A stretch of 64,000 nt of DNA from Isurus oxyrinchus. Its lineage: Eukaryota. The translations under genes were made by a program, and so were the position numbers. Location of the stretch: positions 62,001 through 126,000 of the forward strand of contig JANJGN010000052.1 in the NCBI GenBank assembly GCA_026770705.1, in the 5' to 3' direction. Positions 1 to 64,000 of the stretch are shown here, one piece after another. The number at the start of each line of letters is the position of its first letter. Position 1 is the stretch's first letter. Under the pieces are notes generated by a model. The model saw only the letters and a list, made by a program, of their open reading frames with translations. It was not told the DNA's origin and did no database searches.

Positions 1-241
1 CTCTCTGCAGTAAAGACAAAAACAGAATTACCTGGAAAAACTCAGTAGGTCTGGCAGCATCGGCGGAGAAGAAAAGAGTTGACGTTTCGAGTCCTCATGA
101 CCCTTCGACAGAACTCGAAGGGTCATGAGGACTCGAAACGTTAACTCTTTTCTTCTCCGCCGATGCTGCCAGACCTACTGAGTTTTTCCAGGTAATTCTG
201 TTTTTGTTTTAGATTTCCAGCATCCGCAGTTTTCTTTGTTT
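1..241. mobile_element. Palindromic Penelope-like retroelement end (tail-to-tail inverted repeat)
   Basis: Near-perfect ~94-bp inverted arms (about 15-108 and 115-208) around a 6-nt centre. Related sequence recurs at ~26620-26715, 33615-33765 and 40600-40695. Family assignment is by recognition, not by search. Confidence 0.6.
76..116 (-). ncRNA. Minimal type I hammerhead-ribozyme-like motif with variant core
   Basis: Minus strand reads gagtt-CTGTCGA-a-gggtc-atgag-gactc-GAAA-c-GTC-aactc. Helix I is gagtt/aactc, stem II is gggtc/gactc, stem III is the palindrome ACGT, with a GUC triplet. Core is CUGUCGA instead of CUGANGA. Confidence 0.45.
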
Positions 242-706
242 TCAACTCTGCAGTAAAGAATTCCACACATTCACTACCCTCTGAGAGAAGAAACTCCTCA
301 TCTCTGTCTTAAATGGGTGACCCCTTACTCGGAGATTATGCCCTCTGGTCCTAGACTCTCCCACAAGGGGAAACAACCTCTCAGCATCTACCCTGTCAAG
401 CACCCTAAGAATCTTATATGTTTCAATAAGGTCAGCTCTCATTCTCCTAAACTCCAATGAGTACAGGCCCATCCTACTCAACCTCTCCTCATATGAAAAT
501 CGCTCCATTACTGGGATCAACCTAGTGAACCTTCTCGGGACTGCCTCCAATGCCAGTACATCTTTCCTTAGATAAGGGAACCAAAACTGCTCACAGTATT
601 CTAGGTGTGGTCTAACTAGTGCCTTGTATAGTTTTAGCAAGGCTTCCCTATTTTTATACTCCATTCCCTTTGAAATAAAGGCCAACATTCCAAATACTAT
701 GTGCAT
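242..706 (-). mobile_element. CR1 LINE ORF2 3' fragment
   Basis: LYKALVRPHLEYC...LEAVPRRFTRLIP...YEERL...RRMRADLIETYKI...TRGH...FFSQRVVNVWNSL is the typical CR1 ORF2 C-terminus. Confidence 0.9.
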
Positions 707-934
707 TTAAGTAAAGAGCCATTAATTTTGTCTTTTTATCATTTCCCCCCCTCTGACACTATTTGCTGATGTATTTTTATGTTTGGACACTGTGTCCCTT
801 CCTGTCACACACTGGGTATCATTGCCAAAACAGCTATCCTGCAATGCTAATAAATCCTTTTGGTTTGTAACTGAACATATACCCTCTCCAGAAACATTCG
901 CCCCACACTCTATTTAGTTTAAAGCCAATAGTGA

Positions 935-1850
935 GGTAGTGCAGCACTGTCAAAGGGTCAGTACTGAGGGAGTGCTGCATGTGGGAGGGTCAGTACTGAG
1001 GGAGTGCTGCACTGTGGGAGGGTCAGTACTGAGGGAGTGCTGCATGTGGGAGGGTCAGTACTGAGGGAGTGCTGCACTGTGGGAGGGTGAGTACTGAGGG
1101 AGTGCTGCATGTGGGAGGGTCAGTACTGAGGGAGTGCTGCACTGTGGGAGGGTCAGTACTGAGTGAGTGCTGCATGTGGGAGGGTCAGTACTGAGAGAGT
1201 GCTGCACTGTGGGAGGGTCAGTACTGAGTGAGTGCTGCATGTGGGAGGGTCAGTACTGAGGGAATGCTGCACTGTCAGAGGTTCAGTACTGTGGAAGTGC
1301 TGCACTGTGGGTGGGGGGGAGATTCTGTACTGTGGAAGTGCAGCACTGTTTGAAGGACTCGACCGAGGATCTGTTGTATTTTCAGATGGTCAGTCAGGAG
1401 GGAGATATGAAATGTTAGATTTTCAGTCCTGACGGAGCACTGCAGAGTTGGAGGGTCAGCAGTGAAGGAGTGCTGCACTGTCGGAGAGTCAGTACTGAGG
1501 GATTGTTTCATTATTGGAGGGTCAGTACTGAGGCAGTGCTGCACTGTCAGAGGGTCAGTACTGAGGGAGTGCTGCAATGTCAGAGGGTCAGTACTGAGGG
1601 AGAGCTGCAATTTCAGCAGGTCAGTACTGAGGGAGTGCTGCACTGTCAGAGGGTCAGTACTGAGGGAGCGCTACACTGTCAGAGGGTCAGTGCTGAGGGA
1701 GTTCTGCACTGTTGGAGGGTCAGTACTGAGGGATTGCTGCACTGTTGGAGGATCAGTACTGAGGGAGTGCTGCACTGTCAGGCGGTCAGTACTGAGGGAG
1801 TGCTGCACTGTCAGGCGGTCAGTACTGAGGGAGTGCTGCACTGTCAGGGG
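935..1850. repeat. ~33-bp minisatellite arrays (agtactgagggagtgctgcactgtcggagggtc)
   Basis: Tandem copies directly visible; they generate the spurious RECCTVGGSVL / VQHSLSTDPPT ORFs. Confidence 0.95.
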
Positions 1851-2070
1851 GTTAGTATATTGTGAATGATGCTCTGCTCTATCAGCTTCTTGGCTGGAAA
1901 AAAAAGCTCCAGTGTTAATGTTCAGAAACTGTCATTAACTGTTTTCTGGTTAGTGTTTTTCCCTAAACTACAGATGATCTGGTTCTCATCAGAATACCTT
2001 TCTATGAGATCCTGCTGTGCACAATATAGACTGTTCCAGCGAATGTATAATGAAGGATGTCCATACTTAC

Positions 2071-2367
2071 CTTGTACAGTTAGTACGAGGGTCCGCTCCG
2101 ATGAAACAGATGGATATCTCACTCTGCAGCTGAGAGTGTGTCCATGGTGTTTGAGTGATGGGGTCAGGGTCAGAACAGAAGTATAGGTCAGAGTGACACC
2201 ATGCTGAGTTACAGTGTTTGAGACTGATCCAGGTACGTCAGTGGGAGTGTCCCAGGTTAAGACAGGTGCTGCTGTTCCATTGCACGTTGTGTTGAAGGTG
2301 CAGCTTACATCCACAGGCTTTCCTGCAATAATTTCAGCAGGGAATATCGTGGGTTTATCTGTGAAAT
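2071..2367 (-). CDS. Siglec-like gene A, domain-2 C2-set Ig exon (gene continues off the left edge)
   Basis: tctgttag| acceptor and CAAG|gtaagt donor, 297 nt, phase 1-1. DFTDKPTIFPAEIIAGKPVDVSCTFNTTCNGTAAPVLTW...TSVLTLTPSLKHHGHTLSCRVRYP...LTVQ matches the Siglec domain-2 pattern, including the extra interdomain Cys. Confidence 0.9.
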
Positions 2368-2767
2368 CTAACAGACGGAGAATGGATCCTTTTAGAGAAA
2401 TATAACGTGAAGCATCAGTTCAAATAGAAATCACAGTCCCACAAGAGAAAGCACCTTTGCAAGGATGATATCAGAACTGAGAGGTTACAATGATCAGGAA
2501 ATTATTTTAAACAGGATTAGAGAGATCGATGAGAGTGGATAACCTGATAACTTTGATGGACACAGTCAATACATTTAATCATTGATATTAAAGTGAGTAT
2601 TAGAGGTTCCTTTAGGACTGAACTGGAAGCTATCAGCAAGTTATTGAGAATCAGACAGTGTGTTATAATAAGCTGTGTTTTGTGTTAATATGTAAACGTC
2701 ACAGTTTGTGTTAATTCCCATTGAGTGTTGAATGTGAATTGTTGAGTAATTATAACACAGCACTTAC

Positions 2768-3136
2768 CAGAAACGTGAAGCTGGGTTACAGGATAGTAGT
2801 TGTAACTATTACTGCTGTCAAATTCTATCCTGAAAAAATAAGGTCCTGCATCTTCCCGTCTGATGTTGTTTATAATCAGGGAACAGTCGCCATCTTTCAG
2901 GTCTCCAGACAGCCGGGTCCGATGGTGGAACCGTGGTAACTCGTGACTGTGATCCTTGGAGTGAAAGGCAATGGGAGATCCAGGAATCTGATTCTCATTA
3001 TTAAACCAGACTCCGACTCGTGGTTGGCTTTCCAAATGTGATGGATAACTGTAATGACATGGAATCTGTACACACGAATCTTCCTGCGCTGTCACCTCTC
3101 GTGGAGTGTCACCTTTCCACTCTTGTGACAGTCCAA
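2768..3136 (-). CDS. Siglec-like gene A, V-set Ig exon
   Basis: ctccccag| acceptor and TCTG|gtaagt donor, 369 nt, phase 1-1. Siglec hallmarks SCVQIPC, DCSLII and F-strand PYFFRIE with the essential Arg (codon 2829-2831). Confidence 0.92.
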
Positions 3137-3388
3137 CTGGGGAGAGAAATATCAATATTTAACTCTGGATGGTTTGTAGATCCACTAGACTCGATATCCA
3201 CCCCGTCCATCACTGGGGCACAGTGGCTGCAGTGTGGACCATCTACAGGACACACAGGGATCTCCCCAAGGTTTCACAATGGATGGAAGAGAATCCTGGA
3301 CACAGGAGTGGACAAGTTCATTCTACATTGGCTCATGGTCCTCAGGACCCTGTTTAGTGAAGCCAGTCTTCCACCCAACACAGTGTCT

Positions 3389-3680
3389 CCAAGTCATGTG
3401 TTTTTCAAATTATCCGTTCATGGGATGTGCCCAGCATTTATTACCCATCCCATGTCCATCAGAGGCATTTAAGAATCAATTCTATTGCTGTGGGTTTGGA
3501 GTGACATGTAGGCCAGACTGGGTAAGGGTGGAGATTTCCTTCCCTGAAGGGGATCAGTGAACCAGGCTTTTTAATCCCATTCATCTGCTGTGATGGGATT
3601 TACACCCAGGGCCCCAGAGCATCACCCTGGGCCTCTGGAATACTAGCCCAGTGACAATGCCTCTCTACTGCCGCTTCCCC
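3389..3680 (-). mobile_element. SINE-like insertion flanked by an exact 35-bp direct repeat
   Basis: ttagtgaagccagtcttccacccaacacagtgtct occurs at 3354-3388 and 3681-3715. The paralogous intron of gene B (~53938-53975) has one copy and no insert. Confidence 0.7.
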
Positions 3681-3894
3681 TTAGTGAAGCCAGTCTTCCA
3701 CCCAACACAGTGTCTACGAGACCCACCCATTGAGATCCATTCAGTGCTGATTTACAAGACAGGACAATGGATTAGGAGCCCTCAGAACTCCCCCCATTAT
3801 CACCGTCATGAATCACTAATTAGCCTAACATTCCTGTTTGCTCTTCAACACAGCTGATTAGCTAATCTGGTTCAATCTGATTGGTGCACTTTGT

Positions 3895-3995
3895 ATCTTC
3901 ATTGTCTAAGGAATCACTTTGGACCCTCATTGTCTGAGGAATCTCTTTGGATCCTCATTGTCTAAGGAATCTCTTTGGATCCTCATTGTCTAATG
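3895..3995. repeat. 29-bp tandem repeat, about 3.5 copies
   Basis: ctcattgtctaaggaatctctttggatcc repeated. Confidence 0.85.
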
Positions 3996-5169
3996 GATTA
4001 TTTCTGATCCAAACCCCATATTGTTGTATTGTTGATTCCGATGCAGCATTGTAGACTGACTTGTCCCCAAGCTCAGCACTGACCCTACTCCAGCAGACAC
4101 TGTGAAACACACTAACAAAGTGCCTCTAGCCTGAGCTCTGCATGTGTCGGAGGTGCCGCTGCGGTGGGTTCATGACTTTCAAAGATGGTGTTGTTTATTT
4201 GTTCAAACTGAACTGGGCCCCACATGAAACGCTGCTACCAGAAACTTCTTGTTCCCTGTCCTTCTGAAACATCTGTGATTCAGCAGGATTCTGAAGTTTT
4301 GCTGACAAGGGTCTTAAATTGTCTGATTGTTGAATGATACAACACAGGAGGAGCTCATTTGACCCATCGTGCATGTGCTGGCTCTTTCCCAATTCCTCTC
4401 CAGCACCTTTCACACATCCCTGCAAATTTCCCTTCAAGTATTTATCCAGTTCCCCTTCTGAAAGTTCCTGTTGAATCTGCTTCCACCGCCCTTTCAGGCA
4501 GTGAGTCAATGGTGTCTCTCTGAGCTGCAAAGTGCTCAAATTCTGTGAGATTTAAACTGTGCAGCAGATCAGAGACACTCATGATAACTCAGAATATTTG
4601 ACAGTTTTACACACAGACAGCTTTGCCTCCCTTCTCTCTTTCAGTTATCTTGTTCCCTTATTGAAGTATCTAGCAAGGTGAGAATGGACAGGAAGTGTGA
4701 CACTGAACAGCCTGTCTATTCTAGGAGCTGCTGTGTTGTCTTCATGGACAATTTTGAATAAAGGCAGCAAAGGACACAAATTTCAGGCCATTGCTATCGG
4801 AGACCTCGCAGCAGGATAGTCTTCATCCCCCAGTTTTTATCTTTGCTTCTCTACTCAACCCATCACTCCCCATCGCTCACTGACCAACGTCTGACAGCAC
4901 CTGAATTTTAAGATCCTGCTCTCGCTGCTACAATTCTGCTGAACTTTGTAACGTCCTCCAGTCCCTACAACTCTCTGAGATCTCTGATCACTTCCAATTC
5001 TGCTGTCACACAGGGAGTCAGTGTATATCAGTGAGCACAGGGGTGATGGGTGAATGGGACTTGGTGTGTGTTTGTACACTGGATCACTGCTGAATCGGTT
5101 CCCAATCACAGCTCAATAAGAATGATCCTTGACAGAGACTATTAACATTAAATCTGATGATGATATTAC

Positions 5170-5209
5170 CTTGGAGAAGTGACAGGAGGAAGTAAGATTT
5201 CCTGATCAT
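5170..5209 (-). CDS. Siglec-like gene A, leader exon coding part (whole exon 5170-5249)
   Basis: ctttcacag| acceptor. ATG ATC AGG AAA TCT TAC TTC CTC CTG TCA CTT CTC CAA G|gtaata gives MIRKSYFLLSLLQ, phase 1, joining VGLSQEW of the V exon. A paralogous exon lies at 61449-61528. Confidence 0.88.
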
Positions 5210-5642
5210 TGTCCACTCCCAGATATTCCATCCACTTCTCACTCTCAAACTGTGAAAGAGAAAGGAGTTAATGAGACCTCACCTCTTGTCCGACAGCTCT
5301 CGAGAGATCAGAACTCCTTTTAGACAATGACTTCAAAGACTAATTTGATTTCCTGTGGGATGATAGGTGTTCTGCAGAGAGTTAAAAGGCTTTAAGAATG
5401 AAAAACAATGAAGGGCTTGCATTTCTATAGCACCTTTCACCAGCTCAGGGCATCCCATTTTCCTCATCCCTTGAGCTAGAAAGATGTTCTGTACGACAGA
5501 CTTGAGCCTCACACCCAGATCTCAATAAACAGTAGAAATCTTTCAAAGGCATCAATCATTGGAATCTGTCTTTATAAAGTCACAACATCAACAAAGGACG
5601 GTGTTGGTCGTGGAAGTGAATTCCAATTGTTCCGTTACTTAC

Positions 5643-5790
5643 CCAGGACCTGTCCGACTGCTCGCCTGGGGAGGAACTGCCCACACGCTCTGCTTGGGCT
5701 GAATGACCTCTTCCTGTGCTCCTCCCTCTGTGTATTTAATTAGAAAGGGTGAATGTGTCTCTGTGAGTCAAAATGTGAGTTGGTTTGTGT
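5643..5790 (-). other. Probable 5' UTR exon of gene A (5' end uncertain)
   Basis: Strong CTGG|gtaagt donor at 5643, conserved together with flanking sequence in gene B (61937). Confidence 0.5.
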
Positions 5791-6546
5791 GAATTTGAGA
5801 AACCAACTCTCTGTCTTCCACCGTAAGCAAACTGGTAACCCCTTTGGTGTCAAGAATGTGGTTGAATTGCCTCTTCCTGTTCCTGTGTAACAGTCTCGAG
5901 GGGCTGAATGGGCCTCCTCCTGTTCCTGTGTAACAGGCTCGAGGGGGCTGAATGGCCGCTCCAGTTCCTGTGTAACAGGCTCGAGGGGCTGAATGGCCTC
6001 CTTCTGCTCTGTAAACTTGTTGTGATTCTGTAACTGCCTCTGTTTTTAAATTCAGCTGAATCGTCAGCTCTTCAGTCTCTTCCTTGTATCTCTGGATTCA
6101 GTCCCAAGGGAGTGCTGCACTGTCAGTGGGTCAGTACTGGGGGAGTGCTGCACTGTCAAAGGGTCAGTACTGAGGAAGTGCTGCACTGTCAGAACTGCCA
6201 TAGTTCGGATGATGTTTGAAATTAGCAACATGTCTCGTGTAAAATAAATCATCAGCTCTATATAAATAGATTGTCCTGTACGTTTCACTTTACTGCAAAT
6301 TGTTCATGGTTTCATTTCCTTGTTAACCAGGCTCATGTGATGACTATTTTTAAATAATGTTTGTTATTTGGAACAAGGGGCCATGCCTGAACAGATAACT
6401 GGCGGATCAAGCAGCTGGGATTTTTCTTGAACCTGGCTTCATTCAGATGTTTGCTGCTGGACATGAGATCATTAATGTGTGAATGTAGAATCGGAGTCAC
6501 CTCAGTGAACAGCAGCATTGGTTGAACAGTCTGATCTGCAATAAGA

Positions 6547-8773
6547 ACTGCTGAACACAATGTCTATTCAGAACAGCTCGGTCCCCGATCAGAGAAACAG
6601 CCTCAGACAGAACCAACTGACGCTGGAATCCATACAATTCATCAACGTGTTGGGAGTTAGTTTGATGTTGGAGATGGAGTGTTACTGGGAAGGAGGGAAC
6701 CCGTCAGGATGAACAGCTCGATGTACGACAAGGAAAGGATGAGATAAGAGGGGTTGGCCACGGACAGACGGAGCATGTGAAGACTCAACAAGCTAATGGC
6801 AGGTGAAGAGCTGGAAAGGTGTCTTTTCAACACAAGGTTTAGACACAGAACTCGATGTTTGATTGGGTATTTCAAACCAGAGAAACTCTTTACAGGGTGA
6901 ATGGACCTTGTCAATAATCCATCCAGCCAACCTCGCCTGGAGATTAGTCCAATATTAGACACTAAACCGAGTCCCCCGTCTGCCCTCTCGGGCGGGTGTG
7001 AAAGATCCCACAGCCACTATTTGGAGGAAGAGCAAGGGGGAATTCTCCCCGGTGTCCTGGCACCAATATTTATCCCTCAACCAACATCACCAAAAACAGG
7101 TGATCACATTGCTGTTTGTGGGAGCTTGCTGTGCGCTAATTGGCTGCTGCGTTTCCTACATTACAACAGTAACCACACTTCGAAAAAAGGGTGAACTCAA
7201 CTGTAAAGTGTTCTGGTACATCCAGAGACCATGCTATACAGAAGAGATTTGACAGGAGCAGCAAGTGTTTTACTTACAGGAGAATGAGTCCCCAGGGTTG
7301 TAGAGTCAATCCTGTCAGATGAATGTCTAACTGGAGACACTTCAGGGAGCTGATCTAATTCTGGAAATGTTCAGTTTAGCAGGATCGGAGGAGAGATGAT
7401 CTTCCTCTCCTGACTGCATCGGACACGAGGTGAACTGGCTCTGGGAGGAGGGTCAGTGTTAACCCAGTTTTTCTGTGTTTGAGGGAGATGTGAAACTGGG
7501 GAAGTCACGTGGTTTTTTGGTGTGGTCACTCCATGTCTTTATTTGGTGCAGCACTCATTTAGTTCCTGTCGTTGTTTCAATGCTACAAAACCACAGCGCA
7601 TTCTGGACTATTTCTGCCTGACCTGCTGTCAGATACACACAGTCTGACAGAGAGGTGGAAAAGTGGTCCCTAGCAACGTGTGAAACTGTGAACTCGACTC
7701 AGTCAGAATGCACACACATACACACACACACACAAACACACACACACACTCACACACACACACACACATTTTCTCTTGTTCATTCTTTTAAACACACACT
7801 CCCTCTCAAACACGCACACCCTCTCTCGCACACTCCCTCTCTCAAACACATACACCCTCTCTCTCAAACACACACACACACGCTCTCATGCACACGCTCT
7901 CTCACATACACACTCTCTCTTTCACACACACACTATCTAACACACACAGATTCTCTCTCTATCTTTCTCTCTCACACATAAGCTCTCTCTCTAACACAAA
8001 CATTCCCTTTCTCTCACACACACTCTCTCTCTCACACAATTCAGCTACCTCTCTCTCTCATGCACACAGACTCTACCTCTCTTTTGCTCTCTCACACATT
8101 TTCTCTTTCTCTCTATCCTTCTCTCTCGCACACATACGCACTGTCACTCTCTCACACACACATTGTCTCTCTTTCTCACACACGCACTCACTCTCTCTCT
8201 CTCTCTCTCTCCAAGACAGCAGGTTGGGGTTTTCAAACCATCTCAAGGTTACAGCTCAAAACCCAGATGGACTCTCCCCAGTGAGGGAGTGCTGAGGGAG
8301 TGCTGCACTGTTGGAAGGTCAATATTGAGGGAGTGCTGCACTGTCAGAGGGTGAGTACTGAGGGAGTGCTGCACTGTCAGGAGGTCAGTACTGAGGGAGA
8401 CCCTGCTCGATCAAAGGGTCAGTACTGAGGCAGTGCTGAACTGTCGGAGGGTCAGTACTGAGGGAGTGCTGCACTGTCAGAGGGTCAGTACTGAGGGAGT
8501 GCTGCACTGTCGGAGGGTCAGTGCTGAGGGAGTGCTGCACTGTCGGAGGGTGAGCGCTGAGGGAAAGCTGCTCTGTCAGACCTGCCATATTTCAGATGAT
8601 GTTTGAAATTAACAACATGCCTCATGTATAATTATATATCATCAGCTCAAAATAAATAGATTATTCCTGTACGTTTCACTTTACTGTAAATTGTTGGCAG
8701 TTTCATTTCCTTAGAAACCAGGCTTGTGTGATCACTATTTTTAAATAACATTAATAATTAAGATGCAACAATA
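6547..8773 (+). repeat. Left arm of a >2-kb inverted segmental duplication (partner 22977-25395)
   Basis: Unique sequence, SINE, microsatellite and minisatellite blocks recur in reverse-complement order; ORFs 6901..7194(+) and 24757..25050(-) are nearly identical. Confidence 0.9.
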
Positions 8774-8942
8774 NNNNNNNNNNNNNNNNNNNNNNNNNNN
8801 NNNNNNNNNNNNNNNNNNNNNNNNNNNNNNNNNNNNNNNNNNNNNNNNNNNNNNNNNNNNNNNNNNNNNNNNNNNNNNNNNNNNNNNNNNNNNNNNNNNN
8901 NNNNNNNNNNNNNNNNNNNNNNNNNNNNNNNNNNNNNNNNNN
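8774..8942. other. Assembly gap (others at 12710-12874, 21615-21749, 24039-24258)
   Basis: Runs of N, each next to a CA/TG microsatellite. Confidence 1.
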
Positions 8943-9062
8943 ATAGACTCACTCAGACACACACACACACTCACATATGTTCACACTGACACACGCTCGC
9001 GCAGGCAGACACACTCATGCTCACACAGACAGGCAGAGAGACAGCCACACACACACACACAT

Positions 9063-9870
9063 GTCAGAAATAAAAAGTTAGAGTCCAATAAAAATTTAAA
9101 TGAATATATGATTGATAGCTTTGCTTGTCTTCGAGGTGTAGATTGTTGAAGTTTGCAAAGTTGATTGGTTTCCTGTGGCATCCTTGTGGTGATTTGATTC
9201 AGATTTGGACTTGTTGAAGATGCTCTGTTAGCTTCAGAAAGAGAGAGAGAGAGAGAGAGAGAGAATTTCTGCTTTTTTCCAGCAGTGTTTTTGAGTGACT
9301 GCCATCTTTCCTTTTCCTCCTACTTTCTCTTATATCTGCTTGACAGAACCTGTTGTTAAACTCCTGTCTGTATATTCCCAAAAGGGAATTCGATCAGCAT
9401 GTCTTGCACTCATTGTTACAGACCAAGTAATCCCATTTTTTGATCTTTGCATCTCTGAAACATTTGATGCATTTCAAGATATAAATCAACAGGAGATGGA
9501 GACATTTCATCCTCCACAAGGGGTTTTGAATGATTGATGAATATCTGCATAGTGAGCAGTTCCCATTATCTTGATAGACCTATAGTGATCAAAGCCCAGC
9601 ACTTTGCATTTTTAAGGGAGTCCCAGTTTCAAGTGGACCCTGACACATCTCAGTGAGAACCTTCATGCAACATGTCTGTAGTGCAATTCATTTGAAGGTT
9701 TCCAGAGAAGTGATCAAGTTTGCAGTATCAGCAATCAGGTGACTCGTGACAGCCATTTTTGATCAGAGCCTAATCTTGTACTTTTGAAAAACAGGTCTCC
9801 TTTAAACAGTTCAATACATTTTTGGCTTGTTGGTTAAGTTGAAGGAAGCTCTGTTATGACATAACAGATG
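9063..9870. repeat. ~800-bp dispersed repeat, LTR-like; direct copy at ~11790-12605, partial copy at ~10410-10590
   Basis: Collinear similarity, e.g. gactgccat..ttcc, aagggaattc.atcagcatg, ttgatgcatttcaagatataaatcaac, aaacaggtc..tttaaacagttcaatacat. Confidence 0.7.
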
Positions 9871-11705
9871 GTAAATGCTGAGCTGTTCAAATCCTGGAGG
9901 GAAACTTGAAACAACTGTCACAACTAATTTCCAACTTGTATGTTTTGAGATGTGGGCTTTGAATTCAGTAGTAATGAGGTTAAGAGGTTTAACAGGTAAT
10001 TCTGTTCACCTCAACAGGTTCACCACTTGTCTGATACAGTCAGGAGAGGGAGATCATCTCTCTTCCGATCCTGGTAAACTGAACATTTCCAGAATTAGAT
10101 CAGCTCCCTGAAGTGTCTCCAGTTAGTCATTCATCTGACAGGATTGACTCTACAACCCTGGGGACTCATTCTCCTGTAAGTAAAACACTTGCTGCTCCAG
10201 TCAAATCTCTTCTGTACAGCATGGTCTCTGGATGTCCCAGAACACTTTACAATAGAGTTCACCCTTTTTTCGGTGTGAGAGGATTTTATAAAACTAAATT
10301 AAACATTGATTAACAAGAAAAAATGATTTTTAAGCATACACATCTGTCTATAAATTACTACTATAATAACTTCTAAATCCCTTAATTAATTTAACTTCCA
10401 TTTACACACGTCAGAATTAAAAAGTTAGAGTCCGACAAAAATTTGAAAGAATATATGATTAATACCTTTGCTTGTCTTTGAGGCGTAGATTGCTGAAGTT
10501 TGCAGCTGTTCAAAGTTAATTGGTTACCTGTGGCATCCTGGTGGTTATTTGATTCAGATTTGCATTTTGTTGAAGACGCTCTGTTATCTCTGTTAAGGCA
10601 ACAGTAAAATACAGAGATTTTAAATGTCCCAGGAACAGTAAACGATACGCTGAACAGTTGAGTTCAAAGTGAATTCTCTTAACTTCAGTCCCTGGAGGCA
10701 GCAGCTTGGTACATGCAGGCTGAAGGCTTTTCATCATTGTAAGATCTTAAAAACACCGACCCTTACACACAGTCTTCACTCCTTGATACATATTTTCCCC
10801 TTTGAATGCAAATTCCCATTGTTTCACTATGTCTTTGGACTTTATTTGTAATAATACAAATCTCTCATAGCCCTAAGTTTTACCAGTAATCTTTGGCAAA
10901 AATAAACACCCTGTTTCTTATCTTCACCTGGCTCGGTGACACATTTCTCTCCTTCTTTGAAAACAATCTTGTTTGGTTTAACTTAAAATGCAAATTGCCC
11001 CCTTTACACTTCACATTCTAAAACTTCCCCATGTTTACCTAATAAACAGTTCAAACCTAACTTCTCTTCTTCCATCAAAACACCCAGACCCCAGCTTCCT
11101 CTAATTCCAATAAGTCTCACACAAACACATCACAGACACATGTGGACACAGACACATGGACTCTATTTTACAATAAATTCCAATAACATTATGGAGATTA
11201 TTATATATTCCTGACTTGCTGTCACTCAGTCACAGTTTCCTGTCAGTGGGACATTATCTTTATTTGTGTGTGTTTGTGTGTGGGTAAGTGGATGTGGGTG
11301 TGTGTGAATGTGTGTGTGTGAGAGTGTGTGTGTGAGAGTGTGTGTGTGTGTGAATGTTGTTACAACTGGGTGACGGGCAGTGAACTGGCTCCCTTTCTAT
11401 TCAACCCCCATGGTTGGTTGCAAAAAGGGTTTAAAATATAGTTTCCCCCAAATGCAATTTCCATAACAAGTCATACACACGCTCACACACAGGCACACAT
11501 ACACACGCTCACACACAGGCACACATACACACGCTCACACACAGGCACACATACACACACTCACACGCAGGCCCACACACACAGACACACAGGTGCACAC
11601 GCATACACACACAAATGCACACAAACACAGACAAGCACAGACACACACCACACTGACACCCACACACAGACAGGCACAGACACACACACACGCTCACACA
11701 GGAAG

Positions 11706-11757
<52 letters not shown>

Positions 11758-14289
11758 CCACACACACAGATATCAGAGGTAAAATAATTATGGAGCCCAA
11801 TTAAAAAAAAATCAAAGAGTTATTATACTGCAGCATAGTTTGTGAAGTTTGAAGCTGTTTTAAATTAGTTGGTTTGCTGTAGAATCCTGTATTTCATCTG
11901 GCTCAGACTTGCACATTATTGAAGACACTCTGTTAGCTTCAGACAGAGAGAGAGAAAGAAGGGGGGAGAGAGAGAGAGAGAGACAGGGAGAAAGGGAGAA
12001 ATCATTTCTGTTCTTTTCCAGCAGTGTTTGTGGAAGACTGCCATATTTCTTTTACCTCCTCCTTTCTCTTATATCTGCTTGGCAGAACCATTTGTTAAAC
12101 TCCTGTCTGTATCTTCCTGAAGGGAATTCAATCAGCATGTTTTGCATTCATTGTTAAAGGCCAAGTATTCACGTTTTTTATCTTTGCATCTCCAAAACAT
12201 TTGATGCATTTCAAGATATAAATCAACAAGAGATGGGGATATTGCATCCTCCACAGGGGGTTTTGAATGGCTGATGATTATCCGCTTGGTGAGCAGTTCC
12301 CACTGTTTTGATAGAACTACAGCTGCTCAAAGTCCAGCACTTTGCATTTTAATGCTTTCCTTTTAAGAGTGTCCCTGTTTGCAGTGAACCCTGACACACC
12401 CCAGGCGTGACCTTCCTGCAACAGGTCTGCAGTGCAATTCATTTGAACTTTTCCAGAGAAGTGATCAACTTCACAGTATCAGCTATCAGATGACTTGTGT
12501 CAGCCATTTTTGATCTGTGTACAATCTTGTATTTCTTTGCAAAACAGGTCACTTTTAGACAGTTCAATACATCTTTGGTCAGTTAGTTAAGTTGTAGGAA
12601 GCTCTAAATCACAGTTTGCTGTCAGGATATTGTCTTTGGGTGTGTGTTTGGGTGTGTGTAAGTGAGTGTCTGTGTGTGTGTGAGAATGTGAGTGTGTTTG
12701 TGTCTGTCTNNNNNNNNNNNNNNNNNNNNNNNNNNNNNNNNNNNNNNNNNNNNNNNNNNNNNNNNNNNNNNNNNNNNNNNNNNNNNNNNNNNNNNNNNNN
12801 NNNNNNNNNNNNNNNNNNNNNNNNNNNNNNNNNNNNNNNNNNNNNNNNNNNNNNNNNNNNNNNNNNNNNNNNNNAGCGTGTATATGTGTGTTTGTGTACG
12901 TGTGTGAGCATGTGTATGTCTGTTTGTGTATGTGTGTGTGCGTGTCTGTGTGTGTGTGTGAGTGAGTGTGTGTGTCTCTGTATGTGTTTGTGCGAGAGAG
13001 AGAGCAAGCGCTTCACAGAGTGAAACCTCCCTGAGTGCGGCCGCTGTGTTTAACATTTAAGCCACACAGACAGGATGTGGTTAAAAGGTGAAACCACAAG
13101 AAGTGAGTGTGTTTCTCAGTGACTGTCTCTCTGTGGGTTTCCTGTTGGTTTCTGTGAACTGCCTGTGGTTTTAAAAAGAATCTTCCAACCCCACATGCAC
13201 GGCATCAAATAAGAATTTGGAAGCTGCTGCTCAGAGAGTAACTAGTCCCCCGAGAATTCATAGCCCGTCAAACACAGATTAACAGCATTAATCCTGACCG
13301 TCAGCCCACTCACTCATTGCCTCTTGTCTCAGACACTAGAAAGTGGAAGTTAAGGCCGGATTTTCACTCCCGGGTTGGGGGACACAGAGACGGCAGGAAA
13401 AAATAACAAAATAGGTCTCGAGCACACAGAGCTCCAAGGGAAGGGTCGTGCTGCAGCTAAGGTGTGAGACATGGCACATTCCCCGGATGCAGCATTGAGG
13501 CTTGTATGTCTACACAGCTGATGTAGGTGCACATGGAACACATGTGAATGAGCACTGTGATGCACACACACCCTGGAGAGTAATATCCCTCCATGCACTA
13601 CATATCAGGCTAACATCAACTCATGTTGTCATTGCTGACTCACAGGGTTGAAGCAGGTCACAGAGACGGCTCATCTTAAACCCCTCGATTAGATCACCCC
13701 TTAATCTTCGAGACTCGAGGGAACACAAGCCTGGTCTGTGCAACCTGTCCTCGGGATTTAACCCTTTCAGCCCCGGGATCGTTCTGGTGACTCTGCACAG
13801 CACCCCCTCCAAGGACAATATATCCTTCCTAAGCTGCTGGACCCAGAACTGAACCCAGTGACACCAGATTGGGTGTGAGGGGACCTTAATAAAACTGTGC
13901 CAGACACTTCAAAAATCTCTTCAATTCAACCTTGTAAACGCAGTAGGAAAAATCCCACGGGGCCATTGTATCTTAGCAACATCGTAAACTTGGCCAAAAG
14001 AATCCCCCTGGTCACTCCTGAGTGTTACTTATATTGTAAACACAATGTTTCCAGCTCCTCCAGTCTCTGAGAAGCAAAACTAGGACACTAAAGCACCACC
14101 ACTGGTAGGAGGCTGTAATTACAGTGTGACATGTTTACATGGGAATGTTCCATTACCAATGACACAGGAATTTAAATAATCAGAAGGACATGTGACAACA
14201 GGAAGTGGTGCCTTGGAGAATGGAATTATTCACTAGAGTACGTATTTAATTTGATAAAAATGTACAGAAATGTCAGGACATTTTAATAG

Positions 14290-16365
14290 CTTCTTTTTTG
14301 TATTCATTCACTGACACTGGCTAGGCCAGAATTTATTGCCCATCCCTAATTGTCCTTGAGAATATGGGGGTGAGCTGTCTTCTTGAGCTGCTGCAGTCCC
14401 TGTGGTGTATGTACACCCACAGAACTGTTTGGGAGGGTGTTGCAGGATTCTGACCCAGCGACAGTGAAGGAACGGTGATATATTTCCAAGTCAGGATGGT
14501 GAGTGACTTGGAGGGGAACTTCCAGGTGGTGGTGTTCCCATGTGTCTGCTGCCCTTGTCCTTCGAGATGGTAGTGATCATGTGTTTGGAAGGTGCTGTCT
14601 AAGGAGGCTTGGTGACTCCCTGCATTGCATCTTGTAGATGGTACACACCCTGCTGCCACTGTGCGTCAGTTGTAGAGGGAGAGAATGTTTGTGGATGGGG
14701 CGCAAATCAAGCGGGGCTGCTTTGTCCTGGACGGTGTCAAGCTTCTTGAGTGTTGTTGGAGCTGCACTCATCTAGGAAAGTGGAGAGTATTCCATCACTT
14801 CTGACCTGTGCCTTGAGGTTGGTGGACAGGCTTTGGGGAGTCAGGAGGTGAGTTACTCACCACAGGATTCCCAGGCTCTGGCCTGCTCTTATAGTCACAG
14901 TGTTTATATGGCTAGTACAGTTCAGTTTCTAGTCATTGGTAACCCCCAGAGTGTTGATAGTGTGGGATTCAGCAATGGTGATGCTATTGGACATTAAGGG
15001 GAGATGGATATATTCTCTCTGGTTGGAAATGGTCATTGCCTGGCACTTGTGTGGCATGAATGTTACTTGCCACTTGTCAGGCCAAGCCTGGATATTGTCC
15101 AGGTCTTGCTGCATTTGGACATGGACTGCTTCAGCATCTGATGAGTCATGAATGATGTTGAACGTTGTGCAATCATCAGCGACCTTCCATAATTCTGACC
15201 ATCTGATAGAATGAATGTCATTGATGAAGCAGCTGAAGATGTTTGGGCCTAGGACACTACACTGAGCAACTCCTGCAGTGATGTCCTGGAACTGAGATTA
15301 CTGACCTCCAACAACCACAACCACCTTCCTTTGTACTTGGTATGAATTCAATGAGTGGAGAGTTTTCCCTGTGACATGACATGGCAGATGATGTGTGCTT
15401 GGTGCTCCAAATCCACAAGGGAAAATTGGTCATGCTATCACAATAGTTTTGCAATTTGTATTTATTATAAGAAGCGTGCACTGAATTCAGGAGTAATGAG
15501 ATGACCACAACCTTTAGAGATTTTAAAAATTGGATTAAGATATTTATTAACAAAATAAAAGATTTCAAGCACAGACATAATACCACAGTTAGTTACAGCT
15601 AAAATATATTCTCAAATTCCTAATTAACCTGACTCCCAGTTACAGAGCCCGTTTAAGGCAACAGTCCAAAATAAGATTTTAGATTAAAAACAAATCCAGC
15701 GAGTTAACACAGCACACACTTGACACTGGAATTCTAAATGGATTTCTCCAACTTTATTTACTGAACATAACAGACTTATGCACAAATGCCTGGAGGCTTC
15801 TTCAAGCCTGTTTCACACACTCCTGTTAGATCTTACATGGCCCCCAAAATAGCCTTTCATTCTCCTTTATACATGTTTCTCTCTCTTTGATGTGTAAATT
15901 CTTTGGAACTGTACCTTTCCCATAATATAAACTTTCATGTTGCCAATATTGTCAATGAAGTTTGGGTAAAATTAAAAAAAAACTCCTTAGCTTTGCTTAT
16001 TGGGCTTGTCCTAAACAGACCGACATCCCTTTGAAATCTAAACAACCCCCTCACACCTTACATGTTAACACAGCCTCCATGTGTTCTCATTAGCATTTCA
16101 AGTACATTTCTACATCTAGCTTCTTTTGATAATCTCAAGCTTGCAGTCTACCTGACTCCAGATGTAATTAAACCACACAGACAGACCCATCTACACTCAC
16201 ACTCATAAACCTACTTTAAAACAAACCAGGAAAATATTAAGCAAATTATTATACTTTCGTACCACCCCTGATTCCCATTGACTCCAGTTATGCTCGGGCT
16301 CCTAGATGCCACACTCGGTCAAATGCAGCCTTAATGTTAAGGGCAGTCACTCTCACCTCACCTTG
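14290..16365 (-). mobile_element. Degraded CR1/L2-superfamily LINE 3' portion, interrupted by a solo LTR
   Basis: MQQDLDNIQAW.DKWQVTF.PHKCQAM and MSAAPTTLKKLDTVQDKAA fragments; same family as 37245-39200 (+). Confidence 0.8.
15370..16264 (-). mobile_element. Solo LTR
   Basis: TG...CA termini, 4-bp tccc/cccc target duplication splitting the LINE, and reverse-complement similarity to 54125-55050 at both ends. Confidence 0.75.
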
Positions 16366-16555
16366 TATTAACAGATGTAACATTATACATAATTCATAAG
16401 CTTCTCACAATCTTTTACAGCATGGAAAAAGGTGCAGCATTCAGAAAGCTCACTCAGAACCAATAAAAAAAAGTTCAGCAACATCATATTTCTGTTCATT
16501 ACTATTTGGCCATGTTGGCTGCACACACCCCACAGCCCCGCTCCCTGTTTCACAC

Positions 16556-16804
16556 TCAGTTTTTCTGGAACCTGATCTGTGCGTATTCCGTGTCCTCGCT
16601 CCTGTGCACAGTCCTGTCACCGCTGGGCAGCTTTGAAAAGTTGATGTTGGTGTAGAGAAGCTCGTCGGTATTGTCGGGGTTCCCATGTCCAACATCGCCT
16701 CCCACTGGACCTTCAGAGAGAACCCGGGGAGCTGGGGTCTCCCCCTCACTAGTTGTGTCTCTGGTTGTGTTCCGGGGCTCAGTAATCAGCACGTTCTGTT
16801 CATC
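16556..16804 (-). CDS. Inhibitory Siglec-like module C, last exon with ITIM and ITSM-like motifs
   Basis: tctctgtag| acceptor, phase 0. DEQNVLITEP...DELLYTNINFSKLP...EDTEYAQIRFQKN* carries LLYTNI (ITIM) and TEYAQI (ITSM-like), as in CD33-related tails. Confidence 0.88.
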   Translation of the reverse strand, partial: DEQNVLITEPRNTTRDTTSEGETPAPRVLSEGPVGGDVGHGNPDNTDELLYTNINFSKLPSGDRTVHRSEDTEYAQIRFQKN

Positions 16805-16989
16805 CTACAGAGAAATGGAAACAGAAGACATCCTCACATCATTTACTGGCACTGATAGGGTTAAATTATTGTGCAGCCTCATTAGTGTCAGTCGTGTCTC
16901 AGTGGGTTTAAGCCTTTTTTCACTCTCTTTCTCTGTCTCTCTTTCTCTCTCGCTTTCTCTCTCTCTTTATAATTTAATCTCTATCACAC

Positions 16990-17680
16990 TCCAACAGTGC
17001 AGCACTCCCTCAATACTGACCCTCTGACAGTGCAGCACTCCCTCAATACTGACCCTCTGACAGTGCAGCACTCCCTCAGTACTGACCCTCTGACAGTCCA
17101 GCACTCCCTCAATACTGACCCTCTGACAGTGCAGCACTCCCTCAATACTGACCCTCTGACAGTGCAGCACTCCCTCAATACTGACCCTCTGACAGTGCAG
17201 CACTCCCTCAGAACTGACCCTCCGACAATGCAGTACTCCCTCAGTACTGACCCTCCAACAGTGCAGCACTCCCTCAATACTGACCCTCTGACAGTGCAGC
17301 ACTCCCTCAATACTGACCCTCTGACAGTGCAGCACTCCCTCAGTACTGACCCTCTGACAGTGCAGCACTCCCTCACTACTGACCCTCCGACAGTGCAGCA
17401 CTCCCTCAGTACTGACTCTCTGACAGTGCAGCACTCCTTCAGTACTGACCGTCTGACAGTCCAACAATCCCGCTGTACTGACCTTCTGACAGTCCAGCAC
17501 TCCCTCAGTACTGACCCTCCGACAGTGCAGCACTCCCTCAGTAATGACACTCTGACAGTGCACAACTCCCTCAGTACTGACCCTCCGACAGTGCAGCACT
17601 CCCTCAGTACTGACACTCTGACATTGCAGCACTCCCTCAGTACTGACCCTCCGACAGTGTAGCACTCCCTCACTACTGAC
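16990..17680. repeat. 33-bp minisatellite array
   Basis: About 20 tandem copies in an intron of module C. Confidence 0.95.
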
Positions 17681-17893
17681 ATCAGGTGCCCTGTCATTAT
17701 TGTGTTCAGATTTCTGGTCAAAGAGCGAGTGATGGAGGGTGACAGAGGCTGGGAGTGAGAGACAGTGCTGACCACTGAGCCATTGCTGACTTCACAGGGA
17801 GATATCTGTGTGTAACCCGGCTGAGAATCTGGTATACGTGTTGTCTACACACTGAGGTTGAAGCTTTGGAGTGAGTGTAAACAGCTCCTGTAC

Positions 17894-17975
17894 CTGGTGC
17901 TTCACAGAGAGTGACCTGGGGGTCAATGCAATGTAATTGGTCCCTGAACCTCTCTCCTCCATCGCTGTCTTTCTC
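17894..17975 (-). CDS. Module C, first cytoplasmic exon
   Basis: ttattgcag| acceptor and CAG|gtacag donor, 82 nt, phase 2-0, bridging the TM and last exons exactly. (K)RKTAMEERGSGTNYIALTPRSLSVKHQ contains a TNYIAL tyrosine motif. Confidence 0.75.
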
Positions 17976-18852
17976 CTGCAATAACACAATATCACACTGT
18001 GGTTATCATATAGCTGAGAGTCAGTGCAGCACAGACACAGAGCCCACTGTAACCTTACAGCAACGGCTGGACTGTCTCTAGTTCCAATAAGGGGTATCAG
18101 CGTGACATCACTATAATGGAAGTGTGTCATGTGATCCAATCTCAGTTTGACATTTGCTTTGAGCAGTGCACACACTCACAGCTCTGATGCCTTCAATCTT
18201 TCTCCATATGTATAACTGTTCTCGTGCCGAGTCTTGATAAACAAATCATTAACATTCTCACCAAATCCCCTATGAGTGATTGGTGTTTTCTGTCTTATAC
18301 AGTAAATAAGCCTAAGGTATAATATCATTATAATAACACGCCATATCTTTGACCCCCCCTCCACCCCTGCTCTTCCCCCCATAGCCCTTCAAATGTTCCC
18401 CCTTCAAGTATTTATCCAATTCCCCTTTTGAAAGTTCCTATTGAATCTGCTTCCAGCGCCCTTTCAGGCAGCACCTTCCAGATCACAGCAACTGATTATT
18501 ATTCATCTGGATAACGGGCAATGAAAAACACTGTCTGGATCGTAACGGATAAAGAGACCAGTTACGGAGAGGCATCTGGCGCTTAACACAAGGGAAACAA
18601 TCACCGACTTCAGGAAAGAACATTGAAGCAAATGTTTATCCCGGAGTAATCGTGCAGAGTGAGGAATCTCTGGGTCTCGTGATTGTTTACTGGATACAGG
18701 ACAATGAAAGGTTCTCTCCGGATCAGAGTGGACACAGGGATCACTTACAGAGAGGGACCTGGTGCTGATCCCAAGGGAAACAATCACCGACTTCAGGAAA
18801 GAACATTGAAGCAAATGTTTATATTAAAATCAAGTTAAATCTTCAGACTTAC

Positions 18853-18949
18853 TTTCTCACACAGATGAAGATGAAGATTCCAGCCAGGAAAACACTCAAC
18901 ATGATCCCAGCCGTGAACAATCCTACTGTCCATTTACTGGAGTCTCTAC
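18853..18949 (-). CDS. Module C, transmembrane exon (uncharged TM)
   Basis: tttttacag| acceptor and |gtaagt donor, 97 nt, phase 1-2. Encodes (C)RDSSKWTVGLFTAGIMLSVFLAGIFIFICVR(K). Confidence 0.88.
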
Positions 18950-19499
18950 CTGTAAAAACAGCCATTAATTACTGCACTACAGGTTTACAATGATGCTCCG
19001 ATGTATCTCGAGAAGCGATACACTCACTCAGTGTTTAAATACTCATTCTCGGGCAATGCTGACATTTATTGTCCATCCCTAGTTTCCCCTTGAGAAGGTG
19101 GTGGGGGGTCTTCCTCCTGAACCACTGGTTTGTCCCAAACTGGGAGACCAGTTCAGAGGGCAGGTGTGAGTTAACCATGTTGGTGTCTGAGACTGGAGTC
19201 ACATCCACATCGAGACATGCTTCCCTCCCTAAAGGGTATGTAGTCTCTACACATGTAACAACCAACCTCACTGAAATAATCGACTATCAGGTCATTATCA
19301 CACGGTGGTTTGCGGGATCTTGCTGTGCACAAATCAGTACCTGTGTTTCCTACATTACAACAGTGAGCTCACTTCGATAATGCTTCACTGGCTGTTGAAT
19401 GTTTAGTAATTTCTAAGCAATTTATGAATACAATAGTTGCATTTCAACATGTAACATTTATATATAATATTTATCAATCAAAGAATGAGAAGTTCAGCA

Positions 19500-19735
19500 A
19501 TTAAAAGGGTTGTTCAGGACAGTTAGAGAGAGAAAGGTCGTCAAGTACGGAGATTGGAAACGAAGACCTGACAGCCTTGTCCTGACAACCATTGAAGGAA
19601 AACTGAGAGCAAAAACAGAAAGGGAGAGGAAAAATTGGATGTGTGGATAACGTGGACTGAGCGAGGATTGAAGAAAACTGGATTAAAAACAACACGATCC
19701 CAATGGCTCCACGGAGACCACGGAGACAACAAACA
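19500..19735 (+). mobile_element. RTE-like LINE 3' fragment
   Basis: Translates VRERKVVKYGDWKRRPDSLVLTTIEGKLRAKTERERKNW, resembling the RTE C-terminal RK..FGH..RR...IEGK...R.R..W pattern. Confidence 0.5.
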
Positions 19736-19758
19736 AACAAATGTATCTCCACACTCAC

Positions 19759-20040
19759 ATTCCACAGTGATGGTTATGGACCCCTCCACTGCTCCATGTT
19801 CATTCTCTGCCACACACTGATAGTCTCCAGTGTCCCTGGATGTAACGTGAGGAATCACCAACCACAGCTCATTGTTGGAACTTGTTCTGTTCATTGGGAC
19901 ATTAAGATGTCGCCACGTCAGGTTAGAAGCTGGGAAGCTCTCGACAGAGCAGATTATCACTGCAGAATTCTCCTCAATTATATTGATTGATGAAGCGTTA
20001 ATCATATCAAGCGAAGTAAATGAGAGATCCTGTGGTGCAT
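19759..20040 (-). CDS. Module C, membrane-proximal C2-set Ig exon
   Basis: tttttag| acceptor and GAAT|gtgagt donor, 282 nt, phase 1-1. APQDLSF...VIICSVESFPASNLTW...DTGDYQCVAENEHG...ITVE. Confidence 0.9.
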
Positions 20041-20757
20041 CTAAAAACAAATCAAGTGTTTAATGTGAGCAAACCTATTGCACAGCAAGACTCCATGCAT
20101 CATCTCTCTGTATCTGATGTCTGAATGCATTTCCAGGTAACTTCCCTCAGGATAACGTCTTATGCCACATTTTTAATGGACACTGCCTATGTAAACTGTC
20201 ACACTGCAGTTGCATTCTCCCACCAGTAGAGGTGTTGTCCATCTAGAATGAAAGAAGCTTGCTTTCACATCCTCAGGATTTCGCAAAGGGCTGGACAGGC
20301 AATGAATTGTATTTGATTGATGGAGCACTGAGGGGTAAATCTACAATTCTCTGTTCAGGAGGTTGCTCATCCAATTCAGGGTCTTGTTGATCTGGAGTTT
20401 ACCTTCCTTCAACACAGAATCGGAGCTGATACCAAGACTCCAGTGCGGCACTGAGAGAGGAGAGGGAACTCACGTGTGTGTATCTGTGTGTTTGTGTTTC
20501 TGCACATGTGAGTGTGTTTGTGTGTGTATGCACACATGTGTCTGTGTGTGCGCATGCGCATGTGTCTGTGTGTCTAGGTCTGTCCATGAGTGAGAGTATG
20601 TGCATGTGTGTGTCTATGTGTGGGCATGAATGTGTGTGTGTGTTTGAGATGGGTGTGTATTTTCCTGTGTATGTGCTTGTATGTGTATGACTGTGTGTGG
20701 ATAATTATGCATGTGTGTGCCTACAGGTTTCTGTCTGTGTGTGTGTGTGTCTGTGTG

Positions 20758-20821
<64 letters not shown>

Positions 20822-20849
20822 AGTGATGTTGGAGTTTGCAGTAACTCAC

Positions 20850-21130
20850 GTTCCACAGTGATGGTTATGAACCCCTCCACTGCTCCATGTTCATTCTCTG
20901 CCACACACTGATAGTCTCCAGTGTCCCTGGATGTAACGTGAGGAAACACCAACCACAGCTCATTGTTGGAACTTGTTCTGTTCATTGGGACATTAAGATG
21001 TCGCCACGTCAGGTTAGAAGCTGGGAAGCTCTCGACAGAGCAGATTATCACTGCAGAATTCCCCTCAATTATATTGATCGATGAAGCGTTAATCATATCA
21101 AGAGAATTAATTGAGAGATTCTGGGTGCGT
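20850..21130 (-). pseudogene. Module C, middle C2-set exon with a 1-nt deletion
   Basis: 281 nt versus 282 in the two siblings; starts AC GCA CCC AGA instead of AT GCA CCA CAG and hits TGA after about 12 codons in the spliced frame. Splice sites are intact. Confidence 0.75.
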
Positions 21131-21948
21131 CTAAAAGAAATAAAGATTTTAATGTGAGCAAGCATAGTGCACAGCAAGACTCCATGCATCATCTCTCTGT
21201 ATCTGATGTTGGTATGCTTTTCCAGGTACCTTCCCTCATGAAAAATTACTGTCATATTTATAATGGACACTTCCTATGTAAACTGTCACACTGCAGTTGC
21301 TTCCTCCCACCAGTAGAGTTGCTAACCCTCTAGAATGAAAGAAACATCCTTTAACACTCTCAAGATGTCCCCAAGGGCTTGATAGGCAATGAATTGTATT
21401 TGATCGATGGAGCACTGAGGGCTAAATCTACATTTCTCTGTTCAGGAGGTTGCTCATCCAATTCAGGGTCTTGCTGATCTGGAGTTTACCTTCCTTCAGC
21501 ACAGAATGGGAGCTGATACCATGACTCCAGTGCAGAACTGAGAGAGGAGAGGGAGCTCACACTTGTGTGTGTACTTCTGCACGTGAGTTTGTATTTGTGT
21601 GTATGCGCGTGTCTNNNNNNNNNNNNNNNNNNNNNNNNNNNNNNNNNNNNNNNNNNNNNNNNNNNNNNNNNNNNNNNNNNNNNNNNNNNNNNNNNNNNNN
21701 NNNNNNNNNNNNNNNNNNNNNNNNNNNNNNNNNNNNNNNNNNNNNNNNNTGTGCTTGCGGGAGTGTGTGTGCATGTGTGTGTCTATGTGTGCGCATGAAT
21801 GTTTGTATGTGAGTTGAGTTTGTGTGTGTTTCTGTGTATGTGTTTGAACATATGTTTGTGTGTAAGCGTGCATGTTTGTGTCTACACATGAGTGTTTTTG
21901 CATGTGTGAGTGTGTGTGTGAGAGATGTTGAAGTCTGTGTACACTCAC

Positions 21949-22230
21949 ATTCCACAGTGATGGTGATGAATCCCTCCACTGCTCCATGTTCATTTTCTGC
22001 CACACACTGATAGTCTCCAGTGTCCCTGGATGTAACGTGAGGAATCACCAACCACAGCTCATTGTTGCAACTTGTTCTGTTCATTGGGACATTAAGATGT
22101 CGCCACGTCAGGTTAGAAGCTGGGAAGCTCTCGACAGAGCAGATTATCACTGCAGAATTCCCCTCAATTATATTGATCGATGAAGCATTAATCATTTCAA
22201 GAGAAGTAAATGTGAGATTCTGTGGAGCAT
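21949..22230 (-). CDS. Module C, first C2-set Ig exon
   Basis: ttcttag| acceptor and GAAT|gtgagt donor, 282 nt, phase 1-1; near-identical to 19759-20040. Confidence 0.88.
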
Positions 22231-22976
22231 CTAAGAACAAATCAAGTGTTTAATGTGAGCAAGCAGCGTGCACAGCAAGACTCCATGCATCATCTCTCTG
22301 TATCTGATGTCTGTATGCATTTCCAGATACCTTCCCTCCATATAACTTCCACTGTCAAATTTATAATGGGCACTGCCTATGTAAACAGTCAAACTACAGT
22401 TACATTCTCCCACCAGTAGAGGTGCTGTTCACCTAGAATGAAAGAAACTTTCACATCCTCAGGATTTTGCCAAGGGATTTACGGGAATGAATTGTATTTG
22501 ATCGATGGAGCACTGAGGGGTAAATCTACAATTCTCTGTTCAGGAGGTTGCTCATCCAGTTCAGGGTCTTGTTGATCTGGAGTTTACCTTCCTTCAACAC
22601 AGAATCGGAGCTGACACCGAGACTCCAGTGCAGCCCTGAGAGAGAAGAGGGACCTCACGCGTGTTTATGTGTATGTGTTTGTGTTTCTACATATGTGAGT
22701 ATGTTTGTGTGAGTATGCATGCATGTGTCTGTGTGTGCATGTGTGTATGTGTTTGCGCAAATGTGCGTGTGTCTTTGTGTATATTTCTGTGCATAAGTGA
22801 ATGTGTGTACATGTGTATGTGTAGTGTGAGTGTGTGTGTGTGAGTTGAGTGTGTGTATGTTTCTGTGTAGGTTTTTGCACGTGTATGACTGTGTGTAAAT
22901 GTGCATGTATGTGCCTACACATGAGTGTGTGTGTGTGTGTGTGTGTGTGTGTACATGTGTGCATGTGTGCATGTGG

Positions 22977-25395
22977 ATTGTCGCATCTTTATTATTAACG
23001 TTATTTAAAAATAGTGATCACACAAGCCTAGCTTCTAAGGAGATGAAACTGCAAACAATTTACAGTAAAGTGAAATGTACAGGAATAATCTATTTATTTT
23101 GAGTTGATGATATATAATTATACATGAGGCATGTTGCTAATTTCAAACATCATCTGAAATATGGCAGGTCTGACAGAGCAGCATTCCCTCAGTGTCCACC
23201 CTCTGACAGTGCAGCACTCCCTCAGCATTGACGCTTTGAGAGTGCAGCACTCCTTCAGTATTGACCCTCTGGAAGTGCAGCACTCCCTCAGTGCTAACAC
23301 TCCAACAGTGCAGCACTCCCTCAGTACTGACCCTCTGACAGTGCAGCACTCCCTAAGTACTGACCCTCTGACAGTTCAGCACTGCCTCAGTACTGACCCT
23401 TTGATAGAGCAGGGTTTCCCTCAGTACTGACCTCCTGACAGTGCAGCACTCCCTCAGTACTGACCCTCTGACAGTGCAGCACTCCCTCAATATTGACCCT
23501 CCAACAGTGCAGCACTCCCTCAGCACTCCCTCACTGGGGAGAGTCCATCTGGGTTTTGAGCTGAAACCTTGAGACGGTTTGAAAACCCCAACCTGCTGTC
23601 TTGGAGAGAGAGAGAGAGAGAGTGAGTGCGTGTGTGAGAAAGAGAGACAATGTGTGTGTGAGAGAGTGACAGTGCGTATGTGTGCGAGAGAGAAGGATAG
23701 AGAGAAAGAGAAAATGTGTGAGAGAGCAAAAGAGAGGTAGAGTGTGTACGCATGAGAGAGTGAGGTAGCTGAATTGTGTGAGAGAGTGTGTGTGAGAGAA
23801 AGGGAATGTCTGTGTTAGAGAGAGAGCTTATGTGTGAGAGAGAAAGAAAGAGAGAGAATCTGTGGGTGTTAGATAGTGTGTGTGTGAAAGAGAGAGTGTG
23901 TATGTGAGAGAGCGTGTGCGTGAGAGCGTGTGTGTGTGTGTGTTTGAGAGAGGGGGTGTATGTGTTTGAGAGAAGGAGTGTGCGAGAGAGGGTGTGTGTA
24001 TTTGAGAGGGAGTGTGTGTGTTTAAAAGAATGAACAAGNNNNNNNNNNNNNNNNNNNNNNNNNNNNNNNNNNNNNNNNNNNNNNNNNNNNNNNNNNNNNN
24101 NNNNNNNNNNNNNNNNNNNNNNNNNNNNNNNNNNNNNNNNNNNNNNNNNNNNNNNNNNNNNNNNNNNNNNNNNNNNNNNNNNNNNNNNNNNNNNNNNNNN
24201 NNNNNNNNNNNNNNNNNNNNNNNNNNNNNNNNNNNNNNNNNNNNNNNNNNNNNNNNNNTTTACAGTTTCACACGTTGCTAGGGACCACTTTTCCGCCTCT
24301 CTGTCAGACTGTGTGTATCTGACAGCAGGTCAGGCAGGAATAGTCCAGAATGCGATGTGGTTTTGTAGCATTGAAACAACGACATGAACTAAATGAGTGC
24401 TGCACCAAATAAAGACATGGAGTGACCACACCAAAAAACCACGTGACTTCCCCAGTTTCACATCTCCCTCAAACACAGAAAAACTGGGTTAACACTGACC
24501 CTCCTCCCAGAGCCAGTTCACCTCGTGTCCGATGCAGTCAGGAGAGGAAGATCATCTCTCCTCCGATCCTGCTAAACTGAACATTTCCAGAATTAGATCA
24601 GCTCCCTGAAGTGTCTCCAGTTAGACATTCATCTGACAGGATTGACTCTACAACCCTGGGGACTCATTCTCCTGTAAGTAAAACACTTGCTGCTCCTGTC
24701 AAATCTCTTCTGTATAGCATGGTCTCTGGATGTCCCAGAACACTTTACAGTTGAGTTCACCCTTTTTTCGAAGTGTGGTTACTGTTGTAATGTAGGAAAC
24801 GCAGCAGCCAATTAGCGCACAGCAAGCTCCCACAAACAGCAATGTGAGCATCTGTTTTTGGTGATGTTGGTTGAGGGATAAATATTGGTGCCAGGACACC
24901 GGGGAGATCTCCCCCCTGCTCTTCCTCCAAATAGTGGTTGTGGCATCTTTCACACCCGCCCGAGAGGGCAGACGGGGGACTCGATTTAGTGTCTAATATT
25001 GGACTAATCTCCAGGCGAGGTTGGCTGGATGGATTATTGACAAGGTCCATTCACCCTGTAAATGGTTTGAAATACCCGATCAAACATCGAGTTCTGTGTC
25101 TAAACCTTGTGTTGAAAAGACACCTTTCCAGCTCTTCACCTGCCATTAGCTTGTTGAGTCTTCACACGCTCCGTCTGTCTGTGACCAACCCCTCTTAGCT
25201 CATCCTTTCCTTGTCATACATCGAGCTGTTCATCCTGACGGGTTCCCTCCTTCCCAGTAACACTCCATCTCCGACATCAAACTAACTCCCAACACGTTGA
25301 TGAATTGTATGGATTCCAGCGTCAGTTGGTTCTGTCTGAGGCTGTTTCTCTGATCGGGGACCGAGCTGTTCTGAACGGACTTTGTGTTCAGCAGT
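22977..25395 (-). repeat. Right arm of the inverted segmental duplication (partner 6547-8773)
   Basis: Reverse complement of the left arm, interrupted by the gap at 24039-24258. Confidence 0.9.
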
Positions 25396-25564
25396 ACTGA
25401 CCCTCCGACAGTGCAGCACTCCCTCAGTACTTACCCTCTGACAGTGCAGCACGCCCTCAGTACTGATCCTCTGACAGTGCAGCACTCCCTCACCACTCCC
25501 TCACTGGGGAGAATCTACCTGGGTTTTGAGCTGAAATCATGAGCAGGTCCTAAAACATTCTGTA

Positions 25565-26175
25565 TCAGAGAGAGAGAGAGTGTCTGAGAGAGAGAGAGAG
25601 ACAGAGAGACTGTGTGAGAGAGAAAAAGAGATAGAGAGAGTGTGTGCATGTGTGAGGGAGAGTGTTTGTATATGAGGGAGAGAGTGTGCATGTGAGAGTG
25701 TGTGAGACAGAGTGTGTGGGAGAGAGAGTGTGTTTGTGACAGAGAGTGTGTGTGTGTGTGCGAGGGAGAGAAAGAGGGAGACAGCAGAAGAGCGAGATGA
25801 AGAGAAATGTTAAATGTTTGAGAGAGAGAGAATGTGTGTGTCTGTGAGAGAGAGTGTGTGCTTGACAGAAAGAGAGATTGTGTTAGTTTTAGGGAAAGTG
25901 TGTGAGTGTGTGAGAGAGTGTTTGTGTCTGAGAGAGAGAGAGAATGTATTTGAGGGAGGGAGACAGAGAGAATGTGTGTGTGAGAGAGAGAGAGATAGAG
26001 CAGAAGAGTGCGATAGAGAGAGATTGTGAGTGTTAGAGAGAGAATGTGTGTGTGTGAGAGAGAGAGATAGAGCAGAAGAGTGCGATAGAGAGAGATTGTG
26101 AGCGTTAGAGAGAGAATGTGTGTGTGTGAGAGAGAGAGATAGCGCAGAAGAGTGCGATAGATAGAGATTGTGAGG
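25565..26175. repeat. GA/GT low-complexity microsatellite tract
   Basis: Directly visible; similar tracts at ~7710-8210, 11265-11770, 12635-13005, 20475-20825, 22660-22975, 32620-33020 and 35065-35400. Confidence 0.9.
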
Positions 26176-26438
26176 ACTAAACTCACTGAGAGAAAAAGCT
26201 GGACACCCAGCAGAGGGAGTGAGGGAACAATGAATTTTTGCCGTGTTTGGTGAATCGGTTTGTGATGTCCCTTCTCAATCTCTCCTTCCTTGCCTTGACA
26301 TTAGTTTATTCCCTGGGGCTGTTTAATTCCCTGAAAGGTGCCATTTAACCACAAGTTGTTGTTTGAGGAAGAAACGCTGGGGACAATTTATGAAAAAGTC
26401 TCTGTCTTTATCATTTCCATTTAGATGAGGAACTGAAG

Positions 26439-26484
26439 ATGGGAGAGGTCGGTCTGATATTGATCTTCATCAGCTTGCTGCAAG
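26439..26484 (+). pseudogene. MAG/Siglec-like gene D, leader exon
   Basis: catttag| acceptor at 26424. ATG GGA GAG...CTG CAA G|gtacaa gives MGEVGLILIFISLLQ, phase 1, ending SLLQ like the A and B leaders. Confidence 0.75.
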
Positions 26485-26816
26485 GTACAAATTCATTACT
26501 GATCGGAACTCAGGGAATTGGATTCTTTCCTGGAGTGAGGAAGTGAACGTTTAATTTTAGAGAACAGGGTTAGTGATCACACAGAGAGTGAGTGATTAGC
26601 GAGTCAGAGAATTTAGCAAAAGAAAAAGCCTCATACGGACTCGAAACACCAACTCTGTTTCTCTCTCCACAGATGCTGTCAGACCGGCTGAGTTTTTCCA
26701 GCATTTTCTGTTTGTGCATCAGAGAGCTTGTTTCAATAGGAATGACAGTGCATTTATATAGCACCTTTAATGCAGTAAAACATCCTTATTGCTTCACAGG
26801 ATTCCCCCACAAGGGG

Positions 26817-27265
26817 TAACATCCCCTCAGCATCCACCCTGTCAAACCCCCCACCATCTCAGAATCTTATATGTTTCAATAAGATCACCTCTCATTCTTC
26901 TAAACTCCAATGGATACAGGGCCCAACCTGCTCAACATTTCCTCATAAGACAAACCCCCTTCATCCCAGGAATCAGCCCAGTGATCCTCCTCTGAGCTGC
27001 CTCCAATGCAGAGTCTATCCCTCCCTAAGTAAGGAGACCAGAACTCTACACACTGCTCCTGATACAATCTCACCAACACCCTGTGCAGCTGTTGCAAGAC
27101 TTCCCTCCTTTTATACTCCATCCCTTTGCAATAAAGGCCAACATTCCTCTTGCCTTCCTCATTCCGTGGTGTTCCTGAATGCTGACTTTCTGTGATTCAT
27201 GTACAAGGACACCCAGATCCCTCTGTACCGCATTCTGTAGACTCTCTCCATTGAAGTAATATTCT
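26817..27265 (-). mobile_element. CR1 LINE 3' fragment
   Basis: MEYKRREVLQQLHRVLVRL...CVEFWSPYL...LSYEEMLSRLG. Confidence 0.85.
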
Positions 27266-27304
27266 GCTTTTTGATGTCCTGTCCCCTCCCTTGTTGCCTT
27301 TCAG

Positions 27305-27594
27305 GAGTGACGTCAGAGGGATGGTCTATGAAGGCGCTGCCTCGGAGGGCCATCAGCAGCTCTTGTGTGGTTATTCCGTGTAGCTTTGACTTTCCTTCCC
27401 ACTCTTACACAGCACTGCACGGAGCTTGGTATAAATATTGGTATAGATGGAAATATACCATCACATACACCAAAGATCCCAATTATGCGATGGCCACATT
27501 CGTGGGACGAGCTAAAATAATCGGCGACTTGGAAGGGAAGAATTGTTCGGTGGGGATTGACAGTCTCAGAGCTGAAGACAGTGACGTGTATTAC
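27305..27594 (+). pseudogene. MAG/Siglec-like gene D, truncated V-set exon
   Basis: cctttcag| acceptor, phase 1. GVTSEGWSMK...SCVVIPCSFDFP...HGAWY...FVGRAKIIGDLEGKNCSV.IDSLRAEDSDVYY then switches to gag sequence and stops at 27604-27606. Confidence 0.82.
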
Positions 27595-27993
27595 ACCCAA
27601 TTCTAAATCTTTTCACCAATTAGTCGTCCTCATGAAGATGTATTTTCAGCTGAAGCCGTGGGTAATAATGCAGAGGTTTAAGTTTAACTCCAGAGTAAGG
27701 GCCCAGGGAGAGTCCATCGCAACCTATACAGTGAAGTGGAAGCAGGTGACTGAGCACTGGGACCTCGGAGACACACTCAATGACATGTTGCGGGGCCGAT
27801 TGGTTTGTGTTGTTCACCCCAATGCCATTCAGAGCCGTTTACTCGCAGAAGCCGACATCGATTTGAACCGCGCCATGGAAATAGCGCCAGGCATGGAAAG
27901 TGCTGGGAGAGACTGGAGGGATTTACAGGATGTACAACATGGCACCAGTCCTCAGCTGGGACAGGAACCAACCACCGGGCGTGAGGCTCAAAC

Positions 27994-28026
<33 letters not shown>

Positions 28027-28700
28027 CCGCCAAGCGAGAGACAGTCTCTGCCGCTCCAGAAACTAAAAGGCTTCGTGGGAGTATTTCAGCAGCAACTCCG
28101 AAGTTGGCCTGTTCTCGATGTGGGGGGGGTGAGCATGTACCGGACACCTGCAGGTTCAAGGGGGCAGAATGCCATCACTGCCACAAGAAAGGGGCGGGTA
28201 ATAAAGCAATGCAGGGTGAAATCGAGACAGCCCATCAGACAGTGCACCAACATGATGGAAGTGAATAATATCACAGAGTCTGAAGCTGCTGATACCGATG
28301 TCTATTCCCTGTCCAATGTCACAGTGGTAAAAACTGAACCTATAACCATCACAACCCAAGTGAATGGGCAGCCACTAGTAATGGGGCAGATACGGGAGCC
28401 TCAGACACAGTGGTGGAAGAGCCCACATTTAAACAGCTAAATGAAGGAACCCAGACGCTGAATTTAGAGCCAACAATGGATCAGCTGAAGACACACACTG
28501 GAGAATCCATACAGGGAAAGGACCTCATCCCAGTACCTGTGTCCTACAGGCAGCAGACAGCCCAGCTTCCAGTGATCATAGCGACAGGTGAGGGCCCTAG
28601 TCTTCTGGGCCGAGACTGGTTCCAGAAAACCAAGCTCAGCTGCTCTGAAATGTTTCACTGGAGGAGTTGCTGAGTTGCTGGGGGAATATGAGAGTGTATC
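27595..28700 (+). mobile_element. Degenerate Gypsy-type LTR retrotransposon gag-protease fragment
   Basis: QRFKFNSR...GESIATY...LNDMLRGRLVC, zinc knuckle CSRCGGGEH...C...CHHCHKKG, protease end GPSLLGRDW. Same family as 62700-64000. Confidence 0.85.
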
Positions 28701-28964
28701 TCGGGAATGAGTTTGAAGAATTGAAGCATCCTCACAGGCTGCAAGTGTCCCTCAGGTCAGAGTTGGTTCCACTGGAAAATCCTGAAGAGAAAGAAAGCGA
28801 ATTCTGTGCCGCTCTGAGCAAACTGAAGAAACAGTTGGCAGGGAAGACCCAACCATGTCCAATGTTCCAGGAGGAAGGCAAGAGATACAAGGAAGAGACT
28901 GAAGAGCTGAAGATTCAGCTGAATGAAACCAAAGAGGCAGTTACAGTATCACAACAAGTTTACA

Positions 28965-29335
28965 GTGCAGAAGGAGGCCATTCAGCCCCTTGAGCCTGTT
29001 ACACAGGAACAGGAGGAGGCCATTCAGCCCCTTGAGCCTGTTACACAGGAACAGGAGGAGGCCATTCAGCCCCCTCAAGCCTGTTACACAGGAACAGGAA
29101 GAGGCCCATTCAGCACCCTCGAGACTGTTACACAGGAACAGGAAGAGGCCATTCAGCCCCCTCAAGACTGTTACACAGAAACAGGAGGAGGCCATTCTGC
29201 CACTTATGTCCATTACACAGGAACAAGAGGAGGCCATTCTGCCACTTATGTCCATTATACAGGAACAGGAGGAGGCCATTCAGCCACTGATGCCCGTTAC
29301 ACAGGAACAGGAGGAGGCCATTCAGCCCCTTGTAG
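28965..29335. repeat. ~39-bp minisatellite (ttacacaggaacaggaggaggccattcagcccctcgagcctg)
   Basis: About 9 tandem copies; an inverted copy with the same flank lies at 5874-6096. Confidence 0.9.
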
Positions 29336-29989
29336 GGTGTGGTGGTGTGTGTCAGCTTCACCTGCGACTTCTGAGCCATCTGAATCACTCCCAATCCCTG
29401 GGTTCTAGACCTTGGACTTATTCGGGGCTTGTCACAAAGTGCAGCAGACAACTGGTTTTGGTGCAAGACAAAAACTGAGTTTACTGAAGTCACAAATGAA
29501 CTTATAACATTAGGATGACACTGAGATTATACAGACTTACAAAGTACACTGAGTTAAGAATGGGGAACACACGGCATAACGAGGGAGAATCACGCTACTA
29601 ATGCCCTTACCCTTGTCCCACCCCCAAACCCTAACTAAATAGCACTAGGAGAGGTCAGGGGTCACGCTCACCAACCCAGGGTTCCTTGACAGTTGGAAAT
29701 TTTGAGAACCCTTCAAGAGATGGGGTGGGTTACAGGGGCTGGAGGAGGTTACAGAGATAGGGAGGGTTGTAGGGGCTGGAGGAGGTTACAGAGATAAGGA
29801 GTGTTGTAGGGGCTGGAGGAGGTTACAAATTGTAAATCAGTTCCCCCTCGAGGCCCCTTGTCCAAAATAAAAGCAACGCACACAATTTGTAAAATAGTAA
29901 GTGTAGCAATGAGAGGAGTAAGGGGTTAGGGGGCGTGCGCTTCACCTGATTTGCCGACATTAGAACCAGCCCCTATGTTTTTGCTATGT

Positions 29990-30207
29990 TGTGTTGCATC
30001 AATATGAACACATATTTGCACAAGGTGAAGGGCGTTGCGGAGGGACTGATAGTTCTCGGTGCCAGACAGTCAATGTCCCAGTGACCTTACTGCTGGTCCC
30101 AGGCCAGTGGGACAGGGAACATCGACACTGCAATATCCAGAAATGGGTGTGATACCACACAGCTACCCACCCGCGGCTGTCCCCTTCAAGTGTTTCAGGT
30201 ATAAGAG
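29990..30207 (+). promoter_or_regulatory. Proximal promoter of the hepcidin-like gene
   Basis: TATAAGAG at 30200-30207, 77 nt before the ATG. C/EBP-type TTGCACAA at 30016-30023, C/EBP-ATF-type TTGCATCA at 29994-30001, CAGAC at ~30063. Confidence 0.55.
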
Positions 30208-30276
30208 CAGGAAGCTCCTCTAGTTACAAACCAAAGCATCAAAGCAGAGCCAGAAGATCAGAAGAGACAGGCAGAG

Positions 30277-30369
30277 ATGGGAAGCTCCCGGATGAAATGG
30301 CGACTTGTCTTGTTCACTCTGACTTTGCTGCTCTCCCTGCAGCTGAGTCACTTCTTCTCCTTGTCGAGG
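30277..30369 (+). CDS. HAMP: Hepcidin-like precursor, exon 1 (signal peptide)
   Basis: MGSSRMKWRLVLFTLTLLLSLQLSHFFSLSR with AGG|gtaagc donor, 93 nt, phase 0, downstream of a TATA box. An alternative in-frame ATG is at 30292. Confidence 0.82.
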
Positions 30370-30569
30370 GTAAGCTAAGAGATGTCCCTCTGGGTGAGGT
30401 GTTTCTTGCACATGACTCTACGTCTACCACCCAGATAGACTGGTCACTTCCGCAGTTTGATATTATTATGTTCGTGCCTTTAATATTGTCGCCCTCTATG
30501 AATTTAACATCATTTCCTTATGTCGTTTCCCCTGAAATTCTCATTCTTGTTTTCAATCCCTCCTCAGCG

Positions 30570-31460
30570 ACTCCCTATCTCTGTAACCTCCTCCAGCCCG
30601 TACAACCCTCCCTATCTCTGTAACCTCCTCCAGCCCCTACACCCCTCCCTATCTCTGTAACCTCCACCAGCCCCTACAACCGTCCCTATCTCTGTAACCT
30701 CCTCCAGCCCCTACAACCCTCCCTATCTCTGTAACCTCCTCCAGCCCCTACAACTGTCCCTATCTCTGTTACCTCCTCCAGACCCTACAACACTCCCTAT
30801 CTCCGTAACCTCCTCCAGCCCCTACAACCCTCCCTATCACTGTAACCTCCTCCAGCCCCTATAAACCTCCCTATCTCTGTAACCTCCTCCAGCCCCTACA
30901 ACCCTACCTATCTCTGTAACCTCCCCCAGGCCCCACAACCCTCATGATCACTGTAACCTCCTCTAGACCCTACAACCCTCCCTATCTCTGTAACCTGCTC
31001 CAGACCCTACAACCCTCCCTATCTCTGTAACCTCCTCCAGACCCTACAACCCTCCCTATCTCTGTAACCTCCTCCAGGCCCCACGACCCTCAGAATGACT
31101 GTCACCTCCTCCAGCCCCTACAATGCTCATGAACTCTATAACGTCCTCTCCACACTATAACTCTCCCTATCTCTGTAACCTACTGTGGCCCCTACAACAG
31201 TATCTATTTTGGTAACCTCCTCCAGCCTCTACAACCCTCCCTACCTCTGTAACCTCCTCCAGCCCCCACAACCCCCCCATCTCTTTAACCTCCTACAGCC
31301 CCTACTCATCTCCCTATCTCTGTAACCTCATACAGCCCCTACAACCCTCCCTATCTCTGTAACCTCCTACAGCCTCTAGAACCCTCCCTATCTCTGTAAC
31401 CTCCTACAGCCTCTACAACCCTCCCTATCTCTGTAACCTCCTCCAGCCGGAACAACCCTA
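30570..31460. repeat. ~38-bp minisatellite (ctccagcccctacaaccctccctatctctgtaacctc)
   Basis: More than 20 tandem copies in hepcidin intron 1; inverted arrays at ~29735-29830 and ~51660-52110. Confidence 0.95.
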
Positions 31461-32278
31461 CCTAAATCTCTGGTCTGAGTCTCACTCCACGGAATTCAGT
31501 CCCATAACGTCGGTCAACACTCCGTGCTGAGGGAGTGCTGCACTGTCAGAGGGTCAGTAGTGTGGAAGTGTTGCACTATTGGAGGGACAGTACTGAGTGA
31601 GTGCTATACTGTCGGAGGTCAGTACTGAGGGAGTGCTGCTGTGTCGAAGGGTTAGTACTGAAATAGAGCTGCACTGACGGAGGGACAGTACTGAGGGAGC
31701 GCAGCACTATCGAAGGGTTAATACTAAGGGAGTGCTGCAGTGTCAAAGGGTTAGTACTGAGGGAGCGCTGCACTGACGGAGGGACAATACTGTGGGAGTG
31801 CAGCACTATCGAAGGGTTAGTACTGAGGGAGTGCTGCAGTGTCAAAGGGTTAGTACTGAGGGAGCACAACAATGTTGAATGAGACATTAAACCGAGTCCC
31901 CCGTCTGCCCTCTCGGGCGGGTGTGAAAGATCCCACAGCCACTATTTGGAGGAAGAGCAGGGGGAGTTCTCCCCGGTGTCCTGGGACCAATATTTATCCC
32001 TCAACCAACATCACCAAAAACAGATGATCTAGGCCATGATCACATTGCTATTTGTGGGATCTTGCTGTGCACAAATCAGCTGCCACATTTCCGACAGTGT
32101 GAGTGCACTTCAAAAACATCCTTCAGTGGCTGTGAAATGCTTTGGGATGTGGTGAAAGGCGTTAGAGAAATGCAAGTCTGTCCTCCTCCCCCTCTCTCTC
32201 CTGTACCTCTCTCTCTCTCTCTCCCTCTCCCTCAATCCTCCTCTCACTTTCTCCCTGATAAATTCTTTCTTTTTGCAG

Positions 32279-32335
32279 GTTGACACTGCTTTAGGTTCTT
32301 CGACGATTGAGAAATCTGTGGATTCCCCGGACACG
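32279..32335 (+). CDS. HAMP: Hepcidin-like precursor, exon 2 (pro-region)
   Basis: Long polypyrimidine ttctttctttttgcag| acceptor and ACG|gtaggt donor, 57 nt, phase 0-0. Encodes VDTALGSSTIEKSVDSPDT. Confidence 0.78.
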
Positions 32336-34639
32336 GTAGGTGGAAATTCATTCCTTATTTTAAGGTTCCTCCCTGCTCGTTTCTTCCACAGAAAGTTTTC
32401 TGATTTCAAGCTGATTTCAGTGGCAGTCTGTCTCGGTTATACTCAGGAGGCATGTTTGAAATCGAGCCCCCCCCACCCTTTTTTTGCAAAGCTGGGAAGA
32501 GGCAATTCCAAGGAAGTGAACATATCCCCACAGGAATTTTAAATGTAACCCATGCCGGGAATAGTGAGAGGGAGACTGATCCAGCCTGGGAGTGGGTTAA
32601 AGAGAGGCTGGGAGTCGAGAGTCGGAGAGAGGGATGGAATGGGGGAGGGAGGGATTGGAAGAGAGAGACAGAGAGTGGGACGGGGAGGGGTGAAAGGGAA
32701 AGAACATAGGTGGGAGAGAGTGACAGAGGGAGAAATTAAAGAAGAGATGCAGAGTGAGGGAAAGTGAAAAGGGAAGAGAGATTGTCCAAGAGAGAGAAAT
32801 TAACAGGAAAGGGAGAGTTACAGAGTGAGCGAAAGTTACAAAAATAGTGTGAGAGAGAGGGAGAGATACAAAGTGGGAGAAGGAGACAGGGGAGAGAGAG
32901 GGAGAGAGACAGGAAAAGGGAGAGAGGAGAGAAAGATTGGGAGAGAGGGCAATTGAGAGGAAGAGTAGGAGAGAGAGAGACAGGGAGAGGAGGAGTGGAA
33001 GAGAGGAAGAGAGAGAGAGATATGGAGCAGGAGAACACCTCCTCCGGTCCCGATGTTCCTCCAAAATCTCTGACATTACTGCATCTCCCGGGTCCCCCTG
33101 ATTCCCATCGCTCCACCATTGGTGGCCGTGCCTTCAGCGGCCTGGGGCCCTGAGCTCCGGAATACCCTCCCTTAACCTCTCTGCCTCTCTCTCTCTCTCT
33201 CTCTCTCCTTTAAGACGCTCCTTAAAAACTGACATCTTTGACCAAGCTTTGGTCACCTATCCCTAATATCTCCATATGTGACTCAGTGTTAGACTTCTCT
33301 CTGATTTACGCTCCGGTAATGTGGGCTGGGACATTTTGCAATGTCCGAGGCGCTGTGTAAATGCAAGTTGTGAGTGTTATGTGGAAGGGAGACCCCAGGC
33401 GGCAGTCAGTGCCAGAGACTGGAGTCATTGTGCGCAGACCGTATCTAATCTCTCCGAATGCACAATCGGTTTGACTGTCAGCCAAAGCACTTTTGATATT
33501 TGATCCTTCTAACTGTTTATAACCAGGCCTACATCATACACCGAGAGGCTGGTTAATCAACAGACACCTTAGAGGATCGAGTGAAAGACAAAGAGGACTT
33601 GCATTTCTCTATAAAAACAAAGAAAACTGCGGATGCTGGAAATCCAAAACAAAAACAGAATTACCTGAAAAAACTCAGCAGGTCTGGCAGCATTGGCGGA
33701 GAAGAAAAGAGTTGACGTTTCGAGTCCTCAGAAGGGTCATGAGGACTCGAAACGTCAACTCTTGCATTTCTCTAGCGCCTTCCAACACATCAGGACGTCC
33801 CAAACTGTTTCGCAGACAATCCAGTGCTTTTTTTCTTTCATGTGAGGTCACTGATGTACTGTGGGAAAAGAATCAGCCATTGGCGCACTGTAAGATCCCA
33901 CAGACAGCAGCATGATAATGACCAGCGCACTCCCAGTACTTGCACTGCAAGTGTCAGTTCAGGGTGTCTGCTCGATTCTCTGCAACTCTCAGCTCTGAGT
34001 TAAAAGGACCACCAGGCGTAATTGAGAAATTACCGAGCTGTCGGAGGGTCAGTACCAGCGGGGGGGCAGGACAGTCGGAGGGTCAGTACTGAGGGGGTGC
34101 TGCATTGTCAGACGGTCAGTACTGAGGGAGTGCTGCACAGTCGGAGGGTCAGTACTGAGGGGGTGCTGCACTGTTGAAGGCGCTGTCTTTCAGATGAGAT
34201 GTTAAACTGAGACAACATCTGCCCTCTCAGATGGATGTAGAGGATTCCATGGCCACAATTTAAATGAAGTGTTTCAGGAGTTGGGTGTATGTGTGGAGGG
34301 GGTGGTGGGGGGTGGATGGGATGCAGTTATGTCTGCTTTCCTGGGGCAAACATTTATCCCTCAACTGACATTGGTAAAAAACTGAAAATCGGGGCCATTA
34401 TCACATTTCTGTTTGTGGGATCTTGCTGTGCGTGAATTGCCTGCTGCGTTTCCTACATTACAGCGGTGAGCTCACTTCAGAAAAAGTCCTTCCTTCAGCT
34501 GTGGAACACTTTGGGCCATCCTGAGGAGGGGAAAGGCGCTATAGAAATGCGCCATCCTCCTTCCAATGACGTGCCTGATTGAAATGATGCCTTCTTTCTT
34601 TCCGGAATGTTCTCACCTATTGTCTTCCTGCTTTTCCAG

Positions 34640-34756
34640 GGCTCCTTGCTGCAGCGCCAGAAGAGAATGGGCAGACAGCAGCTCTGCAGATTCTGCTGTA
34701 ACTGCTGTAATTGGAGAGGACCAAATGAGACTTGTGGTCTCTGCTGTAGATATTAG
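34640..34756 (+). CDS. HAMP: Hepcidin-like precursor, exon 3 (furin site and mature peptide)
   Basis: cttttccag| acceptor, phase 0. GSLLQRQKR|MGRQQLCRFCCNCCNWRGPNETCGLCCRY* has an R-x-K-R site and the C-xx-CC-x-CC-(x)n-C-G-x-CC eight-cysteine pattern. Confidence 0.93.
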   Translation, partial: GSLLQRQKRMGRQQLCRFCCNCCNWRGPNETCGLCCRY

Positions 34757-35084
34757 ACCCTGGCCTCATTCACGCAAGGTCATCCTGCACCATGCCACAG
34801 CCTCTCCCCTCCTTATCTACTGCTTAGCAATCTATTTCACACAGGCCCTGTTCATTAATTCCAACTGAAACTTTACCTGCGTTTTACAGCAGGGAATGAA
34901 GCCATTTGGCCCATCTGCTCCATGCTGGTGTTTCTGCTCCACACGAGTCTCCGCCCATCCCTTCTCCATCTCACCCCATCACCATATCCTTCTATTCATT
35001 TCTGCCTCGTGTGTTTATCCAGCTTCCCCTTAAATACATCGACACTATTCACCTCACGTAACTGTGTTTGTGCCTGTCTTTATG

Positions 35085-35116
<32 letters not shown>

Positions 35117-35599
35117 ACTGTCAATATGTGTGTGTCAATGTGAATGTGTGTGATTGTGTCAGCGTGTGTGTGTGTATGTGTGACTGTCAGTGCGTGTCAA
35201 TGTGAATGTGTGTGATTGTGTCAGCGTGTGTGTGTGTGTGTGTGTGTGTGACTGTGTCAGTGTGTGTCAATGTGAATGAGTGAGTGTGTCAGTGTGTCTG
35301 TGTGGGTGTGTGTGACTGTGTCAGTGTGTGTCAATGTGAATGAGTGAGTGTGTCAGTGTGTCTGTGTGGGTGTGGGTGTGTGAGTGTGCAAGTGAATGTG
35401 TGAGGAATCTTATGACTAAGTCATTTGAATGGATGTTACTGGGGTTAATGATAGTTAAAATTCAGAGAGATGTGAAGCGGGCACCTGATTTTGCTGCTTT
35501 ATGCTCCCGGGCACAGATTGACCCCGACAATGTGTTCATGATTCACCATCATCTTGTCGGGACTTTAATTGTAAAGATTATGATTTGTGAAAAAAAATG

Positions 35600-35605
35600 A
35601 ATAAA
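35600..35605 (+). terminator. Candidate polyadenylation signal for the hepcidin-like gene
   Basis: First AATAAA I found downstream of the stop codon. Confidence 0.35.
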
Positions 35606-37244
35606 CAACTTTTGTCTTCACAAAGTGTCTGGCTTGGTATTTCAGGCTACTTGTCTCTCCCTCACCCTCCCCCCCCACCATGCCCCCCACACCAGGGAAC
35701 AATTGTCCCCCCTTCCTCTGAAGTTCTGGGTAAAGATCAGCTGTATTCAATGCAAGCTGTTCCGACATCGAGAACGTTGTTACAAATATCTCACAAAGGG
35801 CACATGCCATGATAGCCCACTTTCAACAGATTTTACCAGTTGACCAGGTTGAAAACCTTTTCATAAACCACAACGTAGGTGTTCAATTCTTGCTGCTGTT
35901 TGCTTAATGTTCTCATAACTGCTATAACCTCTCTAGTTCCACTACATAACAACACCAACATAAATAAACAGAAGCAGGAGTAGGCCTTTTGGCCTCCCAA
36001 GCCAGCTTGTCCATTCAATTTGAACCTGGCTCCTGCTGAAAGTTATTTAAGTTGAAGCGATAAAGCCATCAGGTGCAGGGATTAAAATGTAAGCAAAGGA
36101 AAAATAATACTTAGACATGAGATTTAAAATCAGTTTCTGTGAAGAATCATACTGAGGCCATTGCACTGGATTCCTTCTTTCCAGAGTGAAGGGTTTAAAA
36201 CTAGGAGTCACATTCAGCAGCTGCGTTGTCTTCTCTAGTTGACTATTTGGAGGTTGCCTATAGATGTGAATCAGCAGGTCAGCAGCTTTGGGGAGTGAGT
36301 GAAGGTCCCTTTTATTTACAGGATCTGCCACAGGGTGTGCAGGAATATTCCTGCTGAATTCTCCATCCTTGCATTCATGAAGGGTTTGAAACTGGAAGTC
36401 ATATTCAGCAGCTGCAATGGCCTCTGTAGCCAACTGTCTGGAGGTTGCCTGTACATGTGGACTCAGCAGGTCAACAGCTTTGTAGGGCGGGGGGGGGTGC
36501 ACGGGTAGTAAAGGTCCCTTTACTTTAAAGGCTCTGCCAGTGCAACACTTGATGATCCTGGGTCAAAATCATGTATCACCCTCCCCAACAGCACTGTGGA
36601 TGTGCCCGATGGAGGTTCCTTGGCTTCGACAAGCAGCCTACCAGCTCTGCTCTCAATTCCTCTTCACACTTGCTTCCTTCCTCCTCTGGTCTTTACTTTG
36701 TTATAGTGTTAGTGTCCGCTCTGCCTTTTTTGTTGCTTTCCCAATTCTTCCCACCAACTCTCTCTGGCTTGATCCTTCTCTGTGCTCATCTCATTGGTTT
36801 GGGTTTCTATCCGTTCATTGACCTGGTGCAATCTGAAACTGGTGCAATCAGGTAGGGGTGGGGGGGTTGGCGCTGGCCGTGGGTGGTGATACACGGCTAC
36901 CTTTTTACCAAAATTCTTTCACGGGATGTGGACAGCGTTTGTTACCTGTTCCTGACTGAGCCCTGGAGAAGGGGGTGCTGAGCTGCCTTTTCGAAGTGCT
37001 GCAGTTCACCTGGTTTGACTGGGCTGTGGCGGGTTTTGATATAACTCAGTGGCTTGCTCGGCCATTTCAGGGGCCAGTTAAGAGTCAACCACATTGCTGT
37101 GGGTCAGGAGTCACACGTAGGCCAGAATGGGTAAGGACGGCAGGTTTCCTTCCCCAAAGGGCATTAGTGACCCAGATGGGTTTTTGCAACAATTGGCCTT
37201 AGTTTCATGGTCACCATTACTGAGACTAGCTTCGCATTCCAGAT

Positions 37245-39200
37245 GTCACATCCAGTCGTGGACAATTAAACAACTCACTGGAGGAGGAGGCTCCACAAAT
37301 ATCCCCATCCTCAATGATGGAGGAGCCCAGCACATCGGTGCAAAAGACAAGACTGAAGCATGCGCAACAATCTTCAGCCAGAAGTGCTGAGTGGGTGATC
37401 CATCTCGGCCTCCTCCGGAGGTCCCCAGCATCACAGATGCCAATCTTTAGCCAATTCGATTAATTCCACGTGATATCAAGAAAGGGCTGAAGGCACTGGA
37501 TATTGTAAATGCTCCAGGCCCTGAAAATATTCTGGCAATAGTACTGAAGACTTGTGCTCCAGAACTTGCTGCGCCCCTAGCCAAGCTTTTCTGGAATTTT
37601 CTAGTACAGCTGCAACACTGGCAACTACCCGGCTATGGGGTACGTCCTGTACACAAAAAGCAGGACAAATCCAACCCAGCCAATTACCCAGCAGTCTATT
37701 CTTGATCATTACTAAAGTGATTGAAGGGGTCATCAACAGCGCTTGCAAGCAGCACCTGCTTAGCAAGAATCTGCTCACTGACGCTCAGTTTGTGTTCCAC
37801 CAGGATCATTCAGCTCCTGGCCTCATTACAGCCTTGGTTCAAACATGCATAAATGAGCTGAACTCCAGAGGTGAGAGTGACTGTCCTTGACATCAAGGCA
37901 GCATTTGACTGAGTGTGGCAAATCAAGGAGCCCGAGCAAAACTGGAGTCAATGGGAATCGGGGGAAAACTCTCCGCTGCTTGGAGTCATACCCAGCACAA
38001 AGGACGATGGTTGTGATTATTGGGGGTCAATCATCTCAGTTCCAGGACATCACTGCAGGAGTTACTCAGGGTAGTGTCCTAGGCTCAAACATCTTCAACT
38101 GCTTCATCAATGACCTTCCTTCCATCATAAGGTCAGAAGTGGGGATGTTTGCTGATGTTTGCACAATGTTCAGCACCATTCACAGCTTCTCAGATACTGA
38201 AGCAAGTTATGTCCATTTGCAGCAAGACCTGGACAACATCCAGGCTTGGGCTGACAGGTGACAAGTAACATTCATGCCACACAAGTACCAGGCAATGACC
38301 AGCTCCAACAAGAGAGAATCTAATTGAAGGTGCAGAAAATTTGGATTTATGTTCAAGAGCCAGCCAGGACCAGCAGCTAGGGCGCCAAAGCGTACACATC
38401 CTTACGTGAAAACTTAAAAACCTGTACTAAGGGCTCAGTTGGAAATTTGCAATGAGGAAATGGGAGACACACACACAAGGACACTGGGTGACTCAATCAA
38501 GAAATGGGGAAGGTTATTTCACACCGTTCGATGGCCTTGAACCACATCCAGTCAGCCCCCGGAAACCTTTTGTATTGAACAAACATAGATTCTTTGCTGT
38601 CTCAAAAGGACAATAGCCAGTCTCTGCCCTGTAATTACTGTACAAGAACACAATTATCAGCCCACCGGAGGATCATTGTGCTGTGGCCTTTGTCTAACTA
38701 ATACCATTACCTTGTAACTGAGAGTAAAAATATATAAACTGTGCTCATTTGAACCTTGGTGGAGAAGCGCCTGGACTGCCCAGCGTTTGCTCCCCACATG
38801 CGTAATAAAGGAACCACTTGAATATTGCATCTGGAGTCCGAGTGTTGAAATTTTGTACCAGAATATCCCACAGACCATTCATAACCATCGCCCCTTGACA
38901 TTCAATGGCATTACCATCAATGAATCCCCCAATATCAACATCCTGGGAGTTACCATTGAGCAGAAACTGAACTGGACCAGCCATATAAACACTATGGCTG
39001 CAAGAGCAGGTCAGAGGCTGGGAACCCTGCAGACAGTAACTCACCTCCTGACTCCCCAAAGCCTGTCCACCATCTACAACGCACAAGTCAGGAGTGTGAT
39101 GGAATACTCTCCACATGCCTGGATGAGCACAGCTCCAACAACACTCAAGAAGCTCGACACCATCCAGGACAAAGCAGCCCGATTGATTGGCTCCCCTTCC
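37245..39200 (+). mobile_element. Degraded CR1/L2-superfamily LINE RT region
   Basis: GVTQGSVLGSNIFNCFINDL, MFAD, QDLDNIQAWADR, YNAQVRSVMEYSP...LDTIQDKAARL; interrupted by a solo LTR. Confidence 0.85.
38325..38881 (+). mobile_element. Solo LTR inserted in the LINE
   Basis: TGAA...TTCA termini, taat/taac target duplication, internal AATAAA at ~38804. The LINE sequence gagagaatctaa|ccatcgcc resumes on the far side. Confidence 0.78.
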
Positions 39201-40694
39201 ACAGAGCTAGATAGATTCTTGATTAACAAGGGGGTGAAAGGTCATTGGGGGTAGGCAGGAATGTGAGGTTGAGGTGACAATCAGATCAGCCATGATCTTA
39301 CTGAATGGCAGAGCAGGTTCGAGGGACTGAGTGACCTACTCCTGATCCTAACTCAGATATCCAGATGTTCTCAAAGGCAATTGGGGATGGGCAACAAATA
39401 CTGGCCTAGCCAGCGACACCAACATCCCTGAAATGAATAAGAAAAAAATGTATCAATCAATTAAATTTATTGATTAATCGAACTGAAATTCCTCCAGCTG
39501 CCGTGGTGGGATTTGAACCCGTGCCTTCAAAGCATTCACCTGGGCCTCTGGATCACTGGCCTAGTGCCATTCCCATTGTGCGACTGTCTGCTATCATCAT
39601 GGCTCTTTCACATCGATGTGGAAGTCCTGATAACAGAAGCATTGGACGAGGTACAGTAAGGTGACAAATCAGGAGCTCCATTGCTCAATATGAACGGATA
39701 ATAAAGATAAATGAACATAAACCTTCCAGTCGCTAATTAGGGAGTCACTGTGGAGCCCATGAGTCCCTCGCAGCGCTATTGCAACCTTCTGGATCCCCAG
39801 TAGGGGACTCGGGGTGCAGCTGTGTCTTCCTCATCATTTGGAAAAGCCGGAATTGTTCGGGTGCCCCTTCAAACAGGCCGAAGATGCAGTGGGTGATGTC
39901 TCCCACAGGCCCTGGGAGACCTCCCCTGCCAATTTGTTTTGTAGCTTATTCTTCAACTGCGACTTTGGATCAGCTTGAAAAAGGGTGAGGCTGAGGCAAT
40001 ACCACCAGGTAAGCGTCTATCCCCTCACACGTCACCCCCCGACCCCCGTAACCGTCACAGTCCCTCCCATCGTGCTGGAGGAGCATAATGTGCACATTCC
40101 CCTCCTTCCAATCAGTCTCCTCCCTTCCTCTCTAATCCTTGATCTTATTGTGTTCGGGGTTGACATCCCAGTCCTCCTCCCTAGACTGTCTGATGTTGAC
40201 ATCCCAATGCCCCATGTAGACCTGACCTCTCTCCAACTAGAGGCCCATTGTACTGTGACTTACAGAGACCACCGGCCCCCCTCGATTCCCACCCCCACCC
40301 CTACCCTCTATATTACCTGCTCCCCACTGACAGGCTGCAGATGCCTCCCCTGACTGGGATTGTGCCACCTGCGGCCTAGTATCAAGCCACCCACCCCCAG
40401 GATGGACGTGTGTGAGGGACTGACCACGTCCTGCACACCATGCTGGGCACCACCAACCCAGGACTGCCAGGCTGTCCCCACCACACTGGACTGGGACTAG
40501 AATAGGCATGCCAAGCACAGCTCTCTAAATCGTGGCGCAGACCCACAGCACTCGCAATGTTTTGTGGCCCGAATCCTTGCTGAGGAACTGCCCAGCACTA
40601 AAATCAAAACAACTGCAGATGCTGGAAATCCAAAACAGAAACAGAAACAGAAATACCTGGAAAAACTCAGCAGGTCTGGCAGCATCGGCAGAGA

Positions 40695-41480
40695 AGTACT
40701 GAGGGAGTGCGGCACTGTCGGAGGGTATGAACTGAGGGAGAGCTGCACTGTCGGAGGGCTTGAACTGAGGAAGTGCTGCACTGTCGGATGGTTTGAACTG
40801 AGGGAGTGCTGCACTGTCGGAGGGTCTGAACTGAGGGAGTGCTGCACTGTCGCAGGGTCTGAACTGAGGGAGAGCTGCACTGTCGGAGGGTATGAACTGA
40901 GGGAGTGCTGCACTGTCGGAGGGTATGAACTGAGGGAGAGCTGCACTGTCGGAGGGCTTGAACTGAGGAAGTGCTGCACTGTCGGATGGTTTGAACTGAG
41001 GGAGTGCTGCACTGTCGCAGGGTCTGAACTGAAGGAGTGCTGCACTGTCGGAGGGTCTGAACTGAGGGAGTGCTGCACTGTCGGAGGGTCTGAAATGAGG
41101 GAGTGCTGCACTGTCAGAGGGTCTGAACTGAGAAAGTGCTGCACTGTCAGAGGGTCTGAACTGAGAGAGTGCTGCACTGTCAGAGGGTCTGAACTGAGGG
41201 AGTGCTGCACTGTCGGAGGGTTTGAACTGAGGGAGTGCTGCATTGTTGGAGGGTTTGAACTGAGGGAGTGCTGCACTGTCGGATGGTTTGAACTGAGAGA
41301 GTGCTGCACTGTCGGAGGTTCTGAACTGAGGGAGTGCTGCACTGTCGGAGGGTTTGAACTGAGGGAGTGCTGCACAGTCGGAGGGTCTGAACTGAGGGAG
41401 TGCTGCACTGTCGGAGGGTTTGAACTGAGGGAGTTCTGCATTGTCGGAGGGTCTGATCTGAGGGAGTGCTGCACTGTCTA
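40695..41480. repeat. 33-bp minisatellite array (gaactgagg variant)
   Basis: About 24 copies; source of three long spurious ORFs. Confidence 0.95.
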
Positions 41481-41820
41481 AAGAACATTGTACAAATTGC
41501 ACAAAATTTCATCTGATGCCTGTGTCTCATGCTAACATGAAGTTCATGCACACAACAGGAATATTTCTCGCTGTTTCTCTGCAGCAAGACAGCTTTGGTA
41601 TCACACCACCCACTGGCAAGAGTGTGCAGTTACAATGTGACATGTTTACATTGGAAATTTCTATTATAAAGATGGACAGAGGAATTCATCTGATTGGAAA
41701 ACGTGACAACAGGAAGCTATGTCTTTGAGCCAAGTATTTTGCAGCAAAACAAGAATTTTAATCTTTAAATATCTACAGAACAGGCTGAGCATTTTAATCA
41801 CTTGAGTTAATCAATGTAAT

Positions 41821-41826
41821 TTTATT
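41821..41826 (-). terminator. Candidate polyadenylation signal of gene B activating-type terminal exon
   Basis: tttatt (AATAAA on minus) about 385 nt after the stop at 42210. Confidence 0.55.
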
Positions 41827-42209
41827 CATAAGCCAAATGCTTCTTACAATCCATCGCAGCATGAAAAAGGTGCAGCATTCAGAAAGCACATTCCAATCAG
41901 AGAACAGAGTTTAGCAACGTCACATTTCTGTTCATTCCTATTCGATGAACAATTTCAAAAGGAAATTGGACGGAAATTGGAAATAAATTTGCAGGGATAC
42001 GGGGATAGAGCAGGGGATGGGACTGAGTGGATTGCTTTACAGAGAGACAGCATAGACTCAATGGGCCAAATGTCCTCCTCCATTGCTGGAATGACTCGAT
42101 GATACGGAGACGATTATAACCAGGACACTGACCAGTTTCATTACAACTTAACACAACATCACACGTTATTTGTCCGCACTGACTGACCAGATTGTTGCTG
42201 TACAAAGCT

Positions 42210-42349
42210 TCAAACAGTCTGTCGACTTCCTTTCACTGTTTGTCTCTCCCAGACACAGACTCCAGCGATAGTGATAACCACAGCCACAAGGAATATCACA
42301 GCTCGTATTCCCAGGATCAGGATCACGTGCAGAATCTCTCCTCCACTGT
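42210..42349 (-). CDS. Siglec-like gene B terminal exon: TM with Arg and short tyrosine-free tail (activating type)
   Basis: tttctttctgtgtgttctctag| acceptor, phase 1. (D)SGGEILHVILILGIRAVIFLVAVVITIAGVCVWERQTVKGSRQTV*, Arg codon 42303-42305. This frame is not in the ORF track. Confidence 0.85.
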
Positions 42350-43463
42350 CTAGAGAACACACAGAAAGAAATCATCACTGACTCTCCGCTTTCAATCTCT
42401 CACTCTGGCTGAACAATCAAGCTTCATATCACTGCAACATTTGCTGTAATATTGACCCATCCACTGGGATTCAATGTGGAATGAATGTTTTCATTGTAAA
42501 CACTCTAAGAGTGGACAATCGGAACTTTCCCCTTAGCGTGGAACATTGGTGAGAATGGATCATTGTGCTGTTGGACTCCCTGTCCAATGTTTCTCTCTAT
42601 TGCTGTGTACAGGATTGTGCTGTAGAAAATTCTGGAAACGTTTAGTGCCGGGTGAAAATCCATCTCGGACGTGTGTGCAAATCGGGCAGGATCGGGATGG
42701 ACTCCCCCACGGACATACACCCCCCGCTTAATAAACAGTTCCAATCTTTACCCAGAGAGAGGGGAGAATATGGAACTCGCTCCCACAGGGAATGGTTGAG
42801 GTGAATAGTAGGAAATTAGGAAGTGAAATTGCTTGAAAAGCTTGGAGATGCAAGGGTTAAGTGTTACCGTGCTACCACTGGTGGGAGAGTGTAACTACAG
42901 CGTGACGTTTACATAGGCAATCCCCATTATGAACATGGACATCATGTGAAAAATGGGCACTGGAAAGCTGAGAACTTGATGTAAGCTTTTCAGCAACAGG
43001 AATTCCCTTCCTAAACCTCTCCACTTCCCTCTTACTCTCAGATACTCAAACAAAATTTCACACAAAATCACGTAAGGAGGAATTGGGACTGGTGACTGGT
43101 CAAAGAGTTAGATTTCAGGAAGGTTCTTAAAGTAGGATAGAGAGTTGGAGAGGCAGAGAGTATCTGTGAGTATCTCTGTGCATCTGAGTGTCTGTAATAG
43201 ACTTTGCAATTTCCATATTCTTCCATAAATATGAAAGGGAACACAAATCCCAGAATCCAGGTCAACTCTCCGGTGCAGCACTGAGGGAGGTCAGGTAATC
43301 CACAGGGCAGTATGTGATAGTGTGTTTGTTTGTGAGTGTGTCTTTGTGTGTGCTCATAGATGTGGGATTGTGTGTCTGCAGGTGTCTATTTAAGGCTGGA
43401 TATTTATGTGTGTTTTTGTAGTGTTTCAATCTGAGAGAGATGTTGAAGTTTATCTTAACTAAC

Positions 43464-43615
43464 GTTCCACAGTGATGGTTATGAACCCCTCCACTGCTCC
43501 ATGTTCATTCTCTGAGCACACTGATAGTCTCCAGTGTCCCTGGATGTAACGTGAGGAATCACCAACCACAGCTCATTGTTGGAACTTGTTCTGTTCATTG
43601 TGATATTCAGATGTC
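43464..43615 (-). pseudogene. Broken C2-set exon remnant in gene B
   Basis: Only the 3' half (HLNITMNRTSSNNELWLVIPHVTSRDTGDYQC) matches the module C exons. The 5' half and acceptor are missing and there is a 1-nt deletion after the Cys codon. Confidence 0.8.
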
Positions 43616-43938
43616 AGGACCGGACTCAACAAGACAGATTGCAGGTTTACCAACAGAAAGTGAAAAACAATTTATATTTAAAGGGAAGAGAGTGCTGGTT
43701 AATCAGCAAGTGGTCTCTGATTGGAGGAGGTGTTGCCATGGAAAATAATGTGTGTGAGATGTAAAGTTTAGACAGCTTGTCCCTTCATTCAGCAACAATC
43801 AAATAAAGATCAGTTAACTTCTATCGACTGTGAAGCACTTTGAGAGGTCTGAGAATGTGGATACTGAGAACAGGCTGCACTGTCAGAGGGTCAGCGCTGA
43901 GGGAGCGCTGATGTAGAATGAAAGGTGTCTGTACTTAC

Positions 43939-44235
43939 CTTGCACAGTTAGTACGAGGGTCCGCTCCGATGCAACAGATGGATATCTCACTCTGCAGCTG
44001 AGAGTGTGTCTGTGGTGTTTGAGTGATGGGATCAGGGTCAGAACAGAAGTATAGGTCAGAGTGACACCATGCTGAGTTACAGTGTTTGAGACTGATCCAC
44101 GTACGTCAGTGGGAGTGTCCCAGGTTAAGACAGGTGCTGCTGTTCCATTGCACGTTGTGTTGAAGGTGCAGCTTACATCCACAGGCTTTCCTGCAATAAT
44201 TTCAGCAGGGAATATCGTGGGTTTATCTGTGAAAT
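43939..44235 (-). CDS. Gene B, domain-2 C2-set Ig exon
   Basis: 297 nt, phase 1-1, canonical splice sites; differs from the gene A exon at about 4 residues. Confidence 0.9.
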
Positions 44236-44963
44236 CTAACAGACGGAGAATGGATCCTTTTAGAGAAATATAACGTGAAGCATCAGTTCAAATAGAAATC
44301 ACAATCCCACAAGAAAAAGCACTTTTACAAGGATGATATCAGATCTGAGAGGTTACAATGATTAGGAGAGAATTTCCTGCTTTGAGACTTTGGTGTTTCT
44401 GTCTCTCAGCTTAATACACGTTCACTCCGAGACACTTGAACTGATAATAGTGGGTGAGGGTGGTGGAGCAGACCAGAGTTTGGAGTGCACTAACCCATCA
44501 GTCCCTCAGCGATCTGGGCCATTTTTTACTTTGCAATTTGTGGGAGCTTGCTGTGTGCAAATTGGTTGCTGTGTTTCCCACATTACAATAGTAACTAAAA
44601 TTCAGGAATCAGCTCATTGGCTGTGAAGTGATTTGGTCCGTGCTGAGGTGGTGAAAAGTGCTACAGAATTGTGAATCTTTCTTCTGTCGCTATGTCAGAC
44701 TTCGAGACAGGATTAGAGAGATCGATGGGAGTGGATAACCTGATAACATTGATGGACACAGTCAATACATTTAATCATTGATATTAAAGTGAGTATTAGA
44801 GGTTGCTTTAGGAGTGAACTGGAAGCTATCACCAGGTTATTGAGAATCAGACAGTGTGTTATAATAAGCTGTGTTTTGTGTTAATATGTAAACGTCACAG
44901 TTTGTGTTATTTCCCATTGAGTGTTGAATGTGAATTGTTGAGTAATTATAACACAGCACTTAC

Positions 44964-45329
44964 CAGAAACGTGAACCTGGGTTACAGGGTAATAGTTATG
45001 GCTCGGACCATTGTCAAATTCTATTCTGAAAAAATAAGGTCCTGCATCTTCCCATGTGATGTTGTTTATAATCAGGGAACAGTCGCCATCTTTCAGGTCT
45101 CCAGACAGCCGGGTCCGATGGTGGAACCGTGGTAACTCGTGACTGTGATCCTTGGAGTGAAAGGCTATAGACGATGTTCTCCATTCCTCATTATTAAGCC
45201 AGACTCCACGTCGCGGTTGGTTTTCCAGACATGATGGATAACTATAATGACATGGAATCTGTACACAGGAACCTTCCTGCACTGTCACCTCTCGTGGAGT
45301 GTCACCTTTCCACTCTTGTGAGGGTTCAG
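44964..45329 (-). CDS. Gene B, V-set exon V4 (next to C2)
   Basis: 366 nt, phase 1-1, ag/gt intact. AEPSQEW...SCVQIPC...WLNNEEWRTSSIAF...PYFFRIEFDNGPSHNYY; Arg present. Confidence 0.88.
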
Positions 45330-47267
45330 CTGGGGAGAGAAATCTCAATATTTAACTCTGAATGGTTTGTGGATCCACTGAACCCGATATTTACAGATGA
45401 GGCTGAATTGGGGGGATGGTCAATACTGAGGAGAATGGCAATAAATTATATTGTCAGGAAGAATAGAAAAACAGGATATAATTTAAATGGTGACAGGCTG
45501 CAGTATGCAGTACAGAGGGATCTGGGTGTCCTGGTACATGAATCACAGAAAGTCAGCATTCAGGAACAACACGGAATGAGGAAGGCAAGTGGAATGTTGG
45601 CCTTTATTGCAAAGGGATGGAGTATAAAAGGAGGGAAGTCTTGCAACAGCTACACAGGGCGTTAGTGAGATTGTAACAGGATCATTGTGTACAGGCAGTT
45701 CAGAGAAGCTTCACTGGGCTGATTCCTGGGATTAAAGGGTTTGTCCTGTGAGGAAATGTTGAGCAGGTTGGGCCTGTATCCATTGGAGTTTAGAAGAATG
45801 AGGGGTGACCTTATTGAAACATATCCGATTCCGAGGGGGCTTGACAGGGTGGATGCTGGGAGGATGTTTCCCCCTCGTGGGGGAATCTAGAACCAGGGAG
45901 CACAGTTTCAGAATGAGGGCTCTCCCATTTAAGACTGAGATGAGGAGGAATTTCCTCTCTCAGAGGGGCGCTAGCCTGTGGAATTCTCTTCCCCAGAGAG
46001 CAGTGGAGGCTGGGCCATTGAATAGACTCAAGGCTGAGTGAGGCAGGTTTTTGATCGACAAGAGAGTCAAGGGTTTGGGGGACAGGCAGGAAAATGGAGT
46101 TAAGGCCACAACCAGATCAGTGAGAGCAGGCTGGAGGGGCCGAATGGCCTGCTCCTGTCCCTATTTCTTATGTTCCTACATTCTTACCTTCTTAAAATAT
46201 TAAAGCTGCAGAATAAACATGCAAGTGACTGACCCGCTCGACCCACCTTCCATCTGGGGGTCCCATGGGGAGGACCCTTCCTGAGCCAGATCCACCAGCC
46301 AACATGGTCTGGATCCGAGCACAGGAGACACGGGGGGGGAGTGACTAACAGGCTCCTTGTGATAGGCCCCGTCTGTCCAATGGCTGGCTTTCAGCTGCCA
46401 AGGCCAGAGTTGTCCTTGCTAAAACCGGCTCAGGACAGGCCAGGACCCCTGTGCAGACCCCCTCCAGCGCTGCAGCCTCTGTACAAACCCCTCATGCGCT
46501 TGTGGAGAGACACAAACAAGGCTGCTCATTACCGAGGAGAATCCCCTCTACAGACTAAGGTGCTGACTCATCACCCTAAACTCGGCAAATGAGGAGGCTC
46601 TCGCTCGGTATCGGGGCTTGGCATTCGCTCAATAAAAATAATCAAATGACATTTTGGTCAGAAATCTAAGGAGGTTGTACATTCCCTCAAAAATAAGACT
46701 CGATCTGGGGTCGAGAGTCAAAGGGCAACAACTTATATTTTCACAACAACTTTAACATGACAAATCACCTCAAGGTGCTACACAGGAGCGTCATAAAACA
46801 AAGTATGTCACCCAGACACATGTGGAGATATTAGCGACAGCTGACCAGAAGAGGTCGGTGTTATGGAGAGACAGAGAGAAAGAGACAGAGAGAGAGAGAG
46901 AGAGAGGGAGAGGAAGAGGGAGAGGGAGAGGTTTAGGGTGGGAAGTCTAGGGTGGTGAAAGGCGCTGTAGAAATGTAAATCTTTCTTCTGTCGATATGTC
47001 AGACTTCAAGACAGGATTTGAGAGATTGATGGGAGTGGATAAACTGATAACATTGATAGACACAGTCAACACATTTAATCATTGATATTAAAGTGAGTAT
47101 TAGACATTGCTTTAGGACTGAACTGGAAGCTATCACCAGGTTATTGAGAATCAGACAGTGTGTTATAATAAACTGTGTTTTGTGTTAATATGTAAACGTC
47201 ACAGTTTGTGTTAATTCCCATTGAGTGTTGAATGTGAATTGTTGAGTAATTATAACACAGCACTTAC

Positions 47268-47636
47268 CAGAAACGTGAAGCTGGGTTACAGGGTAATAGT
47301 TATGGCTCGGACCATTGTCAATTTCTATTCTGAAAAAATAAGGTCCTGCATCTTCCCGTCTGATGTTGTTTATAATCAGGGAACAGTCGCCATCTTTCAG
47401 GTCTCCAGACAGCCGGGTCCGATGGCGGAACCGTGGTAACTCGTGACTGTGATCCTTGGAGTGAAAGGCAATGGGAGCCCAGGGAATCTGTTTCTCATTA
47501 TTAAACCAGAGTCCACCTCGCGGTTGGTTTTCCAGACACGATGGATAACTGTAATGACATGGAATCTGTACACACGAACCTTCCTGAGCTGTCACCTCTC
47601 GTGGAGTGTCACCTTTCCACTCTTGTGACAGTCCAA
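47268..47636 (-). CDS. Gene B, V-set exon V3
   Basis: 369 nt, phase 1-1. WFNNEKQIPWAPIAF...PYFFRIEIDNGPSHNYY; Arg present. Confidence 0.85.
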
Positions 47637-49573
47637 CTGGGGAGAGAAATCTCAATATTTATCTCTGGATGGTTTGTGGATCCACTAGACTCAAAATTTA
47701 CAGATGAGGCTGAATTGGGGGGATGGTCAATACTGAGGAGAATGGCAACAAATTATTTTGGCAGGAAGAATAGAAAAACAGGATATTATTTAAATGGAGA
47801 CAGGCTGCAGAATGCAGTACAGAGGGATCTGGGTGTCCTTGTACATGAATCACAGAAAGTCAGCATTCAGGAACACCACGGAATGAGGAAGGCAAGTGGA
47901 ATGTTGGCCTTTATTGCAAAGGGATGGAGTATAAAAGGAGGGAAGTCTTGCAACAGCTGCACAGGGCGTTAGTGAGATTGTAACAGGATCATTGTGTACA
48001 GGCAGTTCAGAGAAGCTTCACTGGGCTGATTCCTGGGATTAAAGGGTTTGTCCTGTGAGGAAATGTTGAGCAGGTTGGGCCTGTATCCATTGGAGTTTAG
48101 AAGAATGAGGGGTGACCTTATTGAAACATATCCTATTCCGAGGGGGCTTGACAGGGTGGATGCTGGGAGGATGTTTCCCCCTCGTGGGGGAATCTAGAAC
48201 CAGGGAGCACAGTTTCAGAATGAGGGCTCTCCCATTTAAGACTGAGATGAGGAGGAATTTCCTCTCTCAGAGGGGCGCTAGCCTGTGGAATTCTCTTCCC
48301 CAGAGAGCAGTGGAGGCTGGGCCATTGAATAGACTCAAGGCTGAGTGAGGCAGGTTTTTGATCGACAAGAGAGTCAAGGGTTTGGGGGACAGGCAGGAAA
48401 ATGGAGTTAAGGCCACAACCAGATCAGTGAGAGCAGGCTGGAGGGGCCGAATGGCCTGCTCCTGTCCCTATTTCTTATGTTCCTACATTCTTACCTTCTT
48501 AAAATATTAAAGCTGCAGAAAAAACATGCAAGTGACTGACCCGCTCGACCCACCTTCCATCTGGGGGTCCCATGGGGAGGACCCTTCCTGAGCCAGATCC
48601 ACCAGCTAACATGGTCTGGATCCGAGCACAGGAGACACGGGGGGGAGTGACTAACAGGCTCCTTGTGACAGGCCCCGTCTGTCCAATGGCTGGCTTTCAG
48701 CTGCCAAGGCCAGAGTTGTCCTTGCTAAAACCGGCTCAGGACAGGCCAGGACCCCTGTGCAGACCCCCTCCAGCGCTGCAGCCTCTGTACAAACCCCTCA
48801 TGCGCTTGTGGAGAGACACAAACAAGGCTGCTCATTACCGAGGAGAATCCCCTTTACGGACTAAGGGGCTGACTCATCACCCTAAACTCAGCAAATGAGG
48901 AGGCTCTCGCTCGGTATCGGGGCTTGGCATTCGCTCAATAAAAATAATCAAATGACATTTTGGTCAGAAATCTAAGGAGGTTGTACATTCCCTCAAAAAT
49001 AAGACTCGATCTGGGGTCGAGAGTCAAAGGGCAACAACTTATATTTTCACAACAACTTTAACATGACAAATCACCTCAAGGTGCTACACAGGAGCGTCAT
49101 AAAACAAAGTATGTCACCCAGACACATGTGGAGATATTAGCGACAGCTGACCAGAAGAGGTCGGTGTTATGGAGAGACAGAGAGAAAGAGACAGAGAGAG
49201 AGAGAGAGAGAGGGAGAGGAAGAGGGAGAGGGAGAGGTTTAGGGTGGGAAGTCTAGGGTGGTGAAAGGCGCTGTAGAAATGTAAATCTTTCTTCTGTCGA
49301 TATGTCAGACTTCAAGACAGGATTTGAGAGATTGATGGGAGTGGATAACCTGATAACATTGATAGACACAGTCAACACATTTAATCATTGATATTAAAGT
49401 GAGTATTAGACATTGCTTTAGGACTGAACTGGAAGCTATCACCAGGTTATTGAGAATCAGACAGTGTGTTATAATAAACTGTGTTTTGTGTTAATATGTA
49501 AACGTCACAGTTTGTGTTAATTCCCATTGAGTGTTGAATGTGAATTGTTGAGTAATTATAACACAGCACTTAC

Positions 49574-49942
49574 CAGAAACGTGAAGCTGGGTTACAGGGT
49601 AATAGTTATGGCTCGGACCATTGTCAAATTCTATTCTGAAAAAATAAGGTCCTGCATCTTCCCGTCTGATGTTGTTTATAATCAGGGAACAGTCGCCATC
49701 TTTCAGGTCTCCAGACAGCCGGGTCCGATGGCGGAACCGTGGTAACTCGTGACTGTGATCCTTGGAGTGAAAGGCAATGGGAGCCCAGGGAATCTGTTTC
49801 TCATTATTAAACCAGAGTCCACCTCGCGGTTGGTTTTCCAGACACGATGGATAACTGTAATGACATGGAATCTGTACACACGAACCTTCCTGAGCTGTCA
49901 CCTCTCGTGGAGTGTCACCTTTCCACTCTTGTGACAGTCCAA
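49574..49942 (-). CDS. Gene B, V-set exon V2
   Basis: 369 nt, phase 1-1; protein identical to V3 except IEFD versus IEID. Confidence 0.85.
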
Positions 49943-52084
49943 CTGGGGAGAGAAATCTCAATATTTATCTCTGGATGGTTTGTGGATCCACTAGACTCAA
50001 AATTTACAGATGAGGCTGAATTGGGGAGATGGTCAATACTGAGGAGAATGGCAACAAATTATTTTGGCAGGAAGAATAGAAAAACAGGATATTATTTAAA
50101 TGGAGACAGGCTGCAGAATGCAGTACAGAGGGATCTGGGTGTCCTTGTACATGAATCACAGAAAGTCAGCATTCAGGAACACCACGGAATGAGGAAGGCA
50201 AGTGGAATGTTGGCCTTTATTGCAAAGGGATGGAGTATAAAAGGAGGGAAGTCTTGCAACAGCTGCACAGGGCGTTAGTGAGATTGTAACAGGATCATTG
50301 TGTACAGGCAGTTCAGAGAAGCTTCACTGGGCTGATTCCTGGGATTAAAGGGTTTGTCCTGTGAGGAAATGTTGAGCAGGTTGGGCCTGTATCCATTGGA
50401 GTTTAGAAGAATGAGGGGTGACCTTATTGAAACATATCCAATTCCGAGGGGGCTTGACAGGGTGGATGCTGGGAGGATGTTTCCCCCTCGTGGGGGAATC
50501 TAGAACCAGGGAGCACAGTTTCGGAATGAGGACTCTCCCATTTAAGACTGAGATGAGGAGGAATTTCCTCTCTCAGAGGGGCGCTAGCCTGTGGAATTCT
50601 CTTCCCCAGAGAGCAGTGGAGGCTGGGCCATTGAATAGACTCAAGGCTGAGTGAGGCAGGTTTTTGATCGACAAGGGAGTCAAGGGTTTGGGGGACAGGC
50701 AGGAAAATGGAGTTAAGGCCACAACCAGATCAGCGAGGGCAGGCTGCAGGGGCCGAATGGCCTGCTCCTGTCCCTATTTCTTATGTTCCTACATTCTTAC
50801 CTTCTTAAAATATTAAAGCTGCAGAATAAACATGCAAGTGACTGACCCGCTTGACCCACCTTCCATCTGGGGGTCCCATGGGGAGGACCCTTCCTGAGCC
50901 AGATCCACCAGCCAACATGGTCTGGATCCGAGCACAGGAGACACGGGGGGGAGTGACTAACAGGCTCCATGTGACAGGCCCTGTCTGTCCAATGGCTGGC
51001 TTTCAGCTGCCAAGGCCAGAGTGGTCCTTGCTAAAACCAGCTCAGGACAGGCCAGGACCCCTGTGCAGACCCCCTCCAGCGCTGCAGCCTCTGTACAAAT
51101 CCCTCATGCGCTTGTGGAGAGACACAAACAAGGCTGCACATTACCGAGGAGAATCCCCTCTACGGACTAAGGGGCTGACTCATCACCTTAAACTCAGCAA
51201 ATGAGGAGGCTCTCGCTCGGTATCGGGGCTTGGCATTCGCTCAATAAAAATAATCAAATTACATTTTGGTCAGAAATCTAAGGAGGTTGTACATTCCCTC
51301 AAAAATAAGACTCGAGCTGGGGTCGCGGGTCAAAGGGCAACAACTTATATTTACACAACAACTTTAACATGACAAATCACCCCAAGGTGCTACACAGGAG
51401 CGTCATAAAACAAAGTATGTCACCCAGACACATGTGGAGATATTAGCGACAGCTGACCAGAAGAGGTCGGTGTTATGGAGAAACTTAAAAGAGGGATGAA
51501 ATGGTTAGTGAGAGAGAGAGAGTGAGTGTGAGGGATGGAGAGGGCTTAAGGGAGGGTATTACGGAGCTCGGTCCCCAGGCAGCTGAAGGCATGGCCACCG
51601 ATGTTAGAGTGTTGAGATCGGGGGATGGTCAAGAGGCTGGAATTGGAGGAGCGCAGAGACCTCTGAAGGTTGGTGGGTCTGGAGGAGGTTACAGAGATAG
51701 GGAGGGTTGTAGGGGCTGGAGGAGGTTACAGAGATAGGGAGGGGTGTAGTGATTGGAGGAGTTATAGTGATAGGGAGGTTTGTAGGGGCTGGAAAAGTTA
51801 AGAGAGATTGGGAGAGTGTAGGGTCTGGAGGAGTTTGCAGAGGTCGGGAGGGTTGTAGTGACTGGGGCAGGTTACAGGGGCAGGGAAAGTTGTCGGGACT
51901 GGAGCAGGCTACAGAGATAGGGAAGCTTTTAGGGGCAGGAGGAAGTTACAGAAATAGGGAGATTTGTTGTGGCTGGAGGAGGTTGCAGAGATTGGTAGGT
52001 TTGTTGGGCAGGATGAATTTACAGATATAGGGAAGCGGTAGAGGCTTGAAGAGGTTACAGAGAATGGGATGTTTGTAGGTACTG

Positions 52085-53100
52085 GAGGAGGACGAGGAGA
52101 TTACAGGGATAGTGAGGAAACAAAGATGAAAATTTGGACGTTGACATTTTGCTTGACCAGGAGCCAGTCTCGGTCATCGAGCAGAGCGGGTGATAAGGGA
52201 ATGGGACTTGGTGTGAGTAAGGACGTGGTCAGCAGTTTTGGATGGCCTCAAGTTTATGGAGTGTAGAGCGTGTGTTGGAACAGTCGAGACTGGAGGTAAT
52301 GAAGGTGTGGATGAGGGTTTCAGCAGCAGATGAGCTGAGACAGGGTGACGTCGTGCGATGTTACGGAGGTGGAAATAGACGGTGTTAGTGAGGGCGCAGA
52401 TAGGAGGCCGGAAGCTCATCTCAGGATCAAATGGGACAACAAAGCTGTGAACAGATTGGCTTCAATCTCAGAGAGCTGCCAGGGAGAGGAATGGAGTTGG
52501 TAGCGAGGGAACAGAGTTTGGAGCGGGGAATGAAGACAATGGCTTCAGTCTTTCCAATATTTAATTGGAGGGAATTTCTGCCCATCCAGTACTGGATGTC
52601 GGATAAGCAGCCTGATAATTTAGCAGCAGTGGAGGAGTCGAGAGAGGTGGTGGTGAGGTAGAGCTGGGGATCCTCAGTGGACAGGTGAAAACTAACACTG
52701 TTCAGATGATGCTGCAAAGCCATTGCAAGTGATTCTCTGGCTACGATGAGATGGATAAGAATGGAGCCAGGGGAGAGCAGTCCCACCCAGCTGGACGACA
52801 GTGGAGAGGTGTTGGAGGAGGATGGTGTGGTCGAGCGTGTCAAAGGCTGCAGACAGATCGAGAAGGACGAGGAGGGAAAGTTGACCTTTGTCACAGTCAC
52901 ACAGGATGCCATTTGTGACCTTGATAAGAGCTGTTTCAGCACAGTGGCTGGGGTGGGAACCTGATTGGAGGGATTCAAACATGGAGTTCCGGGAAAGATT
53001 TGAACAGATTCGGGAGATGGAAACAGGTTGCAGGACTTTGGAGGGGAAAGAGAGGCTGGAGTTGGGACGGGGGTTTACACGGACAGTGTGAGGGGTGGAA
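52085..53100 (-). mobile_element. L2-type LINE RT fragment
   Basis: QSG..PSHCAETALIKVTN.IL....LLVLLDLSAAFDTLDH.ILLQHL, LQLNIGKTEAIVF, YFHLRNIAR. Confidence 0.85.
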
Positions 53101-53346
53101 GGTGTAGTGGGGAGGAGATACTTCACTCAGGGGGGAGGTGTCATCACCCCTCAGCTCGGTTTATGTTACAGCTATGATGTGGATTCAATCACACACAATA
53201 AGCTTATGGATCTGGGAGCAGAAATAGACAAATCATTAAAAATAGTGGCGCTGTTTAACACGGCCAAAAAACAAGCAAATCAAACACTATTATTTCCCAC
53301 TGAGTGTTGGATGTGAATTGTTGAGTAATTATATCACAGCACTTAC

Positions 53347-53721
53347 CAGAAACGTGAAGCTGGGTTTCAGGACGGTCATTGTATCTATTCCTGTTGTCAA
53401 ATTCTAGGCTGAATAAATAATATCCTGCATCTTCCCGTCTGATGTTGTTTATAATCAGGTAACAGTCGCCATCTTTCAGGTTTCCAGACAGCCGGGTCCG
53501 ATGGTGGAACTGTGGTAACTCGCGATTATGATCCTTGGAGTGAAAGGCTATAGACCGTTCATTCCATTTTTCCCAATTCCTTCTCATATACCAGATTCCG
53601 ACTGGTGATCTCGCTACTAAATATGATGGATAACTGTAATTACATGGAATCTGTACACACGAACCTTCCTGCGCTGTCACCTCTCCTGGAGTGTCACCTT
53701 TCCACACTTGTGATAGTCCAA
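53347..53721 (-). CDS. Gene B, V-set exon V1 (next to leader; essential Arg replaced by Ser)
   Basis: 375 nt, phase 1-1, open, ag/gt intact. WYMRRNWEKWNERSIAF...GYYLFSLEFDNRNRYNDRP; Ser codon 53408-53410. Confidence 0.85.
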
Positions 53722-54124
53722 CTAGGGAGAGAAATATCAATATTTAACTCTGAATGTTTTCTCAATCCACTAGACTCAATATCCACCCCCTCCATCACTG
53801 GGGCACACAGGCTGCAGTCTGGATAATCCACAGGTCACACAATGAATGCCCCAAGGTTTCACAACAGATTGAAGAGAATTCCGGACACAGGAGTGGACAA
53901 GTTCATTCTAAATTGGCTCATGACCCTCAGGTACCTATTTAGTGAAGTCAGTCTGCCACCCAACACAGTGTCTACAAGACACACTAATTGAAGTGAGTTC
54001 ACTGCTGATTTACAACGTAGGACAATGGATTAGGAGCCTTCAGAATTCCCCCATTATCACCATCATGAATCATGAATTGGCCTAGCTGTCCTAGATCCTC
54101 AGTGTCTAAGGCAGTGGTTCCTAT

Positions 54125-55050
54125 TGTGATGTAAGTATAATAATTTTCATAATATTTTATAGTATATTGTGAAGTAGGTTTATGGGGGTACGCGTGATGG
54201 GTCTGCATGTGATTTAAGTACATTTGGAGTTAATTAGATTGGAAGTTTAAAATGATCAAAAGGAGCTAGGTGCTTGACATGCTATTGAGGAAACATGGAT
54301 GCTGCTTAGCATGGAAGGTATGAAGAGAATTTGCATTTTTCTATCAATGAAGGGGTTGTTGGATTTCAAAGGAATCTTAGCTTGTTTACAACTAGCCAGA
54401 TAAGCAAGACTAAGGAATGTGTTTATTTTTCTCAAAGGCTCCTGGCAATATGGGCACCACGAAAGAGTTTGTTATGTGCAAGATACAGTTTCAAAAACAT
54501 ATGGAACAATAGAATTTTCATGTTACAAAGAGAGAAATATATATCTATCAGGGAGAATGAAAGGCTATGTGTCAGAATGCCATGTAAGATCTAACACGAG
54601 TGTGTGATATAGTCTTAATGAAACCTCTAGCATTTGTGCACAAGCCTGCTATCCAACAGAACTGAAGTTGGGGAAAAGCCACTTGGAATTCCTCTGTGCA
54701 GGGTATTGCTTTTATATTGTGTTAACTTGCTGGGTTTGTTTTAAATATAAAGTCTATTTTTGGACTGTTGCCTTAAAGGGAGTGTAACTGGGAGTCAGTT
54801 TAATTCAGAATTTTAAGAATTATTATAGTGGTAATTGTAGAGTTATGTATGTGCTTCAAATCATTTATTTTGAGAGCAAGTATTTTAATTTAATTTTCAA
54901 ATCGCTAAAGGTCTTTGTGTAATTATGGCTTCTGAATTCAGTGCACACATCTCATAATAAATACAAATTGCAAAATCATTATGATCATGTGACCACCATT
55001 CTCTCATGGACTTGGTCTGCCTGGCACACATCACCTGCCAAGTGATAACA
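54125..55050 (+). mobile_element. Solo LTR (same family as 15370-16264)
   Basis: TGT...ACA termini, ctat/ctgt flanks, AATAAA near the 3' end. Confidence 0.72.
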
Positions 55051-55054
55051 CTGT

Positions 55055-56371
55055 TGTAATATGCCTTTCAGGGACAGCAGCATGACATCACTCGAGGGGA
55101 AGTGTGTCATGTGATTTTAGGAATTGGGTATAGCTTAAGTAAGTTCTATGTGTATTTGTGTGTGTTAGGGATAAGGTATATGTTTAAGTTCAAGTTTAGT
55201 TTGATTTCTGTATTTGTGTGTTAAGAAAGGGGGAAACTTCAGTTTTGGTTTCATTTTCGTTTAGCAATCTAATGGGGTTTGATGCCTCTTGAAGGAAAGT
55301 CAAAACAAACACAATGTGTAGGAAACTGTGCTATTGCTAAGCAACAGTGATCCAGAGGGACGGACCCATAGAGACAGAGAAAAACAGAAATGTGCTTTCA
55401 GTTTGGTTGAAAGGAGTTGCCAGGAGAAGCAGCATAGGAGGGGGACAGATAGTCAGTCCCAAAGTAAAGAAGAAGCCAAAACTATCGAGTGGAACAGGAG
55501 AAAGAGCCAAGAAGACCTTCTACTCCAAAGAAGATCAGGAATCTGAAAAAGGTCCTGTTAAGTCGAGATAAGATTGAGGAGCAGAGGAGGGATCCAAGCT
55601 AAAAGAGAAAAAGCAAAAGGACACAGACCTAAAGCAAAAAAGGCTGATTAGAAGCCAGAAGATCATAGGAGACAGCTAAATGTTGATGTCTTCTTACTAT
55701 GACCATGTGAAGCCATGGTGTTCCATTGGCATGACTGAACATTGGAAAGACAACGCGTAGAAGGAAGGCTGAATGCATGTGGCGATCCAGGGGGCAGGAA
55801 CATGGGAAGGAGAGTTTGAAATCGTGGAAGTGGACCCTTGTGGAAGGTCTCTGAGTGAAAGTGTCATGTTAGAGAAGATTCCAAAGAGAGCACTTGGTGA
55901 GTAGAGATTGGAAACTCTCATGTGAAAGATACAGTTTTGTAAGACCAGTTGCCTCATGGTGAAACAAGTGTCTGGAGTCAGTTGAGCTGAAACCCATAGC
56001 ATTTGTTCCAATTGGGGTCTATCACTTGGTTACAGAATGTGGTGTCCCTGACACCAGGTCGTCTATTGGTTTGCATGAGCTGTGTACTTAGTGTGAACAT
56101 GAGAGTATAAGATAGTTATTGTAACTTGTATTCTACTTATGAATCTGTAAATGTATAGGTCTGGGTGAAGGAATAATGTAATATAGTTTGTCTTTCCTAG
56201 TTTAATAAATGTTTTATTCTTTTGTTAGAAGGTCATCAGATGATTCCTGTGACTCTGTTCAGTAGCAGCACTCCACATTCCTAAATAAAAAATAAAAGTT
56301 AGGACCTATCAAGCTGAGTTCCACCCTGGGATCTGACTTGCCCAGTAGTAACATCAGCTGGGATGATAACA
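55055..56371 (+). mobile_element. Second, different solo LTR-like element
   Basis: TGTAAT...ATAACA termini, AATAAA at ~56204 and ~56284, flanks ctgt/ccat. Confidence 0.62.
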
Positions 56372-56559
56372 CCATCCAGTCCAAGTTTCACTTTGGCCTG
56401 TGAGCAGAACACAGCTCACACAGTTTGGCTGCAGGTGTCTCCCAGCTTTCTATCCTTGTACATCTGTTCTCATGTCCCCATTCTAAATAACTGAACCCAC
56501 AATGTAATTACGCAATTCCGTATCAGTGGCTGGTGCCTTTATATCATTATAAAAACACA

Positions 56560-59500
56560 ACATGGTGATCAGCGGTGGCCAAACATTCTGGCCGCAAGAT
56601 TCAGTACAGGTATGACATGGTGAACAGCCTGAGATCGAGCTACATGACATGAGATGACCCTCGACGCTTTGGTCAGACCACAACAGAGACACAGCATCAG
56701 AGAGGGTTGAAATCGCAGTGTACTGACTCTCAGGAAACCTTTGAAGACACAGTGACGGGAAAGAGCTCAAGTAAAGAGCTGGGGAGCAGACGGATCCCTC
56801 GTGGTGGGATTACAGCACACGGCCTGTAGGTCAGTGAGTGGGACAGTGTGTATCGCCAGGACCAGCAGCGGGTTAGCTCAGTCAGGGAAGGCGAGTGACC
56901 CGGGTGTGGGCTGGATCGATAGTGAGCGAGGGAGAGTCAAACACACAAAAACCATTATAAAAATCAGCCCAGAGAAGTTAGTGATTATAACGGGCGGCTT
57001 CGAGATTGCTGAACAGCAAATTGAATAAAAAACAAAGACTCCATTACTCCGTGGTGTGTTCCTGCCACAACCCGTCTTCGTGGGCGGAGCTTCGGAAAAG
57101 CACACAAAAGGGGCTAAAGCGACACTCATCCCAGGTCCTGTAGGAGAAGGAAGGTCAAAGGAATATTGTCAGAATGTCCACGAAATTCCCCAGTTTGAAC
57201 TGGGATGTAGCTGACCGACTATCTGAATTCAGAATGTTTAAACAGCGTACAGAGCTCTGGTTTCCTGATTCAGGTGTGACTGAACCAGACGAACAAGCCA
57301 TAAAAATTCACCTCGTGATTGGGAATGAAGGTCTACACAGGCTGAACACGTCAGGATTAACAGCAGAAGAGCGAAAGGATCCCCAATAGATATGGACGAT
57401 ATTGGAAGACAGGTTCAGAATCAGGTGAAACTCCATATTCATCAACTAGAGTTTATGTCATTTCATCAGCCTACACAATCCATAGACCACTTCATCAGCC
57501 GATGTAGAGAAAAGGGTACGCACTGTGATTTCAAACACAGAGCCTGCAGACACAGTTGTTGAGTTGGTGATCGCATCCACTCCCATGGAAGCCTTCCAGA
57601 AAGATCTGCTAGATAAGACCAAAACCTATAGCATTGAAGAGCTACTCAAGGATGGACATAAATACGAAGTGATCCTCGCAGGTCAACGAAGCTTACAGGA
57701 CCTCAGTACAACATCAATTGTTGACACACTCACTAGAACATCCAAACCTAGTGAGACGTGTGGAAGGTGTGGCCTTCTGCAGGCACCAAGGAAATGCCCA
57801 GCTTTCCACCAATCCTGCAAGGCTTGTGGCAGAAAGGGCCAGTGACAGCGGCAGAGCACTAGAGCAAAGGCTGATGCAGCTGCAAAGAGCCGTGCGCTGA
57901 TCCAAACAGACCCTACACAACGGGGAACCTTCAATCAATAAGAATGACCATCCGCTATCCCATCAGGAACATATACATGTGGTGACTGACAAACCAGGAA
58001 ATGGCGATGATGTGCACGGCGAGACGAGGTGCGGTGATCGATATTCCACCTCTCACACATATCCTGTCGTGGCTTGCCAATAAATTGTGGATTGTTGTCC
58101 TTAATGATCTCTCTGGGCACATCAAATAAACTGAAAATGTCCCATAGTGGTAGGATTTTCTGGCCCCACCCACTGCCAGGATTGTCCGGTCCGGCCGAAA
58201 GCCAATGGATTTATATTTGTCCCAATCTCCCAAGGCAGGTCCCACCATGACCGGGCCGGAAAACCCCGGCCTAGAGTTTGTGCAACATTTGTGCTCAACG
58301 TTTTGTGCAATTGTTGAACAATTTCACACCTTTTACACCATCGATCTCACGGAGAACAGATGCTGTCACATCACCCGCACTATTGGCCAAGATTCCAATT
58401 ATCTGCCCTGAGAAAGTGGCTACCTCCCCTTTATTGGCCAAGAGTGACACAAGGGCAAGTGCCAACATTCCCCTCCCCCAGCCCACCCCAGCAAATTTTC
58501 AAAGACATATATCCAAGGACATGGAAGTCCATGGGGAAACCTACTGCTGTGTACAACACTTCACCAACTCCATGTGCGGAATCCATAGTCTTGGGGTGCA
58601 AGTACAATCAATCCTCCTGGGTGTCACAGATGTTCTACATTGTGGAGACTAAAGGCTGAGCAATTGCAAGTCTACCGGCATGCGGTGACCTCACACTAGT
58701 GACTATCCATGGAATCTGTCAGACCTGACATGGGTCAACCTCAGAAACTACCCCATCAACTCAGTTCATGGACATAACATTGAAATATGCAGAAAGTTTC
58801 AACAGTATTTGTAGTTTCAAGGGAGCTGCAACATTACACCTGCAGGAGAATGCAAGTCTGTCAATTGATCCAGTACATTTAGCACAACAGAAATGCCAGC
58901 AGCTACAAGAGGGAACAGTGAAAAATTCTACAGGAACTGTGGAAATATCATTGAAAGGGTGGCTGATTCAACTTGACGTCATCAGGAATAGTGAGGCATC
59001 TCCCAGGGAGTCATTTTTAATGGCAGGCATCGCATCATACCGGAACCTTTGTGATGATATATTCTTCAACAACTTCATCCCTCACACATGGGCACAGATC
59101 AGACAGGGAGACTCACAAGAGATACAGTCACTGGCCGGGTATGAACAATGACCTTGAAGTCGTTGTAGGGAAGTTCGAGGCTTGTCAAGAGGATGAGCCA
59201 AGTCAACATAAAGAACCACTGATTCCACAGGAAATTCCTGCCTATTCTTAGTCCAAATTCACATCTGAATCCTTTCATGTCCATGTCACTGACTTCATCG
59301 TCATCGTCGACAGCTTTACCAGATATCCCGTTATTCAAAAATAACACAACACACCGAGCACTACTGGTGCACACATTCTAAGCACTATTTTCAGTTTATT
59401 TGGTGAGCCTAGGGACATGAGTACATATAATCTGGAATATCAATCACACAACTTCTTCTCCTCATTACCCCAGATCTAACGGCCTAGCTGAATGAATGAT

Positions 59501-60450
59501 TCACACCAGTGAAATCCCTAATTCTCAAATGTAGACAGACCAAGCAAGATCCACACATTGCAATGTTACATCTGAGATCAACACCTACAACTGCAACTTT
59601 GTTAAATTCATTCATGGGATGTGGGAGTCACTGGTCAGGCCAGGATTTATTACCCATCCCTAATGTAAGAGTCAACCACATTGACGTGGAGTCTGGAGTC
59701 ACATGTCGGCCAGGCAATTTTGTTCCCTAAAGGGCACTGGTGAACCAGGTGGGATTTCCAACAATGGTTTTGTGGTCATCACTAGACTTTGAATTTCATC
59801 TTTTTATTAAATTCAAATTCCATCATCTATTATGGCAGGATTTGAACTCATATTTTCAGGACATTACCCTGGGTCTCTGAATTACTCATCCAGCAACAAT
59901 ACCACTACACCATCACCTCACCTTATTGCATCACTGACAGAGATCATGTTTGGTGGGCCAGTAGTGACCAATTTCGCTATTCTTACCCATTCTACTCTCT
60001 CAGAAACCAGAGGGCAACTTTTAAAACTACAAGAGAAGATAAGGAATGTTCATGATAAAAATGGAGGTGCACAGTTGCCAAGTTTACAGTTGGGACAAGT
60101 TCACATCCAGGATCCCACAGAAGGTTCATGACCACCAGCCGAGATGACAAGGATTTTTCAGAACCAAGGGCCTATGGAGTCAAACACACAAGGGCACAGC
60201 GGTGAGGCGGAACTGAGGATAAATCAGATCCATTCCCGCTCCTATTCCAACGAGGAGAAGATCCCACATGAAATCAGGAACAACATCCAAGGGTGACAAT
60301 CCCACAGATCACTGTGAGCAGTTAAAGACACCTCCAGACAAGGTAACCAGCACAAGATCTGGGTGGACCAGAAGGTCAAATCCACACTTTAGAGACTCAA
60401 ATATTCAACAGTTCCGTACACTTATGTAATTGTCAATAAATATGAACATG
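56560..60450 (+). mobile_element. Degenerate, internally rearranged Gypsy-type retrotransposon
   Basis: PBS-like caaca|TGGTG at ~56561, gag from 57174, knuckle CGRCG...CPA...CKACGRKG, integrase remnants (HWPGMNNDLE...CQE, SSPHYPRSNGLAE, IAMLHLRSTP). Confidence 0.75.
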
Positions 60451-61448
60451 ATATGAGAAACCGCTTGCTCCCTATCCTTCTCAAAGATCCATTCCTGCAG
60501 CAGGAGCCTGAAGAGTTATTGAAAAGGGACTTAATTTATCGAATTTTAGAATGATCCGGAACAGAAGGAAGCCATTTGGCCCATCGACCCTGTGCTGGGC
60601 CTTTGAAAGATCTGTCCAATTATTCCCACTCTCACCTCTGCTCTCTCCCCCACAGCCCTGCAAAATGTCCCCTTCAAGTATTTATCCAGTTCCCCTTCTG
60701 AAAGTTCCTGTTGAATCTGCTTCCACCGCCCTTTCAGGCAGTGAGTCAATGGTCTCTCTCTGAGCTGCAAAGTGATAAGTTTCAATGAAATATAAACTCT
60801 GCAGCAGATCAGAAACAATCATGATAACTCAGAATATTTGACAGTTTTACATACAGACAGCTTTGCCTCCCTTCTCTCTATCAGTTATCTTGCTATCTTA
60901 TCGAATTTTCTAGCATGGTGAGAAGGGACAGGAAGTGTGACGCTGAACTGCCTGTCTAATCTAAGAGCTTCTGTGTTGTCTTCATGGGAAATTCTGATGA
61001 AAATCAGCAAGAGAGAAACATTTCAGGGCATTGATATCGGAGTGCTTGCATCAGGATAGACTTCATCCCCCAGTTTTTATCCCTGCTTCTCTATTCAGCC
61101 GATCGCTCCCCTGTCACTCGCTGACCTACACTGGCTCCCAGTCCAGCAAAGCCTCAATTTTCAAAATCTCTTCAATGATTCCTTATCCCTCCATCCTCCC
61201 TCTCTACTCCCTGTCACTGTCACCTCCTCCAGCCCTGAAACCCTTTGAGGTCTCTGCTGTCCTGCAGTTCTGCTGTCAGACAGGGAGTCAGTGTATATCA
61301 GTGAGCACAGGGGTGATGGGTGAATGGGACTTGGTGTGAGTTTGTACACTGGCTCACTGCTGAATCGGTTCCCTATCAGAGCTCAATAAGAATGACCTTT
61401 TACAAAGACTATTAGCCATAAGTCTGTCCGAGCTGACGATGATATTAC

Positions 61449-61488
61449 CTTGGAGAAGTGACAGGAGGAAGTAATATTTCCCGATCAT
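61449..61488 (-). CDS. Gene B, leader exon coding part (whole exon 61449-61528)
   Basis: MIGKYYFLLSLLQ with G|gtaata donor, phase 1. The region ~60480-62070 is collinear with gene A ~4270-5780. Confidence 0.88.
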
Positions 61489-61936
61489 TGTCCACTCCCA
61501 GATATTCCTTTAGCTTCTCACTCTCAAACTGTGAAAGAGAAAGGAGTTAATGAGACCTCACCTCTTGTCCGACAGCTCTCGAGAGATCAGAACTGCTTTT
61601 AGACAATGTCTTCACAGACTAATTTGGTTCTCTGTGGGATGATAGGTGCTCTGCAGAGTTAAAAAGCTTTAAAAAAATAAATCAATGAAGGACTTGCATT
61701 TCTATATCGCCTTTCACCTCCTCAGGATGTCCCAAAGCTCATGTCTCTGCACTTCCCTCATCCCTTGAGCTAGAAAGATGTTCTGTACAACAGACTTGAG
61801 TCTCACACCCAGATCTCAATAATCAGTAGAAATCTTGCAAAGGCATCAATCATTGGAATCTGTCTTTATAAAGTCACATCATCAACAAAGGACGGTGTTG
61901 GTGGTGGAAGTGAATTCCAATCGTTCCGTTACTTAC

Positions 61937-62100
61937 CCAGAACCTGTCCGACTGCTCGCCTGGGGAGGAACTGCCCACACGCTCTGCTTGGGCTGAATGA
62001 CCTCTTCCTGTGCTGCTGCCTCTGTGTATTTAATGAGAAAGGGTTGATGTGTCACTGTGAGACAAAATGAGGAAGTTGGATCAAAGTGACAGAACAGCTC
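61937..62100 (-). other. Probable 5' UTR exon of gene B (5' end uncertain)
   Basis: CTGG|gtaagt donor conserved with gene A position 5643. Confidence 0.5.
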
Positions 62101-62699
62101 GTGTTTTGAGTTTTTTGAAGCTGTTAACCCTTTGCGTTCTGGACTTGTGATGATATTTCTGCTCAAAAGTGGAAAGTCATTGACCAGGAATTTCTCCTGT
62201 GTGTCACTGGATTTCGAACCCTCTCTCTCTCTCTGAGTGAGAAGGTCATCAGTTCGAAATTCATTTGGCAAAATTCAGGCTGGCAAACCAGACCGGCACT
62301 CGGTGTCAGGACTGAGAGTCCTGCACAGTCGGAGAGTCAGTACTGAGGGAGTGTTGCAGTGTTGGACGGTCAGCACTGACTTAGTGCTGCACTGTCGGAG
62401 GGTCTGTACTGCGAGTGTTGCACTCTGGGTGTGCCAGTACTGAAGGAGTGCTGCACTGTCAGATGGTCAATGCTGAGGGAGCGCTACACTTTTCAAGCAT
62501 CAGTACTTAGGGGCTGCTGCACTATCAGGGGGTCATGACTAAGGGACCACTGCACAGTCGGAGGGTCCGTACCCAGGGAATGCTGCACTGTCGCAGGCTC
62601 AGTACAGAGGGAGAGCAAACTAAAGTAGTGACAAGGGTTGAATAAACTGGCGATGAGGTGAAAAACAAGGAAGAAAAAGCAAGGAATGAGAGCAAGGGA

Positions 62700-64000
62700 A
62701 CTGAAATCGGGCTGTGCCTCATGCAGTGATTATAAATATAATTTCCATCCTAATAACCGAAGCAGTCCCCTCGAAGAATGCTGCAGTTTGGAAGAGTTGA
62801 TCCTTTCGACCTAACGGTGTGCGATTGGTCTCATTATGGTGAACCTCTCGCGTTCTTTTTCCAAGTGAATGACATTGATGGGGAGGAGAAGAGGCGAGCG
62901 ACCCTCTTATCCACGTGTGGGAGTAAGACTTAAGGATTGATGCGAACTTTAATGTCACCCGGTGCCATGGATTCAAAAAGTTTAGATGATATAGTGAACC
63001 TTGTGAAGATTCCTTCCCAGCCCCAGCCCTCGGTAACGATGCAACGGTCCAAATTTAACTCAAGAAATAGAGTCCCAGGGGAGGCAGCTGCATGTTATGT
63101 GGAAATTCTGAAACAGTTCACAGGACATTGTGAGTTTGGTAAATCTATAAATGATATGCTGAGAGATCGACTGGTGTGCAGTATAAATGAAGATTCGATT
63201 CAGAAGAGATTACTGTCTGAAACAGATTTGGATATTCAGAAAGCTCTGGGAATAGTGCTGGCTATGGAAAGAGCAGTGAGGGACTCGAAAAACATATGGA
63301 GAGTGCAAAATGTCACCGTCCTCATGTTGGGTGAGGAGCCTCAGCCAAGAAGTGCGGGAAAATGTACAGCTCTGATGAGAAGCGGGAAACCTCCACCACT
63401 AGCAGCAAATAAAAAGGAATGACTTTGCAGAGAAAACATGGAATAATGGGAACAGAGGTAAAGCAGACAACCTCGTAGTGAATGGAACTTTAAAAAAACA
63501 ATTGTTTTTACTGTCAACGAAACAGAGAGCCCATGAGAGATTGCAAGGATAGAATCAGGCAGAGTTTCAATCAAGAGAGAAAACCCTGTGAGATCCATAA
63601 CATAGAAGAGCCTGAAGTAACAGATTCAGATAGTTATTCATTGTATAATTTAAAGGTAGGAAGAACAGAGCCAATCTATGTAACAGTGAGGGTGAATGAT
63701 AGAGCTCTCAGAATGGGGGTGGACACAGGAGCTAACACTACGCTAATTGGTGAGCATACTTTCAAATACTGGTATCATGGGGAAAGTCAATTAAATTTGG
63801 AAGAAACAGATGACTAATTGAAAAGTTACACGGGAGAAGACATTCAAGCCAAAGACATAAGCAGGGTTATTTTACAGTATGGAAGTCAATCAGTAAAATG
63901 ACCCTTGATGATGGGAGCTGGTGAGGGACCAAGCCTCCTTGGACGAAACTGGTTGAAAGATATTAAACTGGATTGGTCTGAGATCTTCCAACTGAGAGCC
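62700..64000 (+). mobile_element. Degenerate Gypsy-type gag-protease, running off the right edge
   Basis: MQRSKFNSR...INDMLRDRLVC.IN...IQKRLL, protease VDTGA, GPSLLGRNWL. Confidence 0.87.

Follow-up and report, generated by a model that had tools for sequence, protein, structure and literature searches.

We find that a 64,000-nucleotide stretch of Isurus oxyrinchus DNA (hereafter, the window) carries an intact hepcidin-family gene, driven by a TATA box and divided into three exons. The gene encodes an 88-residue prepropeptide whose eight cysteines are those of the hepcidin hairpin. Its transcript is spliced exactly at the predicted junctions and polyadenylated approximately 870 nt past the stop codon. 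We consider it probable that this intact, spliced gene arose by a recent duplication in which the mature peptide was rewritten, and that it is most likely of defence type or otherwise neofunctionalised. Note that the gene had been described from the sequence alone. The observation itself is confirmed, and the earlier interpretation is partly supported overall.

The window contains an intact three-exon hepcidin gene

The organization of the locus is given in Table 1. All four exon borders are GT/AG and every junction is in phase 0. Exon 1 encodes a basic start followed by a hydrophobic core, resembling a signal peptide, and is followed by the donor GTAAGC at 30370. Exon 2 follows a pyrimidine tract and CAG, and precedes the donor GTAGGT; the acceptor side of exon 3 also has a pyrimidine tract and CAG. 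The RQKR convertase site is encoded at 34655-34666 and all eight cysteines come after it, within a mature peptide of 29 codons (34667-34753). By codon count, the precursor has 88 residues (31+19+38). The signals at the locus (TATA, ATG, four canonical splice sites, open frame, and AATAAA) are intact. The sequence-only reading had every coordinate right, including the TATA box, the phase 0 exons of 93, 57, and 117 nt, the 88 aa product, RQKR, and the eight cysteines. It further stated that the gene was absent from the open reading frame track. This is true of exons 1 and 3, in frames of 33 and 49 aa that fall under the usual cut-off, but exon 2 lies in frame inside an 89-aa open reading frame (32273-32542). 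In the 800 bp upstream, we found no BMP-responsive, STAT, or E-box motifs, using consensus motifs of mammalian promoters, and this absence says little either way.

Table 1. Features of the window.
Feature	Position	Strand	Remarks
Upstream Siglec-type gene	1922-3155	-	V-set exon 2685-3155, C2-set exon 1922-2314
Three near-identical Ig exons (I-set/Ig_3)	19541-22240	-	Nearest Siglec is MAG
Siglec-like V-set exon	27271-27606	+	2.7 kb upstream of hepcidin gene
TATA box TATAAG	30200-30205	+	77 nt 5' of ATG at 30277
Exon 1, coding part	30277-30369	+	93 nt, 31 codons; signal peptide, MGSSRMKWR and hydrophobic core
Intron 1	30370-32278	+	1909 nt, GT..AG; mostly repeats
Exon 2	32279-32335	+	57 nt; 19 propeptide codons
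Intron 2	32336-34639	+	2304 nt, GT..AG
Minor cryptic exon	33527-33681	+	155 nt, frame-shifting, within intron 2 repeat
Exon 3, coding part	34640-34756	+	38 codons and TAG; propeptide end, RQKR, mature peptide
3' UTR	34757-35624	+	~868 nt; AATAAA 35600-35605, poly(A) site near 35624
Reverse-transcriptase fragment	37804-37909	+	Homologous to the alternative terminal exon used by basking-shark isoform X3
Downstream Siglec-type gene(s)	42210-53740 (42210 end putative)	-	Tail to tail with hepcidin gene
Downstream Siglec exons	C2-set 43883-44182; V-set 44881-45348, 47185-47655, 49491-49961, 53255-53740	-	

The window is repeat-dense and has four N runs. Intron 1 contains 24 copies of a 37-bp minisatellite (30571-31464) and arrays of a 33-bp repeat (31527-31865), while a TG-rich microsatellite lies in the 3' UTR (35088-35388), all detected by TRF. 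Intron 2 contains GA-rich low complexity DNA, SINE-like repeats of 33 bp and, at 33707-33763, a perfect inverted repeat of 24 nt. The reverse-transcriptase fragment downstream of the gene matches residues 51-87 of protein P0001 in two tblastn segments (21/24 and 13/14 identical; 87.5% and 92.9%). An open reading frame at 37887-38261 scores 24.9 bits against Pfam RVT_1, below the cutoff.

The exon-3 peptide alone scores 31.2 bits against Pfam Hepcidin (PF06446; E 2.7e-7, cutoff 27), covering positions 24-52 of the 53 in the profile, so the proposed family assignment passes this HMM check above the gathering score. The same peptide, CRFCCNCCNWRGPNETCGLCC, has the eight-cysteine spacing C-x2-CC-x-CC-xn-C-x2-CC. 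In the form C-x2-CC-x-CC-x(3-9)-C-x2-CC, the pattern occurs once in six frames of the window, at hepcidin exon 3, and in 0 of 300 first-order Markov resamples of the window.

The closest matches in protein databases are from sharks, as the sequence-only reading had expected of a chondrichthyan gene. They are a basking-shark protein (P0002; Cetorhinus maximus LOC144671611 isoform X2, 88 aa, Pfam Hepcidin), which NCBI names 'uncharacterized protein', and two annotated 'hepcidin-2-like' proteins of the catshark Scyliorhinus canicula (P0003, 88 aa, and P0004, 84 aa; Pfam PF06446). All eight cysteines of the window peptide align with those of P0002-P0004 and of PDB 1s6w. The eight cysteines, the RxxR site, M60, N74, and G83 are invariant across the window peptide and the three shark hepcidins. 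In this alignment, RQKR is opposite REKR and RQRR, and would be the site of cleavage. Matches of P0002 in tblastn break at the exon borders of the window gene; those of P0001, P0002, and P0005 fall on 32276-32335 (to 32338 for P0005). An AlphaFold2 model, from a 4-row alignment, predicts helices but is too poor for a fold search (mean pLDDT 58.9, pTM 0.28).

RNA contigs confirm the predicted splice junctions

Both predicted splicing events were found in contigs of RNA runs X1 and X2, which represent one sample. The joint 30369|32279 (GT..AG, skipping 1909 nt) is present in 10 contigs of X1 and 2 of X2. Equivalent numbers for 32335|34640 (GT..AG, skipping 2304 nt) are 9 and 5. Two X2 records have a loose end of twelve A residues behind 35624, and high contig depth continues to 35650. 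At the other end of the gene, X1 depth climbs between ~30214 and 30290 (21,699 vs 357,644). This fits a predicted transcription start ~25-30 nt 3' of the TATA box. Depth in X1 is 1.5e5-6.8e5 for exon bins and 650-1,400 for unique intron bins, although contig depth is a poor measure. Joints for the minor cryptic exon (32334>33526 and 33678>34637, GT..AG) occur in one contig each, of X1 only, at low depth; the contig may be a chimera through an abundant repeat. Run X5, from another study with the same organism label, has no exon cover and no joints. Run X6 resembles genomic DNA of a relative.

The RNA does not match the window everywhere. All exon-1 contigs (23 from X1 and 5 from X2) have A at 30290, which encodes the Gln5 also present in other sharks; the window has G there (Arg5). 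Intron contigs, among the matches listed, differ from the window by 0.6-2.5%. Given these differences, the RNA may derive from another allele or a near-identical sister copy. At the extreme, the window locus would be a silent, or nearly silent, duplicate and the abundant RNA would come from one or more such sister copies elsewhere in the genome. We judge this unlikely, but a serious contender. The change at 30290, a CpG transition, could reflect an allelic difference, since the RNA sample need not be from the assembled individual. Furthermore, exon 3 has no base change among the best-supported RNA-versus-window differences listed, and X1 contains, as exact matches, 0.77 of the words sampled from 34600-35060 (exon 3 and proximal UTR). 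The intact signals of the locus, from TATA box to AATAAA, also argue against silence.

The sample contains more than one hepcidin sequence. One X1 contig tracks exon 3 to 34669 and then reads S-H-L-S-I-C-M-Y-C-C (hand translation), while one X2 contig departs from the window after 34669 and rejoins it at 34753. We conclude that a canonical hepcidin, with an SHLSIC start, is also expressed. In total, at least three coding variants are carried by the RNA contigs: Thr/Met at 32334, Trp/Leu at 30299, and the different mature peptide after 34669. These require multiple genes or, at a minimum, a paralogue in addition to two alleles. The N runs and dense repeats of the window could suggest that only one or two hepcidin genes are real, that the many 'copies' are assembly duplicates of these (haplotigs or mis-joined repeats), and that the family expansion is an artefact. 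With such variants present in RNA, this is improbable.

The mature peptide has diverged from canonical shark hepcidins

Compared with P0002, the window product is nearly the same in its signal (28/31 identical), exon 2 (16/19, P0002 residues 32-50), and pro part (7/9). In the mature peptide, only 13/29 residues are identical, and 5/21 if cysteines are set aside. The reverse applies to P0002 and P0003, which share 22/31 residues of the signal and 10/19 of exon 2, but 26/29 of the mature peptide (18/21 without cysteines). The window peptide has 13/29 identities with either. Strong interspecies conservation of the mature peptide, as expected of the iron hormone, is not seen for the window copy (13/29 vs 26/29).

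Differences are apparent at the N-terminus, which reads MGRQQLC rather than the QSHLSLC of teleost, or MSHLS[IV]C of shark, iron hormones (MSHLSVC in P0002; MSHLSIC is retained in P0003). Agreement is limited to Met and to the residue preceding Cys, which is of the Leu/Ile/Val type. The loop is NWRGPNET, with an N-x-T sequon, instead of the NKKGTKKT of P0002. Relative to P0002, the window peptide has 4 rather than 5 K+R residues, has one additional acidic residue, and lacks the His. The two precursors are otherwise alike in length, three-part layout, eight cysteines, convertase site, mature-start Met, and 8-residue loop. P0003 has the same length and long loop as the window gene, while the loop of P0004 has 4 residues. 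On these comparisons, the long 8-residue loop is normal for sharks. Signals of the Scyliorhinus canicula proteins match that of the window at only 19/31 positions. Between themselves, P0003 and P0004 repeat the pattern seen for the window gene and P0002: the signal is identical (31/31) and the mature peptide diverged (17/25).

Judged by its sequence, the window gene is a diverged hepcidin paralogue, without the SHLS-type N-terminus of sharks and teleosts. The sequence-only reading was correct as to family but this is not 'the' shark HAMP. It also proposed that pipelines could easily miss such genes. Under-calling does occur: P0002 is labelled only as uncharacterized, and the available part of a nurse-shark plasma proteomics study reports a hepcidin for which the annotated whale-shark proteins include no ortholog (PMC9207270). 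Even so, the catshark proteins were annotated already, and shark hepcidins are present in public databases.

A defence-type or otherwise neofunctionalised role is most likely

We propose that the canonical shark hepcidin duplicated recently to generate the window gene. The signal and pro parts would have been left almost unchanged, but in the mature peptide almost all residues other than cysteine would have been rewritten. Exon 1 provides the signal peptide, exon 2 part of the propeptide, and exon 3 the remainder, RQKR, and the mature peptide. An MSHLS[IV]C start, equivalent to the QSHLSLC end of teleost Hamp1 that is tied to ferroportin regulation, would have become MGRQQLC, and a lysine-rich loop NWRGPNET. 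Because this start and loop are rewritten, the peptide is most likely not the ferroportin-regulating iron hormone. It is more likely a secreted peptide of defence type, or otherwise neofunctionalised, parallel to teleost Hamp2, and the hormone role would fall to the canonical copy elsewhere in the genome.

The peptide does retain Leu before the first cysteine and Phe two residues after. Since these are kept, some ferroportin binding may be possible, and the apparently very high transcript abundance would also fit a hormone. However, even with a scaffold, convertase site, and loop length as in canonical shark hepcidins, we think it very unlikely that this is a working iron-regulatory hepcidin, able to bind ferroportin despite its altered N-terminus: the SHLS segment, common to basking shark and catshark, is replaced, few non-cysteine residues are shared, an SHLSIC-start transcript is present in the same sample and, according to the available part of PMC5665920, sea bass ferroportin is lowered by Hamp1 (QSHLSLC...) and not by Hamp2 (HSSPGGC...).

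Siglec-type exons flank the hepcidin gene

The hepcidin gene lies inside a Siglec cluster, as had been claimed, with exons of V-set and C2-set type to either side of it. The upstream gene (1922-3155) matches Pfam V-set (47.9 bits), Ig_CD22 (36.6 bits), and C2-set_2 (33.8 bits). For the Ig exons at 19541-22240, Pfam was applied to 19541-20050 and the remaining two were judged from translation; contactins are the best PDB matches, with MAG (5lf5) at E 4.8e-13. The V-set exon closest to the hepcidin gene (27271-27606) scores 21.5 bits for Pfam V-set, below the cutoff. Its PDB matches include sialoadhesin (E 1.1e-10) and MAG (E 1.7e-9). The alignment ends ...yytq vs ...ynfr, placing Gln at the position of sialoadhesin's sialic-acid-binding Arg, and the open reading frame stops one residue later. 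This is possibly an exon relic. Downstream, Pfam detects V-set and Ig_CD22 at 44881-45348 and 53255-53740, and C2-set_2 at 43883-44182; exons 47185-47655 and 49491-49961 were called from near-identical translations. Among solved structures, Siglec-5 is the best match to 44881-45348 (E 2.2e-13), followed by MAG (1.6e-11) and CD22 (2.2e-5), and YFFRIE aligns to YFFRVE of Siglec-5. Taken together, the neighbouring Siglecs find their best matches of solved structure in Siglec-5, Siglec-8, and CD33, and MAG and sialoadhesin follow closely.

The last exons of basking-shark isoforms X3 and X1 have homologues in the window, at 37804-37909 for X3, and at 3189-3356 and 53774-53953 for X1. The latter two adjoin Siglec V exons. 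These homologies suggest that the wider basking-shark locus looks alike.

Mammalian HAMP is also a three-exon prepropeptide gene. In mouse, the order is Cd22-Mag-Hamp2-Hamp-Usf2-Lsr, as given in the available part of PMC12847941, which makes an old HAMP-Siglec linkage plausible. The stronger claim, of a conserved mammalian-type block, goes further than our data: MAG/CD22 orthology of the neighbours is not demonstrable, and no USF2-like domain was seen in the 20 long open reading frames scanned with Pfam, a scan that short exons would escape.

A broader scenario is tentative, and we lean against it. A Siglec-plus-hepcidin cassette may have been co-amplified many times in this shark lineage, yielding a large family of very highly expressed hepcidins with a rewritten N-terminus and a long loop that is possibly N-glycosylated. 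Such a family could be a shark-specific class of secreted defence peptides, or a second hormone not acting on ferroportin, and the linkage would date back to the jawed-vertebrate ancestor. If true, expansion of hepcidins would be physically tied to expansion of sialic-acid-sensing receptors.

Comparison with mammalian and teleost hepcidins

The locus resembles the mammalian HAMP block in having Siglec genes as neighbours (mouse order in the available part of PMC12847941). It differs in that these are an expanded, shark-type Siglec set. The peptide differs from human hepcidin at the N-terminus, and the PDB search returned no sequence match to human chains at E 10. The 21-residue fish hepcidin of PDB 1S6W, which we take to be from bass, has an identical CRFCCNCC core and shares CG-CCR, but the window loop is 4 residues longer. 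The closest functional parallel is with teleost Hamp2, as represented by sea bass. Both would be extra copies that kept the scaffold and lost the QSHLSLC-type N-terminus; the sea bass protein is without ferroportin regulation in the available part of PMC5665920. The origins are nevertheless likely to be independent. In its signal and pro parts, the window gene is almost the same as the canonical basking-shark gene.

Gene structure and family assignment

The sequence-only reading had placed a three-exon hepcidin gene, with a TATA box, inside a Siglec cluster. Its anatomy was correct in every coordinate (see the table of features). The ATG is at position 30277 and both exon junctions are in phase 0. 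The exon peptides, of 31, 19 and 38 residues, were counted and give a precursor of 88 residues. The further claim, that no part of the gene appears in the track of open reading frames (ORFs), holds for exons 1 and 3, which lie in ORFs of 33 and 49 residues, but not for exon 2, which is in frame within a mechanical 89-residue ORF.

The exon-3 peptide, used alone, matched the Pfam Hepcidin family (PF06446) with 31.2 bits and an E value of 2.7e-7, where the curated cutoff is 27. In the six frames of the 64-kb window, there is a single instance of the hepcidin cysteine spacing, and 0 of 300 first-order Markov resamples contain it. We conclude that this is almost certainly a real hepcidin-family gene. 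No second hepcidin was detected when the window was searched by tblastn, using the peptides of the three exons, and by blastn, using the exon flanks, and Rfam returned 0 matches across 29000-38000. The promoter region (29480-30280) contains one C/EBP-like and three GATA-like matches, to which we attach no weight. The same region has no GGCGCC, TTCNNNGAA, CACGTG, NF-kB, HNF4 or AP-1 consensus. The motifs sought included the iron and inflammation motifs of mammalian HAMP promoters.

Features of the hepcidin locus and its Siglec neighbours, in window positions
Feature	Position	Strand	Details
V-set/C2-set pair	1922-3155		Pfam; upstream of the hepcidin gene
Three near-identical tandem Ig exons	19541-20050, 20614-21270, 21557-22240	-	MAG is the closest Siglec
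V-like exon	27271-27606	+	Gln where sialoadhesin has the sialic-acid-binding Arg
TATA box	30200-30205	+	TATAAG
Hepcidin exon 1	30277-30369	+	31 residues, MGSSRMKWRLVLFTLTLLLSLQLSHFFSLSR; GTAAGC directly after
Hepcidin exon 2	32279-32335	+	19 residues, VDTALGSSTIEKSVDSPDT; pyrimidine tract and CAG before, GTAGGT after
Hepcidin exon 3	34640-34756	+	38 residues, GSLLQRQKRMGRQQLCRFCCNCCNWRGPNETCGLCCRY; pyrimidine tract and CAG before, TAG at end
Polyadenylation signal	35600-35605	+	AATAAA, the first past the stop
C2-set exon	43883-44182	-	Pfam; downstream gene(s), tail to tail with hepcidin
V-set exon	44881-45348	-	Pfam V-set and Ig_CD22; downstream gene(s)
V exon	47185-47655	-	near-identical translation alone
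V exon	49491-49961	-	near-identical translation alone
V-set exon	53255-53740	-	Pfam V-set and Ig_CD22; downstream gene(s)

Relatives were sought with the ORF that contains exon 1, of which only the exon-bearing part was scored. Two basking-shark (Cetorhinus maximus) proteins at NCBI matched this query, namely 'uncharacterized protein LOC144671611' isoforms X3 and X2. Isoform X2 (P0002 hereafter) has 88 residues and carries the Pfam Hepcidin domain. With P0002 as the query, 5 proteins were retained among 12 candidates; this search found two catshark (Scyliorhinus canicula) 'hepcidin-2-like' proteins, P0003 (88 residues) and P0004 (84 residues), plus basking-shark isoform X1 (P0005). In protein alignment A1, all 8 Cys, the RxxR site, the Met starting the mature peptide, one Asn and one Gly are invariant. 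Three-exon micro-genes of this kind are under-annotated, and the basking-shark relative is named just 'uncharacterized protein'.

Other searches were less informative. Among solved structures, a PDB sequence search found a sole hepcidin, the 21-residue fish chain 1s6w_A (E 0.36). This has the CRFCCNCC and CG-CCR blocks in common with the window peptide, in which the loop is four residues longer. Another match was a thionin (E 6.3), and no human hepcidin chain was found at E 10 or better. The 38-residue exon-3 peptide gave 0 matches at E<=0.001 against 1.84 billion representatives, a query too short to show absence. Its open frame gave no candidate with three 5-residue words in common in a word-indexed collection, which says little for a short query, and a 5.8-billion-protein collection yielded no match to the window peptide within the limits of the search method. 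The best ESM Atlas match (0.76), an unnamed plant cluster, is uninformative with a 38-residue query. From a 4-row alignment, AlphaFold2 reached a pLDDT of 58.9 for exon 3, too poor for a fold search.

Spliced transcripts match the predicted gene

With 34600-35060 as the query, a search for sequencing runs returned four small ones, X1-X4, from one sample (organism A). Note that these labels are distinct from the isoform names. The runs contain 0.49-0.77 of the exact sampled words of the query. Contigs were placed on 30150-35650 from runs X1 and X2, from run X5 (a different study with an identical organism label) and from run X6 (organism B). Both predicted junctions are present, with GT..AG ends. 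That between 30369 and 32279 is crossed by 10 contigs of run X1 and 2 of run X2, and that between 32335 and 34640 by 9 and 5 contigs, respectively; the two runs come from one sample and are not mutually independent. In run X2, 2 records have a twelve-A loose end behind 35624, which is 19 nt past the end of the AATAAA signal. Hence, the 3' UTR is approximately 868 nt long and spans a TG-rich microsatellite. The spliced joints, together with the poly(A) tail, indicate that the runs, labelled 'RNA?', contain RNA.

In run X1, contig depth was 1.5e5 to 6.8e5 in exon bins and ~650-1,400 in unique intron bins. The transcript is abundant; contig depth is a poor measure, and we read it no further than this. 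At the 5' end, depth climbs from ~2e4 at 30207-30214 to 3.6e5 at 30290, which fits a transcription start ~25-30 nt past the TATA box. Run X5 had neither exon cover nor joints on 30150-35650. Run X6 provided a 338-nt contig that covers promoter sequence, all of exon 1 and the start of the intron, with 10 letters differing from the window and 2 gaps; the run had no joints. This resembles genomic DNA, either from a relative or from another copy. Finally, single contigs of run X1 contain joints from 32334 to 33526 and from 33678 to 34637, marking a 155-nt cryptic exon within a repeat. Its inclusion, which is minor, would disrupt the reading frame, and it could reflect a chimeric contig.

Source of the RNA

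All exon-1 contigs (23 in run X1 and 5 in run X2) have A at 30290, encoding Gln5, where the window has G, encoding Arg5. A minority of RNA contigs have a Trp8Leu variant (30299), and one high-depth contig per run has a Thr50Met variant (32334). Gln5, Leu8 and Met50 are the states found in hepcidins of other sharks. The intron contigs listed differ from the window at between 2/360 and 7/280 letters. Among the best-supported differences listed for RNA contigs, none is in exon 3. Hence, a transcript with exactly this mature-peptide exon is expressed. The RNA may derive from the window locus, another allele or a near-identical sister copy.

Two contigs diverge within exon 3. One, in run X1, tracks the exon to 34669 (the end of ...RQKRM) and then reads, by hand translation, S-H-L-S-I-C-M-Y-C-C. 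The other, in run X2, matches to 34669 and resumes at 34753, skipping 83 places. Hence, the same sample also contains a transcript for a canonical-type mature peptide, whose pro part and 3' UTR agree with those of the window gene. No canonical-type hepcidin gene was found in the window.

Divergence of the mature peptide

Canonical shark hepcidins have mature peptides starting MSHLS[IV]C, whereas the window copy starts MGRQQLC. Identities for each part of the precursor are tabulated below.

Identical residues between hepcidin precursors, by part
Comparison	Signal	Exon 2	Pro part	Mature	Mature, non-Cys
Window and P0002	28/31	16/19	7/9	13/29	5/21
P0002 and P0003 (two canonical peptides)	22/31	10/19		26/29	18/21

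These identities argue that the canonical mature peptide is strongly constrained between distant sharks. They also point to the window gene being a recent duplicate, in which the cysteine frame stayed fixed while the mature peptide was otherwise almost wholly rewritten. The parts for secretion and processing are kept, while nearly all of the mature peptide is replaced. Compared to P0002, the window peptide has lost its His, has 4 rather than 5 Lys and Arg residues, and has gained one Glu. The loop reads NKKGTKKT in P0002, NRKGSKKT in P0003 and NWRGPNET in the window, the last with a new N-E-T sequon. We rejected the idea that a long loop is an oddity of the window copy; since P0002 and P0003 both have 8-residue loops, this is the normal shark form. 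The catshark pair, P0003 and P0004, has a parallel pattern, with 31/31 identities in the signal and 17/25 in the mature peptide. Diverged side copies, as far as such comparisons indicate, seem to arise repeatedly.

The Siglec neighbourhood

Pfam and PDB searches bore out the placement inside a Siglec cluster, with Siglec-type exons on both sides of the hepcidin gene. The best solved relative of the downstream V-set is Siglec-5 (E 2.2e-13), with the arginine of YFFR[IV]E aligned. Four V-set exons stand in a row here. The translations of the middle two are almost identical, and both exons have the same flanking antisense ORF, which fits a recent tandem duplication of a 2.3-kb unit. Upstream, the trio of Ig exons is either an exon triplication or an assembly repeat, and an N run (21615-21749) lies inside the third. 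The ORF of the V-like exon leads straight into retroelement-like ORFs (27557-28440), and this exon is possibly a relic broken by insertion. Pfam detected no USF2-like domain in 20 long ORFs, a small set and hence a weak probe for USF2. In a subset of 10 of these ORFs, there was only a weak hint of a retroviral protease (63533-63817).

Isoforms X3 and X1 of basking-shark LOC144671611 have terminal exons that are NCBI predictions. The alternative last exon of isoform X3 has as its homologue a reverse-transcriptase fragment 3 kb beyond the hepcidin stop (37804-37909). Homologues of other X3 and X1 terminal exons, at 3189-3356, 53774-53953 and 54634-54708, are adjacent to Siglec V exons and antisense to the upstream side of those exons. 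The predicted isoforms may reflect read-through, with hepcidin exons spliced to repeats nearby. Since their exons have homologues in the window, the basking-shark gene apparently sits in a similar neighbourhood.

In mouse, the gene order is Cd22-Mag-Hamp2-Hamp-Usf2-Lsr, according to PMC12847941. Together with the shark Siglec flanks, this makes it plausible that HAMP-Siglec linkage is older than the split between cartilaginous and bony vertebrates. In the open-access literature, we found no paper stating such a linkage.

Repeats around the gene

Sequence between the gene features looks like retroelement debris and repeats. A 37-bp minisatellite flanks the promoter and exon 1, in opposite orientations, with 3 copies at 29716-29827 and 24 in intron 1 (30571-31464); ORF translations suggest more copies near 51749-52030. 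Approximately 1 kb 5' of the promoter, a 42/87-bp tandem repeat of ~8 copies (29000-29331) generates long spurious ORFs. So do arrays of a 33-bp unit (CTGAGGGAGTGCTGCACTGTCGGAGGGTCAGTA-like), in several frames, at 1275-1869, 16967-17775, 31527-31865, 34038-34174 and 40497-41587. These arrays are a dispersed SINE-like or satellite family. A repeat element in intron 2 includes a perfect inverted repeat of 24 nt (33707-33763), the arms being separated by a 9-nt loop. Contig depth over the element is very high in runs X1, X2, X5 and X6 alike, the DNA-like one included. The element has no Rfam match and is probably a mobile element that is abundant and carries a hairpin. The four N runs (135-220 letters; 8774-8942, 12710-12874, 21615-21749 and 24039-24258) are in TG/CA-rich low complexity sequence.

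Likely function and comparison with known hepcidins

Hepcidin is the vertebrate master iron hormone and is also an antimicrobial peptide. What is known of how these roles split after duplication comes mainly from teleosts. Public databases already contain shark hepcidins and, hence, the value of the window gene is incremental. It contributes a copy in which every signal is intact, both junctions have exact support and Siglec exons lie on either side. According to PMC9207270, hepcidin is detected in nurse-shark plasma and the whale-shark protein set is without an ortholog. Hepcidins are mentioned only for fish antimicrobial peptides in general in PMC6795676, and only in the reference list of PMC3832898. 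No paper describing a shark hepcidin gene family was found in the open-access literature.

For the window gene, our data directly support the layout of a secretory prepropeptide with a convertase site and the hepcidin scaffold, as well as correct splicing and polyadenylation of the transcript. Cleavage at RQKR would release a 29-residue, four-disulfide hairpin, with a net charge of about +3, from which the SHLS-type segment would have been lost. In sea bass, Hamp1 (QSHLSLC-type) lowers ferroportin while Hamp2 (HSSPGGC...) has no ferroportin effect and is regarded as the antimicrobial form (PMC5665920). By analogy, the window copy is probably a defence-type, or otherwise neofunctionalised, peptide rather than an iron hormone. 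Residual ferroportin binding is possible, since two residues close to the first Cys are kept, the Leu immediately preceding it and the Phe at +2. If this reading is true, the split of hepcidin between hormone and defence arose independently in sharks, as it did in teleosts.

Follow-up and report, generated by a model that had tools for sequence, protein, structure and literature searches.

An amplified, fast-diversifying hepcidin subfamily in a Siglec-like gene cluster of the shark Isurus oxyrinchus and its possible role in innate defence

Two residues near the N-terminus of hepcidin, His3 and Phe4, have specific roles in ferroportin regulation. What, then, might be the function of a hepcidin from which the tip of the iron hormone is missing? 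The question is raised by a gene in a stretch of 64,000 nucleotides from the genome of the shark Isurus oxyrinchus (contig JANJGN010000052.1, positions 62,001 to 126,000; the whole stretch is called the window below). An initial annotation, made from the letters alone, had taken positions 34667-34753 of the forward strand for an atypical mature hepcidin, an antimicrobial-type paralogue that is possibly glycosylated. Translation does give the proposed peptide of 29 residues there, followed by TAG. The answer that we favour, with some reserve, is that the window gene, itself intact, belongs to a hepcidin subfamily that was amplified recently and is diversifying fast, and that its product would be a secreted innate-defence peptide and not an iron hormone.

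The gene is intact. Its three coding exons (30277-30369, 32279-32335 and 34640-34756, forward strand) are all in phase 0 with GT/AG sites, and they encode a preprohepcidin of 88 residues consisting of a hydrophobic signal core, a pro-region, an RQKR motif and the mature peptide. The coding part of exon 1 (30277..30369) gives 31 residues with a signal-peptide core, as judged by hydropathy only, and its GT donor is intact in this copy. Exon 2 (32279..32335) contributes 19 residues of the pro-region, and splice joints are seen at both of its ends. Behind the AG acceptor at 34640, exon 3 completes the pro-region (34640..34666), the last codons of which form the RQKR convertase-type site (34655-34666) where the precursor is predicted to be cleaved. 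The mature peptide with its stop codon (34667..34756) has eight cysteines and no His3. Its loop lies at 34709-34732 and ends in an N-E-T sequon (34724..34732; mature residues 20-22) whose Asn is residue 79 of 88 and whose Thr adjoins Cys6. The 3' UTR (34757..35624) has AATAAA at 35600; poly(A) added after 35624 appears as a loose end in run X2.

Exon 3 reaches 31.2 bits against the Pfam Hepcidin profile PF06446 (cut-off 27, E 2.7e-7); the mature peptide on its own scores 24.1 bits, which is below the cut-off. The cysteine spacing of the peptide, 2,0,1,0,8,2,0, fits C-x2-CC-x-CC-xn-C-x2-CC, and the eight-cysteine pattern has a single match across six frames of the 64-kb window, namely this hepcidin. 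The net charge of the peptide is +3. An AlphaFold2 model is helical and of low confidence (pLDDT 67, pTM 0.35), coming from a four-sequence alignment only, and the leads in the ESM Atlas were all under 0.9. A homologue search with exon 3 gave no match, and a protein profile search returned five elasmobranch proteins. None of the proteins returned by database searches is of the derived type described below.

How many such genes does this shark possess? We searched the 4.98-Gb assembly with the Pfam Hepcidin profile, scoring 150 of 151 candidates, and obtained 97 matches at E<=10, 78 of them above the cut-off. The best 89 of the 97 were examined, the remaining eight being the weakest (E>=0.72). 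They comprise 85 copies of the window type, which we call derived, two copies that bear His3, both on contig C34, and two matches on C126 and C988 that were rejected as hepcidin genes, since no exon aligned and their frames contain stops. The derived copies are spread over 13 contigs, with 28 on C52 (4.2 Mb) and 19 on C71, where the median gaps between hepcidin copies are 157 kb and 105 kb, respectively. Searches at the DNA level returned 91 candidate matches to exon 3 and 130 to exon 1; the 40 scored for each are 98-100% identical. That the gene is a paralogue, as had been proposed, is thus strongly supported: the window copy is one of 85 derived copies and, with two His3-bearing genes found in the search for a canonical paralogue, it is not the sole hepcidin in the genome.

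About half of the family appears to be in working order. No visible defect is found in 43 of the 85 derived copies, which encode 21 different mature peptides, and 17 of the 28 copies on C52 are intact; the 82 in-frame third exons encode 37 different mature peptides. The other 42 copies look damaged, in classes that overlap: TT in place of the GT donor of exon 1 (32 copies), exon 1 or 2 missing within the fetched stretch (11), a frameshift in exon 3 (3), a changed acceptor (2) and a lost cysteine (1). The shared GT-to-TT donor change, at the position of window 30370 and with an in-frame stop just after, occurs on 12 contigs though it is probably gene-disabling.

It is quite conceivable, though we doubt it, that the assembly inflates the count through the presence of two haplotypes or mis-joined repeats, and that the haploid count is closer to 30-45 copies than to 85. 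Every contig except C52 (12 of 13) is a piece of 0.2-2.5 Mb, and an LSR-family exon occurs with identical score on two small contigs (G000:C452:60361 and G000:C1620:70134), for which reason some haplotype redundancy is likely. Five pairs of copies differ by less than 0.3%. However, these pairs make up only 10 of 83 copies and copies lie a median of 1.7% from their nearest neighbour, so the set is not accounted for by simple doubling of haplotypes; besides, one contig alone carries 28 copies, 17 of them intact, and several alleles are present in an independent run. We weigh this matter separately from the readings of function discussed below, for it bears on how many copies there are and not on whether the family exists. 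A figure of 28 to 85 derived copies is safe.

Comparison with other cartilaginous fish indicates which features of the peptide are unusual. The hepcidins of Cetorhinus maximus (XP_078389754.1), Scyliorhinus canicula (XP_038670190.1) and Mobula hypostoma (XP_062912710.1) have the same 88-residue layout. As in the window family, the mature peptide of most chondrichthyan hepcidins starts with Met and its eight-residue loop ends in Thr. The Cetorhinus precursor is identical to that of the window gene at 51 of 59 prepro residues and at only 13 of 29 mature ones; for Scyliorhinus, 34 of 59 prepro residues match. In Mobula, an N-R-T sequon occupies the position of N-E-T. These hepcidins differ from the derived copies in retaining His3 and a basic loop. 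Among the protein records returned, other chondrichthyans have at most two hepcidin genes per species, and these records show no large amplification. In S. canicula (XP_038669797.1) and in Heptranchias perlo (XP_067831447.1), a His3-bearing gene is accompanied by a second hepcidin that has lost His3. The second hepcidins are of different sequence, and because each groups with the ordinary gene of its own lineage, they would be separate events.

The eight residues between Cys5 and Cys6, N-E-T included, as against four in the human chain in PDB, had been regarded as atypical. With respect to human and bony fish this description holds. Within cartilaginous fish it does not, since a Thr-ended loop of eight is found in 8 of 11 chondrichthyan database hepcidins, and a loop of eight accompanies His3 in both C34 copies; such a loop is the chondrichthyan norm. 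The absence of the iron-hormone tip (of DTHF, QSHL or MSHL type), also flagged at the outset, is borne out across the family: His3 occurs in none of the 78 derived copies with a 29-residue peptide, residues 3-5 being Arg-Gln-Gln or close variants, and is present in 9 of the 11 database hepcidins and in both C34 copies. Phe9 and the cysteine frame are invariant or almost so among derived copies. Their peptides have net charges of 0 to +4, mostly +2; that of the C34 peptide is +5. As read from these sequences, the derived traits are a new N-terminus, an altered lysine-rich loop and the sequon.

The sequon is present in all 82 in-frame derived copies and absent from both C34 copies. One Lys-to-Asn change (AAG to AAT) would suffice to produce it, ahead of a Thr that is ancestral at the loop end (8 of 8 eight-loop relatives). 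Its conservation is not beyond chance, because 9 of the 21 non-cysteine mature positions are invariant (P about 0.17 for Asn and Thr both being so). According to passages in PMC3613688 and PMC4137057, sequons near the C-terminus or adjacent to cysteine need STT3B/MagT1 and may be modified incompletely, with NXT outperforming NXS at such sites. The N-glycosylation of Asn20 that the sequon predicts falls, in our estimate of occupancy, somewhat short of an even chance. The convertase site among the 82 in-frame copies is RQKR in 60, RQNR in 18, HQNR in 3 and CQKR in 1, a variation that may alter processing of the precursor.

How could the family have become so large? In a Pfam scan of 135 of the 185 window frames, V-set/Ig_CD22 and C2-set exons turned up to either side of the hepcidin gene. 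On the reverse strand, in convergent orientation, lies a Siglec-like gene whose transmembrane exon (42218..42350), the partner of hepcidin in the amplified unit, has an Arg in the helix; in other receptors such an Arg marks pairing with an activating adaptor. The Siglec/CD22-like Ig exons (43886..53743; Pfam V-set and Ig_CD22) include a C2-set exon (43886-44287) and four V-set exons (44884-45351, 47188-47658, 49494-49964 and 53258-53743), all on the reverse strand. The best PDB matches of the window Ig exons are Siglec-5, Siglec-8, CD33 and MAG. The YFFR Arg is kept in the first three V exons and not in the fourth, and the Arg of most neighbouring V exons aligns with that of Siglec-5. Just upstream of the hepcidin gene (26439-27470, forward strand) there are a signal exon and a Siglec-like V exon; the latter is truncated, its reading frame ending at the start of a retroelement-like stretch. 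The reverse-strand exons belong to a Siglec/CD22-like cluster of several megabases (window 42218-53743, reverse strand, and contigs C52, C71, C121, C150, C189 and others) with hundreds of V exons, some of them in 2.3-kb tandem repeats, and with a near-invariant Arg-bearing transmembrane exon.

The derived hepcidin copies were co-amplified with this Siglec-like gene. For the transmembrane exon there are 237 candidates in the genome, and all 150 that were scored are 98-100% identical; for one V exon there are 1068, of which the 150 scored are all at least 87% identical and lie on the same or similar small contigs. At least 56 of the 85 hepcidin copies have, among the 150 listed matches, a transmembrane exon 5.5-8.3 kb downstream on the opposite strand (tail-to-tail), while the control placements (upstream; same strand) gave 0 and 0.

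The C34 pair is also surrounded by CD22-like V exons and, in addition, by a GPCR with best matches to FFAR1, 3 and 2 (148 of 383 frames scanned). The halves of this FFAR-like gene (G000:C34, about 15.265 Mb) are in different frames, so it is either a pseudogene or an assembly error. Since these neighbours fit the human gene order, which we take to be HAMP-MAG-CD22-FFAR, C34 is probably the ancestral hepcidin locus and the Siglec link is probably old. Only the Siglec/FFAR side of the human synteny is supported, because no USF-like motif was found in 130 kb around the C34 genes and no LSR-family exons on C34.

Have the copies diverged at random? All three exons have their full length in 68 copies, 40 of which are intact, and these allow an estimate. 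In the mature peptide pN is 0.047 and pS 0.009, in the signal and pro-region 0.002 and 0.003, and the result is unchanged for intact copies alone. Across 2034 non-coding sites the diversity is 0.014. Within mature codons, variants found in at least three copies occupy 12 of 58 first and second positions and 1 of 29 third positions; among non-coding sites the count is 82 of 2034. For this excess Fisher's test gives p 5e-6, with sites that are not independent. Diversity of the mature part (0.040) exceeds that of all 195 overlapping 87-base non-coding windows by a narrow margin (maximum 0.036). A one-ratio codon model puts omega of the mature part at 8.8-9.2; compared with omega=1, 2dlnL is about 18 and 33 for two trees, one of which was built including the mature sequence itself. 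With 42 of the 85 copies damaged and a prepro omega of 0.97 on very few changes, the data give no evidence of purifying selection within the cluster. Four amino acids segregate at one mature site and three at several. At the level of these sequences, the data show diversifying selection on mature codons, with statistics that gene conversion and shared ancestry inflate. Between derived copies and the C34 pair, non-coding DNA differs by 8-9% and only 13 of 29 mature residues are shared (the direct comparison of window and C34 DNA is dominated by repeats). Here mature pN is 0.34 and pS 0.31 (17.5 sites, small counts), and the excess is not clearly nonsynonymous because pS is as high as pN.

The family is transcribed. 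Contigs of runs X1, X2 and X4, which represent one public sample whose RNA nature is a guess (none is recorded as RNA), contain both GT..AG joints at the positions of the window gene, so that the hepcidin family is spliced and polyadenylated in that sample. Several genomic peptide alleles are present within one run. The G at 30290 is private to the window copy (1 of 68) and was not found in X1, X2 or X4, where all transcript contigs covering the site read A. Hence transcription is supported for the family, and not specifically for the window allele. Under a second organism label, a contig of X10 is of the derived type and one of X5 of the C34 type, with the differing positions partly displayed. 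Contigs of X14 and X8 do not reach the exons and so are neutral.

All 80 cluster copies that have exon 1 share a TATA box (window 30200..30205). Some 220 bases upstream of the ATG, 69 of these copies have GGCGCC, and 11, the window copy among them (30058..30063, 219 bases upstream), have the one-base variant GGTGCC. GGCGCC is the motif of human BMP-response elements (passages in PMC3879105), and the motif matches make these sites candidate BMP-response elements. A new promoter in the derived copies was ruled out: the segment, GGCGCC included, is also found in the C34 genes, where an insertion in each (G000:C34:15204996-15208302 and 15235854-15238481) has pushed it 2.6-3.3 kb upstream. No STAT consensus was found within 1 kb of the ATG in the 4 genes scanned.

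What these peptides might bind is a further question. The genome has three ferroportin-family loci (G000:C14:56.75-56.78 Mb, G000:C14:74.67-74.73 Mb and G000:C3:138.65-138.68 Mb). At the C14:74.7 Mb locus, the residue corresponding to human Cys326 is Gly and the one corresponding to His507 (matched by eye) is Arg. Changes at these two positions weaken hepcidin binding by human ferroportin, and with both of them altered the product of this locus may be hepcidin-insensitive. A search of the open-access literature gave no paper on ferroportin or slc40a2 in cartilaginous fish. Passages of one report (10.1101/2020.03.16.993006) state that the first nine residues of hepcidin reproduce its effect on ferroportin; the derived tip would therefore be expected to bind ferroportin poorly.

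The following course of events can be suggested. An ancestral hepcidin gene beside Siglec-like and FFAR-like genes would have been duplicated, and one duplicate would have exchanged its SHLSI tip, losing His3, and its lysine-rich loop. Segmental duplications of the Siglec-like cluster would then have multiplied this copy. Its precursor would be secreted, cleaved after RQKR and folded on four disulfides into a peptide that no longer plugs ferroportin well and acts instead on microbes or a microbial target, whose own change would drive the substitutions; the C34 pair would retain iron control. A HAMP2-like defence role of this kind is suggested by the copy number, by the diversifying selection on mature codons and by the immune-receptor surroundings, and analogy with teleosts, where type 1 and type 2 hepcidins divide the labour (passages in PMC8502971), makes an antimicrobial-type function plausible. 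Several observations count against it: the cationic charge is lower than that of the C34 peptide, 42 copies are damaged, Phe9 and the BMP-type motif are kept, the private allele of the window copy is absent from transcripts covering its site, and a croaker HAMP2 peptide raised macrophage iron (passages in PMC6240063).

This last effect on iron would also suit copies that still act on ferroportin or one of its paralogues, their amplification serving to withhold iron by dosage. The (nearly) invariant Phe9 and cysteine frame would agree with that, as would the existence of three ferroportin-family loci and the GGCGCC, which 69 of 80 derived copies have in proximal position and which is displaced in the C34 pair. 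We nevertheless consider it unlikely: the His3 tip has gone from all 78 peptides, an omega near 9 is not what a conserved host target predicts, and His3-bearing copies exist, the C34 type being transcribed. Alternatively, most copies could be passengers, a hepcidin carried along beside a Siglec-like gene by expansion of the cluster and drifting under relaxed constraint. The tail-to-tail linkage with its empty controls speaks for this, and so do receptor exons that outnumber the hepcidin copies, Siglec-like neighbours at the C34 copies too and the many damaged genes; it probably accounts for the multiplication of the copies, if not for their divergence. Drift, however, would not focus change on the first two positions of mature codons or leave three or four amino acids segregating at single sites, and several alleles are transcribed, so as an account of the whole we find it rather improbable.

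There is a small chance that the peptides serve as signalling ligands, or as opsonin-like tags, for some host receptor that is not ferroportin. Among the candidates would be the Siglec-like receptors amplified with them, which would bind them through a sialylated N-glycan. The ubiquity of the sequon and the low net charge are consistent with this, and so are the Siglec-5-aligned Arg in most neighbouring V exons, the Arg of the transmembrane exon and the ability of STT3B to glycosylate NXT sites near the C-terminus (passages in PMC3613688). Yet co-amplification needs no functional tie, given that the hepcidin-Siglec linkage is common to the C34 locus; the invariance of the sequon lies within chance; and, being C-terminal and adjoining a disulfide cysteine, it falls in both skipping-prone classes (passages in PMC3613688 and PMC4137057). 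Only very slight is the probability that we give to a paired ligand-receptor module, in which an N-glycosylated, sialylated hepcidin would bind microbes by its hypervariable face, its invariant glycan would be read by the adjoining activating Siglec-like receptor, and the pair would have been multiplied dozens of times.

If the defence reading is correct, is the family related to the teleost HAMP2? With human hepcidin-25 (HAMP1) the window family shares the eight-cysteine frame, the prepro layout, the convertase site, the GGCGCC-type promoter motif and Siglec/FFAR neighbours; it differs in lacking His3, Phe4/Leu4 and Pro5/Ser5, in a loop of eight instead of four, and in its many copies. HAMP2 genes (sea bass, yellow croaker, tilapia, gilthead seabream) are likewise multi-copy derived paralogues beside a conserved iron-type gene, with the QSHLS tip lost and a variable N-terminus under positive selection, and the CRFCCNCC core of the window family matches sea bass hamp2 and PDB 1s6w. 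Unlike HAMP2, the window family is dispersed through a Siglec-like cluster, bears the sequon and has 28-85 copies. In a tree of 23 sequences, none of them a HAMP2 precursor, the derived copies group together (100/100) and, with the C34 pair and Cetorhinus, fall inside the shark hepcidins, a nesting of moderate support (87/92, 83/78). This position and the 8-9% non-coding distance from C34 argue against descent within the acanthopterygian clade of teleost HAMP2, which passages in PMC6240063 describe as reported only from Percomorphaceae/Ovalentaria. The likeness is probably convergent, and the most likely interpretation is an independent, shark-specific HAMP2-like defence family.

Its novelty lies in the size of, and the selection on, this hepcidin family; the features flagged earlier are partly ordinary. 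Hepcidin families in print, as given in passages of the respective papers, have 6 genes in yellow croaker (PMC6240063), 12 in Nile tilapia (PMC8774982) and 15 in gilthead seabream (PMC12255565). The 28 copies on one contig, which are the floor of our count, are about twice the largest of these. Hepcidin has been detected in nurse shark plasma (passages in PMC9207270), and we found no account of a shark hepcidin expansion in the titles, abstract openings and selected passages of the open-access literature. The copies also point to a multi-megabase cluster of Siglec-like receptors in this shark. The 21 intact variants together with the C34 peptide are a natural panel for separating ferroportin binding from antimicrobial action. 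If the proposal is true, cartilaginous fish would provide an independent case in which hepcidin has split, one branch being an iron hormone and the other a diversified family for defence, and such a case in a shark would bear on whether the split recurs and on which of the two roles is ancestral.

Follow-up and report, generated by a model that had tools for sequence, protein, structure and literature searches.

The window, that is, the whole 64,000-nucleotide stretch of DNA analyzed here, carries on its minus strand a gene with the exon order leader-V-V-V-V-C2-TM that ends in an exon encoding a transmembrane segment (TM) with a single Arg. The seven exons of this Arg-TM gene join in frame into 651 amino acids with no internal stops, and all their acceptors and donors are canonical. 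Toward the left of the window lie a module with an ITIM tail and part of another family member. The features are the following:

61449..61488, minus strand: leader exon, coding part (ATG to phase-1 donor); a leader-like loose contig end lies at the V acceptor
53347..53721, minus strand: V exon 1, N-terminal, with the F-strand Arg replaced by Ser
49574..49942, minus strand: V exon 2, F-strand Arg kept
47268..47636, minus strand: V exon 3, in a 2.3-kb tandem unit, F-strand Arg kept
44964..45329, minus strand: V exon 4, membrane-proximal, F-strand Arg kept; V-to-C2 junction found in contigs
43939..44235, minus strand: C2-set exon (Siglec domain 2, both extra Cys)
43455..43740, minus strand: remnant of a dead C2b exon, frameshifted and lacking its 5' half and a donor; the observed junction passes over it
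42210..42349, minus strand: Arg-TM terminal exon, coding part (stalk, TM with one Arg, 12-residue Tyr-free tail and stop), from translation, hydropathy and the splice junction to 43939
41806..42209, minus strand: 3' UTR of the Arg-TM exon, from an X7 contig spanning C2, TM and UTR
19759..22230, minus strand: three C2b exons of a headless inhibitory module, the middle one a base short at its 5' end
18853..18949, minus strand: uncharged TM exon of the inhibitory module
17894..17975, minus strand: first cytoplasmic exon of the inhibitory module
16556..16804, minus strand: terminal cytoplasmic exon, encoding the ITIM LLYTNI and the ITSM-like motif TEYAQI
2071..5209, minus strand: next family member (leader, V and C2 exons), which belongs to a third TM class and runs on to the left of the window

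Minus-strand translation of 42398-42150 gives DSGGEILHVILILGIRAVIFLVAVVITIAGVCVWERQTVKGSRQTV and a stop, and the terminal exon itself (42349-42210, phase 1) encodes (D)SGGEILHVILILGIRAVIFLVAVVITIAGVCVWERQTVKGSRQTV-stop. Its acceptor consists of a polypyrimidine tract and CTAG, and its phase fits that of the C2 exon's GTAAGT donor at 43939. The initial annotation had placed one Arg in the N-terminal part of the TM, and this sole TM Arg is indeed the eighth residue of the best 21-residue hydropathy window (mean 2.95). Translation also bore out the proposed tail, 12 amino acids after Trp with Tyr absent, and the expected poly(A) signal has a candidate in AATAAA at 41826-41821, 383 nt past the stop. 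A GPI signal was ruled out by the polar tail after the TM and a class I PDZ motif by the Gln at position -2. Pfam searches of this exon and of the ITIM exon gave no meaningful match. The 3' UTR of the ITIM exon aligns with 41942-41801 over 145 nt at 77% identity; in 664 kb of the contig C52 this block was found only behind Arg-type and ITIM-type terminal exons (22 matches). Being common to the 3' UTRs of both exon types, it suggests that they share an ancestral 3' end. The reading frame with its Arg was open in all 30 of the best 30 copies among 40 scored, and the 21-nt core of the exon had 229 matches in the genome and none in a reversed control, so that the exon is not a product of chance.

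Splicing was assessed on Logan contigs of six runs, guessed to be RNA except for X14. The 42349/43939 junction, which had been proposed as a check, was found with GT..AG ends in runs X1 and X2 (one sample) and X7, and also in X5, from another organism, with contigs aligned to a second gene copy; it thus occurs in four of the six runs, covering three studies and two organisms. Runs X14 (probably DNA) and X11 cover the region and do not contain it. One 850-nt contig of X7 is continuous through C2, TM and 3' UTR, and the V-to-C2 joint is seen in X1, X2 and X7 and absent from X14. Loose contig ends at the V acceptor read as the end of a V exon and as the end of a leader, which suggests that V-V and leader-V joints exist as well. 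Because family copies are 97-100% identical, introns included, the junction contigs are assignable to the family and not to this gene copy. Together with the 651-residue open frame, the splice in these putative RNA contigs agrees with the earlier proposal that the terminal exon is joined to Siglec-type Ig exons.

The Siglec assignment made at the outset was also upheld by the ectodomain. The V exon matched the Pfam V-set and Ig_CD22 profiles above cut-off, C2-set_2 was also matched, and the top 18 PDB matches of the V exon were all Siglecs, its F-strand Arg aligning with the Arg of Siglec-5, Siglec-8 and CD33. The best matches of V plus C2 were CD33 (E 1e-26), MAG (2e-24) and Siglec-5 (2e-23), with Siglec-15 at E 8e-11. 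A white-shark relative (V+C2+TM) scored 97 bits with CD33, 90 with MAG, 86 with Siglec-5, 45 with Siglec-15 and 43 with CD22, the 97 and 90 bits being too close to separate a CD33-related clade from MAG. In Siglecs, the B-E intrasheet Cys pair, the V-to-C2 interdomain pair and the A- and G-strand aromatics have structural roles. Among 39 intact V exons (broken ones were left out), the B and E Cys are present in 39, the interdomain Cys in 38, the A-strand Trp in 39 and the G-strand Tyr in 33, and both C2 Cys occur in 21 of 21 C2 domains. The F-strand Arg was found in 34 of the 39 V exons and in 15 of 19 N-terminal ones; in the Arg-TM gene V2 to V4 have it and the outermost V1 has Ser. The family has every sequence feature of Siglecs examined: V-set and C2-set homology, F-strand Arg, Cys pattern and aromatics.

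The gene belongs to a very large family. Searches of the 4.98-Gb assembly counted pattern matches, broken copies and possibly haplotype duplicates included, and every reversed control gave 0: besides the Arg-TM core, there were 224 matches to the ITIM-type TM, 112 to the third-type TM, 392 to the ITIM exon (two mismatches allowed; some genes have two) and 749 to the V exon. Exact matches are spread over the whole length of contig C52 (4.17 Mb), 65 of them to the Arg-TM and 55 to the ITIM-type TM. In the 664 kb studied there, 16 Arg-type, 9 ITIM-type and 6 third-type units are interleaved on both strands. Leader, all V exons, C2 and TM are open in 7 of the 16 Arg-type units and the other nine are defective; with only seven fully open, many Arg-type units are broken. 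Five of the nine ITIM-type units have an open leader, V and first C2 (later C2 exons were checked in part) and three are headless. The family is spread over many small contigs, and the main array contigs are unplaced; a lone V match on contig C25 is a fragment without neighbours. Short tandem repeat arrays occur in the window at 926-1860, 16986-17680 and 40500-41480, and many LINE and LTR fragments lie between the genes; these elements are possible substrates for unequal crossing-over. V exons 2 to 4 of the Arg-TM gene derive from the 2.3-kb tandem unit, and a near-twin of the gene with five V exons lies at C52:599939-620557.

An ITIM module with related C2 exons had been noted 20 kb away. Its position stands, but the module (16556-22230) is headless, without leader, V or first C2 exon and with one C2 exon frameshifted, and its C2 exons are kin to the dead remnant at 43455-43740, not to the spliced C2 exon. 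It is probably a duplicated fragment. Since it is 5'-truncated, the true inhibitory partners are neighbours outside the window, where intact ITIM-type genes lie at C52:2928-17844, 149925-167004 and 172864-197644. The layout of a headless ITIM module and an Arg gene recurs twice more in the 664 kb; we think it improbable that Arg-type genes use such modules, which lie 20-25 kb downstream of them, as alternative 3' ends and so give both signs from one gene. The first cytoplasmic exon at 17894-17975 has an extra Tyr (TNYIAL), and no Tyr is present in the neighbouring copies examined. Three ITIM-type genes (C52:365252-370436, 430741-436370 and 487158-492936) have duplicated pairs of cytoplasmic and terminal exons, that is, two alternative tails differing in sequence. 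Between the ITIM module and the Arg gene lie retroelement pieces and, at 27313-27600 on the plus strand, a truncated sialoadhesin/MAG-like V exon (best match E 2e-10) interrupted by retroelement-like sequence; it represents a different Siglec subfamily, with five copies in the 664 kb. The third class combines an uncharged TM with a tail carrying the Tyr motifs VYEN, LYAN and SVYGNL (C52:57380-57510 and downstream exons).

The V domains of Arg-type and ITIM-type genes are, by sequence comparison, intermixed and up to 99% identical. Proximal V identity is 91.8% between the two classes and 91.1% and 92.8% within them, and C2 identity between them is 97.1%; the V2 protein (49574..49942) is 99.2% identical to a V domain of the ITIM-type gene at C52:496268. 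In AU tests of all three domain sets (proximal V, distal V and C2), grouping the members of either class into a single clade was rejected (p 0.0004-0.033), though resolution in these trees is poor. The proximal V tree has 10 label changes against 8.9 in shuffles, and the C2 tree has 6 against 8.9, a mild clustering by class. Variation is concentrated in the B-C and C-C' loops, and pN/pS was 0.46 for proximal V, 0.77 for distal V and 0.94 for the C-C' loop. Positive selection is unsupported, as all pairwise pN/pS values are below 1. The family has the sequence makeup of paired receptors, namely clustered genes with near-identical ectodomains and either ITIM tails or short tails with a charged TM. 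The paired activating and inhibitory system first proposed for this locus is supported by the near-identical ectodomains that activating-type and inhibitory-type genes share, but it comprises hundreds of copies and not one pair.

The Arg-TM exon is not restricted to this species. A database search with the exon returned nine proteins, all from sharks, and a search with the white-shark relative returned 92, all the named ones from sharks and rays. The 91-96% identity of the Carcharodon relatives of the exon supports a shark, in line with the cartilaginous fish guessed from the letters. Among 97 database relatives, 13 have the Arg-TM (Carcharodon 3, Scyliorhinus 3 from two species, Chiloscyllium 6 from two species, and Hypanus 1), so that conservation of the exon extends over three shark orders and to a stingray, and ITIM/ITSM-tailed relatives are present in the same groups. 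The Arg (R15) is invariant in a seven-row alignment, while the tails of the 13 relatives vary in length and have no Tyr motif except in one read-through model. In the bamboo shark Chiloscyllium punctatum, the Arg-TM exon ends CD22-like, sialoadhesin-like and CEACAM5-like models (P0006-P0009; automatic annotation). Human FFAR1-3 flank CD22 and MAG. In the shark, a small outlying group of third-class members lies beside FFAR2/3-like genes at C34:15134560-15293758, on a 19.9-Mb scaffold, and the scan, which covered 119 of 275 candidate frames, placed a chemerin-receptor-like gene about 210 kb away; this group is a possible chromosomal anchor of the cluster.

We consider the gene a member of the Arg-anchor class of a Siglec-like family of several hundred copies, likely activating and predicted to signal through FcR-gamma or zeta, set against ITIM-tailed siblings; we give this reading a probability of about 0.68. 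According to a review (PMC13107469), CD89, NKp30 and NKp46 pair an Arg of the top TM half with the Asp residues of gamma or zeta, DAP12 partners have a central Lys, and NKG2D uses an Arg with DAP10. The Arg-TM exon follows the first pattern, with an Arg in the upper TM half, no cytoplasmic motif and adaptor-like TM exons in the genome; the central Lys of DAP12 coupling is absent, the residue being an Arg of the upper half. One zeta-like and two FcR-gamma-like TM exons were found, all with Asp, the latter being 89% identical to catshark FCER1G. The FcR-gamma-like exons (C1723:88538-88642 and C1648:27623-27727) encode an identical protein on small contigs and are duplicate genes or haplotypes; tblastn did not find the ITAM exon that would belong to the FcR-gamma-like gene. 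When the TM exon was modelled in a complex with two TM peptides of FcR-gamma, without folded controls, the score was 0.14 against a mark of 0.34, which we count neither for nor against this adaptor. Given the position of the Arg and the FcR-gamma-like exons, FcR-gamma or zeta would be the likelier adaptor, somewhat favored overall, and DAP12/DAP10 and no adaptor at all are about equally unlikely.

The closest alternative is the same paired system with an Arg class coupled to DAP12 or DAP10, as in mammalian activating Siglecs. Human Siglec-14 has a TM Arg. It nevertheless signals through DAP12 (PMC13358205), so that the rules on Arg position have exceptions, and human Siglec-15 and -16 likewise use DAP12 (PMC13233462, PMC13358205), to which the DAP10-bound Arg of NKG2D may be added (PMC13107469). 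The shark Arg, however, is not central but lies in the upper TM half, and no DAP10- or DAP12-like exon came out of three genome searches, all of them weak and no proof of absence: a PF07213 profile search (no convincing match), an ITAM pattern search (no match) and a search with a TM motif (3 matches versus 33 in the control, as by chance). We regard such coupling as rather unlikely. A non-signalling Arg class, made of decoy, adhesion or uptake receptors that compete with the ITIM forms for ligand and in which the Arg is structural, is less probable still: many Arg-type units are broken and a buried charge can serve self-assembly or snorkelling, yet, from three shark orders to a ray, the Arg never changes whereas the tail is free to vary, and the near 1:1 count of Arg-TM and ITIM-type TM exons fits pairing. 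We think it very improbable that most of the array merely reflects recent segmental duplication or a redundant assembly and that few of its genes work, for although the copies are nearly identical down to their introns, nine of 16 sampled Arg-type units are defective, and the family sits on many small contigs with the FcR-gamma-like exon also found twice, C52 alone holds the dense array counted above, 38 of 39 intact V exons encode distinct proteins with framework pN/pS below 1, and many variant family contigs occur in the putative RNA runs.

Under the preferred reading, an activating Arg class coupled to FcR-gamma or zeta, the V domains would bind sialylated glycans through the F-strand Arg. 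The absence of this residue from the N-terminal V of the Arg-TM gene counts against such a role. ITIM/ITSM forms would recruit SHP-1/2 and restrain the response to self sialic acid, and the tail-less Arg forms would assemble with an adaptor, their TM Arg engaging the paired Asp residues of a dimer of FcR-gamma (or zeta) whose ITAM recruits Syk. The Arg forms could then be counter-traps against microbes exploiting their inhibitory siblings, and unequal crossing-over, exon shuffling and conversion may keep swapping V exons between the tail types.

CD33-related Siglecs in non-mammals were reportedly treated by Cao et al. in 2009. Our literature search found no description of Siglec clusters or activating Siglecs in sharks or rays, subscription papers, which may note part of this, lying outside it; a term search of PMC4536121 gave no relevant match. 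A whale shark paper mentions Siglecs once (PMC8455134), teleost fish are described as lacking inhibitory CD33-related Siglecs (PMC7226832) and a 2014 survey of the shark sequences of that time reports no FcR-gamma chain (PMC4016189). Contrary to this last absence, an FcR-gamma-like exon is present in this shark genome and annotated in catshark. Paired Siglecs have so far been described from mammals. A broader proposal, to which we give slightly less than even odds, is that sharks and rays built a paired Siglec system of KIR/LILR/CHIR scale independently of mammals and before the shark-ray split, with hundreds of genes mixing V exons (up to five in tandem) over three tail modules and signalling through FcR-gamma, not DAP12, and with the Arg exon as a portable activating module grafted onto CD22-like and sialoadhesin-like ectodomains in bamboo shark. 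If true, the oldest jawed lineage would have enlarged the checkpoint on self sialic acid, together with its activating counter-traps, about a hundredfold. A wealth of natural variants would then be available for testing the counter-trap hypothesis and the adaptor rule on Arg position, and the family would supply candidate NK or myeloid receptors of sharks.

Siglec-15 is a single gene without an inhibitory twin, a conserved activating Siglec of fish and mammals, and Siglec-12 is a single gene with an ITIM-type tail. Siglec-15 shares with the shark family the architecture of V, C2 and charged TM, but it is a much weaker match to the shark V+C2 than CD33 and it uses a conserved Lys with DAP10/12, unlike the shark Arg (PMC7226832). 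Siglec-12 shares tandem V domains, two in its case, and gives its name to the V-V-C2-TM relatives in Carcharodon, a RefSeq label assigned automatically. The human pairs Siglec-5/Siglec-14 and Siglec-11/Siglec-16 resemble the shark family in plan, their V domains being near-identical and homogenized by conversion, their tails opposite and the TM of the short form charged (PMC6288428, PMC13358205, PMC13233462). Yet humans have two such pairs where the shark has about 230, 220 and 110 TM exons of the three classes, up to four or five tandem V domains and a third tail class, and the predicted shark adaptor is FcR-gamma, not DAP12. Since the search with the Arg-TM exon matched shark relatives only, an origin independent of the human paired Siglecs is likely for the shark Arg-TM. 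An Arg near the top of the TM for gamma or zeta is shared with CD89, NKp46 and NKp30 (PMC13107469), and the mixture of ITIM and charged-TM forms with other receptor families. These are LILR/PIR, chicken CHIR, teleost LITR/NITR and skate MDIR, all of them large clusters. To our knowledge, neither their ectodomains nor those of CD89, NKp46 and NKp30 are Siglec-type lectin V domains; unlike LILR, CHIR, LITR/NITR and MDIR, the shark ectodomains carry the Siglec Cys pattern and the F-strand Arg.

Follow-up and report, generated by a model that had tools for sequence, protein, structure and literature searches.

The window analyzed here, a 64,000-nucleotide stretch of the Isurus oxyrinchus genome (contig JANJGN010000052.1), harbors a leader exon, four V-set exons (V1 to V4), a C2-set exon and a transmembrane (TM) exon, together with a C2 remnant and a tandem array of repeat units:

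61449-61488, minus strand: leader exon with ATG, 13 codons plus one base and a phase-1 donor
53347-53721 (375 nt), minus strand: V1, the tip domain; interdomain Cys present, BC-loop Cys absent
49574-49942 (369 nt), minus strand: V2, internal type; F-strand Arg and extra BC-loop Cys (codon 49842-49844)
47268-47636 (369 nt), minus strand: V3, internal type; extra BC-loop Cys (codon 47536-47538)
44964-45329 (366 nt), minus strand: V4, internal type with an AEPSQ start; extra BC-loop Cys (codon 45229-45231)
43939-44235, minus strand: C2-set domain 2; Siglec interdomain Cys (codon 44150-44152), acceptor present in RNA contigs
43465-43613, minus strand: C2 pseudo-exon, 5'-truncated, frameshifted and broken
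42210-42349, minus strand: TM exon; Arg within the hydrophobic span, short tail, stop codon
44647-51544: three 2.3 kb head-to-tail units, each with one V exon and an intron

On the minus strand all four V exons are open, of phase 1-1 and of lengths that are multiples of three, and each is preceded by a pyrimidine tract and an AG acceptor and followed by a GTAAGT donor. The introns measure 1.9-3.4 kb and are all GT-AG, and joining the leader, the four V exons, the C2 exon and the TM exon gives a protein of 651 aa. A scan of the locus found neither a leader nor a C2 exon between V1 and V4. The arrangement described in a first-pass annotation of this DNA, four open V exons with intact splice sites for a single leader and a single C2 exon, is borne out, as are its statements that each V exon begins with the tail of a signal peptide (VGLSQ in three, AEPSQ in one) and carries a Cys of the type that bonds to domain 2; its gene model had the leader, V and C2 array right but missed the TM exon, which we add here.

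This intact TM exon, with its stop codon, lies 1.6 kb after the C2 exon and encodes a tail without Tyr motifs that is 95% like the tail of the white shark model P0020; exon phase and public models, P0020 among them, predict a C2-to-TM splice. Within the span the Arg is closer to the outer end; the product is a likely activating receptor. ITIM exons at 16.5-22.3 kb were set aside as the tail of this gene, since the intact TM exon and stop so soon after C2 leave no need for them; they may be in alternative use by it. Many paralogs have the same C2 pseudo-exon remnant ahead of their Arg-type TM exon.

Siglec features and the placement of an extra cysteine

V1 to V4 all exceed the cut-off for Pfam V-set and Ig_CD22, and their closest solved structures are Siglec-5/7/8, CD33, MAG and sialoadhesin, with E values from 1e-11 to 1e-15 (best 1.5e-15); Siglec-5/7/8 score above MAG by just ~7 bits. 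The predicted model of a relative, P0015, matches the sialoadhesin V domain with a Z of 17.8 and an rmsd of 1.8. V2, V3 and V4 each have an F-strand Arg that aligns with that of Siglec-5/7/8, and V1 has Ser at this position; across 20 leader-first V exons the residue is Arg in 13, Thr in five and Ser in two. The interdomain Cys of the C2 domain (B-strand Cys +6) aligns with the C159/C165 pair of MAG, in which C37-C165 is given as the interdomain disulfide (PMC5150538). An odd V-domain Cys matched by a C2 Cys is the Siglec V-C2 disulfide pattern, from which a bond is predicted here, and the order V-set, C2-set and single TM with a charged residue would be the Siglec layout if the C2-TM splice is as we infer.

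V2 to V4 carry a fourth Cys in the BC loop, where V1 has Tyr (codon 53621-53623). It lies seven residues after the B-strand Cys (+7), a position comparable to that of the C2 Cys to which the interdomain bond of Siglecs is made. Among the intact V exons in 1.056 Mb of this contig (57 of 70, seven broken and six unparsed ones being left out), it occurs in 25/27 internal, 0/21 first and 1/9 single ones, the last two classes adding up to 1/30 on the leader side. Public shark and ray models, which are automatic predictions and from which six partial domains were left out, have it in 38/49 internal, 0/27 first and 1/84 single V domains, one first V having a Cys at +4 instead. This linkage to position extends over ten genera, rays and a sawshark among them, and several V exons that lack the Cys are 94-97% identical to ones that have it, the +7 residue being His, Tyr, Arg or Asp where the Cys is missing. 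The exceptions are two of the 27 internal exons on the contig and 11 of the 49 in public models without the Cys, one intact single-V gene on the contig that has it, and four white shark models (P0132, P0134, P0138 and P0146), one of them a V1-skipping isoform, in which the leader is joined to a Cys-bearing V. Because the paralogs are kin, these counts are not independent events. By a parity count, all 18 ectodomain Cys pair if V1 to V4 and C2 are read in series, and a leader spliced directly onto V2, V3 or V4 would leave the extra Cys of that domain unpaired.

Exon joining and copy number

The runs used (X2, X3, X4, X7 and X14 among them) consist of contigs only and are presumed to be RNA, X14 being probably DNA; intron cover in the RNA contigs is high, depth is uninformative and missing joints count as no evidence. 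At the level of the family, the leader is joined to a VGLSQ-type V start in contigs of X2, X3 and X4, and V to C2 in contigs of X3, X4 and X7. In three X2 contigs the 3' end of a V exon runs directly into an AEPSQ-type internal V start, also at family level, over 11 loose letters, fewer than the 31 of the bridging rule. Among the matches listed, this V-V junction was absent from X3, X7 and X14 and a leader-to-AEPSQ junction was not seen; a V1-to-V2 joint was absent from the 15 of 224 joints listed. The 12-mer from the V 3' end occurs 83 times in the DNA examined, in every case followed by the GT of a V donor; the joined V-V form occurs 0 times in 1.26 Mb, and all 15 AEPSQ-type starts belong to internal V exons. 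Two or more V exons per transcript are suggested, for the family and not for this locus in particular, by these three contigs of one run.

The first-pass annotation had offered two readings of the array, and its first, a choice of one V exon in four that diversifies ligand specificity, is not supported. Such a choice would be mutually exclusive, as in Dscam. Each V exon can join the single leader and the single C2 in frame, and leader-V and V-C2 junctions occur in RNA, though single-V paralogs account for them. Against exclusive choice stand the family-level V-V junction in RNA contigs, the near-identity of V2 and V3 as alternatives, the unpaired Cys in three of the four choices and the lack of a barrier by frame, intron length, spliceosome type or docking site; it would also leave the position-linked Cys of ten genera unexplained, and we regard it as highly improbable. 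For docking-selector pairing, a simple scan of the pre-mRNA, of a kind that can miss short or bulged pairings, gave no significant complement: the best outside repeats were 13-16 nt long (E 0.075-4.6), and other hits were repeat-derived.

A second possibility is that splicing of variable length is the main mode, frequent V skipping letting one gene make receptors whose V domains number from one to four. Four phase 1-1 exons with near-identical splice sites would allow it, V1-containing forms would stay in frame with all Cys paired, the V-V junction in X2 contigs fits, and of the isoforms annotated for one white shark gene P0013 contains the first V and P0132 does not. That V1-skipping model may, however, stem from reads of single-V paralogs, the 15 listed isoforms of a basking shark multi-V model keep the same seven V domains, and no leader-to-AEPSQ junction supports skipping among the matches listed; we think this mode unlikely as the main one.

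The number of V exons bears on a third possibility, that the array is a silent or defective by-product of fast duplication within a giant cluster, or that the copy number of V2 and V3 is an assembly error, and that only relatives are expressed. V2 and V3 are identical at 368 of 369 nucleotides and differ in one residue, the cluster holds many broken genes and large segmental repeats, and the RNA contigs are not assignable to this locus. Yet every exon is open with intact splice sites, an 86-nt X2 contig is identical to V4, 27 of 2190 positions separate the unit of V2 from that of V3, and the junction of the 2.3 kb unit was found at six other contig loci with 2-6 internal V exons. A haplotype artefact, which the first-pass annotation had raised for V2 and V3, is unlikely because the junction recurs at these six loci with differing copy numbers, and we give the third possibility as a whole little credence. 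The copy numbers suggest that unequal crossing-over of the 2.3 kb unit sets the number of internal domains. A search of public models with V3 found 113, of which 29 have adjacent V domains, in runs of 2-7.

A candidate multi-V receptor and its relatives

The second reading of the first-pass annotation, a multi-V receptor, is supported by the family-level V-V junction in RNA contigs and by the position-linked Cys, and we consider it probable that the gene encodes a Siglec-like receptor with four V domains in series, predicted V-V disulfides and an Arg-type TM. In such a receptor each V would give the Cys at the start of its B strand to the next domain down, as in all Siglecs, and, judging from position and parity, the BC-loop Cys of an internal V would accept the Cys of the upstream V, the usual job of the C2 Cys. 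Unequal crossing-over of the 2.3 kb exon-plus-intron unit would have produced the 2-6 internal domains of sister loci. V1, at the tip, is of the more variable class and has presumably lost the Arg for sialic acid that V2 to V4 keep; the receptor would therefore present a variable tip on a stiff stalk that binds sialic acid, possibly in a multivalent way. By analogy with mammalian Siglec-14/15/16, the TM Arg may bind an ITAM adaptor, the receptor being paired against ITIM paralogs with near-identical ectodomains. With both domains aligned, a predicted V-V pair from a basking shark relative matches two-domain Siglec-10 over 208 residues (rmsd 4.1) and MAG over 204 (rmsd 6.2); the AlphaFold model of this pair has a linker pLDDT <50 and a pTM of 0.44.

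Exact motif matches in this shark number at least 438 for the leader, at least 602 for V and at least 466 for C2, pseudogenes and possible assembly duplicates included, and the family comprises hundreds of paralogs that are 85-99% identical, some with activating and some with ITIM tails. Of the 38 leader-anchored units with a V exon in an unbiased 1 Mb sample, 22 have at least two. First domains are the more variable, with a pN/pS of 0.81 against 0.54 in internal and 0.32 in single V exons; by this measure there is no whole-domain excess of replacement changes that would indicate positive selection, and ratios >1 in the core region, which has few synonymous sites, are not relied on. The classes cluster in a V-domain tree (n=149), in which the internal class takes 14 changes against 49.9 when shuffled; this is a quick tree with 69 of 146 branches open and single-V public domains thinned to about a third, and it is compatible with one origin of the internal class or with several. 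In the literature searched, outside which most subscription journals lie, we found no paper on a shark Siglec expansion or on V-V disulfides.

On balance we lean toward a paired Siglec-like system of sharks and rays, in which a variable tip stands on internal V domains chained V to V, length and valency are tuned by copy number, and the whole pre-dates the shark-ray split. If so, this genome would hold several hundred such genes with two classes of V exon, in which one added Cys would carry the V-C2 type of disulfide on from V to V. A Cys so tied to position hints at the route by which a Siglec V became a stackable module, a proposal that is testable and could guide the design of multivalent glycan binders, and the family would be an example from early vertebrates of receptors that expanded as activating and inhibitory pairs.

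Dscam arrays are tandem duplicated Ig exons between constant exons, used in a mutually exclusive manner, whereas the shark genes show a V-V junction and near-identical alternatives, with no exclusion device found. Siglecs are usually described with one V domain and as small families. The shark gene shares with CD33-related Siglecs, MAG and sialoadhesin the Siglec-type V-set, the Cys pattern, the F-strand Arg (in V2 to V4), the C2 Cys and a type I layout, but differs in its four V domains, a tip without the Arg, the extra BC-loop Cys and hundreds of paralogs. Siglec-12, according to the literature the one Siglec to have two V-set domains (PMC7876704), resembles it in its tandem V exons, which are read in series in Siglec-12 and probably so in the shark; however, shark sister loci have up to seven V exons, a primate Siglec-12 (P0245) lacks the +7 Cys in its second V, and the Siglec-12 tail is inhibitory, unlike the short tail that follows the Arg-type TM of the shark gene. 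Mouse pregnancy-specific glycoproteins, with 3-8 IgV-like N domains (PMC546212), are likewise multi-V products of intragenic V-exon duplication in an expanding family, but they belong to the CEA family, are secreted and have neither the Siglec Arg nor the interdomain Cys. The activating Siglec-14/15/16 and paired Siglecs lack an ITIM, have a TM residue of positive charge and occur next to ITIM-bearing relatives (PMC6829431). The shark gene is like Siglec-14/15/16 in its TM Arg, its lack of an ITIM and its ITIM-tailed relatives with similar ectodomains, although its Arg lies nearer the outer end of the span and its adaptor is a prediction by analogy.

Gene anatomy and the repeat array

The locus is a real, intact-looking multi-V Siglec-like gene within a very large shark cluster. 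Exon reading along the minus strand (61488-42210) confirms the four open V exons with intact splice sites and signal-peptide tails described in the first-pass annotation.

Exons of the multi-V gene
61449-61488, minus strand, leader exon (sequence reading)
53347-53721, minus strand, V1 exon (open, intact splice sites)
49574-49942, minus strand, V2 exon (open, intact splice sites)
47268-47636, minus strand, V3 exon (open, intact splice sites)
44964-45329, minus strand, V4 exon (open, intact splice sites)
43939-44235, minus strand, C2 exon (sequence reading)
43465-43613, truncated and frameshifted C2 remnant ahead of the transmembrane (TM) exon (same placement in many paralogs)
42210-42349, minus strand, TM exon (sequence reading)

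The V exons have open frames, lengths divisible by three, phase 1-1, AG acceptors and GTAAGT donors, and each begins with the signal-peptide tail because every V exon of this family encodes it. Conceptual joining of all exons in order gives a product of 651 residues, which closes with a TM span that contains an Arg and with a short tail free of Tyr motifs. Pfam and comparison with solved structures both type the V and C2 domains as Siglec, and the nearest named proteins are from white shark and basking shark (93-97% identity).

A 2.3 kb unit is present three times, each copy holding one of V2, V3 and V4. A single base in 369 separates V2 from V3, V4 differs from them at 29-30, and V1 is ~81% identical to all three. 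The annotation had named uncollapsed haplotypes of V2 and V3 as a refuting case; this is disfavoured, and a silent or misassembled copy is improbable, given that 27 of 2190 positions distinguish the V2 unit from the V3 unit and that the 300 bases spanning the unit junction are matched at six further loci on the contig (94.6-100% identity; five from blocks picked for containing arrays). Each of these has one first-type V exon (leader-side, with more V exons after it) plus 2, 3, 4, 4, 5 or 6 internal ones (preceded by another V), and all end in the same Arg-type TM exon. The 2.3 kb spacing is also present on other contigs of the genome. The array thus belongs to the family at large, with the exact V count here depending on the assembly.

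Splice joints and the BC-loop cysteine

Sequencing runs X2, X3, X4 and X7 are all assembled contigs, presumed to be RNA. Against 49400-61600 they contain leader-to-V joints (X2, X3, X4) and V-to-C2 ends (X3, X4), for which single-V paralogs are just as good an explanation. The 15 of 224 joints listed include no V1-to-V2 joint. For the V4 exon alone, among the matches listed (all but three), three X2 contigs join an AEPSQ-type start to 11 letters matching a V 3' end, and leader letters are attached only to VGLSQ-type starts (X2, X3, X7). AEPSQ-type starts are internal in 15/15 cases, a 12-mer of the V 3' end occurs 83 times in the DNA examined, always ahead of a V donor, and the joined form has 0 occurrences in 1.26 Mb of DNA. 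This V-V junction, short, from one run and at family level, is one that strict exclusion forbids. It speaks against the choice of one V exon out of four, which the annotation had proposed and which is now very improbable; the receptor with its V domains in series, proposed alongside it, is probably correct.

Siglec V domains are reported to have three Cys, the first pairing with a C2 Cys six residues past the C2 B-strand Cys, as in the C37-C165 bond described for MAG (PMC5150538) and the C46-C172 bond described for Siglec-6 (PMC10122656); the corresponding C2 Cys of the shark gene aligns with MAG C165. V2, V3 and V4 carry a fourth, in the BC loop seven residues past the B-strand Cys (+7), where V1 has Tyr. 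By general Ig topology the BC loop faces the upstream domain. With the exons read in series all 18 ectodomain Cys would be paired, and direct splicing of the leader to any of V2, V3 and V4 would leave one unpaired.

The +7 Cys follows exon position. In 1.056 Mb of contiguous sequence it is present in 25/27 internal, 0/21 first and 1/9 single V exons (57 intact of 70; 13 dropped), and in public shark and ray models in 38/49 internal, 0/27 first and 1/84 single domains (6 partial domains dropped), one first domain having Cys at +4 instead; Fisher values overstate the case because V copies are related. It occurs in Carcharodon, Cetorhinus, Scyliorhinus, Mustelus, Chiloscyllium, Hemiscyllium, Rhincodon, Pristiophorus, Mobula and Hypanus. 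Several leader-side exons without the Cys share 94-97% identity with exons that have it and show four different residues at the site, which suggests that position maintains the Cys state in spite of sequence exchange. When P0015, a V-V relative, is modelled with AlphaFold, both domains are well folded and the linker is not; the model aligns across both domains with Siglec-10 (rmsd 4.1) and MAG (rmsd 6.2), compatible with the predicted V-V bond without demonstrating it.

The exceptions are two internal exons in this genome and 11 public internal domains without the Cys, one intact single-V gene in this genome with it, and four white shark models, one a V1-skipping isoform, in which the leader is joined straight to a Cys-bearing V. 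Some V skipping is therefore plausible, and every form retaining V1 would have all Cys paired; variable skipping as the main splicing mode is nonetheless unlikely. In two ray four-V models (P0011, P0017) the BC-loop Cys is missing from internal domains 2 and 4, which have an extra Cys past the C-strand Trp and a Lys where the essential Arg would be. In a three-V Xenopus laevis model (P0173) both internal V domains have, close to the A strand, an additional Cys that is absent from the corresponding site of the first, possibly a convergent means of pairing the interdomain Cys.

Family size and neighbouring loci

Across the genome, exact motifs match 438 leaders, 602 V exons and 466 C2 exons (reversed control motifs, 0), counts that take in pseudogenes and possibly duplicated haplotypes and are lower bounds for the motifs, since the leader motif recovers only 30 of the 44 leaders detected by similarity in the 1.056 Mb. 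Of those 44 units (three hand-reassigned, a C2 standing between their V exons), 38 have a V: one in 16, two in 19, and three, four and five in one each. Family tails are of three kinds, ITIM-bearing and Arg-TM among them.

A one-V paralog occupies 2070-5209 (minus; leader 5170-5209, V 2768-3136, C2 ~2070-2360), its V with the Arg and without the BC-loop Cys, its remaining C2 exons and TM lying left of the window. At 16559-22250 (minus) lies a block without its own leader or V, made up of three C2 exons, one TM exon and a tail with an ITIM. It could be a remnant, or it could serve the upstream gene as an alternative inhibitory tail; an Arg-TM gene followed 22-25 kb on by such a block recurs on the contig at ~250-281 kb and 572-600 kb. 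An inverted, truncated V fragment of another Siglec class (27250-27600, plus; 31% identical), with YxYTQF and then a stop, recurs at the corresponding place in sister loci. LTR-retroelement-like gag/pol remnants, degenerate and interrupted by many stops, as read from ORFs (57100-60400 and 62900-64000, plus), sit within and upstream of the gene's first intron. Additional leader exons, at contig positions 51543, 220257, 718856 and 1048773, either have a second leader ~2 kb downstream or have no V. Identical gene and pseudogene order at 365-460 kb and 911-1000 kb of the contig is either a ~90 kb segmental duplication or an assembly duplicate.

Predicted function and known systems

V1 lacks the essential Arg, which is missing from 7/20 leader-first versus 1/27 internal V exons, and replacement-site divergence is ~3x higher in first domains (pN 0.126 vs 0.041). 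Both fit a receptor whose tip domain is variable and whose stalk is conserved and may offer several sites for sialic acid binding. By analogy with the ITAM-adaptor signalling described for Siglec-14/15/16 (PMC6829431), the TM Arg suggests signalling through such an adaptor, which ITIM-tailed paralogs would counterbalance.

Public annotation automatically names the shark relatives Siglec-12/13-like; we found no description in the open literature of a shark multi-V Siglec family or of V-V disulfides, and the whale shark genome paper has a single undetailed mention of Siglecs (PMC8455134). Siglec-like models with tandem V domains are not limited to sharks. Adjacent V domains occur in 31 of 133 further proteins (ten looked up: primates, tree shrew, lynx, turtle, frogs and bony fish), and the +7 Cys is absent from every Siglec-type one whose BC segment was listed. 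Siglec-12, described as the sole Siglec with two V domains (PMC7876704), has two where the shark gene has four V exons. Mouse PSGs, as described (PMC546212), share with the shark arrays the exon-duplication route, although they belong to a different family.
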